Shown here: positions 1 to 40,152 of the stretch, piece after piece
How the letters are laid out: every line of letters starts with the position of its first letter
Numbering within the stretch: position 1 is the first letter of the stretch
Position numbers and translations under genes: made by a program
DNA from: a virus
Lineage: Duplodnaviria > Caudoviricetes
DNA: 40,152 nt
IMG/VR virus record: IMGVR_UViG_3300028633_000016
Coordinates: 1-40,152 of that record
Reading direction: 5' to 3' (one strand)
Notes under the pieces: generated by a model
Databases searched by the model: none
What the model saw: the letters and a program-made list of their open reading frames with translations, nothing else
Told to the model about the DNA's origin: nothing

Positions 1-2
1 TA

Positions 3-83
3 ACTGATCCGGTATATGAGAGCTTGATTGATAATAATAGCTGGTCCCCAACAGCTTACCCTGCTGGGTGGAAAAAACTTTAG
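3..83 (+). CDS. 3' end of a protein ending in a CBM5/12-like carbohydrate-binding module (truncated by window edge)
   Basis: Frame 3 reads TDPVYESLIDNNSWSPTAYPAGWKKL*, matching the 'VYESLIDxNxWSPxxYPxGW' pattern common in phage tail/fiber proteins. Not in the ORF track. Confidence 0.65.
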   Translation, partial: TDPVYESLIDNNSWSPTAYPAGWKKL

Positions 84-103
84 TGTAGTCGCGAATAAAC
101 GAC

Positions 104-478
104 ATGAACGACTTAATATTACATTTTATTGCAGGGTTTATAATAAGTTTTATAATCCTGATGTTTAAGAAGCCGGAGGCCGCACGAAGACCTGACTGGC
201 TAGTTATAACTGCAATAGGAGTTGCAATAGCCGCTGGCGTGGCAAAAGAGGCCGGAGATTATTTTCTTCATTGGGGGACTGCGGAGATGGCCGACATAAC
301 TCTGACCTGGAGCGGAGGTGTAGCTGCACTTGCAGTCGTTGCCCTTTATGACTGGATCAGATATCGTAATCAATTCAGCAAGATGGATAGGGCATATTTG
401 TCAGACATTCCGATTTATCGCATAAGGATATACACAGCATCTGCAATAATCTTGGGAGTGATAACTGCAATACTATGA
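104..478 (+). CDS. Membrane protein (VanZ/YfiM-like HF...KE..D motifs)
   Basis: About 4 hydrophobic segments; LHFIAG and GVAKEAGD...D motifs. Confidence 0.55.
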   Translation: MNDLILHFIAGFIISFIILMFKKPEAARRPDWLVITAIGVAIAAGVAKEAGDYFLHWGTAEMADITLTWSGGVAALAVVALYDWIRYRNQFSKMDRAYLSDIPIYRIRIYTASAIILGVITAIL

Positions 479-497
479 ATCTATTTTTAAAAATGAC

Positions 498-938
498 ATG
501 GACCCATCAAAAGAGCAAGTCAACTCAAATGAGTGCCAGGTACTCCTAGCCGCCATTCGAGCGATACAGGATGCTAATACGGAATCACACAAGGATCTTC
601 ATGATCTTATCAAGAATAGCATCAAGGGCGTTCAGGAAAATATTGACGCCAATGCGGAGGTAACACACCTTCATCTCAAAACTCAAACAGATCATCTCGC
701 AACACTGAACGGATCTGTTGCGGACCTATATCGAAAGCATGAAGAGAGAGGAAAGGTCATTAAGGAGTTTTACGCTCATAAGAATAAGTACGAGAAGCTT
801 CAGAAGACTATGGACTGGGCAAAGAGGCGTTGGTATGTGGTTGTAGGTCTCTTTTTCATAGCAATGGGAATTGCCGAGTTCATAATGGAGGTGGTAGGCT
901 TCAAAAAACTTATAAATGCAATCTGGAATAAAATATAA
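498..938 (+). CDS. Coiled-coil protein with C-terminal transmembrane helix (possible lysis accessory)
   Basis: Helical/coiled-coil body, KRRW then hydrophobic YVVVGLFFIAMGIAEFIMEVVG; sits in lysis block. Confidence 0.55.
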   Translation: MDPSKEQVNSNECQVLLAAIRAIQDANTESHKDLHDLIKNSIKGVQENIDANAEVTHLHLKTQTDHLATLNGSVADLYRKHEERGKVIKEFYAHKNKYEKLQKTMDWAKRRWYVVVGLFFIAMGIAEFIMEVVGFKKLINAIWNKI

Positions 939-942
939 AACT

Positions 943-1698
943 ATGTGCTGGGGGAAAAAATCAATAGTCTGGCCGCACCACAATAAGGTGGCGCTTCTGT
1001 TCGGGAAGAACAATACGCACTATGGAACAAACAAGTTGAGTTTTTGCGTAAATGACATCCAGTTAGCCCGAACCAAACTTGAACCGTATGGATTTCAGTT
1101 CCGGATGTTCTCAAATGAGAAAGTGACGCGAAAGAATTTTCGGGAACAACTGACCTATGCTTTTCTTAATTCTCAGCCAGGAGATATAATCTATATCAAA
1201 TACTCTGGTCACGGATCTTATATCAAGGACCTCAACAGCGACGAGATTGATGGCTTCGATGAAACCTTATACATGGATGGTCACTTCAGCGATGATGAGA
1301 CTGCAGAACTGGTTAAGCTAATTCCCGAAGGAGTCATTGTTTTGTTCTCCCTGGATTGTTGCTATTCCGGTACCAGTACCAGAAATTTCACTACGCCACG
1401 ATTCATGCCTCCGAAGAAGGAATATGCAATTCGCAGGCATATCAAAAGGCGTAGTCATGCCGACATGAAACACATGGTATTCTCAGGTTGTTCGGAGAAC
1501 GAGGTCAGCGAGGAGGCTGAAATAAATGGCACCGGATACGGGATCTTCACATACCATGAGATGACTACTCTTCGCCCGGATCTCACATACAGGAAGTGGT
1601 TTGATCAAATCCGGATGTATCTCCCGTCGAAGACATTTAAGCAAACACCGCTATTTGAGGGAAACGAAGAATACATGGATAGAATTGTCTTTCAATAA
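943..1698 (+). CDS. Caspase-family cysteine protease (peptidase C14, metacaspase type)
   Basis: KVALLFG, L..CVND, catalytic His in YSGHG, DExDGFDE loop, catalytic Cys in LDCCYSG, SGC...E.S, GIFT and QTP motifs. ATG 943 (A-rich context, just after upstream stop) preferred over 916. Confidence 0.9.
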   Translation: MCWGKKSIVWPHHNKVALLFGKNNTHYGTNKLSFCVNDIQLARTKLEPYGFQFRMFSNEKVTRKNFREQLTYAFLNSQPGDIIYIKYSGHGSYIKDLNSDEIDGFDETLYMDGHFSDDETAELVKLIPEGVIVLFSLDCCYSGTSTRNFTTPRFMPPKKEYAIRRHIKRRSHADMKHMVFSGCSENEVSEEAEINGTGYGIFTYHEMTTLRPDLTYRKWFDQIRMYLPSKTFKQTPLFEGNEEYMDRIVFQ

Positions 1699-1712
1699 AA
1701 TTCATAAATTTG
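1684..1712 (+). promoter_or_regulatory. Putative Bacteroidota sigma-A promoter upstream of the holin-like gene
   Basis: TAAATTTG at 1705-1712 fits -7 consensus TAnnTTTG; ATTG 17 nt upstream; the -7 box is intergenic. Confidence 0.45.
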
Positions 1713-1733
1713 TAGAAACCAAAACAAAAAGCT

Positions 1734-2126
1734 ATGACAACACAGCAGTTTTTCAAAGGTCTTTTCATGGCCCTGGTCACAGTGATCGTGGCAGCGTTCA
1801 GTCAGCAGCCGATTGACTATCTTCTTTTGGCAGTCACGGCAGTCAGTACAATTCTTACCTATTCCGGCAAGAACCTTATCGCGGTCCTTCATTCCGACTC
1901 TCCGGTGGGCGCAATAAGCTGGATTAACCTGGCGTCAGGCCTCCTTATTGCCCTGGGAACGGGAATACTCCAATCCGTAGGAATGTATCTTATCGATGGT
2001 GTAATTCTTTGGTCTATTGCATGGAAAGTGGTACTATCTTCAGCGTTCACATATCTCGGAGCGACATTCTTTGCCCCGGAGCATAATGTTACCAGAGTGC
2101 GAGGATTTGTATCTCCAAGAAAATAA
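1734..2126 (+). CDS. Holin-like 4-TM protein built from two tandem 2-TM units
   Basis: Internal duplication (KGLFMAL...IDY...LTYSGKNL / SGLLIAL...ILW...FTYLGATF); basic C-tail; directly upstream of DUF5675 gene. Confidence 0.6.
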   Translation: MTTQQFFKGLFMALVTVIVAAFSQQPIDYLLLAVTAVSTILTYSGKNLIAVLHSDSPVGAISWINLASGLLIALGTGILQSVGMYLIDGVILWSIAWKVVLSSAFTYLGATFFAPEHNVTRVRGFVSPRK

Positions 2127-2131
2127 AAGCA

Positions 2132-2578
2132 ATGTTCGTCACTATCTCACGGAGTTACGGCAAGAAGCAAACGACTGGATGTCTTTCAGTCTTTGACGAG
2201 GATACGATGGTGTTCCAGTGCAAGTCACTGGAACTCCCGTACCTGGAGAACCATCAGAATATCTCATGTATTCCTCCGGGAACGTATGATTGCGAAAGGA
2301 TCACGCACCGGAAACATGGAGTCTGTTGGTTGGTCAAAGACGTACCGGGACGGTCCGGGATCCTGTTTCATGCCGGCAACTTTGCCGCAGAAAGGATTCT
2401 CTTGGAGAGAGCCATTTTGCGGAACGTGAGAAAAGTGGACACGCTTGGATGTATCATGCCTGGATTGCGATTCTTCGATCTTAATGATGATGGCAACCTG
2501 GATGTGATTGAAAGCACCAAAGCAATGGATGTTTTACGAGTTCTATTACCACAAAAATTTCAACTGATAATAAGATGA
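2132..2578 (+). CDS. DUF5675 family protein, putative endolysin (L,D-transpeptidase-like)
   Basis: SLELP..N..NISCIPPGTY, VPGRSGILFHAGN, TLGCIMPG motifs. Confidence 0.8.
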   Translation: MFVTISRSYGKKQTTGCLSVFDEDTMVFQCKSLELPYLENHQNISCIPPGTYDCERITHRKHGVCWLVKDVPGRSGILFHAGNFAAERILLERAILRNVRKVDTLGCIMPGLRFFDLNDDGNLDVIESTKAMDVLRVLLPQKFQLIIR

Positions 2579-3144
2579 AAAAGATTCTGTTATTTCTTAC
2601 CGTACTACTTGTCGCAAGTTCATGCACTTGCATGCTTGGACAGATCCCCCCTCAGTACCTCATCGTTGATCAGAACTGTCAGGCGGTTCTGCCAAACTAT
2701 GTCACACAGGTCACGGTTTCCGATAACTGCGAAGTTGCTTCTGTTGTTCAGACCCCGGCTCCCGGATACATCCTGAGCGCGGCAAATCAGTCTGTAGAAG
2801 TCAAGATTAAAGCAACAGACGTTTTCGGCAACTTTTCAGAAATCAGTTTCATGGTAACGGCCAAAGATGATAAACCTCCGGTAATAACTCCGACAGGCGA
2901 TTTGATAGCCGATAACTGGAACGTGATAAATAGTATGTACGATCAGGCCGAACAGATGCTTGCCGAGCAGGAGGCGTTCTTTGATGCGAACTTTGACTGG
3001 GAGGCGGCCGGCATACCCGTTGAGTTAAGACCGATAGACCAGTTTAATACAAAGATGCTGCTTACATGGTCATATCCGAGAGATAACGGGAGAGAGCGAT
3101 TATTTACCTACGTCAGCAAGAATGATACATTCGTAACAAAATGA
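2575..3144 (+). CDS. Lipoprotein with HYR/Ig-like domain
   Basis: MKK + hydrophobic core + VASSC lipobox; SDNC...QTPAPG...ATDVFGN...D..PPVIT HYR-like pattern; ATGA overlap with upstream gene. Confidence 0.65.
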   Translation: MKKILLFLTVLLVASSCTCMLGQIPPQYLIVDQNCQAVLPNYVTQVTVSDNCEVASVVQTPAPGYILSAANQSVEVKIKATDVFGNFSEISFMVTAKDDKPPVITPTGDLIADNWNVINSMYDQAEQMLAEQEAFFDANFDWEAAGIPVELRPIDQFNTKMLLTWSYPRDNGRERLFTYVSKNDTFVTK

Positions 3145-4247
3145 GAAAGATCCTGGTCATATTGCTCCTTCTCCCGGCAATTCTCAAGGCCCAGGTTGAC
3201 TTGTCGTATATCGGCCAGACATTTATTGACACGACCTGCACCAATGTAAATGGCATATCAGTTCCGCGCTCTCAGCTTGCCACGTTCGTATTTAAGAACA
3301 ATTATATGGAGGCCTGCAATACGGGCGGATACATGCTTCAGGCTGGAGTTGAGAACAATACCTATCCCCAGTATGTCAATACCCTGCCAAACAGCCTGAT
3401 CATAGGCAATAAATTCGTGTGGACAGGAGACCAGGATGCCAATACAATTACTCACGGAGTTTTTACCGGATATGAAGCCAATGCGAGGATAATGTACAAC
3501 TATCTTGATTATGTCCCGATGGGTATTATCCGCAAGTCCGATGGCATGACCGATAGTACGGGCGTTGTGGCCTATAACATAATCCGCAACCCGCCGGCAG
3601 TAGGAGTAGTAGTAAAAGGGATGAATGGAGTCCGGATATACAACAATACCTTCTATTCGGAGGATTCAACCTATACAAGTCCTGGCATTGGCACATGGAG
3701 GGGTTTGATTGATGTTTACAAAAACGATAATCCGGTAGCGGATGCGAAATATGTAAAGATCAAAAACAACATCTTCTACACCAAGCGAAGGATCATCAAC
3801 ATCAATGTAATGGATACCGCCTGTCTGCAGGGATTTGAGTGCGACTATAACATATACTGGTGCGAAGAGGGAGAGCCTAGATTTCAGGTAGGGGCAAGCT
3901 ACAAAACTTTGGCCGAATGGAGGGCAATGGGATATGACACTCATTCTCAAATTATGAACCCATACTTTATAAATACGGTAGATTTTGTTCCTTCATGGAG
4001 AATGGAATGGGGTACTCCAACTGAATTTGACATGGGGATAGCGGCAAACGCTGATTGGGAAACAGGCAAGGATATGCCACTTGTAAGACAGAATGGCCCA
4101 TACTGGCAGCAGGGAGCAAGAGTGTATGAAGGAGGCCTGACCATCTTTTACAATAGAGGAAGGGTTGTGTCCGGAGATACAATAAACATTCCGCTGAAGT
4201 CTGGAAAGATTTATGTTGATAGAGGAGAAGTTATCATTCAATACTAA
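3141..4247 (+). CDS. Secreted right-handed beta-helix (pectin-lyase-like) protein
   Basis: Sec signal (..LKA/Q); Asn-rich rungs IIGNKF, IMYNYL, VAYNII, IYNNTF, IKNNIF, DYNIY. Confidence 0.7.
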   Translation: MRKILVILLLLPAILKAQVDLSYIGQTFIDTTCTNVNGISVPRSQLATFVFKNNYMEACNTGGYMLQAGVENNTYPQYVNTLPNSLIIGNKFVWTGDQDANTITHGVFTGYEANARIMYNYLDYVPMGIIRKSDGMTDSTGVVAYNIIRNPPAVGVVVKGMNGVRIYNNTFYSEDSTYTSPGIGTWRGLIDVYKNDNPVADAKYVKIKNNIFYTKRRIININVMDTACLQGFECDYNIYWCEEGEPRFQVGASYKTLAEWRAMGYDTHSQIMNPYFINTVDFVPSWRMEWGTPTEFDMGIAANADWETGKDMPLVRQNGPYWQQGARVYEGGLTIFYNRGRVVSGDTINIPLKSGKIYVDRGEVIIQY

Positions 4248-4252
4248 AGGCG

Positions 4253-4954
4253 ATGACACTGTTTGAGATGTATGAACTCATTGAGCTAGTCCTTAACAAG
4301 GATTATGGAGGCAATATTGTCACACCGGCAAGGTTCAGACAACTCATCAAGGTTGTCAACATAAACAAGTTTAAGGAGAAATACGGCCTTCCTGAAGAGT
4401 ATCAACCGGGAAGGCCGGTTCCTCTTGAGTATGCCGAGATCACCCTGAAAAACCAGGATGATCTTCGGTATTTTAAGATACCGCTAATGAATACACCCTG
4501 TCCGGTTGGATTACTCCCATATCCTGCCGATTACGCGCACAGGGATCAGATCATTTACAACCATAGCGTCACCATTGATGGCGTAGTAACCATTGTTCCA
4601 CGACAGGTGGAAGTTCTTCGGGAAACAGAAGCCGCCGGCAGGAGAGGGAACTACACAAAAAGGCCAACAGTAACCAATCCGATAGCCGTAGTCCGTAGCA
4701 CTGGGATCCAGATATATCCCGTAACGATAACGGCGGTGGATTTCACATACTACCGGTGGCCGGTAGAACCAGTCTTTGAATACAATCAGTACGAAGGGTA
4801 CATAACATATAATTCGGCTTCATCAACGGAGTTTGAGTGGCCGGAGGATGTACATATTGACCTGGTAAGGATGATGCTTGAATATTTAGGTGTAAATCTC
4901 CGGGAGGCCGATATCGTGCAGTATGCGAATACAAAGATGCAGCAGGGAATATAA
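4253..4954 (+). CDS. crAss-like tail ring / tail tubular protein
   Basis: LNKD.GG..TP..F N-terminus, IQIYP, YYR.P..P, EFEWPE..H..LV..L.YLGV pattern; position before muzzle. Confidence 0.65.
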   Translation: MTLFEMYELIELVLNKDYGGNIVTPARFRQLIKVVNINKFKEKYGLPEEYQPGRPVPLEYAEITLKNQDDLRYFKIPLMNTPCPVGLLPYPADYAHRDQIIYNHSVTIDGVVTIVPRQVEVLRETEAAGRRGNYTKRPTVTNPIAVVRSTGIQIYPVTITAVDFTYYRWPVEPVFEYNQYEGYITYNSASSTEFEWPEDVHIDLVRMMLEYLGVNLREADIVQYANTKMQQGI

Positions 4955-4965
4955 AAATATGCGAT

Positions 4966-5112
4966 ATGCCAAAGAAACTAGAGAGATGTGTACGCAAGGT
5001 GCAAGCGTCAGGGAAAAGTAAGTCATCTGCCTATGCAATTTGCTCCTCTTCTACTGGCATCAAGAGGAAGAAGGGCGGCGGATGGACACAGGGTAAAAAC
5101 AAGAAGAAATGA
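4966..5112 (+). CDS. Small highly basic 48-aa protein with two Cys
   Basis: MPKKLERCVRKVQASGKSKSSAYAICSSSTGIKRKKGGGWTQGKNKKK*; fills the gap exactly and its stop overlaps the next start (ATGA at 5109-5112). Absent from the ORF track. Confidence 0.7.
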   Translation: MPKKLERCVRKVQASGKSKSSAYAICSSSTGIKRKKGGGWTQGKNKKK

Positions 5113-5780
5113 AGAAGATCCATCTTGTAGAACTTGTATCAGATCATCTAGCCAGCGATATGCCGGACGATATGATCTCCCAGTTTCATCCGGAGATCAT
5201 TAAGAGTGCGCTGAATGTCGCATATAATCAGGCAGTATATCTGACCTGGATGAATGGCAAGAAGTTCAGTGATTACAGTCAGCTTGATGCCTGGACCCGG
5301 ACATACAGGATTGCGCTTACGGAACCGGTTGTGACAGCTACTGCCGTCAGCGGTAACTTGCGTCTCCCGTATCCGCCAATGCAGCTTCCGAACAACATGG
5401 GGATCCGACAGGTCGCCTTGGCTGCAAGTGAAACAATCGCATTTGCATACATGGAGAACACGGCTCTGGCGATATTCAGTCAACTTGATGTTCACTCCAT
5501 TGATACAACACCTTATTTCAGGCTTGAGCAGAACGATAGCGGTGCCGGGATAGCCTCACACATCTTGAAAGTTGGTAAGATTCCAATAGCCTATAACGCG
5601 GCGCCATTAAATGTTGACATAAAAATGATTGTTCCTCTTGATCAGGTCGGGGATTATGATGATATTGCGATACCGGCAGGACAGGAAGACATGCTTGTAA
5701 AGCAGACAGTTGAGTTTTTGAGAACGAAGCTGCCGGAGGATGGAGTCAATGATCTGAACGCCAACAGACCAAACCAGTAA
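5109..5780 (+). CDS. Putative tail ring/structural protein
   Basis: Size, synteny, LP..P.QLP...GI..V motif and helical termini typical of crAss-like ring proteins. Confidence 0.5.
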   Translation: MKKIHLVELVSDHLASDMPDDMISQFHPEIIKSALNVAYNQAVYLTWMNGKKFSDYSQLDAWTRTYRIALTEPVVTATAVSGNLRLPYPPMQLPNNMGIRQVALAASETIAFAYMENTALAIFSQLDVHSIDTTPYFRLEQNDSGAGIASHILKVGKIPIAYNAAPLNVDIKMIVPLDQVGDYDDIAIPAGQEDMLVKQTVEFLRTKLPEDGVNDLNANRPNQ

Positions 5781-5783
5781 GAG

Positions 5784-6560
5784 ATGAGCATAGAGACACC
5801 AAAAATAGCCGGGGTAGTCAGCATAAGGCAGATAGTCATGTCCACCCTCAACAGGATAAAGGACTATACCATGCGCGACTATCTTCATCTTATGCAGATA
5901 GCCATTGAAGGGTACACGGAATTAAATCTGTGGCACATGGACAACATTGAGGTTGTATATCTTCCCTTCAATCAAAACAGCAAGATTGCAACCCTGCCGG
6001 CAGACTTTGTTGACTGGCTCAAGATAGGGATCCCGGTCAATGGGAAGCTAAAGGTGTTGACCAGACACGACAAGATCCTTCTGCCACGAACTTCAACAGA
6101 CGGACTGGAAACATTCAGCAATACTGATGCGGCAGACACAACCAATGCAGAGTCTCTGGTATATTTTTCAGACCACATTCGCTGTGGTCAGTTTGTCGGA
6201 GGTCTTTTTGGTATGCCGGGAGGCATCAGCGAGGCTTCCTACCGCTTTGATAGGGAAAGAAGGACACTAGTGTTCACTGGAACCATTACGGACAACTACA
6301 TAGTCCTGGAATATATTTCTGCCGGAGTAAATCTTACTGGATCCACAACAATACCCAGAGAGGCAGAACCGGCATTGAGAACATACATTCTATGGCAGAT
6401 GGTCGAAAATGATCCAAGGGTATCCATGTCGGAGAAACAGAGACGGGAGGATAACCACGACAAGGCCGTTGCAATGCTCAGAGACTTCCAAGACACCTTT
6501 ACCGCAGAAGAATACAGGCAAATGTTATTTGGGACCTCAAGACAAACGCCGAAGAGATAA
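5784..6560 (+). CDS. crAss-like tail ring/adaptor protein
   Basis: LPADFVDW.KIG, IVLEYIS.G, IP..AE.AL..YI motifs; TAATG coupling to muzzle gene. Confidence 0.65.
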   Translation: MSIETPKIAGVVSIRQIVMSTLNRIKDYTMRDYLHLMQIAIEGYTELNLWHMDNIEVVYLPFNQNSKIATLPADFVDWLKIGIPVNGKLKVLTRHDKILLPRTSTDGLETFSNTDAADTTNAESLVYFSDHIRCGQFVGGLFGMPGGISEASYRFDRERRTLVFTGTITDNYIVLEYISAGVNLTGSTTIPREAEPALRTYILWQMVENDPRVSMSEKQRREDNHDKAVAMLRDFQDTFTAEEYRQMLFGTSRQTPKR

Positions 6561-9500
6561 TGCAGAGCAAGGATCTCCATAGGTTCAATGTAGGGATGAA
6601 TAAGGATGATTCTCCGGCTGATCTTCAGCCTGGGGAATATACTGATGCCCTGAATATGCGAATAGCCTCAAGCGACGAGCAACAGGGCTTTGGCATTATG
6701 GAGACATTACAGGGAGAAGTTGAACTTATAATCAATGTTTCTGCAGCCTACTACGGAGGAGCCATCGGGGGCCAGTTCATATACAGCGGCTATGAAGAGG
6801 TTACGATAGGCAACCAGGTGTGGATGAAGCGCAATCTGGACATTGCTTATCCCGGAAGCCGAGTTTATAATAATGATGAGGCCCAGAGAGCCATCTACGG
6901 AGGCCTATACCATCACGAACACCTTCACGATCCATTCCTTATTCCTGCCGGGTGGAGAGTGCCTACCGAGGCCGATGTTGATGAGTTGCTGACATTCTTG
7001 GGAGGTGCAATGCTAGCCGGAGGGTTATTGAAGGAGTTTGATACACCACACTGGCAGAGTCCGAATACTGGGGCAGAAGATCTGTATGGATTCCAAATGC
7101 TTCCCGGAGGAATGTTCGATTTAGTATTCAGTCTTCTAGGATTCAAGGGGAGCTTCTGGATGCTTGATGAGGCCGCTCCGGAGCCACCGGTTGCACTGGA
7201 TCCGACGGTAATTGGGGAAACCTTCTTCCTTGGATGGTGGGATCCGTCAGTAGGGGCAGACGGCTATTACCTGACAGTATCCACAGATCCTCTGTTTGGA
7301 TCAACCGTGCCTGGATTTGACGGACTTGATGTAGGCAACGTCACTCACTACAACGTAACCGGTCTGACCGATGGCGTGACATACTACTATTATGTTGAAG
7401 CCTACAATGATATAGGAGCAAGCGCGCCATCAAACATCATTACAGTTATAACCGGCAATGAAGCCGTCATTATTGGGTCCCAAATATGGATGACCAAGAA
7501 CGTAACAGTTGCTCTTCCGGACAGCTTTGTCTATGATGATGACGAAGGGAACAGGATCCTTTATGGGGGGATGTATCCGGCCTCCCTCTTTGATGCAGTT
7601 GAAGCAGCACATCCCGGCTGGATAGTACCATCGCTGGCTGACTGGCAGGCGCTTATTGACTTCGTGGGAGACTCAACTGATGCCGGAGGTATTTTAAAGG
7701 CCATTGCCGGCGGCTGGGATCCGCCAAATACGGGTGCCATTGACACCTATGCTTTTGAGGCAAGATCTACCGGATATTATATCAGCGGCATATATGCCCT
7801 TCTTGGTCAGTATGGGTTCTACTGGACCAGGACACCGGGAACTGCCGGCACAACCTACTACATGCTCTTCAGCTACGATAATGATGATCTTACTGCATCC
7901 CTGACGGCAGACGAAACATGTATTGCCATAAGGCTCATTGCTCAATATACGGCCCTTGATGCTCCGGTAGCACTACCGGCTACAAATATTACAGAAACGT
8001 CATTTACCGCAAACTGGGAAGGAGTGACAGGGGCAACCGGATACAGGTTGACGGTCGCTACCGATGCTGCATTTACGGATATTGTTGCAGGCTTTAATAG
8101 TCTTGATGTAGGGAACGTGCTTACTTATGATGTTCCGGGACTGGATATCGGACATGAATACTTTTATCGACTCACGGCTTATAATCCTGTTTATACAAGT
8201 GCATATTCAAATGTAATAGAAGTCAATCTCCCGATATCATGGACAGTGACTTCAAGGGGTGATGGATCTGGTGTTGCGGTGATGTCCATGAGAGTAACGG
8301 AACCACTTACGCTTACATTCATTGACGGAACGGCGCGGTTCTACTCTGATGCTGCTGGCACCCTTAATGAATCCACAACAAAAGTTGTTAATGCAACCGG
8401 CACGCTTCAGCCGATTTATATAAAAGCTCCATCCGGAAGTTCAACCATGCAATTTTCAAGTGCATTGTCATTATACGGATTTGGACATGCGCTCGGCCTT
8501 GGCTCAACCAACCCGGCATGGGGACGATCTACCGGAGGATCCTATGATGCAAATACTCCAGGCCTTGATGCTTCAAACTGGTATTTCCCGAATTGTATAG
8601 ACATTGGCGTTGCTTATGCTCCAATAATTACACTATTCTCTGACCTTAGCGATCTTTCCCCAAATCTCGTACGGGCAACTCTTGTTAGTGGGTCCGCTAT
8701 TACCGGAGATGTTTCTGATATAGGCAGTTCATGTGAGTTATTCGACATTGGATCTAATGCAAATATAACTGGAGATGTTGCGGATATTCCAGACTCAATG
8801 TTATACTTCGAACTTGGATCCGGAAATACATTACACGGGGATATTGCCGACCTTCCTCCAAACATACTGGATTTTAGAGTTTACGGATCAAACACTATTA
8901 CCGGAGACATCGGCAATGCTCCAGTATCTGCAGAATACTTAAACATTCACGGTAACAATACCCTGTATGGTGACATTTCGGGAGTTGGAATAAACGTAAC
9001 TGGCCTTGACATCGGTGGATTAAATACGCTCGACGGAGATCTCGCAGACCTAAGCGTAGGGATTGCCAGAGTCTGTGTTAAAGGTCATAACACAATTTAT
9101 GGAGATATTGCGGATATCCCATCTACTGTCACATACTTTTACATCGGAGGAGACAATACCATTGAAGGAAATATCACAGATCTAAAGACCGGCCTGGGAA
9201 CCTTTATAATAGCTGGGCTAAATACTATCACTGGAGATATCGCTGACATCAAGGCCACCATCACATATTTTTTCGTTGCAGGCTACAATGCTATTGCCGG
9301 GAATATCGCAAACCTAAAGACTAGTATGCGAACATTCTCTGTGTCTGGCTTTAATACGATTACTGGAGATATCCAAAACTTTCCAACAGGTCTAACCAGC
9401 GTACATCTTGCAGGATGGAATACTCTCTATGGCAACATTGAAAGCTTGCCGGCCGCTACTATAAGTTCATTTTCAATATATGGATACAACATCATCGGTG

Positions 9501-9883
9501 GAACAGTGAACGCTACATTATATGCAAATAATGTAATAAGGATTCTTGGGGTTGGGGGATATAATACTATTGCCGGCGACCTGTCGTTTATTCCGGTTAG
9601 CATTACTCAGTTTTCTCTCTCAGGATATAATGTTGTTGATGGATATACGGCCGGAAGATCATTCCCGGCAGCAATGAATTATTTGAATGTTGCTCCAATA
9701 GGTCCTGGAGGATTAAGTTCAACTGAAGTGGATAATCTTCTTATTGACCTGTCAACAAAAGTATGGCCGGCGGGAAACAAGTCAATTTCACTTCTTGGAA
9801 CAAATGCTGCGCGCACGGCAGCATCAAATATAGCAGTAGCGACTCTTATGTCACTTGGGGTTATTGTACAGACAAATCCATAA
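6560..9883 (+). CDS. Muzzle/stabilization protein fragment 1 fused to adhesin array: muzzle N-terminus, half FISUMP, FN3, full FISUMP, FN3, LRR-like solenoid
   Basis: GMNKD...L.PGEY.DALN.R muzzle-type N-terminus; IGNQVWM..NL / YGGLY / P.GWRVPT / YGF..LPGG FISUMP motifs twice; two FN3 (about 7178-7453 and 7955-8233); 22-aa repeats; LSSTEVDNLLIDL cap. Confidence 0.75.
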   Translation: MQSKDLHRFNVGMNKDDSPADLQPGEYTDALNMRIASSDEQQGFGIMETLQGEVELIINVSAAYYGGAIGGQFIYSGYEEVTIGNQVWMKRNLDIAYPGSRVYNNDEAQRAIYGGLYHHEHLHDPFLIPAGWRVPTEADVDELLTFLGGAMLAGGLLKEFDTPHWQSPNTGAEDLYGFQMLPGGMFDLVFSLLGFKGSFWMLDEAAPEPPVALDPTVIGETFFLGWWDPSVGADGYYLTVSTDPLFGSTVPGFDGLDVGNVTHYNVTGLTDGVTYYYYVEAYNDIGASAPSNIITVITGNEAVIIGSQIWMTKNVTVALPDSFVYDDDEGNRILYGGMYPASLFDAVEAAHPGWIVPSLADWQALIDFVGDSTDAGGILKAIAGGWDPPNTGAIDTYAFEARSTGYYISGIYALLGQYGFYWTRTPGTAGTTYYMLFSYDNDDLTASLTADETCIAIRLIAQYTALDAPVALPATNITETSFTANWEGVTGATGYRLTVATDAAFTDIVAGFNSLDVGNVLTYDVPGLDIGHEYFYRLTAYNPVYTSAYSNVIEVNLPISWTVTSRGDGSGVAVMSMRVTEPLTLTFIDGTARFYSDAAGTLNESTTKVVNATGTLQPIYIKAPSGSSTMQFSSALSLYGFGHALGLGSTNPAWGRSTGGSYDANTPGLDASNWYFPNCIDIGVAYAPIITLFSDLSDLSPNLVRATLVSGSAITGDVSDIGSSCELFDIGSNANITGDVADIPDSMLYFELGSGNTLHGDIADLPPNILDFRVYGSNTITGDIGNAPVSAEYLNIHGNNTLYGDISGVGINVTGLDIGGLNTLDGDLADLSVGIARVCVKGHNTIYGDIADIPSTVTYFYIGGDNTIEGNITDLKTGLGTFIIAGLNTITGDIADIKATITYFFVAGYNAIAGNIANLKTSMRTFSVSGFNTITGDIQNFPTGLTSVHLAGWNTLYGNIESLPAATISSFSIYGYNIIGGTVNATLYANNVIRILGVGGYNTIAGDLSFIPVSITQFSLSGYNVVDGYTAGRSFPAAMNYLNVAPIGPGGLSSTEVDNLLIDLSTKVWPAGNKSISLLGTNAARTAASNIAVATLMSLGVIVQTNP
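8693..9630 (+). repeat. About 14 degenerate 22-aa (66-nt) LRR-like repeats, consensus NTITGDIADLPxxxxYFxIxG
   Basis: Directly visible periodicity in the translation. Confidence 0.85.
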
Positions 9884-9886
9884 GGA

Positions 9887-11641
9887 ATGGGATTATTAGG
9901 ACGCATATTATCATTCAATCATAACAGTGCCGAGGCGGTGAAGGAAACCGTCCTGAAGACCGACTATTATTCCATTAGGCTTATAAAGGACGCTGATCAT
10001 GTCAACTCCGTATATGATTCAAGCATCACGAATATTCTTCTTAATGGCAAGTGCATTGATCCGGAGACAAGGTGCCTGTATCTATTCTATATCGATACGT
10101 TCTTTAATGCAGCTTGGATCATTGAAATCAATATTGATACTCGTGTCCAGACGGTTGTTCTCTTTGATCGCTACAATGATATAGGATTTAATCCGAAGAA
10201 CAAAATATATAATGCCAGGGTCGTTTACGGAAGGATTATCTGGACCGATAATGTTAATCCGATCTATCAGGTTGACATTAAGAGGGCGAAGAACTCTTTT
10301 CTGTATGGCATTGGATACAACCAGAACAATAACATCCAGGACTGGGAAGAGGACATCTATTACTATCCGGATCAGATTGTGGCAGAATATCAGCATTTTT
10401 ATCGCTGTCTTGTCGCAAACATTGGATTCAGTCCGCTTGCATATACCGGTTATTGGCAGCAGTTGTGCAGGATAGAGGATGCTTACTATTCGATCAAGAT
10501 AGAGAACTTCTACTTTGCTCCTATGCCACCGCTTCTGCCGCCAGTTGTAACGTATCTTCAGGATGATACTAGGAGGCTGAACAACCTTCGCCAGACATTA
10601 TTTCAGTTTGCATACAACTACATTTATATGGACTACCGGGAGAGTACATATTCCCCGGCAAGCATAGTTCCGATGCCAGATGGAGAGGAGGAGGTTGCCA
10701 CAGGCCAGCAGACCGAAGACATCTCAAAAAATAACTGTCTCAAGATCCAAGTAAATACTGGAGGCGAGGAGGTACGGAAGATCCGGATCATTGGCCGCAG
10801 TAGTGCCGATACTCTCACATGGTTTTTGGTAGAAGAGATTGACAAGTTTGATCTTGAGGAGGAACGATATTCAGCATCTCCTATAAATGACGTAGGAATG
10901 CTGACGCTTACGATAACCCTTCCATTACCGATCGTTACCGGAGAGATTGTTTCAAACGCAGTACAGATCCCGATTGCACTTTCATCCAATGCCGGGAACC
11001 AGAGAAACCTGTATTTGATGGCCACGAACACAGACTTTGAATGGGCATCGTTTGAGTTTACTGATTTCTATATTTTGACAACAACAATAACTCACTCAAC
11101 GGTTGGCAATCGTTTCTTTATAGAAAATATTCCCACCTGGTTAGGAATTGTGGATATGTCGGATATGTCCGCCGTTATAAATGGATCCGAATTTAGAAGC
11201 GGAGTACAGCTTGGCTTGTTTCCAACGTCAGAAAACTTTGGGGCAGAGAGGAGTGGGCAGATAAGGCTATACGATACTTCTGCGTACGAGAACGAACTTT
11301 TTCTTGAGGTAGTGCAACGCGCCGGCGTTACTCCGGTTAGTGTTGAGGTGGAGGTTATTCCCGGAGAGGTACATGATCTTGAGGTTAATAATAACTCTGG
11401 GAGCAATACGCCGGGATATACCTATGTAACATTCCAGTTCTTTCCAATGCACCCGGATTATGGAGGCTTTGTGGCATTCGATATGCAATATGAGTTTCTA
11501 TTAAATGGGGTTTCAAACGGGACTGGATTTGTTACAGTATATAACACCCTGTTATGTAACACCGGGGATCACATGCTGGTGGCATCAGCCCCCGGAGATG
11601 TGGTTACAGTTCACCTCTGGGAGAATCCGAAACCAACATAA
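9887..11641 (+). CDS. Muzzle fragment 2: FISUMP C-terminal strand, beta-propeller region, CBM-like insert, C-terminal BACON/Ig-like appendage
   Basis: Starts ...KTDYYSIRLIKD (FISUMP terminus); IIWTDNVNP and FQFAY.Y.Y.D.RES.YSP muzzle motifs; W...YY...IV..Y..FYRCL..N....P....YW module at about 10343-10465; P.WL...N.G.ERSG.I...VQ.A BACON-like region. Confidence 0.7.
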   Translation: MGLLGRILSFNHNSAEAVKETVLKTDYYSIRLIKDADHVNSVYDSSITNILLNGKCIDPETRCLYLFYIDTFFNAAWIIEINIDTRVQTVVLFDRYNDIGFNPKNKIYNARVVYGRIIWTDNVNPIYQVDIKRAKNSFLYGIGYNQNNNIQDWEEDIYYYPDQIVAEYQHFYRCLVANIGFSPLAYTGYWQQLCRIEDAYYSIKIENFYFAPMPPLLPPVVTYLQDDTRRLNNLRQTLFQFAYNYIYMDYRESTYSPASIVPMPDGEEEVATGQQTEDISKNNCLKIQVNTGGEEVRKIRIIGRSSADTLTWFLVEEIDKFDLEEERYSASPINDVGMLTLTITLPLPIVTGEIVSNAVQIPIALSSNAGNQRNLYLMATNTDFEWASFEFTDFYILTTTITHSTVGNRFFIENIPTWLGIVDMSDMSAVINGSEFRSGVQLGLFPTSENFGAERSGQIRLYDTSAYENELFLEVVQRAGVTPVSVEVEVIPGEVHDLEVNNNSGSNTPGYTYVTFQFFPMHPDYGGFVAFDMQYEFLLNGVSNGTGFVTVYNTLLCNTGDHMLVASAPGDVVTVHLWENPKPT

Positions 11642-11653
11642 AAATAAAGAGAT

Positions 11654-12082
11654 ATGGCAAGCATTGTACCAAGATTTGTAAAGAAGGAGATAGTGGATGG
11701 ATGGGTAGCAGAGAACCTGTATCTCATGCTACTCTCCAGTGCATATACTCCTAATGCCACAACGCATCAATATGTATCCCAGGTATCTGCGAATGAGGTT
11801 GTGGATAGCGGAGGCATATATCCGGTTGGAGGTGTCCCGCTAGCAGGAAAACTTCAGGGATATGATCCGATCAGCGTGAACAATGCCTTCCTTGATGCGA
11901 ACAATGTAAGCATCGGGCCAGGCGCAACTCTCAATTATCGTTATGGTGTGATCTACCGCAATACTGGAAACCCGGCAACATCCCCAATCAGATGCGTCAT
12001 TGATTTTGTGACAAATCAGATTGTGACAAATGGGACAACTGTAATCAACTGGAACGCACTTGGAATAATTTATATTTCGTAA
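11654..12082 (+). CDS. Phage minor structural (fiber/adaptor-type) protein
   Basis: LMLL.S.YTP....H......NEV...G.Y..GG..L, F.DA..V, R.GVIY, IDF.....T.G...I.W...GI pattern of a widespread ~140-aa virion family. Confidence 0.6.
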   Translation: MASIVPRFVKKEIVDGWVAENLYLMLLSSAYTPNATTHQYVSQVSANEVVDSGGIYPVGGVPLAGKLQGYDPISVNNAFLDANNVSIGPGATLNYRYGVIYRNTGNPATSPIRCVIDFVTNQIVTNGTTVINWNALGIIYIS

Positions 12083-12083
12083 G

Positions 12084-14762
12084 ATGATTTACGGACATAA
12101 CCGAAATATTGACATCAATTTCTACAATGATCGGGTAAAGGAGTTCATTGCAGAGGAGGGATTTACTAATCCTTTCAGCTATGTGCCTATTAAGGCAGCG
12201 CACATGGAGGTTGTGTCCGGCAAGTCCGGGAGTGCAGTTGTTTTCGGAAATATTACCGAAGGATATGATCCGGTTGAATTGAGGGTTGAAGTCGAAAAGA
12301 ATTATACTGACATTGCTACTGAGGCTGCAAATATTCCGTTGCTGGTGGATAAGTATATCTCCGGGATATATTACTATGACTGGGATCATCCTCTTAATAC
12401 CTCTGGGGGATTAAATCTTCAAATAAGAGTAGTGAGAGTATATCTAATTCAAATCCCATATTATGTCAGGGAAGATGCGTTTTATTTCATAAATGTAGAA
12501 GGAGTAGGATCTGTCTCATACCAGGTGGGGGCAGGGGAAACCGGCCTGGATGTAAAGACTGCTCTGGAGGCAGCACTAACTGCATCTCCCGTATTTGGTC
12601 CGAGTAGTTTTGTGGCAGGGCCAAATCCATTAACGATCTATTTTTATAATCTCAGCAAGATCTACTGGGGTGGGACATTGGCAAATGAGTGGCCTGTAAT
12701 AACAGACGAGATGATCTTCCCGTATAATGTTACGGCCTACTGCCTAGATCTTGGTCTTACAACGAAATTTCCAATCCTCAAATATGGAGCAACACATGAC
12801 TTCGGGATTGTCTATAAGGATAAAATAGGCCGGAGATGTTCGGTTCTTCGCACGAAGAACATGAGTTTCTATCTGCCATTCTACTGCGAGGATCCGGCCA
12901 TACTTATGAATACCATTGCTTCGGTTACATTTAAGCTGAACCATCTTCCTCCCGTTTGGGCAGAGGCATACGAGATTGTTTATGCCGGCAATGCCTCAAT
13001 GGACTACTGGCTTCAGATCCGGATAAATGACATAAACGATCTGGGAGATGATAGGTTTGCTATAAACATCCAGGATAACCTTAACTGGACCAGGGAAAAC
13101 AACATGCGTTGGAAAGTGCCTGATTATGTATGGGAAGACGGCGACCGGATACGGCTCATTGGTACGATAACGAACGCTGGAGGAGTAGTAACGGTATATA
13201 CAACCGACGAAGGACATGTTTATGATTATGAGATCGAGGAAACGGCAGCAAGCGAACTTGCAGAGGAGATTGGAGGTGACTGGCTTATTGTTCAAGCAGC
13301 AATAAGACCGGCGTCCTTCGACGGAGAAACTGATATCATCGCGGAGATATATCGTCCGAAAAAGGGCATAGGAGTTTCCGTATATCAAGGAACCGGGATG
13401 GCGTTTGAGATTGGTGTTGATGAAAATGGAAACCGGTATCATAAGGGGGATGTTGATCAGGTTTTGAGTTCGGCCGGAGGATCGCTTACTCCTGCGGAGA
13501 TTTATAACACCGCAAATGATTCATGGAAGTATGAGCGCATAAGCTATGTATCAGAAGCCGTTGATCCGGCAGGCTCATTCTGGGCATTTTGGGCAGAGAG
13601 TCCATTCCCTAGTGACTGGTGGAGAGACATTACCAAATTAACATCTCAGGGTTGGCCATTCCTCTATGACATCATGCAGCAGCAGGTTACTCTGGGAGAA
13701 AGGCTGAGGCACGGAGGATTCCTTATCGAAGGTACCCGGATCAATAACATTGCCTGGTTTACCTATGAAAAGTTCATGGATCTTCCACAGAGATATGGTG
13801 ATATCACAGCATTGAGAGAGATTGGCTTTACTCTAAAGGTTCTGCAGACACATAAGGAGTCGAGTATCTATCTTCAGCGCGTACAGACATTCAGCGCAGA
13901 TGGAGGCGAAGGGGACTATAGCCTAATCAACAATCTTCTTGGTACATTCCGTCCGCTTGAAACAGACTTTGGTTGCCAGCATCCAGACAGTGTAATGGTC
14001 AATGACCGCAACTTGTATTACTGGGACAATAATGAGGGCAAGTTTATAAGATCTTCTCCGAACGGACAGATAGCTATCTCTGACTATAAGATGAGGAGAT
14101 GGTTCAGGGATCTCCGAAACTGGATTGAGGCGCTTGAGGGTACAGATAAATTGCTCGTCAATACAGGCGCTAACGTGGAGCATAATGAAGTATGGGTCAC
14201 ATGGAATATCAACGGAACAGTATGGGGAGCGATCTTCAGCGAAACAAACGGCCGATGGATATCCAGACTTGATCAGATCACTGAATCTTATGTTCACCTG
14301 GGGCAATGGTTCGCGCACATGTACAAACAGCGTCTATACATCATGAATGAGGATGAAGGACAGAACTGGCTTGAGTGGGCCAATGTTCCTACCTATGCTG
14401 ATGTACAGTTTGCCGGCAACATAAATGTGGCAAAGAATAAAGTATTTAATTCCCTGGCAGTTTATGCAGACCATCAGCTTGACTGCCTGTCCCGATTTAT
14501 TATAATCCCGGCAGAAGCATCATTTGAACTTATGGAAAGCTATGTTGCGATATGGAATAAATCAGAGGGAATTTATTATGGCCGAATACTTAAAGATCAA
14601 AATAGTCCTGGTAGCTTTGTATCCGTACATGACCAAACAATGAATGGAAGGGAAATGAGGGGTAGGTATTGCCTAGTCCGGTTAAGGACTAACGAGCATG
14701 AGGAGAAGGTCCGCATCTTCTCTGTCATAGTTATATCAACAGATAGTGAAAGAAGTGCATAA
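12084..14762 (+). CDS. Muzzle/stabilization protein fragment 3 (C-terminal portion)
   Basis: FYND, VP.KA...EV....VFGN..EGYD, FGIVY.D..GR, YG.I..L, FGCQHPDSV, YYWD...G, KVFNSL, MRGRY motifs. Confidence 0.75.
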   Translation: MIYGHNRNIDINFYNDRVKEFIAEEGFTNPFSYVPIKAAHMEVVSGKSGSAVVFGNITEGYDPVELRVEVEKNYTDIATEAANIPLLVDKYISGIYYYDWDHPLNTSGGLNLQIRVVRVYLIQIPYYVREDAFYFINVEGVGSVSYQVGAGETGLDVKTALEAALTASPVFGPSSFVAGPNPLTIYFYNLSKIYWGGTLANEWPVITDEMIFPYNVTAYCLDLGLTTKFPILKYGATHDFGIVYKDKIGRRCSVLRTKNMSFYLPFYCEDPAILMNTIASVTFKLNHLPPVWAEAYEIVYAGNASMDYWLQIRINDINDLGDDRFAINIQDNLNWTRENNMRWKVPDYVWEDGDRIRLIGTITNAGGVVTVYTTDEGHVYDYEIEETAASELAEEIGGDWLIVQAAIRPASFDGETDIIAEIYRPKKGIGVSVYQGTGMAFEIGVDENGNRYHKGDVDQVLSSAGGSLTPAEIYNTANDSWKYERISYVSEAVDPAGSFWAFWAESPFPSDWWRDITKLTSQGWPFLYDIMQQQVTLGERLRHGGFLIEGTRINNIAWFTYEKFMDLPQRYGDITALREIGFTLKVLQTHKESSIYLQRVQTFSADGGEGDYSLINNLLGTFRPLETDFGCQHPDSVMVNDRNLYYWDNNEGKFIRSSPNGQIAISDYKMRRWFRDLRNWIEALEGTDKLLVNTGANVEHNEVWVTWNINGTVWGAIFSETNGRWISRLDQITESYVHLGQWFAHMYKQRLYIMNEDEGQNWLEWANVPTYADVQFAGNINVAKNKVFNSLAVYADHQLDCLSRFIIIPAEASFELMESYVAIWNKSEGIYYGRILKDQNSPGSFVSVHDQTMNGREMRGRYCLVRLRTNEHEEKVRIFSVIVISTDSERSA

Positions 14763-14773
14763 AAAGTAAGATT

Positions 14774-15508
14774 ATGGATCCATTAACAATCGCAAGTTTG
14801 ATAGGTGCCGCAACATCCGCAGTTCAGGGAATCTGGGGGATGGGGCAGGAGATGAAGGCCGCAAGGCTTGAGAGGGAGAATCCCCGGCCTACGGCAACAA
14901 TGGCTCCGGCCATAAAGGAACTTCTGGGATATTCTTATGCACGAACACTTGACCGTGATATTCCGGGAGGAGAGATCTATCGTAACCGCATAGCCGGTGC
15001 AACCGCATCAGGAATAAGAGCAGCATCGGCAATGGGTGGTGGAGCAGAGGCCTACGGCGCACTTGACCGCATGGTCAGGGGAGGACAGGAAGCTTATTCT
15101 GATATGGCCGTAAAGGCCGCAGAACAGGCCTACAATGCCCAGGGAAACTATATGAGTGTCCTTGAGGGGCCGGCATACCAAGAGCAAAGAAGGGTTGACT
15201 ACTGGAACAAAGAAATGCCATATCTCCAGGCGGCACAAGCAGCGCAGGCGCTGAGGGAATCCGGAGGACAAAACATCATGGCTGGCATTAAAAATATTGC
15301 CGGAGTTGCCACATCTGCACTTGGGGGGAACGATATCCTCTCCGCATTACTTGGAAGAGGAGAAGGAGGATCTCCGGCCGTATCTGAATCTGAACTCGCA
15401 AGGATTATCGCTGGACTTACCAAAACAGGGGAAAGGCGCGGTCCGGTACAGACAGGATTATGGCCTTCACAGACGAAACTTAATATTCCAAAGTTCGGGA
15501 TTAAATAA
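14774..15508 (+). CDS. Putative ejected/cargo internal virion protein
   Basis: MDPLTIASLIGAA Gly/Ala-rich hydrophobic N-terminus, helical body; directly after muzzle. Confidence 0.55.
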   Translation: MDPLTIASLIGAATSAVQGIWGMGQEMKAARLERENPRPTATMAPAIKELLGYSYARTLDRDIPGGEIYRNRIAGATASGIRAASAMGGGAEAYGALDRMVRGGQEAYSDMAVKAAEQAYNAQGNYMSVLEGPAYQEQRRVDYWNKEMPYLQAAQAAQALRESGGQNIMAGIKNIAGVATSALGGNDILSALLGRGEGGSPAVSESELARIIAGLTKTGERRGPVQTGLWPSQTKLNIPKFGIK

Positions 15509-15519
15509 AAGCTACTGAA

Positions 15520-17166
15520 ATGGCAAAGGGTAAGATAGATCCGGCTTTTGTTGCGGCACCTTTTTTCGGGCCTTCCTCATATGATCCGGTACAGGCGGTT
15601 GAGAACGTCAAACAGCAACGGATAAAGTATGCTGAAGCAATCAATCAGAAAAAGGCCAAGGACTATGAGGAGGGAAAGAAACTTATAGATCTTGATATCA
15701 AGGCATGGGAGGACGAAAAAGGATTTGAGGAAATCTATTCAGACCTGGAGGATCTCAAAAGCCAGTATGTCGAACTTGGGAGCAAGGGATTTAATATATA
15801 TGATCCGAGCAGTCAGGCAGAGCAGAAGATCGCAAAGGCATTTCGGACCAGACTTGCCGATCTTAAACAGAAACACGATGTATGGCAGAGGGAAAAAGCA
15901 ACCATTGATGATGTTGAAAAGATCCTAATGCAGGAACAAGCCAAGCCAGAGGAGGAGCAGGATATCGACATCCAAGCTACAAATGAAAAGATCAAAGCAT
16001 GGAAAGAGGCTGAAGATGGGATACTTGGAAGGGCGCAGGCCTCAAAAGAACTCATTGTAGGGAAGGCAAGGCCGGTTGATGCTGGCAAATATTTCCAAGC
16101 GGCTATCCCTAAGTTTGTGCCAGGGACAGATGAAACTGTTAAGCGATTTATAGTAGACGAGACTACCGGGAAGTGGACGAAGACTACATGGCAGGGAGTT
16201 GATCCGGCCAGAGCCAAGGCCGGTATTATGAAAGCATATAAGGCCGCGCCAACCAATGTAAGAAATGCCGTTGATAAGATGTATGAGGCTGACCCGGACA
16301 AGGGTGTGATGAATAAGGAGGACTGGCTTGTTCAGACCTACGGCCCTGCATATCCCACTAAGGAAAGGAAAGAGTCCGGCATGGGATCAACCGGAGGAGG
16401 AGCCGGCGGAACAGGACTGCCGGCAAAAGATCAATCAGGGAAATATCCGGTACAGCCCCAGGTAAGAGATATCTATTATGGTACCTCAAGTGCATCGGGA
16501 GATAAGGTTGTTCCGTTTGAGGGTATCGGAAGAGTACCCATTGGTGGCTTATTTGGCTTCAGGAACATTACGATCATGGGATCGGCCAATAACATCAACT
16601 CAGTAACGGGGGCCGTAGAGGGTAAAGGAAAGGCTATTCCAGCCGTTCCCGTTGAGGCCAACATGTATCCGGTGGCGACAAAGGACATATCTATTCAAGT
16701 CCGGGATCCTAAAGGGACTGACATAATTACAGAAACAGTTAGGACTGGGGAAAGAATACCATTGCATGTGCTAGAGCAGATGCGTCTGGCTAATGTGGAT
16801 GCCAAAGAGAAAGGCCTTCCTCCGTCATACACCTATCAGTATAAGCCATACGTTCATTTTGGACTGGCCTACAAGCAGGTGAAGGAAGGACAGGAGGCTC
16901 CGAATGGCATGAGCCAGTACAATATTTACATGCCAGACTCATCAGGAAGAACTCAGTCATACACTGAAACCTCTATTGTTCCTTATGATGAGGTAAGGCA
17001 GGATCTCTTTGCAGCAGCCAAAGAAAACAAACAAGACTGGACTCCGTACGACAAGTATTTCCGGGAGATGGAGGCGCAGCTTAACAGCACTCAGAATAAA
17101 GTAAACAGTCTGTTTGAGGATAAAACCAAAACAACTACCGATCTTTACAAGGCTCTTGAGCAATAG
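15520..17166 (+). CDS. Putative ejected/cargo virion protein
   Basis: Charged coiled-coil N-half, Gly linker; lies between the first cargo gene and the giant gene. Confidence 0.45.
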   Translation: MAKGKIDPAFVAAPFFGPSSYDPVQAVENVKQQRIKYAEAINQKKAKDYEEGKKLIDLDIKAWEDEKGFEEIYSDLEDLKSQYVELGSKGFNIYDPSSQAEQKIAKAFRTRLADLKQKHDVWQREKATIDDVEKILMQEQAKPEEEQDIDIQATNEKIKAWKEAEDGILGRAQASKELIVGKARPVDAGKYFQAAIPKFVPGTDETVKRFIVDETTGKWTKTTWQGVDPARAKAGIMKAYKAAPTNVRNAVDKMYEADPDKGVMNKEDWLVQTYGPAYPTKERKESGMGSTGGGAGGTGLPAKDQSGKYPVQPQVRDIYYGTSSASGDKVVPFEGIGRVPIGGLFGFRNITIMGSANNINSVTGAVEGKGKAIPAVPVEANMYPVATKDISIQVRDPKGTDIITETVRTGERIPLHVLEQMRLANVDAKEKGLPPSYTYQYKPYVHFGLAYKQVKEGQEAPNGMSQYNIYMPDSSGRTQSYTETSIVPYDEVRQDLFAAAKENKQDWTPYDKYFREMEAQLNSTQNKVNSLFEDKTKTTTDLYKALEQ

Positions 17167-17168
17167 AT

Positions 17169-20100
17169 ATGGAGAAGAAACGCAAGAAAGAAGAGGTTCC
17201 GGAACAGGCACCGCAGATCCCGGTTGAACAACCAACGCAGGATTATACTCCCGATCAGCAAAAGGTAAGGAAAGATCTCTACTTTAGGGATAGGGATACG
17301 TTCTTTGCAGACGAAAGGCTATATCGCCAGGATAGCGTCACGCAACGGGAAACGCTTGGGAAATTCTTCGATAACTTTTCCGTGTCGTATTACAATGACA
17401 TGGGCCTCACTGATGTCAATACCATTAAGGAGTTAAGGCAAAAGTTTATTGACGATAACATTGGCAAGTTAAGTCTTGCAAAAAAAAAAGAGGTCGAAGA
17501 ACAACCCACAGAAGTTCCGGAAGTCGATTATCCAGACTTTGTGGACAAATCTCAAATCTCAAATCAATTCTATTCAAGACAGGACATAATTAAGCCTGTC
17601 ATCAGCGATACCTATCTCAACAAGGCAAATGAAGGATACAAGGCCGTTCGTGCGGAAGAGGAGAAGATAGCCGGCGTTGTTCCGAAGCTTCTTGAACACC
17701 CCGATTACAACTATATTAAGACCAATCCAGAACAGTATGTCCTACTGGAGGGATTCGGAGAAAAGAAGAAGGTTGAGAAATACCTGAAAGAGCAGGGGAT
17801 TCCGAAGGAGGAGCGTAGCCGGATACTGGATATGCTTCATTATACTGCCACCCGTAGCAATATTGAGAAATTAAAAGCTGCATGGGATCCGGAGAAACTT
17901 AATTTGGCAGTAGATCAGGAGGCCGTTCCCTATGTTAAGGATGTCAAGCCAGGAACATTCATTGATCCTCTTACCGGTCAGAGGAAGCTGCAACCTGAAA
18001 CCGAAGAGGATGCGGATCAATTAGCGCTTATCCAGAAATATATGCAGGAGATCCGGAACGGAGCAATCGCTTCATCCCCGGACAATCCTCTGTCAAAAAA
18101 GAAAGAGCAGATTGATCAGAAACAAGATCAACTAGTTGAGGCATATCAACAGGTAGAAGAACTCCGAAAGGTTGCCCAGGATTCACTTAAAGGAGCATTG
18201 ATAGCTACTAGTCCGGAGGTGGATGCGTGGAAGAAAGCACAGATAGATCTCATTAAAATGCAATCAGATCTTGAGAAAGAGATCAATGATTTCAATGAGG
18301 CTATTGATACTGATAAGAATATAGCAGGAGCTATAACCGGAAATCCCTCCGATAAGCAGAGACTGCAGCAGATAGTCCAGGATTCATTTATTGAAAAGAA
18401 GTTTTGGGATAAAGAATATGACAGACTCAATAAGATATACAAGGAGACTTCAACTCCTTATGCAGATCCAGAACAGGCCGCAAGGACTATAGGGTTCCGG
18501 CCGGCACCAATATCTCCGGCAATGGAGAACGCCAGACGTATGAAGTATGAGAAAACAGCCATGTTTGAGGCCGCATCCCGTATGTATTACGCCAATGAGG
18601 GACCGATGGATATCAAGAAAGATGCAAAATATCAGCTTGAAGTATTGGGTGACGCTATCCTGAAGGGAGTGTCTCATCAGGATATCCTTGGGGACAAAGT
18701 AACGGAGCAACAGGTTCTCATGAAAATGGGCGAACTTGGAATGAGAGAGGGTCTTCTTACTGATGAGGAATTAGACTATATCACTCCCGGATTCCTTGAG
18801 CAAGTAATGTCATTCTCAGGATCCTTGGCGGCAGATCTCCCCATGCTTATGCTTGTCGGCGGAGCAACGAATGCCGTAAAGTCCATTCCTCTTATCAGCA
18901 AGTTACGCTATGGCCATAAGGTCATCCAGAACCCTGTATTGAAGGAGGCCGGCAAGCCTCTGACCAGGACACTCCGGTTCGCAGACCCGGTGCCTACCGG
19001 ATGGAAGGTCATCAGCGAGGTCAAGCCAACCGCTATAAGCAAGCTGAAGGGTACGATTATCTCATCTGTTATTGACGAAGCGGCATTTACGGGGATGATG
19101 GGGATGACTCCGGGGTTTATGACCGGTATCAATACTGCTCACTTATTTCTCCCAGAGGTTAAGCTGAAGGGAAAATGGGGAAATATCCTTCAGCCATTTA
19201 TAGACACAGTATATAAGAGTGCCATCGGTGCAACAGCCGGGATGGAGGCCGGTCTTGCAACAACCGCTATGGCTAACGCCCTGCTCTCTGATAGTACCAT
19301 CAAGCAGGAGATGGATAATCTCTATCCTAATCTTGATGAGGTAACAAAGAGGGTGCTGGTAGAACTTACCGTCAATGGGATCTTCTTTGGTGGCATGGGA
19401 GCATTGACAACCGGAAGCCAAAAGGCAATGACAGCACCCCTTGGGGCTAAATGGGGTAAGTCTGGAGGTACGTCCTGGACGGCGTATTTTAATCCAAAAA
19501 TGAGGGCCAGAGTATTTGAGGCCGCGAGAACCGCAGACTCAAAGGGATATACTGATACTGCGAAGGAACTATACCGGTGGCTTGACATGACTAAGGAGCC
19601 GATCACAGGCAAAGATCTGAAAATGCAGAGGCTCGCAGAAGTTGAGGGATATGCGAGATCACTGCCGGTTGGTACTCTCCGGATGGCCGTTGATGCCAAT
19701 AGGGATGCGATCCGTGTTCTGGAGAACCTGAATAATGATCCTAATTTTGACGGATATGTGACCATCAAGACATCTTCCGCAAAGGATGTAAAGCCTACGG
19801 ATGTTGTTCAAATGGACGGCAAATATTATGAAGTAAGCGAGATTGCCAAGGGGAAAGATGGTAAGCCGATTGAGTTTACTCTTATCGATATTGAAAGTGG
19901 CCAAAAGACAAAGGCATTAACAGAAGATGTCAAGACCGACATCTACTATAAGGTAGGCAGCCGCCTTGAACTTGGTCTTCGACTTGAGAACCATTACGAG
20001 AGACTACAAGTCTTCAACGAGGTACTTGCCGACAAAGGATTCTATGGCAAGGAGGCCCAGGCGCTCATGGCCGGGCCACCGCCTCCAAAAGGATTAGGCC

Positions 20101-23100
20101 GGGCAACTGGAACATTCTATGTTAAGCCACCGGAGCCTACAAAGATCGAAAAGAGGTTGAAGCGACTGGAGGCCGATAAGGCCGAGATGCAGAAGGCCGG
20201 CATTGAGCCTATTGAGATGCCGGAGAAGCTTCGCAAAGAATATCCATACGGAGAACCGGAGAAACTTATGGAGACTCCGGCCGGCAAATTTTCAGAGAAC
20301 CTTGCCAAGGCACAGGAACTACTTTCAAAGGAGACCGAGAATATTGACAAGAAGCTGGGCGAACTGAACAAGCAGTTGGAGGGATATTCCAAAAGAGAGT
20401 TCCGGAAGGAGAGGGAACTGGCCAGGGAAGAGATCCAGAGACTTGAATACGCCAAGCAGGAACTTGCATTAAAGTTTGAGAAAGAGTTCGACCAGTTCTT
20501 TACCGACAGCATGCCTGTAATAGAGAGCCACATCAAGGGCAAAGGAGATTTCAGCAATGAAGAAATAAAGGAGATCATTGGAATTGCCTGGGATAAGATT
20601 ACAAACCCATCCAAGGAAACCAAAGATCTGAGCATTGGAGAGATCTTCGACCAGAGCATCGCGGAGTTTACCGGAGAAAAGCCAGATGTCAAACCGGTAG
20701 AGCCAATGGACCGCATGAGAGAGATTGAGGCAATGGCAAAGGCCGAAGGATATACTTTTACTGTCAATCCTGATGCTGACCCTGACCGGACCGTTGTTGA
20801 TGTGGCAGACGCAGAGGGAAGGATCATTGACTGGGATGAACTACCAAGGGGTATCAGAGAGATGGCCGAGGAATTTTCCGAGTTAATGCACAAGGAAGAG
20901 ATAGCGACAGGGGGAGAGCCTTCCGGAAAATTCCAGGATGATTATACTCCGACACAAATAAAGGGAATGTATGAGTTCTTTGGAGTCAAATTTGATCGAG
21001 TAACCGTTATTCGGATGCCCGATGGTGCTTATCGTATTAAGTTTGATGAAGAGGATCCTATCTTTATACGAAGCAATGAAGATCTAATAGCTGAGTTTCA
21101 GAAGAGAACCGATGCGGATGTTGCAAAGATTAAGGAACAACTGACACAGAGGGGAATAAATATTCAGAAAAAAGAAACTACAAAAAAAATAATACCTACT
21201 GCAAAGCCTCAGTTCCCAGAGGGATTTAAGTCCACGATTACCAGCAAGACTGACAAGATGGGCGTAAATAAGTTTACTTACGCACTATATGAGCCTGACG
21301 GGAAGACGAAGGTATCTCAACTTACCTTCGATATTGAGGAAAAAATGGGCGAGAAGTGGTTGTCTGCACCTCAGATAGTCACTGTAACCGGACAGGAAAA
21401 GAAGGGATATGCTACCGAACTCTATAAATATGCCCTTCAGAATATGCCGGAAGGCATAAGCGGCATATATTCAATAGCATCAGAGATCCATGACAAGGGG
21501 GCCGTCGGCGCCATCCATGACAAGCTTGCCCAGTTCTATAATATCAAGGTACTGGAGAATGGTGACAAGATCATAAGGCCTAAAAAGGCCGAAGAGGCTA
21601 CAAAGGGAGTGGATCCGGAGGAGAGAAGAAGGTTTGTCAATAACCAGTTAGTTTCTCTGGCGTTGGAATATAATGCTTCCGGGAGGGTGGCCGACAAAAG
21701 GAATATCCTTCAGCGAATAAATTCCTTGGCAAGCGAGATCGGCTATACCGTTAAGATGGACGGCAAGACTGTTGTTGTTCTTAACGAGAAGGGGAAAAAG
21801 GCCCGGAGCATCAGCTTAAAAGAGGCCTATGATACCCTTGAAACAATAGATGATCCCGGATTCAAAGAGTTTCTGGGACAGGCCATAAACGCATGGGAGT
21901 TTTTCTATAGCATAGATGCTCCGGCAATGGGCGAGGTTGGCCTTAAAACTGCCGCAGAGATCCTTTTGGCCGGGAGGGGTACCAAGCATACCCAGTTGCT
22001 TGTTGATGCCTTACGGCAGATGTATCAGCGCGGAGAACTGGTATTCGACGATCCCTTTGGGACAAAGATGTATCATCCGGTTGCGGAGTACATGGAATAC
22101 ATCAAAGGAGTGAAAGCCGAAGCCTGGACTAATTTCATTGCAGAATATGGAGATCTCACCATTGAGAATGTTGAGGAAGCCGCCAAAAGAAGGATCATTG
22201 ATAAAGCAGATGTCCAGTTATACAAACAAGCAATAGCAGAAGAACATGAAATCAGAAGAAAGCTTGAAGCAGAATGGGCCGCAGAAGAAGCGCGACGTGC
22301 CGCCGGAGGAATTAGCGAAGAAGACAATGCGCCTGATGTGGTTAAAGGCAAGGGTGCAGAGCCTAAAGAACCAGCGCCTAAACCAAGTCCCGAACCAAAA
22401 GAATACAGGTATCAGTTAACTCTCCGGCCGGCCTCAGAAGGAGGTTATCCAAAAGAAGGTCTTGTTAAAGTAGAACTAGAACCTGGTCAAAAATTTGAAA
22501 CGCTCATATATGACAGAAAACTTACAGCTAAAGAGCGTGGTCATTTTGATTTGCGACCACTAACTGAGATCGCTGACATCAAGGGAAAAGACCTGGTTGA
22601 CAAGGATGGTAATTACAGTAAGATCAGCCTTAAATGGCATGAGATGGGATCTGCTGATGTCTCCATGTATGACATGGATGGGGAGTTGGTGGAGAAGCCA
22701 TTTATGATGAGTGCTGATGACATCCTCCGGAATATTGAAACCGGTTATTGGATTGTTCAGGAAGAAAAGCCAGCACCTAAAGAAAAGCCAGTAGAACCTA
22801 CGAAACCCGGTAAGCCAGCCAAGAAGCAAGTAGACATAGCCAAGGATCTCAAGGACATGAAGGATCTCCTAAACTTATTAGGAGGTCCGGATCCGGCAGG
22901 GTTTGGCATGGAAGGTGGCGGTGAGGACGAGATGAAGGTCCGCATGAACATGATGGCCACAAAGATGATCGGTAAGTTTGCGGAAGCCGGGATAACGAAC
23001 TTTGAGGATATGCTTGAGCAGATCATTCCTCAACTGGACGCACCTGTATTACAGAGATTACTTCCATTTATCAAGCAGGGATTTGGAGCATTATCCATGA

Positions 23101-26100
23101 ACTCCACTGATGAGATCATGGAGAAGATGTCCGCGCAACTTCCATTTGTGAGAAAGTTCGGACAGACTGAATTAGATAACCTTATTGCCAGAATGAACGC
23201 ACCGGAAGAGACTGCAGATGATTTCTCCGATGTTATTGGCAAAGAGTTCCGCATAATAAAGAATAGCAAGAGAATAACAATACACCACGTTGAAGAATGG
23301 GGAGAGGCTGAATACTTTAAGAATGTAAAGGCCCATGACGGACTCTTTGCAGAGGAGCAGAAATTCCCGATGCTTGTGGTTGCATTTGACAGGGAGCCGT
23401 TCAAGTACGCAAAACTTGAGACCCTGCGTAAAGGAATTGCAAGTGGTCAGATAGTAGAGATAGTCCCAAAGCCGGAGTACAATAATCCTGAAAGGACGGA
23501 AGCCTATAACAAGATCGCACAGGAATTTGAGAAACTTGGGGATAGGGAAATGGCCGAATGGATCCGGGGAAGAGCAAAGGTAGAGCCGGCCAGAGGATTG
23601 ACACTGGAGAAGGATATTGAAAACCTGAAAGCATGCGTGAGCGAACGGAAACTTGAACTCCAGGTTAAATATGGGGAGATATGGTTTGAGCCAAAGCCGT
23701 TTACACCACTGACCGCAAAGAACCTGTTTGGCATTATTGACAGGGTAGATGAATCCGGGGATCCGTTGGAGCCTTACATCATGGCCAATGTGCCGGCAGA
23801 GACATTAAAGAAGGTCCTAGATTTACTGAATGAGGTAAATCGTTGGAAGGCATTTATCGGTATGCCACAGGACGGGATCCTTCCATATAGGTTCCTGCAG
23901 AACCAGTTTGGAGGTATTGCCCCGATAGATCTTCTTCTATTTCTTGGGCAAGAAGCCAGAAGAATAGCAAAGGGAGACAAGCGCACAAAGCCAGAGAAGA
24001 TACAGCAGAGACTGAAACAACTGGACGAGGCCATAGTTGCCGGAGAGAAAAAGCTTATTGACCTGAAAAAGTATCTGTTTACACACAGGATAGCATACTA
24101 CCTCAACAATGGTGTTGCAATAGGCAATGTTGGAGATCTGAAACGGATGGCAAAGGAAGACTTTGGCATTACGGACCTGACTACCATCCGGGATCAAGCA
24201 GAGATGGCTCTGACCATGCTGGCAAAAAGAATCGCACAGAACAGCACTATTGACTTCTCTGATCGCTTCTACCGAATTGTTGCGTTATATGAATCCTTCC
24301 CATTGCAGGACAGGCTTGCAACGAGCCAGGTCAAGGAATTAAAGCAGTTCAGTACTCCGGTCCCCTTGGGATTTCTTATGGGCGCATATACAAACTCCGA
24401 TGTCGTGCAGTCTGTATTGGATCCTACCGGAGGACATGGGGCGTTGGTGATATTTGCAAACACAAAGAATGTTCGCATTAATGAGATAGATCCAAACCGG
24501 TTCCAGAGCCTGTTATCGCAGGGATATCGCGTCACAAATTATGATGCCAGGGAAAGCCTCAAGGGAAAACTGGATCCGTCAATTTTCTATGCAGTCAATA
24601 CAAATCCTCCGTTCGGCCTTGACGTGGAGGGAGACTTTAAGGGTGCAGGGAAATATCCCTACACTCTCTCCGGTACGCACTATATGGTGGCTCTGGCTCT
24701 GGAGAACATGGCAGATGAAGGTAAGGCCGCAGTCATCATTGGTTATCACACCAAGTTCGACAAGGACGGATACATGACGGGCGAAGATCTCAAATTCTTC
24801 AACTGGCTTCACTCCAATTTTTATGTAGAAGATGTCATCCAGATTGCCGGAGATCTTTATAGCAAGATGGGAACCTCATTTCCAACACGACTTATTCTCA
24901 TCAATGGAAGGAAGCCGGCATTTGAAGGATTCGCACCACAGAGAACGGAGAATGATGTTCCTCTTAATAACTGGACAGACGTATTCAATCGAATAACGAA
25001 AATAATATCAGATCCACATGAAAAATCTATTCTACAATCCAAGGTGGATGCCATCGGAAGGGACGGTACGTCTGTTCGCAGTACCGATTCATCCAAACCA
25101 AAAAATACAGAAGATATCGGACCTGTACAGCCCCCTCCGGGAGAGGTACCTGGCACTCCTGGCGAACGTCCCGGAGAGACAAAGAAGCCGACTATTGGAG
25201 ATGTACCTAAATCTGCCCCCGGAGAGGACGTTGAGCGCCCAGGTGGACCAGATACTGAGTTGCCCACAGATGATAAGTCACCTAGGGGCATTGAGAACCC
25301 GTTTAAAAGACCAACCCCAGTCGATAGGGGAGAAATACGGCCCCCAGCAAATCCAGGCGATCTTCCACCAGACAGATCTAGAGAGCCTATTGAGCGAACT
25401 GGAAGATCCCTCGGACTCATAGATCGGGAGAGTGATGCGGTAATCCCCTATGTGCCGTTAAGCCGGATCCCCTCCGGAAACGAGATGGTACCGGGAGCGA
25501 TGGCGCAACAGCTTGAGGATGCGTTAATGCAACTCAAGGCAGAGGTTGGCGACATAGATGAATACGTTATGCAGAAACTCAAGTATAATAGTCTTGAGCA
25601 TCTCGCAAGTGCCTTCTATGGCTCACAGGTTGATGGCGTAGCTATGTCCATATTCAACATTGAGAATGGTGATGCAACCATTATCGGGGACCAGACGGGC
25701 GTTGGCAAGGGAAGGATAGCTGCCGGAGCAGTCGCTTATGCTATTGAGAACGGATTTACACCGATATTCATTACGAAGACCGCCAATCTATTCACGGATA
25801 TCTACCGCGACTTGTTTGATATAGGTAAGGCTGACTATGTGCCATTCATTATAAACAAGGAATATGGAGGAGAGGTAACAAAGATCTATAAGCCAAACAG
25901 CGAAGAGGTCATGTTCACCTGGGATCCCAAGAAATATGAGGCCGCAATAGCTAAAGGTGAACTTCCAAAGGGAACACATTTCGTCATTGCAACCTATTCC
26001 CAATTTAATACAGACAAGGGAAATTCACTCAAGCGCAGAGAGTTCCTTCTCAGCTTGGCTCCTAATGCCGTGTTTATCATGGACGAGAGCCACGATGCTT

Positions 26101-29100
26101 CAGGAAACAGTAATACGGGTGAGTTCTTTAAGGACTTTATCCAGCGAGCCAAGGGAGGAGTTTACCTGTCTGCGACATTTGCAAAAAGACCGGACAACCT
26201 ACCAATCTACGCCATGAAAACAGTCCTGAGAGAGGCAAACATGTCGTATGAAGATCTTGTTGAAGCAATCAGTAACGGAGGTCCGGCACTTCAGGAGATC
26301 ATATCTTCTCAGCTTGCTCAGAGTATCCAGTTTACCAGGAGGCAGCTTAATATGGAGAATATCGAGCGTAACTGGTATGTACTTGGCAACGATGAATCGG
26401 GAAGTATGTTCTATAATCCCGAACTTGGCAAGCAGTTAAGGAAGGATTACGATGCCGTAACAGAGATTATGAGGGAGATTGTTCAGTTCCAACGCCAGCA
26501 TATTAAGCCCGTCATCGAAGGAATGGATAAGGACATCAAGAAACAGGGAGAAAGGGCCGGGATCAAAAAAGGTACTGTTGACCTGGGGGTTGACAACTAT
26601 CCTTATTTCAGCAAAGTATTCAATGTGGTCAACCAATTATTGCTCTCTATTAAAGTGAAACATGTGATTCCTTTAATAGTGGATGAGTTAAGGAAAGGAA
26701 GGAAGCCTTTTATTACATTAAGCAGCACGATGGAGGCCATGATCCAGGATCTTAACCTTGAATATGATGAGGTGATTGAGGCTGATTTCCGTGAGGTTTT
26801 GAGAAGGGGTCTTAACGGGGTGATGAGGTACACTGTTAAGACTCCATCAGGAGTACCAGAACACCATGTTCTTGACCTGAGTGAACTCAGTGATATGGGA
26901 TCCGCAGCATATAAGGCGCTGATGGACAAGATCCGTACCGTATCAACCGGGATAAGTATCTCTCCGATAGATGTTCTCATCAAAGGAATCCAGGACGCAG
27001 GGTTTAAGGTTGCAGAGATAACCGGCAGGCAGACGAGATTTGAACTTTCTGATGATTACATCAAAGGAAAGTACGTCCCAAATCGCAGACCGAATAAGAA
27101 CAAACTACTCACAAGCTTTAACAATGAACCGGGATGGGCGATAATTGCAAACGTATCCGGGTCAACCGGTCTATCCGCGCACAGTAAGCCGACATATAAA
27201 GATACCATGCAGAGGGTAGGCATAAACCTTCAGCCGGATCTTGATGTCAACGTGGTAGTGCAGAAGGATGGTAGGATAAACAGATCTGACCAGGTAAACA
27301 AGCCGGAGTATATCCATATCATATCCGTTCTGCCGGCAGAGAAGCGCATAGCAATGATGAATGCCAAAAAGCTGAAATCACTCTATGCCAACACAACCTC
27401 AAATCAGCAGTCAAGTAAATCTATTACTGACACAACTGACTTCCTAAATAAGTACGGAGATCAGATTGTCCTTGAATACTTACAGGAGAATCCGGATATC
27501 AATGACAAGATGGGGAATCCGGTGGATCTATCCAAAGATGCCCCGGAAACTGCCGGACTTGCCCATAAGGTCACAGGGAAACTGGCAATACTTCCGATAG
27601 ACGAACAGGAGGCGTTTTATAATGAGATCATTCAGAGATATGAGGCCGAGATAGATTATCTTAATGCTACGGATCAGAATGATCTTGAGGTCAAGAATGT
27701 CCCCCTGAACGCAGTTACACTGGAGAAAGAGGTTGCCGTCATGGGCAAGGGAGGAATCTCTGTATTTGGGGATGATACTGTACTGGAAACCGTAGAGGTG
27801 GACATGATGCGGAAACCCTTGTCAAAGAAACAGATTGACGAAGCGGTTAGTGCCGTGCTTGGAGATAAAGACGTTGAGGCTTATACGGCTGATCTTATTG
27901 CCAAGATGAAGGCTGGTATTGATGAAGTATATTCTAAGAGGATTGCCAATCTTCAGCAGACCTATGATGCTGTTGTTGCAGCTAAAAGAAAAGAGGCCGA
28001 ATCAAAAACTGGTCGTGCGGAAGATATTGAGTACACCTTAAAGAATGAACTTGAAGATCTGAGAACAAGGCATGAGGATATGATTGCTGCAAATCTCAGT
28101 TTTGCTGAGGTAAACAAGGATCGATACGTTCGACTGATGCGGTTCTTTTATCCTGGCAGAGTGCTTGAAGTACCATTCGATGCTTCTGGCGACCTATCTC
28201 TGATACGAATGAATAAGGGAATCTTCCTTGGTTTTGATATAAATGAGGCAAAATCTAATCCTTATGCTCCGAGCAATGTTATACTGCGTTTTGCTACTGC
28301 AGATAGCCGAAGACAATTCCGGGTACCGGCAAGCAAGGATCCTTACATAAGTCAGATCCTGGCCAACTCCTATGGTATTCGTCAAAGCGAACAGGCAGAG
28401 ATCCGGGAGACATGGGATAAAATAAGACCATCAAGAGAGCGTGAGAAGAGATACATCGTTACTGGCAACATCTTGCAGGGAATGGCCAAATTTAACAAAG
28501 GCCGGTTGATTGAGTTCACCATGCAAGACGGAACGGTGCGTCAGGGATTATTGCTTCCGGAAAATTTCATAAAAGACGAGAGAAAGAAGATTGTTATTCC
28601 AGCATCAAAGGCACTGAACATAGTTAAAGGCCTTGCCATCATGGACTACATTGAGAGTTCAAGTGGTAATATCCAGATCCTGAAGGACAGGCCAACATAT
28701 GATGGCAGCGTAACCTATCAGTTAAGAGTGCCTGCCTCAAGGAGTCGCGGCGAGAAATACTGGGGAGATAAAGGATTGCAAGATTTTGTCTATGACCGGA
28801 TATTCAATGTGCATGGGGATAAGATGGTTGGGATTGTATCAGAACCACGACTTGAGGGGTTACTGAACTACATTGAGAAGCAATATGGGGAGACTTTTGA
28901 AGTTAGGGCTGACAATGTGGTTAAAGGATCCTCAAGTCAAGGAAGCGGCATTGATATGATTCGTGAGTTTGAAAGAGCAACCAAGAAGGTAAATGGTCAT
29001 GGCGAAACGAGGCCGGAGGCTGAAGCAAAGGCCCGGAAAAGCAAGGTTGATCCCAGGGATAGAGTCAATCCGGAGCCTATTGTTGGAATGGAGCCAAAAC

Positions 29101-32100
29101 CAATATGGCAGATACTGAAAGACTTTTCAGATGTTGTCGATCAGAAAATATATTGGGATAAATCAGTTAGGCGCGGAGCCGGATCTTATACCCCGGCATT
29201 AGGGAAACTTGTTGTTGATAAGTTGTTCAAGGGCAGACTTGATGTCTCCACGCATGAACTAGGTCATGCACTTGATGATATGTTTGGATTGGTCGGACCA
29301 GAGGCAGAGCCATTGTATGATACCTTCAGGCCGGAACTTGCAAAGTTGTGGCAATTCGGGAGTAAACCACCAAAAGGGGATCCGAATCCGCTGATGTATC
29401 AGATGAGGGAAGGTGTTGCCGAGTTCTTCCGGGCATACATTGTCAATCCCGTTGAAACCGCAAGGAGATTTCCGGAATTTACCCGATGGTTTGAAGGCCG
29501 TGTAAAACGCATGAGTCCGAAGGTCTGGGATGCGATTGAAACATTAAGCAAGGATGTCAGGGAATACCTGGGCGCAAGCGGAGTGGATCGGATGCGAAAG
29601 CATGTTAAATGGGGTCTTCCAAAAGAGGGAAAGGTTAAGTGGGGATGGACCAGCCTATTTAAGCCTACGAGCAAAATGGGAGACTGGATAGTTACAAAAT
29701 TCGATCTCTTCGCTTTGAAGTGGCTGAATGAGGGGCGTATTGCGGAGAAGGCCTGGAGATGGGCAATGGCTAGTAGGGGAAAGAATGTGCAGGATCCCAC
29801 AAAAGTTCCTCCGAGCGAAAACTTTATCACGCTATCTCATCTATTGCTTGGGAGTATGGATAAGGTTGGCGACATGATGATGTTTGGAGTTACCGACAAT
29901 AAGCTGAACCGTGTCATAGATCCTGTAACCGGTGAAGCCGTAAGTATTCCCTGGCAGTATGAGGCTATTCCGAGTGGCAGTCTTGATGAAATGAAGAAAT
30001 TCATGCAAGAGGCCTTCGCTTTTAATGCCGCAGACAGAGTGCTTGAGGTTATATGGAAGATCGGAGGCCGACAGGTAAAGATTGATTTGGCACAAGACAA
30101 CGACATGCTGCCTCCCCTCGAAATACTGAAGAAGTATCCTCATATTGCTGATAAGTACCACAATAAGATTGACCGGATACTTACCAAGATAATGAAAGGG
30201 GAACTTGATCCTAAAGACGTATTCTATCCTGCTGACCGTTATAACCATGACAATGACCTTATTCTTGGTATCGCGCAGGAAGGAGAGACAGATAAGATGA
30301 TCGCGGATAAGGTTAAAAAGGAATGGGATCAGCTAAAGATCAACAATCCGGAACGTGCCAAGCAAATAGAAGAATACAACCGGCGCTATATGTTGAATGT
30401 AATGAGTTACAACAGATACGCATGGGAGGGAGGCCTGATGACGGATGATCTTTACGAATTGATAAACATTGAGGATCTGAACTACATCGCCTTTCACCGG
30501 TATTTCAGAGAGCATGGTCCCGGAACAGAGAGTTGGGAGGTCAAAGGATTTAATGACTTTTACCATATTGGAAAGGATAGCCGGGGATATGAGGGCAGAT
30601 TACACATATATACTATTAAGGGTAGTCCGCACCCAGTTGTTGATCCTTACCTAATCCAGCTTGAAACAGCGCACTCACTCATTGTTAATACCGATAAGAA
30701 TAATGTTCTGCGACACTGGGCACTTGCCTTTACTGGTGATCGGGAATTTTATGATGAGGACCGTGTTGAGATTGCGAATATTGGCTACATAACGAGACAA
30801 CCCGGACAAAGTGGAACATCGCTGAAGTTTTATCTTCGTGGGAAGCCATTATGGATTACGATTCAGGATCCGCATGTTTATGCAAGTCTCAAGGGATTAA
30901 ATGAGAGTCCGTTATTTCCGAAATGGGCAACATTCTTCCCTAGCATGCTTCGGTCAATGGTAACTCACTCCATTCCGTTCTTTATCAGAAACCCCATAAG
31001 GGACTTCTTTACAAGGTTGATCGTTGCCGGCGCAAAGACACTTCCCAATCCTCGAAAAGTAATAGAACACTATAACGAGAGGCCAAAGCACTTACTTGAT
31101 CTGGCCGGAGGTGGACAATTTGGATTCTACATTAAGAACCAGGTGGACTATTACCGTCTTCAGAGGGAGTGGATGTTTCAGCATGCCAATGATCCGCACA
31201 AGTATTTCATGGACTTTAAGACATTCATAAATACCAACTGGGATAATATTGATAGGTTCTTCTCAAAATCAGAAAAGATCAATAGGATCAGTCTTTTCAG
31301 GGCAGAGTACGATAAGGGGATCAAGATGGGACTCACTCCCTATGATGCCACTATAAGGGCCGCATTTGAGGCAAGAGACCTTCTTGACTTTCATGTGGCA
31401 GGAACGTACATGAAGAGCCTAAATCAATTTGTAGTGTTCTCCAATGCGGCCATACGGGGTCTTGACAAGATGGTAAGATCTGCAAGAGATAATCCGGGTC
31501 AATTCTTGGCATGGTGGGCGATGGTTGCATTGGCTCCGTCACTTGCCAATAGTATCCTTATTGCACAAATGGATGATGATACCATTGCGGAGTATAAGCA
31601 GTTGCCGGCATACCAGAGAGACATGTATTACAATATTCCTCTTGGTAATGGACGTTGGTTATCAATACCAAAGCCGTTTGAACTTGGATACATGGCTTCA
31701 TCGGTACAGAGAATACTCGATTCCTTAATCCTGGATGACGATAAGGCATTTACCGAAGACTGGTATCGTCTGGGGTACAAAGCATTCTTCCCGTTTGACT
31801 TTGCAGGCCTTACTGGGGGATTTGCCGGAGTAATTCATGCGGCCACAAAGAGAGATTATTTCCGGGACAAATGGATTATTCCTCCAAGCGAAATGGATAT
31901 CTCTGTGGCAATACGAAATACAGAGAGAGCTACAGTTGTCGGAAGGGGTCTGCAAAAGCTTTCCGGAATTGGAGGAGAGCCAAAATGGGATGCGCGCATG
32001 GTTGATGACTTCATCATGGCTCAGTTCCCGTATTATGGAAAATATGTTCTGAAAAGCGCAGAGATTTTGTTCTCCGATAAAGTTGTCCAGAAGGAGATGC

Positions 32101-32405
32101 AGTTTGATTGGGCAGATCTTGGGATCGTGAGACCATCACCTGTTTATGGAGCAAAAGATGTCCAATGGGTTCTGCAGACAGCCAAGAAGTATCGTCTCTA
32201 TCAGCATCCATTGGTTGAGTTTTTGAACAATGCGATAAAGGTCTATTACAGCGAGGATGTTCAGAAGGACAGAGAGGCTATGCTAAAGGTAGGGATGGAT
32301 GTTCGGGACATTGCAACGAAGATCCGGAATCAATGGGATCAACCTGGTGTTGATTTCGCAAAGATGTATAATGAAGCACAGGAATATAAAAAACTATCAA
32401 AATGA
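17169..32405 (+). CDS. 5078-aa large polyvalent (DarB-like) protein: GNAT-like, DarA C-terminal-like, N6-adenine DNA MTase, Strawberry-notch SF2 helicase, zincin, LPD38-like
   Basis: QFSTP / VLDPTGGHG / NEID / TNPPF (about 24340-24930); GDQTGVGKGR (25687), DESH (26082), SAT, GRINR; HELGH (29253)...EGVAEF; IPKPFELG near C-terminus; LRP...G.P..G...YDRKLT....FDLRP (22404-22563); KKGYATELY. Confidence 0.85.
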   Translation: MEKKRKKEEVPEQAPQIPVEQPTQDYTPDQQKVRKDLYFRDRDTFFADERLYRQDSVTQRETLGKFFDNFSVSYYNDMGLTDVNTIKELRQKFIDDNIGKLSLAKKKEVEEQPTEVPEVDYPDFVDKSQISNQFYSRQDIIKPVISDTYLNKANEGYKAVRAEEEKIAGVVPKLLEHPDYNYIKTNPEQYVLLEGFGEKKKVEKYLKEQGIPKEERSRILDMLHYTATRSNIEKLKAAWDPEKLNLAVDQEAVPYVKDVKPGTFIDPLTGQRKLQPETEEDADQLALIQKYMQEIRNGAIASSPDNPLSKKKEQIDQKQDQLVEAYQQVEELRKVAQDSLKGALIATSPEVDAWKKAQIDLIKMQSDLEKEINDFNEAIDTDKNIAGAITGNPSDKQRLQQIVQDSFIEKKFWDKEYDRLNKIYKETSTPYADPEQAARTIGFRPAPISPAMENARRMKYEKTAMFEAASRMYYANEGPMDIKKDAKYQLEVLGDAILKGVSHQDILGDKVTEQQVLMKMGELGMREGLLTDEELDYITPGFLEQVMSFSGSLAADLPMLMLVGGATNAVKSIPLISKLRYGHKVIQNPVLKEAGKPLTRTLRFADPVPTGWKVISEVKPTAISKLKGTIISSVIDEAAFTGMMGMTPGFMTGINTAHLFLPEVKLKGKWGNILQPFIDTVYKSAIGATAGMEAGLATTAMANALLSDSTIKQEMDNLYPNLDEVTKRVLVELTVNGIFFGGMGALTTGSQKAMTAPLGAKWGKSGGTSWTAYFNPKMRARVFEAARTADSKGYTDTAKELYRWLDMTKEPITGKDLKMQRLAEVEGYARSLPVGTLRMAVDANRDAIRVLENLNNDPNFDGYVTIKTSSAKDVKPTDVVQMDGKYYEVSEIAKGKDGKPIEFTLIDIESGQKTKALTEDVKTDIYYKVGSRLELGLRLENHYERLQVFNEVLADKGFYGKEAQALMAGPPPPKGLGRATGTFYVKPPEPTKIEKRLKRLEADKAEMQKAGIEPIEMPEKLRKEYPYGEPEKLMETPAGKFSENLAKAQELLSKETENIDKKLGELNKQLEGYSKREFRKERELAREEIQRLEYAKQELALKFEKEFDQFFTDSMPVIESHIKGKGDFSNEEIKEIIGIAWDKITNPSKETKDLSIGEIFDQSIAEFTGEKPDVKPVEPMDRMREIEAMAKAEGYTFTVNPDADPDRTVVDVADAEGRIIDWDELPRGIREMAEEFSELMHKEEIATGGEPSGKFQDDYTPTQIKGMYEFFGVKFDRVTVIRMPDGAYRIKFDEEDPIFIRSNEDLIAEFQKRTDADVAKIKEQLTQRGINIQKKETTKKIIPTAKPQFPEGFKSTITSKTDKMGVNKFTYALYEPDGKTKVSQLTFDIEEKMGEKWLSAPQIVTVTGQEKKGYATELYKYALQNMPEGISGIYSIASEIHDKGAVGAIHDKLAQFYNIKVLENGDKIIRPKKAEEATKGVDPEERRRFVNNQLVSLALEYNASGRVADKRNILQRINSLASEIGYTVKMDGKTVVVLNEKGKKARSISLKEAYDTLETIDDPGFKEFLGQAINAWEFFYSIDAPAMGEVGLKTAAEILLAGRGTKHTQLLVDALRQMYQRGELVFDDPFGTKMYHPVAEYMEYIKGVKAEAWTNFIAEYGDLTIENVEEAAKRRIIDKADVQLYKQAIAEEHEIRRKLEAEWAAEEARRAAGGISEEDNAPDVVKGKGAEPKEPAPKPSPEPKEYRYQLTLRPASEGGYPKEGLVKVELEPGQKFETLIYDRKLTAKERGHFDLRPLTEIADIKGKDLVDKDGNYSKISLKWHEMGSADVSMYDMDGELVEKPFMMSADDILRNIETGYWIVQEEKPAPKEKPVEPTKPGKPAKKQVDIAKDLKDMKDLLNLLGGPDPAGFGMEGGGEDEMKVRMNMMATKMIGKFAEAGITNFEDMLEQIIPQLDAPVLQRLLPFIKQGFGALSMNSTDEIMEKMSAQLPFVRKFGQTELDNLIARMNAPEETADDFSDVIGKEFRIIKNSKRITIHHVEEWGEAEYFKNVKAHDGLFAEEQKFPMLVVAFDREPFKYAKLETLRKGIASGQIVEIVPKPEYNNPERTEAYNKIAQEFEKLGDREMAEWIRGRAKVEPARGLTLEKDIENLKACVSERKLELQVKYGEIWFEPKPFTPLTAKNLFGIIDRVDESGDPLEPYIMANVPAETLKKVLDLLNEVNRWKAFIGMPQDGILPYRFLQNQFGGIAPIDLLLFLGQEARRIAKGDKRTKPEKIQQRLKQLDEAIVAGEKKLIDLKKYLFTHRIAYYLNNGVAIGNVGDLKRMAKEDFGITDLTTIRDQAEMALTMLAKRIAQNSTIDFSDRFYRIVALYESFPLQDRLATSQVKELKQFSTPVPLGFLMGAYTNSDVVQSVLDPTGGHGALVIFANTKNVRINEIDPNRFQSLLSQGYRVTNYDARESLKGKLDPSIFYAVNTNPPFGLDVEGDFKGAGKYPYTLSGTHYMVALALENMADEGKAAVIIGYHTKFDKDGYMTGEDLKFFNWLHSNFYVEDVIQIAGDLYSKMGTSFPTRLILINGRKPAFEGFAPQRTENDVPLNNWTDVFNRITKIISDPHEKSILQSKVDAIGRDGTSVRSTDSSKPKNTEDIGPVQPPPGEVPGTPGERPGETKKPTIGDVPKSAPGEDVERPGGPDTELPTDDKSPRGIENPFKRPTPVDRGEIRPPANPGDLPPDRSREPIERTGRSLGLIDRESDAVIPYVPLSRIPSGNEMVPGAMAQQLEDALMQLKAEVGDIDEYVMQKLKYNSLEHLASAFYGSQVDGVAMSIFNIENGDATIIGDQTGVGKGRIAAGAVAYAIENGFTPIFITKTANLFTDIYRDLFDIGKADYVPFIINKEYGGEVTKIYKPNSEEVMFTWDPKKYEAAIAKGELPKGTHFVIATYSQFNTDKGNSLKRREFLLSLAPNAVFIMDESHDASGNSNTGEFFKDFIQRAKGGVYLSATFAKRPDNLPIYAMKTVLREANMSYEDLVEAISNGGPALQEIISSQLAQSIQFTRRQLNMENIERNWYVLGNDESGSMFYNPELGKQLRKDYDAVTEIMREIVQFQRQHIKPVIEGMDKDIKKQGERAGIKKGTVDLGVDNYPYFSKVFNVVNQLLLSIKVKHVIPLIVDELRKGRKPFITLSSTMEAMIQDLNLEYDEVIEADFREVLRRGLNGVMRYTVKTPSGVPEHHVLDLSELSDMGSAAYKALMDKIRTVSTGISISPIDVLIKGIQDAGFKVAEITGRQTRFELSDDYIKGKYVPNRRPNKNKLLTSFNNEPGWAIIANVSGSTGLSAHSKPTYKDTMQRVGINLQPDLDVNVVVQKDGRINRSDQVNKPEYIHIISVLPAEKRIAMMNAKKLKSLYANTTSNQQSSKSITDTTDFLNKYGDQIVLEYLQENPDINDKMGNPVDLSKDAPETAGLAHKVTGKLAILPIDEQEAFYNEIIQRYEAEIDYLNATDQNDLEVKNVPLNAVTLEKEVAVMGKGGISVFGDDTVLETVEVDMMRKPLSKKQIDEAVSAVLGDKDVEAYTADLIAKMKAGIDEVYSKRIANLQQTYDAVVAAKRKEAESKTGRAEDIEYTLKNELEDLRTRHEDMIAANLSFAEVNKDRYVRLMRFFYPGRVLEVPFDASGDLSLIRMNKGIFLGFDINEAKSNPYAPSNVILRFATADSRRQFRVPASKDPYISQILANSYGIRQSEQAEIRETWDKIRPSREREKRYIVTGNILQGMAKFNKGRLIEFTMQDGTVRQGLLLPENFIKDERKKIVIPASKALNIVKGLAIMDYIESSSGNIQILKDRPTYDGSVTYQLRVPASRSRGEKYWGDKGLQDFVYDRIFNVHGDKMVGIVSEPRLEGLLNYIEKQYGETFEVRADNVVKGSSSQGSGIDMIREFERATKKVNGHGETRPEAEAKARKSKVDPRDRVNPEPIVGMEPKPIWQILKDFSDVVDQKIYWDKSVRRGAGSYTPALGKLVVDKLFKGRLDVSTHELGHALDDMFGLVGPEAEPLYDTFRPELAKLWQFGSKPPKGDPNPLMYQMREGVAEFFRAYIVNPVETARRFPEFTRWFEGRVKRMSPKVWDAIETLSKDVREYLGASGVDRMRKHVKWGLPKEGKVKWGWTSLFKPTSKMGDWIVTKFDLFALKWLNEGRIAEKAWRWAMASRGKNVQDPTKVPPSENFITLSHLLLGSMDKVGDMMMFGVTDNKLNRVIDPVTGEAVSIPWQYEAIPSGSLDEMKKFMQEAFAFNAADRVLEVIWKIGGRQVKIDLAQDNDMLPPLEILKKYPHIADKYHNKIDRILTKIMKGELDPKDVFYPADRYNHDNDLILGIAQEGETDKMIADKVKKEWDQLKINNPERAKQIEEYNRRYMLNVMSYNRYAWEGGLMTDDLYELINIEDLNYIAFHRYFREHGPGTESWEVKGFNDFYHIGKDSRGYEGRLHIYTIKGSPHPVVDPYLIQLETAHSLIVNTDKNNVLRHWALAFTGDREFYDEDRVEIANIGYITRQPGQSGTSLKFYLRGKPLWITIQDPHVYASLKGLNESPLFPKWATFFPSMLRSMVTHSIPFFIRNPIRDFFTRLIVAGAKTLPNPRKVIEHYNERPKHLLDLAGGGQFGFYIKNQVDYYRLQREWMFQHANDPHKYFMDFKTFINTNWDNIDRFFSKSEKINRISLFRAEYDKGIKMGLTPYDATIRAAFEARDLLDFHVAGTYMKSLNQFVVFSNAAIRGLDKMVRSARDNPGQFLAWWAMVALAPSLANSILIAQMDDDTIAEYKQLPAYQRDMYYNIPLGNGRWLSIPKPFELGYMASSVQRILDSLILDDDKAFTEDWYRLGYKAFFPFDFAGLTGGFAGVIHAATKRDYFRDKWIIPPSEMDISVAIRNTERATVVGRGLQKLSGIGGEPKWDARMVDDFIMAQFPYYGKYVLKSAEILFSDKVVQKEMQFDWADLGIVRPSPVYGAKDVQWVLQTAKKYRLYQHPLVEFLNNAIKVYYSEDVQKDREAMLKVGMDVRDIATKIRNQWDQPGVDFAKMYNEAQEYKKLSK

Positions 32406-32851
32406 AAAAGACATTACTAATTGTAGCATTACTAGGGATCATTGCGATATCCTCAAGCGCACAGGGAAAATGGGAAAACTTCTTCGGCAGAGTACCGGAG
32501 GTTGTCCCGACAAATGACAGGGGAGTCAACGTCCAGTGGCTATTCCGGCCAGTAGTTCAGGTATCAGCTATGCAATTCACGTTTTCCGATCAGGTTTTGG
32601 TTGCTCCCCTGTCTTCTTTAGGAACCGGCCTTACGATAGGTCACTTTACCGAACAGAATGGAGAGCCATACATGGACTATGCCTTCAGCGCAATAGTGCT
32701 GTTTGGTACAGACATTGGAGAGGTGTCGCCGGCAGAGATCTCCCTGGCAGGCACAATCCAGTTATGGCAATATGTTTCCTTCGGTGGTGGATATAACCTA
32801 TCAAGCAAAAAATTCTTTATCTTGACGGGAGTTGCATTTAATTTTAATTGA
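32402..32851 (+). CDS. Small outer-membrane beta-barrel-like protein
   Basis: Sec signal (SSA/Q), amphipathic strands, C-terminal GVAFNFN beta-signal-like end. Confidence 0.55.
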   Translation: MKKTLLIVALLGIIAISSSAQGKWENFFGRVPEVVPTNDRGVNVQWLFRPVVQVSAMQFTFSDQVLVAPLSSLGTGLTIGHFTEQNGEPYMDYAFSAIVLFGTDIGEVSPAEISLAGTIQLWQYVSFGGGYNLSSKKFFILTGVAFNFN

Positions 32852-32857
32852 AAATAT

Positions 32858-32886
32858 TTTACCATTAAATTTAATTGCTATATTTG
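32858..32886 (+). promoter_or_regulatory. Putative Bacteroidota sigma-A promoter heading the replication block
   Basis: TATATTTG at 32879-32886 (TAnnTTTG); TTTA 17 nt upstream; AT-rich intergenic gap at module boundary. Confidence 0.6.
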
Positions 32887-32908
32887 TCGGGAAAATAATT
32901 CAACAAAT

Positions 32909-33250
32909 ATGGCAGAGACAGAAAATGCAAGTAACGTCATTGTCGCCCAGAGCGTAGAGTGCAAGTTCGTAAAGACGGAACCTGCACTAGTTGAGAAGCT
33001 GGCGATCAAAAGAGGACTTCCGGTACAGGCTGTAAAGAGCATGATGCGGTACAATGTTTTTACCGTGAATCAGTTCGTCAGTCTGACCGGACTTCCTGTT
33101 TCCACAGTAACCAATAAGACCAGGCCATCAGTAGTAAATGGTCAGATCTATTTTGATCTTGATCCAGTCTATCCATTTCAGGATGCGGAAGGCACCGGTC
33201 CCAAGTTCATTTTACGAAACGAAAAGAGTGAGAGATATCTTAAATCATGA
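32909..33250 (+). CDS. Putative HTH DNA-binding protein
   Basis: FTVNQFVSLTGLPVSTVTN helix-turn-helix-like segment. Confidence 0.45.
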   Translation: MAETENASNVIVAQSVECKFVKTEPALVEKLAIKRGLPVQAVKSMMRYNVFTVNQFVSLTGLPVSTVTNKTRPSVVNGQIYFDLDPVYPFQDAEGTGPKFILRNEKSERYLKS

Positions 33251-35241
33251 CGTTCGAGGAACTGGGAATACACACAAAGTCGGGAGCCACCCGATACTAC
33301 ACTACTTGTCCAAAGTGTAACGATAGCCGCAAGAAGCACAAAAATGCTCCTTGCCTTACCGTAAACGATGAGCCGGGGAACCGGTGGTATAAATGTCATC
33401 ACTGCAACTTTAGCGGCAATCTTGATATTCAGGACAAGTATAAACTTGTGCTTGAGAATAGCAAGATGCCGAAACAACAAGCGGCAACATTCTCAACTGA
33501 GGTCCGGGAATACTTCAAGAGCCGGGGGATAGATCCGGCCATTGCCATCAGAGAGAAGGTTTTTGAATATTCCAACAGGGGTAAGCCTGTTGTGGGATTT
33601 CCTGCCTTCATCAACATGACGATGGTTAATGTCAAGTACCTCAACGTACGGTATAACGCAGAGGAAGGCGGATTGAAGTGGTGGCAGATGAATAAGGAGT
33701 ATGGCAGTAAGGCTATCTTCTGGGGTATGCAGTCAATCCGGTTTGAGGAGAATGACGAGATGCAGAAGAAGCGTATTGTCATCATTACCGAGGGAGAGAT
33801 TGATACATTAACATGGAAGCAGTGCGGATACAACAATGCCATCAGCGTACCGCAGGGCGCACCATCTCCAAAGGCCAAGAACTTTACCGATGAGTTCAAC
33901 TATGTTGAGGATCCTTACGTTCAAAGTTTCTTTCATCCGGACAACGTGGATCTCATTGTCTTTTCTACGGACAATGATGAGCCTGGGAAGTTTTTACGCG
34001 AACATCTTGTGCATTTCTTCGGCAAGGTCCGGTGTCGCTATATTAATTATCCGGTAGGCTATAAAGACATCAATGAGGTGTACAATGGTGATAAGAAGAA
34101 GAATCTGCCGGCACTGGGTAAGAAGGGAGTCGATGAGTGCTTTAACAACTTATCAACATTCGCAGTAGCAGGGGTCATTAAGCTTTATGATGTCATTGAC
34201 GAACTGAACCAGTATTCAAAGAACGGGTTCCTTCCGGGATACGGTACCGGAATATCTTATGTTGACAGGCTATTTACGCTTAAGCCAAAGCATATCACCT
34301 TCGTCACTGGCGTTCCTGGTGCCGGAAAGTCAGTATTCATCCGGTGGTACTTGGCGCAGTTTGTTCGGCACAATGAAAAGGAGAATCTCAAATGGGCTAT
34401 GTTCACCCCGGAAAACAGGCCTGTTTCGAGAGAGTATGCGAAATTGGCAGAGGTACTGGCAGGGCAGAGGCTTCAGGAGGGATTTGCCAATTCGATGAGT
34501 GAGGAGAAGAAACAGAAGGTGTACCATTATATCTCAAAGCACTTCTTTGTCGTATCTCCGGACCGGAATAATTTTGAGACATTCAATGGCAAGATCCAGA
34601 TGAACCAGATCAATACATTGAACTCAATTCTTGAATACCTCATACATTTAAAGAAGACGGAGGATATTTTCGGCTATGTCATTGATGCCTGGAATAAGAT
34701 AGAGCATGAGCAACCAAAATGGATGCCTGAAACATCATTTATTTCGCAGCAGCTTGATTATCTCATCAACTTCAATGACACATATAACGTGCATGGTATT
34801 ATCATCGTACATCCAAGAAAAGTGGATCTGCAGAGCGACATGAACTACAAGATGCCATCGCTATATGACATAAAGGGGTCTTCTGCATGGAAGGAGAAAG
34901 CAGATATTGGCATATTGGTTCATAGAAATAAGCTAAAGAGAAGGCCAAAGCATGAGATCACGGATGATATGGACGAGGAGGACAAGTATTATACCGACAA
35001 GTCTGCACCTACCATTGTTAGAACTGAGAAGATCCGCTTTGAAGAGATAGGAGAGGAGGGATCCGTAAAACTTTCAATGGATTTTGCTAAGGGAGGCTCC
35101 TTTTCTTTATTTGAGCCGAAGAAAGATAACGCTGAAGAAGCGCCGAAGTATGCCCCGAATAATATCAACAGATATGAGGGGAAGCAGAATGACGATGATT
35201 TTGTCATTCAAGACGAGGATAAAGAAGATTTACCATTCTAG
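33247..35241 (+). CDS. DNA primase-helicase (T7 gp4/Twinkle-like)
   Basis: Zn ribbon CPKC..CHHC; TOPRIM ITEGEID, DNDEPG, KDINE; Walker A GVPGAGKS; HP.K, DIKGS; acidic tail ending DLPF. Confidence 0.92.
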   Translation: MTFEELGIHTKSGATRYYTTCPKCNDSRKKHKNAPCLTVNDEPGNRWYKCHHCNFSGNLDIQDKYKLVLENSKMPKQQAATFSTEVREYFKSRGIDPAIAIREKVFEYSNRGKPVVGFPAFINMTMVNVKYLNVRYNAEEGGLKWWQMNKEYGSKAIFWGMQSIRFEENDEMQKKRIVIITEGEIDTLTWKQCGYNNAISVPQGAPSPKAKNFTDEFNYVEDPYVQSFFHPDNVDLIVFSTDNDEPGKFLREHLVHFFGKVRCRYINYPVGYKDINEVYNGDKKKNLPALGKKGVDECFNNLSTFAVAGVIKLYDVIDELNQYSKNGFLPGYGTGISYVDRLFTLKPKHITFVTGVPGAGKSVFIRWYLAQFVRHNEKENLKWAMFTPENRPVSREYAKLAEVLAGQRLQEGFANSMSEEKKQKVYHYISKHFFVVSPDRNNFETFNGKIQMNQINTLNSILEYLIHLKKTEDIFGYVIDAWNKIEHEQPKWMPETSFISQQLDYLINFNDTYNVHGIIIVHPRKVDLQSDMNYKMPSLYDIKGSSAWKEKADIGILVHRNKLKRRPKHEITDDMDEEDKYYTDKSAPTIVRTEKIRFEEIGEEGSVKLSMDFAKGGSFSLFEPKKDNAEEAPKYAPNNINRYEGKQNDDDFVIQDEDKEDLPF

Positions 35242-35243
35242 AA

Positions 35244-35459
35244 ATGATGATCATACATAGAGGAATATCATGCGACAGATGTGGAGAAGTGTTGGTTCTC
35301 GATGGGACGATACAGAACGGGTATGCAGTTTATCGCGTCTATGGAGAGCCGGAGAGCAAACACTATCTCTGTGCTATGTGCAACCAGGACTGGGCAGGCT
35401 ATTATCTTGTTGTTGGATGGGAACTTGAGACTGAATTATTAACAATAGATACAAACTAA
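35244..35459 (+). CDS. Small putative zinc-binding protein
   Basis: CDRC and HYLCAMC. Confidence 0.55.
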   Translation: MMIIHRGISCDRCGEVLVLDGTIQNGYAVYRVYGEPESKHYLCAMCNQDWAGYYLVVGWELETELLTIDTN

Positions 35460-35460
35460 T

Positions 35461-35712
35461 ATGGAGATTCTTGGAAAAGCAGTATTGATTAAGCCGGACG
35501 AATTGCCGGAGACAACCAGGGGAGGCCTTATCGTGCCTAAAACAGCAAAGGAAAAGCCAAACAAAGGCCTGGTTATTGATGCCGGCCATGCCTGTACGGA
35601 GGTAAGACGAAACGACCGGGTTCATTATGTAAGGAAGGCCGCAAGCATACTTATAATCGATGACATTGAGCATCACCTGGTATTTGAGGACAAAATACTT
35701 TACATCGAATAA
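35461..35712 (+). CDS. groES: Co-chaperonin GroES/Cpn10
   Basis: LG..VLIKP....ETTRGGLIVP..AKEKP..G.V...G; V...D.V.Y; E..IL. Confidence 0.9.
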   Translation: MEILGKAVLIKPDELPETTRGGLIVPKTAKEKPNKGLVIDAGHACTEVRRNDRVHYVRKAASILIIDDIEHHLVFEDKILYIE

Positions 35713-35713
35713 T

Positions 35714-36133
35714 ATGGAGCAACTGGCAAATAATTATGAGTTTTCAAAAGCGCTTGACGCATTTGAAGAAAGAGAGATTAAGGTACTCTCACAGAAACTC
35801 AATGAGGCGTTTGTGATCTTGAGTGATCTCAACTACAAATGGAAGGACGCAGATCAAAAGAAGGCGGCTGAAGCACGCTACAAGGCAATGGAGGAACGGT
35901 ATAACTTTCTCCGGGACTTCTTCCAGCAGGGAAAGAGGCTGGCAAGACAGCATGAGGAACTTGTAGATGTGATCTCGAAGATATACTGGACATGGTACGA
36001 GAAGATATCCTACAAAGGGAAACAGGAAAAAGAACTGATGGAAGAACAGGTGGAAATGCTGATTGGGATCTTTGAGCAGATCTATGCCATAACGGAACCG
36101 CTGAAACTTAATTTTAAACCTCCAATAAAATAA
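35714..36133 (+). CDS. Hypothetical helical protein
   Basis: ATG at 35714 immediately after the groES stop. Confidence 0.6.
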   Translation: MEQLANNYEFSKALDAFEEREIKVLSQKLNEAFVILSDLNYKWKDADQKKAAEARYKAMEERYNFLRDFFQQGKRLARQHEELVDVISKIYWTWYEKISYKGKQEKELMEEQVEMLIGIFEQIYAITEPLKLNFKPPIK

Positions 36134-36139
36134 ATCGCT

Positions 36140-36712
36140 ATGAACAACGAAAGAAAGCTTGTAATCCAGAAGAGGCTCCAGGAAGCCTTGGAAGAAACAA
36201 AAATGTCACAGGGCAAGGCCGCAACAAATTTTGGCGTAAACCAAGGGTATGTCTCCATGATCAAGACAGGGAACAACTGGAAAGCAATTCCTGAATGTAT
36301 CTGGGAGCGTATGTATCTTTGGGTCGAAACCGGTATGAGCCTTGCTGACTATGTGTATGCTACCTTCACAAGGGATAGCATTGCTTACAAGTCGAACAAT
36401 GTTGAACAGATCGAGCCGGTAGCGAAGGAAGAGCCAGAACCGCAGGCTAGTGTCCCTCCGGGAGAAGCAATCGGTCCCTCCGAGGAAGAGTTGAAGAAAC
36501 AGGAGGCTGTCAGAAGAGGCGTTGACAAAATAATTGAGCGACTGGAACCCGTAAAGCTTCAGTCGAAAGAAGCCTTCTGGGCCGAATGCCAGGGCGAGCG
36601 ACTCCTTGCTGTAAAACACGCACTGATAAAAACACTTCAGGAAGGGGACCGGCTCCCGAAAGAATGGTTAGAGGAGTACGATGATTTATGGGTCAACCTT
36701 AATCTCAAATAG
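36140..36712 (+). CDS. XRE/Cro-like HTH protein
   Basis: MSQGKAATNFGVNQGYVSMIK. Confidence 0.65.
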   Translation: MNNERKLVIQKRLQEALEETKMSQGKAATNFGVNQGYVSMIKTGNNWKAIPECIWERMYLWVETGMSLADYVYATFTRDSIAYKSNNVEQIEPVAKEEPEPQASVPPGEAIGPSEEELKKQEAVRRGVDKIIERLEPVKLQSKEAFWAECQGERLLAVKHALIKTLQEGDRLPKEWLEEYDDLWVNLNLK

Positions 36713-36715
36713 AGA

Positions 36716-37819
36716 ATGAAATCAGATTTAATAATCACACGCATTGAACCGCATACCGATGAGTGGTATGAGTTTCGCAAAAATGGTATCGGAGGTTCGG
36801 AGATCGGCACAATCCTGGGCCTCAACAAATACGATACCGTTGTTCGGTTATTCCATGAGAAGGTAGGGGATTACGATCTCCGCAGGGACGATAACGAGAA
36901 GATGTTCTGGGGCCGTAAGCTTGAGGACGAGATTGCAGAAGTTTGGCGTTACTATGATGGGACCGATAGCGGCTATATCGAGAACCACAAAAACGGAAGG
37001 ATAGTCAGGGATTGCCGCAATATCAACGGATACATCGTGAATCCGAGATATCCCTGGCTATTTGCAAGCCTGGACCGAGTGATCAACATTAAAGGGGGAG
37101 TGAACTTTATCACAGGCGCACCGCTGACAACAGAGGGGGTCCTTGAGGTCAAGACACTCTCCTACTGGTCATCTCAGATGTGGACCGATGGGATCCCGAT
37201 ATCCTATCTTGCCCAGGTTCATCAGTACATGATCATCATTGAGAGTGATTACGCGGAGATTGCCATCCTTCAGGATGGGAACAATTTCAGGGTTGAAAAG
37301 ATCCAACGGGACGATGAACTATGTGAAAGGATCATTCAGATCTCAAAAGCCTTCTGGGAAAACAGGGTTCTGCCGGCCAAGGAAGCATTTGCCAAGAGGA
37401 AGATTGCGGCATCAAGCGGAAACATTGCAGAGGTTGAGAAACACCAGGCAGTTATTGACCGGCATGAGCCGGATCCGGATAATTCGGAGGCATACCAGGA
37501 TTTCATAAACGAGAGGTTCTTCCGGGAGGTAGAGAAGGTTGACGGGAATATTGATCAGTATGAACTCTGTAAAAAGGATGTCATGCTGAGAAAGATAAGT
37601 TCCAGAATAGACACGGAGAGAACCGGCATCCGGAATCTTTTGTTGAGGGACATGAACCGGGATGGGGCAGAAATGATAGATTTCGGCAAATTAGGGTCTA
37701 TAACGTGGTCAGAACGCAAGGGAGCCAAGAACAAGACATTTACCATACGGATCAAAGAAAGTCCCTCAGAAGCGAAAATTGAAAGCGAATTTGACAAAAT
37801 AAAGCCCTGTTGCTGGTAA
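36716..37819 (+). CDS. YqaJ-like (lambda-type) recombination exonuclease
   Basis: EW...RK.GIGGSE, WGR.LE..I, ASLDR, LEVKT, Y..QV..YM. Confidence 0.92.
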   Translation: MKSDLIITRIEPHTDEWYEFRKNGIGGSEIGTILGLNKYDTVVRLFHEKVGDYDLRRDDNEKMFWGRKLEDEIAEVWRYYDGTDSGYIENHKNGRIVRDCRNINGYIVNPRYPWLFASLDRVINIKGGVNFITGAPLTTEGVLEVKTLSYWSSQMWTDGIPISYLAQVHQYMIIIESDYAEIAILQDGNNFRVEKIQRDDELCERIIQISKAFWENRVLPAKEAFAKRKIAASSGNIAEVEKHQAVIDRHEPDPDNSEAYQDFINERFFREVEKVDGNIDQYELCKKDVMLRKISSRIDTERTGIRNLLLRDMNRDGAEMIDFGKLGSITWSERKGAKNKTFTIRIKESPSEAKIESEFDKIKPCCW

Positions 37820-38175
37820 TGATGAAGGAGACTGCCATAAAAAAGATGATTTCTTCGATGTACACAGAGGGGATCCTGTCAAAGGAAGACGAGGACAGGA
37901 TGAAGATATATCTTGACTGGATGTACCAGGCCGGATATGAGCAGGGGATGCGCGACTTTACAAAAGACATTGTTGGCAGGCCAGTTGAATTTTGTGACAG
38001 TCTTGGGAATATTATAAAGATATTCCCGAACACAAGGATAGCGGCAGAAGACACCGGATATGGTAGGAGTACGATCGCGGCCGCAATAAGATCAGAAAGA
38101 GTTACCAAGAGAGGACATATATGGAGGTATTTAGCAGATGAGCAGGATAAAAACGCTCGTAGAGGCGACGTATGA
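37819..38175 (+). CDS. Protein with NUMOD1-like DNA-binding HTH
   Basis: RPV...D..GNIIK.F.....AA...G...STI...I........GHIWRY. Confidence 0.65.
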   Translation: MMKETAIKKMISSMYTEGILSKEDEDRMKIYLDWMYQAGYEQGMRDFTKDIVGRPVEFCDSLGNIIKIFPNTRIAAEDTGYGRSTIAAAIRSERVTKRGHIWRYLADEQDKNARRGDV

Positions 38176-38380
38176 GGAAGACGGAGAAGAACGGAAGGGC
38201 AGTTACTGGCTACTTCATTGGGGTCTTAAATATGATTTACTTCCTGATAGCTATGGTAAGCTTGTTCCTGTGCATTATACTGTTGGCATTTGTCAGAATA
38301 TTCAAACTGGAGGAATAGAAATGTTTCTCCCAGATCAATTAAGGGTAGAAGGCGTTGTTGTTAATGGCGAATTACAGTGA
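38138..38380 (+). CDS. Hypothetical protein
   Basis: Co-oriented ORF in packed operon. Confidence 0.55.
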   Translation: MSRIKTLVEATYEEDGEERKGSYWLLHWGLKYDLLPDSYGKLVPVHYTVGICQNIQTGGIEMFLPDQLRVEGVVVNGELQ

Positions 38381-38393
38381 AACCAAAATAACG

Positions 38394-38855
38394 ATGAAAA
38401 GAGAAGAATTACCAAATGAAGCCTCACGAGAAGATAAGATGCGTGAGGCATTGGCTCATTACGAAGAACTTGCCACTAAAGCGTGTTGGCATAGGAGCGA
38501 TATTCCGGAGGCAATACGAGCCTATTATGACCCCCTCCCTCCCGCCGAGGGTGCGGAGGAGATTGATAAGCTAATCAAAAAACACGTTCCGATAGATGTC
38601 GCAAATTTTGAGTTTTGCGTAAAGCATAACATGATTAACGGCGGGTTATTACAAGGCATTCGTGATGTTGCCACCCTCCACGCCCAGCGACTTGCAGAGA
38701 AGATGGTGGAGGATATGCGGCAGAAACTTTTCAGCATGAGATCAACAAAGGAAGCGATGGACAAACTAAGCGAAGCAGACAGGCTGATGCAGTACGGTTA
38801 TCACGATTGCATAAATGAGATGTTAATGTGGACTAAAAATTTGAGCCATGACTAA
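38394..38855 (+). CDS. Hypothetical protein
   Basis: Co-oriented ORF; ATG 38394 in A-rich context (start uncertain). Confidence 0.55.
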   Translation: MKREELPNEASREDKMREALAHYEELATKACWHRSDIPEAIRAYYDPLPPAEGAEEIDKLIKKHVPIDVANFEFCVKHNMINGGLLQGIRDVATLHAQRLAEKMVEDMRQKLFSMRSTKEAMDKLSEADRLMQYGYHDCINEMLMWTKNLSHD

Positions 38856-39150
38856 CGAAGAACAAAAGCTACGGGAGATAGCCTATGAACACGCAGAACC
38901 AAAGGTTATTTGGAGCGGTGGGAACATGTCTGTCTGTCCTGATGAGGAAAAGATCGAATCACTTCTTTCCGACCTCACCGCCCTCATCAGCGAACATTAC
39001 TACCCGAAGGAGTTTCTATTGTGGACGGGCGAAAATTGTCAATACTATCCCGACACTAACGAATGGATGTATTTTGAATCGCCGATGACACAGCAATATT
39101 TTAAGGGCACTGATGAACTCTTTAACTATTGGAAGGAGAACGAGCAATGA
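38848..39150 (+). CDS. Hypothetical protein
   Basis: Overlapping coupling with neighbours. Confidence 0.6.
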   Translation: MTNEEQKLREIAYEHAEPKVIWSGGNMSVCPDEEKIESLLSDLTALISEHYYPKEFLLWTGENCQYYPDTNEWMYFESPMTQQYFKGTDELFNYWKENEQ

Positions 39151-39371
39151 TACTCTATCAGGCACTTTATAATCCAATGATTCACGAATCAGCATCTTAC
39201 ACTTTGAGTATTCATAAAACACGAAAAGGGGCTGAAATGGCTATCGAGTTCCATAAAAATGAGATAAAGAATGAGGAACTTGAATTGTATGATCCCAGTG
39301 ATGTAATTGGAGAATATAAATGGGATGATTGTAAATGGTGGGGAATAAATGAAATTGAACTTTTGGATTAA
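39147..39371 (+). CDS. Hypothetical protein (AT-rich)
   Basis: ATGA overlap at 39147-39150. Confidence 0.6.
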   Translation: MILYQALYNPMIHESASYTLSIHKTRKGAEMAIEFHKNEIKNEELELYDPSDVIGEYKWDDCKWWGINEIELLD

Positions 39372-39383
39372 AACTAACGAGCA

Positions 39384-39572
39384 ATGAAAGAACTGACAAG
39401 AAATAAATTGCTTGCTGCATGGCAATACTGTGATGATGAGGACAAATCAACTGAGTTTATGATACAATTTATGATGGATAATGCGAAGGTTGATATGGAT
39501 TGTGTTGTAAATTTTATGAATAAGACACCCGATGAGGAAAGAGTTGAATGGCTTAAAAACATAAAGCAATGA
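39384..39572 (+). CDS. Hypothetical protein
   Basis: Co-oriented, ATGA-coupled to next gene. Confidence 0.6.
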   Translation: MKELTRNKLLAAWQYCDDEDKSTEFMIQFMMDNAKVDMDCVVNFMNKTPDEERVEWLKNIKQ

Positions 39573-39838
39573 AAGAACTTGAAGATTGTTTAAGAGAAGC
39601 ATTAGAAGAATCCCCGTATGGGATAGTTACTAACGATACTGCCTTAGAAACAGCAAGGAAGTATGCCTCTGAGCTACTTCGGCAGCGGGATGAACTGAAG
39701 GAGGCGTTGGCTGAACAGAAAAGGTTATATTTTAATCTTTTTGACGAGGAAATAAGGTGTATGTATTGCGAGGCTGAAATAAGTCGTGGGTCAGCTATTA
39801 TCCTTTGTAAGGAATGTGCAGAAAATACCGAGTTATGA
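39569..39838 (+). CDS. Hypothetical protein with C-terminal CxxC...CxxC
   Basis: CMYC and CKEC. Confidence 0.55.
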   Translation: MKELEDCLREALEESPYGIVTNDTALETARKYASELLRQRDELKEALAEQKRLYFNLFDEEIRCMYCEAEISRGSAIILCKECAENTEL

Positions 39839-40032
39839 TAGATGCAACTCATATACATATGCCGTCAGGACAAGATGTAAAAATTAAGAAGGTTTACAAT
39901 TCTATTGCAACCTGTTTTGTTGACCCATATCCAATATCAATCATGTGGGGTAAGCAGGAATATGCAAATACCATTATTGTAAAACTTGACGATTTAAAAG
40001 AATTAGCCGCAATCAAAAACCCCGAAGGTTAG
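39835..40032 (+). CDS. Hypothetical protein
   Basis: ATGA overlap at 39835-39838. Confidence 0.5.
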   Translation: MIDATHIHMPSGQDVKIKKVYNSIATCFVDPYPISIMWGKQEYANTIIVKLDDLKELAAIKNPEG

Positions 40033-40152
40033 CGGCTGCGGAGTGGATGCTAACGGTTTGCATAAGACCAGTAAAGGAATGCGAGAAATGAACTATCAAA
40101 ATACAACACGGTTTGAACGGGCTACGATGCTGAAATTACCCACTAAAGCCTT

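Follow-up and report, generated by a model that had tools for sequence, protein, structure and literature searches.

A phage tail muzzle encoded as three genes, with a split FISUMP domain predicted to clasp the first two chains

Introduction

The muzzle is the gate of the phage tail and has been described as a conserved single chain. In phiCrAss001, it is gp44, a large tail-tip protein composed of ring-joining, propeller and Ig-like domains (PMC10172136; 7QOK/7QOL), and in the available portion of that report the length of gp44-type muzzles varies through insertions into the crass and IG2 domains. A split nozzle as such is already known from the Pseudomonas podophage A1002, whose gp39 and gp42 complement each other into one two-part nozzle, as observed by cryo-EM (PMC13730344). 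As far as the available portion of the A1002 report goes, its small, T7/P22-size nozzle is formed from two separate chains by strand complementation, the break affects propeller blades 1-2 and the platform, and the broken chain bears a fibre-docking extension: the nozzle C-part is preceded at its N-terminus by a long rope that offers many docking sites for dimers. In addition, gp40 and gp41, fibre dimers of ~140-170 aa of the GP4 gp80 type, are numbered between the nozzle genes.

The locus described here lies in a window of 40,152 nucleotides, the whole stretch of DNA that was analysed (IMG/VR record IMGVR_UViG_3300028633_000016). The phage is uncultured and its source is a metagenomic contig. 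The window muzzle shares the fold of phiCrAss001 gp44 by way of an intact homolog, but whereas gp44 is one chain, the window muzzle is distributed over three genes, with an inserted FISUMP domain that itself appears split, and its variation is carried by two free C-termini that fall early in the muzzle sequence. The likeness to A1002 consists of the tiling of the pieces, plus a FISUMP co-fold of chains 1 and 2 only, and a similarly placed small gene, ORF3, that shares the fold group of the fibre dimers without a family match. In contrast to A1002, the window has three chains, its breaks are elsewhere, the possible counterpart of the docking extension is a candidate motif after the second muzzle piece, seen only once or twice, and the host phylum is different. 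The available portion of the A1002 report describes neither a second, non-muzzle domain split as a clasp nor exchangeable lectin/FN3/LRR arrays. We infer that the two nozzle splits are of independent origin. A literature search, mainly of freely readable main texts, returned no three-part muzzle or split FISUMP.

The closest cultured matches for the second muzzle piece and the gene upstream of the muzzle are Cellulophaga phage phi38:1 (Pervagoviridae) gp097 and Maribacter phage Panino CDS0075. These 72-77 kb genomes share the order of two or three genes of ~230-290 aa, the muzzle, two mid-size genes and a very large protein, but identity to the window is just 24-29% over parts, phi38:1 gp097 is a single chain of 1324 aa, and the Panino muzzle is broken at a different, C-terminal site. 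In view of these matches, the label "crAss-like" used in the preliminary description is loose. Virion RNA polymerase cargo genes are a feature of Crassvirales (PMC10172136, available portion); in a Pfam scan, a 5078-aa protein downstream of the window muzzle gave matches to DarA_C, helicase and LPD38 and none to a polymerase family. Terminase, capsid and portal genes were not identified in the 40-kb contig, from which about half of the genome is likely absent.

Results

The locus consists of four genes on the + strand, namely ORF1 (6560-9883, 1107 aa), ORF2 (9887-11641, 584 aa), ORF3 (11654-12082, 142 aa) and ORF4 (12084-14762, 892 aa). The preliminary description counted three ORFs, which is correct for the muzzle pieces A, B and C but overlooks ORF3 between B and C. 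The motifs do occur in the order it gave, with GMNKD..GEY.DALN in ORF1, WTDNVNP and FAYNYIYMDYRES in ORF2, and FYND..MRGRY in ORF4. Genes of 233, 223 and 258 aa precede the muzzle and genes of 244, 548 and 5078 aa follow it, and the order is the same in three loci with an intact muzzle (L089, L090 and L092). The window holds no tRNA and no excess of promoter-like sites (18 vs 21 in shuffles) or terminator-like sites (5 vs 7.6).

Against an HMM of 21 intact muzzle homologs, the three pieces tile one muzzle colinearly. Piece A, ORF1 aa 1-59 (6560-6736), covers model positions 1-59 (26 bits, iE 3.6e-10); piece B, ORF2 aa 49-330 (10031-10876; also phrog_14478 164-278), covers 67-359 (213 bits); and piece C, ORF4 aa 3-891, covers 358-1247 (648 bits) with no extension at either end. 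By BLAST, ORF2 and ORF4 each match all 21 intact proteins, in that order. These matches indicate that the ordered tiling of the pieces is not due to chance. By its position, piece A would be the N-terminal ring-joining segment, and 10 columns within aa 12-53 are invariant among 14 members. Piece B would comprise the first propeller blades, a CBM5/12-like loop and most of the first Ig-like domain.

The link to the crAss001 muzzle runs through the intact homolog P0107, which all three window pieces match. Its AF2 model (pLDDT 87.8) has 7QOL/7QOK as its best Foldseek matches (E 1-2e-36, TMq 0.57-0.58), with the next match at E 2e-14. PDB sequence searches with ORF4, ORF2, an ORF3 alignment and an intact alignment gave no muzzle or fibre match, so the family is linked to gp44 through the fold search only. 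In Pfam, piece A matches PF25731 (crAss_MUZ) below the cut-off (ORF1 aa 9-53, model 7-50, E 0.0065), ORF4 matches neither PF25731 nor PF25729 (crAss_MUZ_C), and no window piece reaches the cut-offs. The split-type homolog P0013 reaches E 3.6e-5 in the crAss_MUZ search, and the intact P0105 exceeds the PF25731 cut-off. A tblastn search of ORF4 against cultured phages gave no match, and a single-sequence scan of viral contigs recovered 1 locus, alignment-based searches being required for the rest.

The sequence matches place break 1 within a FISUMP domain (Fib_succ_major, PF09603) inserted in the muzzle, whose last ~30 residues open ORF2. The N-terminal part, ORF1 aa 81-204 (6800-7171), covers PF09603 model positions 1-157 of 187, with a protein score of 110.6 bits against a cut-off of 33.9, and in 14 of 15 ORF1 homologs the match ends at model ~150-160 (at 131 in L015). 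The C-terminal part, ORF2 aa 5-37 (9899-9997), was identified with a local profile of 7 full copies, which matches the N-termini of ORF2 homologs at model ~152-188 in 22/22. Their median score is 5.0 bits, compared with 4.9 for the best of 420 shuffles and 3.9 for the best of 168 other windows; single-sequence scores of the C-part are weak (1.6-10 bits), and when 8 ORF2 N-termini were submitted to Pfam on their own, their FISUMP end went undetected. When the FISUMP halves of chains 1 and 2 were co-folded with custom alignments in a job that left out ORF1 aa 1-47, the pair reached an ipSAE of 0.90 against 0.00 for the best of 3 controls, with partner pLDDT of at least 73, at least 69% of contacts shared between runs and ORF2 interface residues 5-37. 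This mark was attained by 116/157 solved pairs and 2/215 mismatched pairs, with the caveat that split-domain halves can pass through likeness to solved folds. ORF2 aa 5-37 are thus predicted to complete the FISUMP fold of ORF1, in a pair of ~125 and 33 residues.

These assignments modify where the muzzle was thought to stop and resume. Piece A had been drawn as 6560-7171, but muzzle homology is confined to ORF1 aa 1-59; position 7171 is nevertheless a real conserved/variable boundary because the FISUMP part up to it is conserved in the clade. The muzzle does not resume at the ORF2 ATG of the ORF1/ORF2 junction (TAAGGAATG, 9881-9889), and restarts near aa 45-49, after the FISUMP end. It does resume at the ORF4 ATG of the ORF3/ORF4 junction (TAAGATG, 12080-12086), where the adjacent TAA closes the 142-aa gene and not piece B. 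The idea that the extra ORF2 N-terminus duplicates piece A was dropped because this segment mapped to the FISUMP end.

Each break is followed by a variable appendage. Appendage 1 (7172-9883) contains an FN3 domain (~7178-7459), a second, complete FISUMP (~7463-7945), a further FN3 (7958-8224) and an LRR-like solenoid of 22-aa repeats (~8705-9649). Appendage 2 (10877-11641) begins with a short beta-strand/proline motif (~10895-10996), a possible docking rope, and continues to 11641 with ~215 aa of a recurrent type, of which one homolog carries BACON; other members have FN3 arrays instead. One or two such motifs follow piece B in 22/24 loci, the motif having been defined post hoc from the same sequences, and L049 has neither the motif nor ORF3. 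Across the clade, the cassettes at break 1 are ~150-900 aa and include FN3, LRR, Lcl, BNR and FISUMP. The FN3, LRR and FISUMP domains suggest receptor binding. Between L030 and L072, ORF2 is 99.7-100% identical and the ORF1 core 96.6%, but appendage 1 is 33% identical; P0158 and P0162 have flanks of 86% and 91% identity and unrelated inserts. These comparisons indicate that closely related strains have exchanged appendage 1, with the swap located at the FISUMP break. The Fib_succ_major family is among the known DGR target classes (PMC5758913, available portion); no RT family was found among the 28 window proteins of this incomplete genome.

ORF3 (phrog_644) lies directly upstream of piece C in 27/28 loci and is a candidate for the phage fibre-dimer/arm-segment fold. 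The top 7 VIA rows of its fold search are all virus tail or neck proteins, and it resembles the chain-like fibre and arm proteins Bxb1 tail-tip chain R (9D93; Z 10.9), the phi812 arm segment (9FKO/9EUF; baseplate chain 9EUF_b, Z 8.1) and GP4 fibre I gp80 (8JOU; Z 6.6, rmsd 4.4, 111 aligned, rank 6, with Z within the common-arrangement range), although without a sequence match. Its best Foldseek E is 1.5e-3, its Atlas score of 0.86 is a lead only, and PF23140 was matched by 0/26 ORF3 family members.

Both breaks are fixed in one clade, and each chain has a conserved start. Break 2 is present in 28/28 distinct loci that hold piece B and the start of C, whose core identity is ~50-65%, and 16/17 loci that cover all three pieces are split three ways, with L073 carrying chains 1 and 2 in one ORF. 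In quick trees, split C chains form one clade (21/21, SH-aLRT 100). Its sister group consists of 17 intact proteins, and 9 single-chain relatives that are more distant branch outside both groups. Uninterrupted alleles are found in the sister group, and unrelated inserts are found at break 1. The same Met position starts 82/120 C homologs and the same point starts 68/77 B homologs. Natural single-chain forms of chains 1 and 2 (P0158, P0162, P0189 and P0178/L073) retain the insert within the FISUMP loop and require at least 3 separate changes inside the split clade; such a form is not favoured as the ancestral state because these forms are nested in separate split lineages. No member of the split clade with B and C fused was found, either in the 77 longer B homologs (588-2000 aa) or in the 4 longer C homologs (1562-4460 aa; identity 23-25% throughout), which is weak evidence of absence.

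Discussion

The breaks could be viewed as artefacts of misassembly or as signs of a decaying, pseudogenised gene. The locus comes from a metagenomic contig, and three related loci (L032, L083 and L091) have lone in-frame stops in the muzzle, which shows that errors occur in such data. However, the same breaks recur in 28 distinct and divergent loci, and 38.5-kb contigs from runs X4 (2019) and X9 (2022), both of which may be the source of the window, cover 5000-16000 and show a single base difference and no joint. Misassembly or decay thus appears already refuted by conservation, and we give it a negligible chance. The preliminary description also raised the alternative that the inserts are removed at the DNA, RNA or ribosome level, through recombination, splicing or bypassing, which would yield a single-chain muzzle and appendage isoforms. 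Because the breaks fall cleanly in a domain loop and a hairpin, precise removal would restore an intact frame, and Crassvirales core genes often carry group I introns and inteins (PMC7886860, available portion). RNA cover is thin, with junction evidence from two contig runs and no listed RNA contig across 9883-9887 or 12082-12084. Against removal, the ORF1-to-ORF2 frame is mixed across 15 loci, with ORF2 in frame in 3, at +1 in 4 and at +2 in 8, the start Met of ORF2 and of ORF4 is conserved, re-fused forms still hold the insert in place, and no joints were found in 4 runs. The longest words shared at break 1 measure 6-12 nt in 14 loci, where controls have medians of 6-8 and maxima of 8-13, and those at break 2 measure 6-7 nt. 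No Rfam match reaches the gathering score in the window, and a Pfam scan of ORF1 and ORF2 homologs detected neither Hint nor endonuclease families in their inserts. In addition, an RNA-library contig (X15 record 1, 7036-7476) runs across the left boundary of insert 1 without a joint. We consider such removal highly improbable; stop-codon readthrough as a general mechanism is rejected because the frames differ between loci.

Alternatively, chains 2 and 3 could form the working muzzle, with ORF1 as an accessory docking fibre whose 59-aa muzzle-like head is a tag. This would fit the small size of piece A and the location of the predicted ORF1-ORF2 interface in FISUMP rather than in piece A, most of which lay outside the co-fold job. 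However, model positions 1-59 are supplied by no other sequence, piece A has the invariant columns noted above, and the ring-joining domain and propeller are core parts of the crAss001 muzzle (PMC10172136, available portion), which makes an accessory role for ORF1 unlikely.

We conclude that the clade very probably encodes its muzzle as three genes, whose chains would reassemble by strand complementation into one tail-tip subunit. The FISUMP domain divided between chains 1 and 2 is predicted to act as a clasp, and the two free C-termini bear exchangeable modules that probably attach to the host surface. Such reassembly, with each break freeing a C-terminus for a swappable appendage, was put forward in the preliminary description and is consistent with the tiling, the conserved starts, the exchange of the appendage between strains and the co-fold result for the first two chains. 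An ancestor may have acquired FISUMP beyond residue ~60, in a loop that tolerates insertion; this FISUMP would in turn have received further inserts in one of its own loops, which is where the chain would have broken. Break 2 probably lies in the hairpin that leads into the final strand of the first Ig-like domain; chain 3 would then supply the missing strand from its N-terminus (..NIDINFYND). The intact P0089 has RVYGANRNIYVYFYND at the point where ORF4 begins MIYGHNRNIDINFYND. The 142-aa protein would form dimers that attach to the strand motif downstream of piece B, in the way that fibre dimers of phages GP4 and A1002 sit on their rope. If the muzzle is hexameric, each appendage would be present in six copies. 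Slightly more likely than not is a broader proposal in which the tail gate would be a plug-in display platform: the split lectin-type domain would serve as plug-and-socket for an exchangeable cassette, swaps between near-identical strains would change the host, break 2 would bear a miniature chain-like fibre of 142-aa dimers, and the site would toggle between split and re-fused states.

In this three-chain clade, two positions of the muzzle fold tolerate a break and carry large payloads, and host-range determinants are indicated on the gate protein itself and not on separate fibres. The predicted split FISUMP pair would be a small self-assembling pair that is testable. For annotation, the locus is a warning, as the three muzzle genes resemble unrelated adhesins and hypothetical proteins. 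Taken with the A1002 case, the locus suggests that splitting of the nozzle next to fibre-dimer genes has evolved more than once.

Results

The muzzle block of the window consists of four head-to-tail ORFs on the + strand: ORF1 (6560-9883, 1107 aa), ORF2 (9887-11641, 584 aa), ORF3 (11654-12082, 142 aa) and ORF4 (12084-14762, 892 aa). The preliminary description placed a muzzle across three ORFs, and the motifs and junction sequences that it named are found in the window sequence. The TAA ahead of 12084 is likewise present, but is the stop of ORF3, a gene the description had not listed. Against a profile of 21 intact muzzles, ORF1 aa 1-59, ORF2 aa 49-330 and ORF4 aa 3-891 (pieces A, B and C) tile in order at positions 1-59, 67-359 and 358-1247, matches to PHROG 14478 follow the same order, and ORF3 has no match to this profile. 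These alignments indicate that ORF1, ORF2 and ORF4 (chains 1, 2 and 3) are one muzzle in three pieces. Sequence searches for a solved muzzle structure reached none. The proposed comparison with the crAss001 muzzle succeeded through an AlphaFold model of the intact homolog P0107 (pLDDT 87.8), for which a fold search returned crAss001 tail/muzzle entries 7QOL/7QOK first (E 1-2e-36), with other nozzles at E 2e-14 or weaker. The window's protein is a homolog of the crAss-type muzzle that departs from its single-chain form.

The split is not peculiar to the window. With ORF4 as query, 120 proteins were recovered, 82 sharing its start Met (the window's own counted), 32 with an intact-type N-terminus and 6 other fragments. 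Profile and sequence searches gave 96 loci; after removal of redundancy (loci identical over a 100-aa segment of chain 3, and the record of the window itself), 28 loci, window counted, contained both piece B and the point where C begins, and the B/C boundary (break 2) is split in every one. A three-way split occurs in 16 of the 17 loci covering all pieces, including one (L018) whose piece A is visible in sequence at a score under the HMM threshold; the seventeenth, L073, carries chains 1 and 2 in a single ORF. A quick tree with 47 rows gathers the 21 split C chains into a single group (support 100). Its sister is a set of 17 intact proteins, and 9 single-chain proteins that are more distant fall outside. 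Related phages do hold the anticipated uninterrupted alleles: in L089, L090 and L092 a single 1248-1250-aa gene lies within the same neighbour set as the window's block, which has 233-, 223- and 258-aa genes 5′ (two matching PHROG virion proteins) and 244-, 548- and 5078-aa genes 3′. The split form is a clade of its own with differing inserts. Contigs of two sequencing runs, X4 and X9, cover the muzzle region with no joint and a single differing base, and both may be the window's source; misassembly is excluded because the split recurs across loci.

Several variants were seen at these loci. Lone in-frame stops interrupt an otherwise continuous muzzle frame at L032:4272 (TGA), L083:2788 (TAA) and L091:703 (TAA), reflecting recoding or read errors. 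In L009, L012, L016, L031 and L080, an additional ~110-130 aa are inserted into piece C around model position 730-770; internal variation of this sort has been reported in crAss muzzles. In the cultured Maribacter phage Panino (PP540027.1, CDS0075/CDS0074; L098:6521-10434), a 946-aa gene matches muzzle profile 12-881, and 888-1188 continues in another frame beginning near its end; this may be a frameshift, an error in the sequencing or a split whose site differs from the window's.

Break 1, the A/B boundary, by profile cuts a second domain, Fib_succ_major (FISUMP, PF09603). ORF1 aa 81-206 match positions 1-157 of 187, and in ORF1 homologs the first FISUMP copy ends early while second copies reach 187. 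With a local profile from 7 complete copies, 14 of 15 ORF1 copies stop within model positions 150-160 (L015 at 131), and all 22 ORF2 N-termini match 152-188, weakly though higher than controls (1.6-10 bits, median 5.0; best of 420 shuffles 4.9, best of 168 other windows 3.9). Co-folding ORF1 48-204 with ORF2 1-140 gave ipSAE 0.90 versus 0.00 in the best of 3 controls, placing ORF2 aa 5-37 against ORF1 aa 78-203 (partner pLDDT at least 73; at least 69% of contacts shared between runs). The mark was reached by 116 of 157 solved pairs and 2 of 215 mismatched pairs. Because split-domain halves can pass through likeness to solved folds, the co-fold supports binding of the predicted halves, short of demonstrating it. 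Four natural single-chain 1+2 forms (P0158, P0162, P0189 and P0178, from L073) keep 160-280 residues within the FISUMP loop, and P0138 is an apparent fragment of such a form. These four need at least 3 changes within the split clade on the tree, a pattern best read as repeated re-fusion. The loop is permissive, since P0201 (3893 aa), a distant single-chain muzzle, carries an insert of ~2,080 residues at this boundary, with no clear family in Pfam. At L092:5619-6308, a 224-aa gene 5′ of the intact muzzle aligns to the FISUMP profile with the order permuted, 46-188 coming before 2-47.

In the P0107 model, break 2 maps to a turn that links strand 351-358 to strand 371-377. The opening residues of ORF4 are MIYGHNRNIDINFYND, and in the intact protein P0089 the residues straight after the final strand covered by piece B are RVYGANRNIYVYFYND. 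Given the crAss001 domain order, with IG1 at 163-292 (PMC10172136), we infer that the first strand of chain 3 would complete the first Ig-like domain of chain 2. In 27 of 28 loci ORF3 is the gene directly 5′ of piece C; the flanks of the 8 loci fetched with the intact alignment showed no ORF3. Its model (pLDDT 93.6) matches seven virus tail or neck chains, among them Bxb1 9D93_R (Z 10.9), phi812 9EUF_b (Z 8.1) and GP4 fibre I 8JOU (Z 6.6); the best Foldseek E is 1.5e-3, with a phi812 arm segment second. The nearest named family in Atlas, GP4 gp80 (0.86), is a lead, and a Pfam search of the ORF3 family gave no confirmation of a gp80-type match. Of 24 loci, 22 have a strand/proline motif after piece B, defined once the sequences had been seen; L049 and L075 lack it. 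By analogy with A1002 and GP4, ORF3 dimers would dock on this motif. L049 (7904-9996) is the only locus without the 142-aa gene, with 618-aa and 70-aa genes in its place and a 40-aa ORF2 tail without the motif.

The inserts might instead be skipped at the DNA, RNA or ribosome level to give a joined muzzle, an alternative raised at the outset that finds no support. ORF1-to-ORF2 frames are mixed over 15 loci (3/4/8), the same N-terminus start is kept in 68 of 77 B homologs, and the window has no Rfam match. Neither break has shared repeats above background, except in L030, the one locus of 14 with a shared word (12 nt) beyond its control maximum. Joints across the inserts were not listed in 4 runs; one RNA-library contig spans 7171 unjoined, though RNA cover is patchy and such contigs may be DNA.

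Discussion

The proposal that the appendages are swappable is borne out by allele comparisons, which indicate that they vary and are exchanged. L030 and L072 are 99.7-100% identical in ORF2 and 96.6% in the ORF1 core, yet the identity of their appendages is only 33%; in P0158 and P0162, flanks 86% and 91% identical enclose unrelated inserts. The stretch that follows the FISUMP break in ORF1 homologs is 155-900 aa long and made up of FN3, FISUMP, Lcl_C, LRR or BNR-type domains. The window's appendage (FN3, FISUMP, FN3, then a 22-aa-repeat LRR-like solenoid) is at most 34% covered by any of 14 other homologs. ORF2 tails span 40-900 aa, mainly FN3 arrays or a type common to the window and 12 of 20 others. 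From these domain types, the appendages would bind receptor; Fib_succ_major is grouped with C-type-lectin DGR targets, with little functional data (PMC5758913).

Other genes surround the block. The 5078-aa product of 17169-32405, a large polyvalent protein, combines DarA_C and LPD38 domains with a helicase of the SNF2/strawberry-notch type and is likely cargo for injection. A caspase-like peptidase (916-1698; PF00656, E 3.6e-19) lies amid likely lysis genes. Between ORF2 and ORF3, L002 has an additional gene (6762-9551) for a 929-aa beta-helix protein of the pectate-lyase type; over its first 340 aa this protein shares 45% identity with the 368-aa product of the window's gene at 3141-4247, upstream of the tail genes. 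Runs with window DNA carry the labels activated sludge and anaerobic digester. Two homolog matches lie on contigs assigned to genome bins of Prolixibacteraceae and Bacteroidales, which weakly hints at a Bacteroidota host. Among cultured phages, Pervagoviridae and Panino give the closest matches to piece B and the upstream gene (24-29% identity); membership in Crassvirales is not established.

The literature searched, as far as its text was available, describes no three-part muzzle, and where passages of PMC7886860 and PMC10136315 speak of 'split', something else is meant. A two-part nozzle is already known: in A1002, cryo-EM shows that gp39 and gp42 rebuild one nozzle and that fibre dimers are carried on a rope (PMC13730344). 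The three-piece muzzle is real, and would work alike in building a nozzle from separate chains. Compared with what that account gives for A1002, the window's clade has three chains, a crAss-type muzzle and other break points, together with exchangeable cassettes and a split accessory domain predicted to act as a clasp.

What the first reader, a model, noticed from the sequence alone, without database searches (positions are those of the whole stretch)
7172..9886. A 2712-nt insert cuts a FISUMP domain, and the halves rejoin without gaps
Seen: FISUMP #1 stops at ...GSFWMLDE (GAG 7169-7171) and jumps into FN3. The missing end appears after the stop: TAA GGA ATG gives G-MGLLGRILSFNHNSAEAVKETVLKTDYYSIRLIKD, in the same frame. 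Joining 7171 to 9884 gives WMLDEGMGLLGRILSF...SIRLI. This has the same W-to-IRLI spacing (35 residues) as intact FISUMP #2 (WTRTPGTAG...AIRLI), and the 'intergenic' GGA supplies the Gly at the matching position. Inference: the insertion point is defined to about one codon, and the split lectin-like domain could act as an interlocking clasp between two gene products. I see no terminal repeats or recombinase gene.
Basis: partly seen in the sequence, partly recalled or inferred. Interest (0 to 1): 0.85.

Follow-up and report, generated by a model that had tools for sequence, protein, structure and literature searches.

The report
Split lectin domain clasps phage tail
In this uncultured phage and its relatives, the tail-tip "muzzle" protein is encoded as three separate genes, and a lectin-like domain is divided between the first two so that its halves likely lock the two proteins together while the freed end carries interchangeable, probably host-binding, modules.

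Summary
Observation confirmed; the "insert" framing is not. The window encodes a crAss-muzzle-like tail protein as three genes: A (6560-9883), B (9887-11641), C (12084-14762). Relatives make it as one chain of about 1200 aa without FISUMP. FISUMP#1 is an insertion in the muzzle; its last ~35 residues begin gene B. Half A + X + B1-36 scores 97.6 bits against 83.2 for half A alone (0 of 2166 controls reach it). The halves co-fold (ipSAE 0.87, best control 0.00). All 26 distinct loci with both halves are split; spacers run from -4 to 3696 nt, 19 of 26 are out of frame, and GGA occurs only here. So the Gly is chance, and splicing, hopping or excision are very unlikely. The cargo after the break varies (FN3, FISUMP, Lcl, LRR). 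Four natural fused proteins are scattered among split relatives. Best reading: a two-gene clasp by strand complementation that frees a C-terminus for swappable cargo; binding is predicted, not shown. Published precedent: the split nozzle of phage A1002. This scan already reported the same arrangement on other DNA. New variant of a known kind.

The parts
6560..6739 (+). Gene A residues 1-60: N-terminal segment of the muzzle (ring-joining part by position in crAss001 gp44; inferred)
   Evidence: Profile of 43 muzzle relatives (A5) matches A1-60 at positions 1-59, E 2e-10; weak Pfam crAss_MUZ 9-70, E 0.016
6800..7171 (+). Gene A residues 81-204: N-terminal part (socket) of FISUMP#1
   Evidence: Pfam PF09603 profile 1-153/187, E 1.5e-17; 62% mean identity over 24 relatives
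7172..9883 (+). Variable cargo of gene A: FN3, intact FISUMP#2 (about 7457-7951), FN3, then an LRR-like solenoid with a 22-residue period; stop codon
   Evidence: Pfam; 66-nt repeat spacing; Atlas look-alikes are viral hypothetical and LRR_4 clusters, 0.91-0.92
9884..9886 (+). 3-nt intergenic spacer GGA; not conserved, not coding
   Evidence: Spacer table of 26 loci
9887..9991 (+). Gene B residues 1-35: C-terminal part (plug) of FISUMP#1
   Evidence: HMM test; co-fold contacts at B5-20 and 22-35; Met 28-29 residues before the SVR motif in 34 of 34 database proteins checked
10019..10876 (+). Gene B residues about 45-330: muzzle propeller blades and most of Ig-like domain 1
   Evidence: A5 profile 44-304, E 3e-77; PHROG 14478; BLASTP to unsplit muzzles
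10877..11641 (+). Variable C-terminal extension of B; starts with one or two short beta-strand-and-proline motifs, then Ig-like or FN3 cargo in relatives
   Evidence: B length 370-1230 aa in relatives
11654..12082 (+). Small conserved gene (PHROG 644) between B and C; possible chain-like fibre subunit (lead only)
   Evidence: a hit in 22 of 23 loci with B and C; Atlas nearest named cluster GP4 fibre gp80, score 0.86; no PDB or Pfam support
12084..14762 (+). Gene C: rest of the muzzle; starts with the strand that ends Ig-like domain 1 in unsplit relatives
   Evidence: A5 profile 299-1147, E 3e-215; junction comparison with nine unsplit muzzles

Best explanation
A crAss-muzzle-like tail-tip protein is encoded as three separate genes (A, B, C), and a FISUMP domain inserted near the muzzle's N-terminus is divided between A and B; the halves are predicted to refold into one domain by strand complementation, which would clasp the two chains and leave A's C-terminus free to display swappable, likely host-binding, cargo. 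Shown: three ORFs mapping in order onto one-chain muzzles; the FISUMP break at the same loop across the clade; variable cargo after it; natural fused forms with cargo inside the same loop. Predicted: the A-B interface. Inferred: B is started on its own Met, often by translational coupling to A's stop; A is held a second time through its N-terminal muzzle segment; six copies sit on the tail tip as in the crAss001 hexamer; the cargo binds host surface. History (inferred): FISUMP entered the muzzle, cargo entered a surface loop of FISUMP, and a stop and start behind the cargo has been gained or lost several times.
For: Muzzle identity: A5 profile hits crAss001 gp44 (7qok) at E 8e-29; Foldseek top hits for the model of unsplit P0053 (pLDDT 88) are 7qol and 7qok, E 1e-34. 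A, B and C tile unsplit relatives: in P0053, A1-54 maps to 1-54, B54-319 to 71-334, C4-891 to 345-1195. Domain completion: 97.6 bits vs controls. Co-fold of A72-204 with B1-38: ipSAE 0.87, best of 3 controls 0.00, runs agree in at least 99% of contacts, partner pLDDT at least 84; the mark was reached by 116 of 157 solved complexes and 2 of 215 mismatched pairs, counts that hold only roughly with my own alignments. No solved relative of the A half was found by sequence, but halves of a split domain tend to pass by likeness to known folds. Split in 26 of 26 distinct loci with both halves, frame lost in 19, stop and start overlapping in 13. The plug is conserved: 57.5% mean identity over 38 rows against 22.7% for the same stretch of 12 cargo FISUMPs; pN/pS 0.39 with pS near saturation. 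Cargo changes faster than the clasp: L047/L048 are 95% (socket), 97% (plug), 100% (muzzle) but 37% (cargo) identical; means over 210 pairs are 62, 54, 67 and 24%. Fused P0002, P0014 and P0042 carry cargo between the halves in one chain; P0014 and P0042 run through where six split loci with the same Lcl-like cargo stop. The B/C break repeats the design in 23 of 23 loci with both. Precedent: A1002 gp39/gp42 complement each other's strands by cryo-EM (PMC13730344).
Against: No experiment on binding, virion location or cargo function. The 12 cargo FISUMPs are paralogues of unknown age, so the conservation contrast is not a clean test. A could be held mainly through its muzzle segment, which was not modelled. 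Cargo identity still tracks muzzle identity somewhat (Spearman 0.48), so swapping is partial. The tree is the quick one with an open base, so the direction between split and fused is not settled.
Confidence: 0.8

Rival explanations
1. Three-gene muzzle held together mainly by the muzzle's own ring-joining and propeller contacts; the split FISUMP is a passive remnant that refolds but does little.
For: A keeps a conserved muzzle segment (54.5% identity); the B/C split needs no FISUMP; P0045 has an intact FISUMP joined to B.
Against: Both halves are kept at 58-62% identity across the clade, and the Met-to-SVR distance is fixed at 28-29 residues in 34 of 34 proteins.
Confidence: 0.12
2. The cargo is removed at RNA level or skipped by the ribosome (intron, hopping), giving a joined chain with an intact FISUMP, alone or beside the split form.
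For: In the window the halves are in frame and the spacing matches FISUMP#2.
Against: 19 of 26 loci out of frame; whole genes between the halves in L051, L020, L054; third codon positions before the break are not conserved (mean top-base frequency 0.49); no Rfam match; in RNA-library run X16 one contig crosses the A break (7036-7476) and one the A/B border (9779-9929) unspliced, and no joint was seen in the 3 of 4 runs with cover (low-depth contigs that may hold DNA).
Confidence: 0.03
3. The 2712 nt are a mobile or excisable DNA cassette switched by recombination.
For: The left border is fixed to the codon after the WxxD[ED] motif in relatives and cargo varies.
Against: No border repeats; no joints in 4 of 4 DNA runs, all possibly the window's source and contigs only; the right border varies; none of the 73 close loci examined holds a cargo-free fused form.
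Confidence: 0.03
4. Assembly error or recent nonsense break.
For: Metagenome assembly of an uncultured phage.
Against: Same sequence in one piece in runs X1 and X9; same split across diverged relatives at 53-68% identity.
Confidence: 0.01

Closest known systems
Split nozzle of Pseudomonas podophage A1002 (gp39 nozzle-rope + gp42 nozzle-base; PMC13730344; abstract, passages and sections 11-12 read)
   Same: A one-chain nozzle divided between genes; missing beta-strands supplied by the partner; the extra part carries host-recognition appendages; small fibre genes gp40 and gp41 are numbered between the halves.
   Different: Two pieces, broken in the nozzle's own platform and propeller. Here three pieces, and the first break lies inside an acquired lectin-like domain; cargo is fused to A and varies across a clade.
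Muzzle gp44 of Bacteroides phage crAss001 (PDB 7QOK/7QOL; PMC10172136, passages read)
   Same: Homologous by profile (E 8e-29) and fold (E 1e-34); same place behind ring-protein-like genes.
   Different: One 1371-aa chain; the paper notes insertions in the crass and IG2 regions, not a split or a FISUMP in the passages read.
gp97 of Cellulophaga phage phi38:1 (Pervagoviridae)
   Same: Nearest annotated phage hit (29% over 117 aa); matches A5 profile 6-1138.
   Different: Single 1324-aa ORF with no FISUMP.
Fib_succ_major / Lcl (DUF1566) domains as CLec2 targets of diversity-generating retroelements (PMC5758913, passages read)
   Same: Same domain families; supports the C-type-lectin-like reading and a display role for the cargo.
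   Different: No reverse transcriptase among the 27 window proteins scanned; the plug, which lies in the C-terminal stretch that such elements vary, is conserved here.

Membership tests
crAss-type muzzle / podophage nozzle | Sequence and fold homology to gp44 | tested here: met
   (through unsplit relatives)
crAss-type muzzle / podophage nozzle | Single polypeptide | tested here: not met
   Three ORFs
crAss-type muzzle / podophage nozzle | Hexamer at the tail tip | not testable with these tools
   Needs a virion structure
Fib_succ_major (PF09603) | Score above the curated cut-off, 33.9 bits | tested here: met
   A half 64.9 bits
Fib_succ_major (PF09603) | Full-length domain including the C-terminal SVR strand | tested here: met
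   Only with B1-36 added, custom HMM; the join was not scored with Pfam's own model
Fib_succ_major (PF09603) | Ligand (sugar) binding | not testable with these tools
   Fold class taken from PMC5758913; no ligand data
A1002-type split nozzle | Pieces complement each other's beta-strands | tested here: inconclusive
   Predicted for the FISUMP halves; muzzle-to-muzzle contacts were not modelled
A1002-type split nozzle | Rope that docks gp80-like fibre dimers | tested here: inconclusive
   Atlas 0.86 to a gp80 cluster; no PDB or Pfam hit
Self-splicing intron / translational bypass | Frame kept across the gap, conserved junction signals, RNA family match | tested here: not met
Intein (cis or split) | Intein domain, N-terminal Cys/Ser and C-terminal His-Asn | tested here: not met
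   Cargo ends of 27 gene A copies; no intein family in 26 cargos
Crassvirales | Capsid, portal and terminase phylogeny | not tested
   These genes were not identified in the window
Crassvirales | Virion RNA polymerase | tested here: inconclusive
   The 5078-aa protein has helicase, DarA_C and LPD38 domains and no match to one narrow DxDxD pattern; the genome is partial

The most novel reading that the evidence does not exclude
The split FISUMP is a dedicated plug-and-socket adaptor: a 35-residue tag on B captures a 125-residue socket on A tightly enough to work outside the muzzle, and phages of this clade switch between split and fused states while exchanging receptor-binding cargo on a standard tail-tip mount.
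Probability: 0.35. Interest if true: 0.72.

Novelty: new variant of a known kind. Interest (0 to 1): 0.5.

Why it matters
It shows how an essential virion protein can gain free ends for host-recognition modules: by breaking at surface loops and letting the next gene supply the last strands. It extends the A1002 split nozzle from one phage to a clade with three pieces and a break inside a borrowed domain. It also gives a small natural peptide-and-domain pair that can be tested in a tube. For annotation, such ORFs are neither pseudogenes nor introns.

Tried and rejected
Gly from the spacer: rejected. Border repeats, promoters, terminators: none above chance. AlphaFold2 of fused P0042: mean pLDDT 65.5, both FISUMP halves mostly under 60, so inconclusive; the N-terminal residues of the B rows were misplaced in that alignment, and its fold search gave nothing at E<=0.001. 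A search for free-standing FISUMP relatives gave 1 protein, so the HMM was built from 12 cargo domains of related loci. Raw-read run X21 had no cover. PDB sequence searches with FISUMP#2, the B profile and the A profile found nothing significant. Gene C found no annotated phage. The gp80 link of the small gene was not confirmed. Extra socket-only genes between A and B were sought in 13 loci and not seen. The careful tree did not finish; the quick tree was used. The motif coordinates printed were mis-indexed and were redone. Literature: five searches listed no title or abstract on a split FISUMP or a three-gene muzzle; of the four papers I saw the listing only; most subscription papers and all supplements were not seen.

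Full report
Setting. The window is a phage morphogenesis and replication module on one strand. ORFs at 4253 and 5784 match virion structural PHROGs; ORFs at 9887 and 12084 both match PHROG 14478, at profile 164-278 and 964-1151; the N-terminus of the 6560 ORF weakly matches Pfam crAss_MUZ. Runs holding the stretch are labelled activated sludge, digester and wastewater, 14 of them possibly its source. One relative lies in a Prolixibacteraceae genome bin (L058), which fits a Bacteroidota host (inference).

Observation. Coordinates, frame and spacing are as reported. Pfam's FISUMP model stops at position 153 of 187 in A1-204 and does not see B1-36 alone. I built an HMM from 12 intact FISUMP domains found in the cargo of related loci. 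Half A scores 83.2 bits, its native continuation 84.0, and half A + X + B1-36 97.6, aligned to the model's end; 0 of 1666 window 36-mers and 0 of 500 shuffles reach that. The Gly is incidental: intact spacing is 33-38 residues and 0 of 12 intact domains have Gly at that place.

What the protein is. A profile search of 1.84 billion representatives returned 1181 hits, of which the best 150 were listed. They include one-chain proteins of about 1190-1250 aa in which A1-56, B from about 45 and all of C follow each other without FISUMP. A profile of 43 relatives hits crAss001 muzzle gp44 at E 8e-29, and the model of P0053 (pLDDT 88) finds 7qol and 7qok first. The profile maps A1-60, B28-333 and C2-891 to positions 1-59, 44-304 and 299-1147. 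So FISUMP#1 is an insertion near the muzzle's N-terminus, and the muzzle is broken twice. By the domain limits in PMC10172136 (passages read), the second break falls in Ig-like domain 1, with C supplying its last strand (inferred from the junction comparison with nine unsplit muzzles).

Conservation of the split. Four scans gave 138 loci (one search kept 80 of 140). I examined the 73 close ones, none fused. After removing duplicates, 26 hold both halves, the window's own contig included; L052 dropped out because its B start equals that of L046. All 26 are split. Spacers are -4 (4), -1 (9), +1 (2), +2 (3), +3 (4), +9 (2), 989 and 3696 nt; 7 keep the frame; GGA occurs only here. The 20 nt before 38 B starts are AT-rich with no Shine-Dalgarno-like word, and most window starts are similarly A-rich. 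In L051, L020 and L054 several whole genes lie between A and B. B and C are separate in 23 of 23 loci that hold both, of 39 examined; 21 are 431-468 nt apart, the size of the small PHROG 644 gene. Read checks show no joints: 3 of 4 RNA-labelled runs had cover, and contigs of X16 cross both borders unchanged; 4 DNA runs agree with the window. These are contigs, so they show presence, not absence.

Cargo. It starts right after the WxxD[ED] motif in 26 of 27 gene A copies (L009 has a further insertion upstream). It ranges from 79 to 903 aa, with FN3, intact FISUMP, Lcl_C or LRR hits in 23 of 26 scanned and none in 3. Socket, plug and muzzle average 62, 54 and 67% identity over 210 pairs of 21 loci, cargo 24%; L047 and L048 share 95-100% in the first three and 37% in cargo. 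Cargo identity still correlates with muzzle identity (Spearman 0.48).

Fused forms. Of 17 longer relatives, 2 are A-cargo-B fusions (P0002, P0014), 14 start at the plug and 1 is N-terminally short. P0042 is a third fusion, and the fragment P0045 has an intact FISUMP running into B. P0014 and P0042 read through at the site where six split loci with the same Lcl-like cargo stop. In a quick tree of 74 rows the four are scattered, each beside Met-start forms with SH-aLRT 97-100. Split and fused states have therefore interchanged more than once, by fission, fusion or recombination; the direction is open. Their DNA context was not seen.

Structure. A72-204 with B1-38 scored ipSAE 0.87 (runs 0.87, 0.87, 0.84) against 0.00 for the best of 3 controls, with about 160 confident contacts, at least 99% agreement and partner pLDDT at least 84; B7-8 and B27-33 pack on A199-200, A116-117 and A87-88. 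The tool's mark was reached by 116 of 157 solved complexes and 2 of 215 mismatched pairs, only roughly valid with my own alignments. Halves of a split domain tend to pass by likeness to known folds, although no solved relative was found by sequence. This supports binding and does not show it.

Mechanism. Most likely (0.8) A, B and C are made separately; B's first 35 residues complete A's FISUMP; C's first strand completes B's Ig domain; the new C-termini of A and B carry cargo on the tail tip. The three genes, fixed break points, variable cargo and fused relatives are shown; the interface is predicted; virion location, copy number and host binding are inferred. Rivals: passive remnant (0.12), splicing or hopping (0.03), DNA cassette (0.03), artefact (0.01).

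Comparison. It works like the split nozzle of phage A1002, whose two chains fill each other's missing strands and carry fibre dimers (PMC13730344). It differs in having three pieces and a break inside an acquired domain. It is homologous to crAss001 gp44 but is not one chain; membership of Crassvirales was not tested, and the nearest annotated hit is the unsplit gp97 of Pervagoviridae phage phi38:1. Five literature searches listed nothing on this arrangement; supplements were not seen. After I had formed my reading, the scan's own index showed the same three-way split and split FISUMP reported on other genomes; these are unchecked notes and not independent support.

Verdict. Real, clade-wide and explained by protein complementation, not by an excisable insert. 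New variant of a known kind; interest 0.5.

Noticed in passing
window 10877-12082: B's extension begins with one or two short strand-and-proline motifs in most relatives, followed by the small conserved gene whose nearest named Atlas cluster is GP4 fibre gp80 (0.86). This may be a short rope with a chain-like fibre dimer, as in A1002.
   Followed up: partly
L009 6199-7998: An Lcl-like domain sits at a second place inside FISUMP#1, about 20 residues before the usual break.
   Followed up: no
L051 168-1940 and L020 153-1307: The cargo FISUMP appears circularly permuted: model positions 53-197 come before 2-53.
   Followed up: no
L051 1942-5640, L020 1270-6917, L054 1702-4856: Genes with signal-peptide-like N-termini lie between A and B.
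   Followed up: no
P0055: An unsplit muzzle without FISUMP carries an Lcl_C domain at residues 115-182, a separate insertion in the same N-terminal region.
   Followed up: no
window 17169-32405: 5078-aa protein with DarA_C, strawberry-notch helicase and LPD38 domains, a likely ejected polyvalent protein.
   Followed up: no
window 916-1698: Caspase-family (Peptidase_C14) gene upstream of the tail genes.
   Followed up: no
L006 5671-6483 and L008 4404-5096: Extra ORFs among the ring-like genes that look like homing endonucleases (recalled motif, not tested).
   Followed up: no
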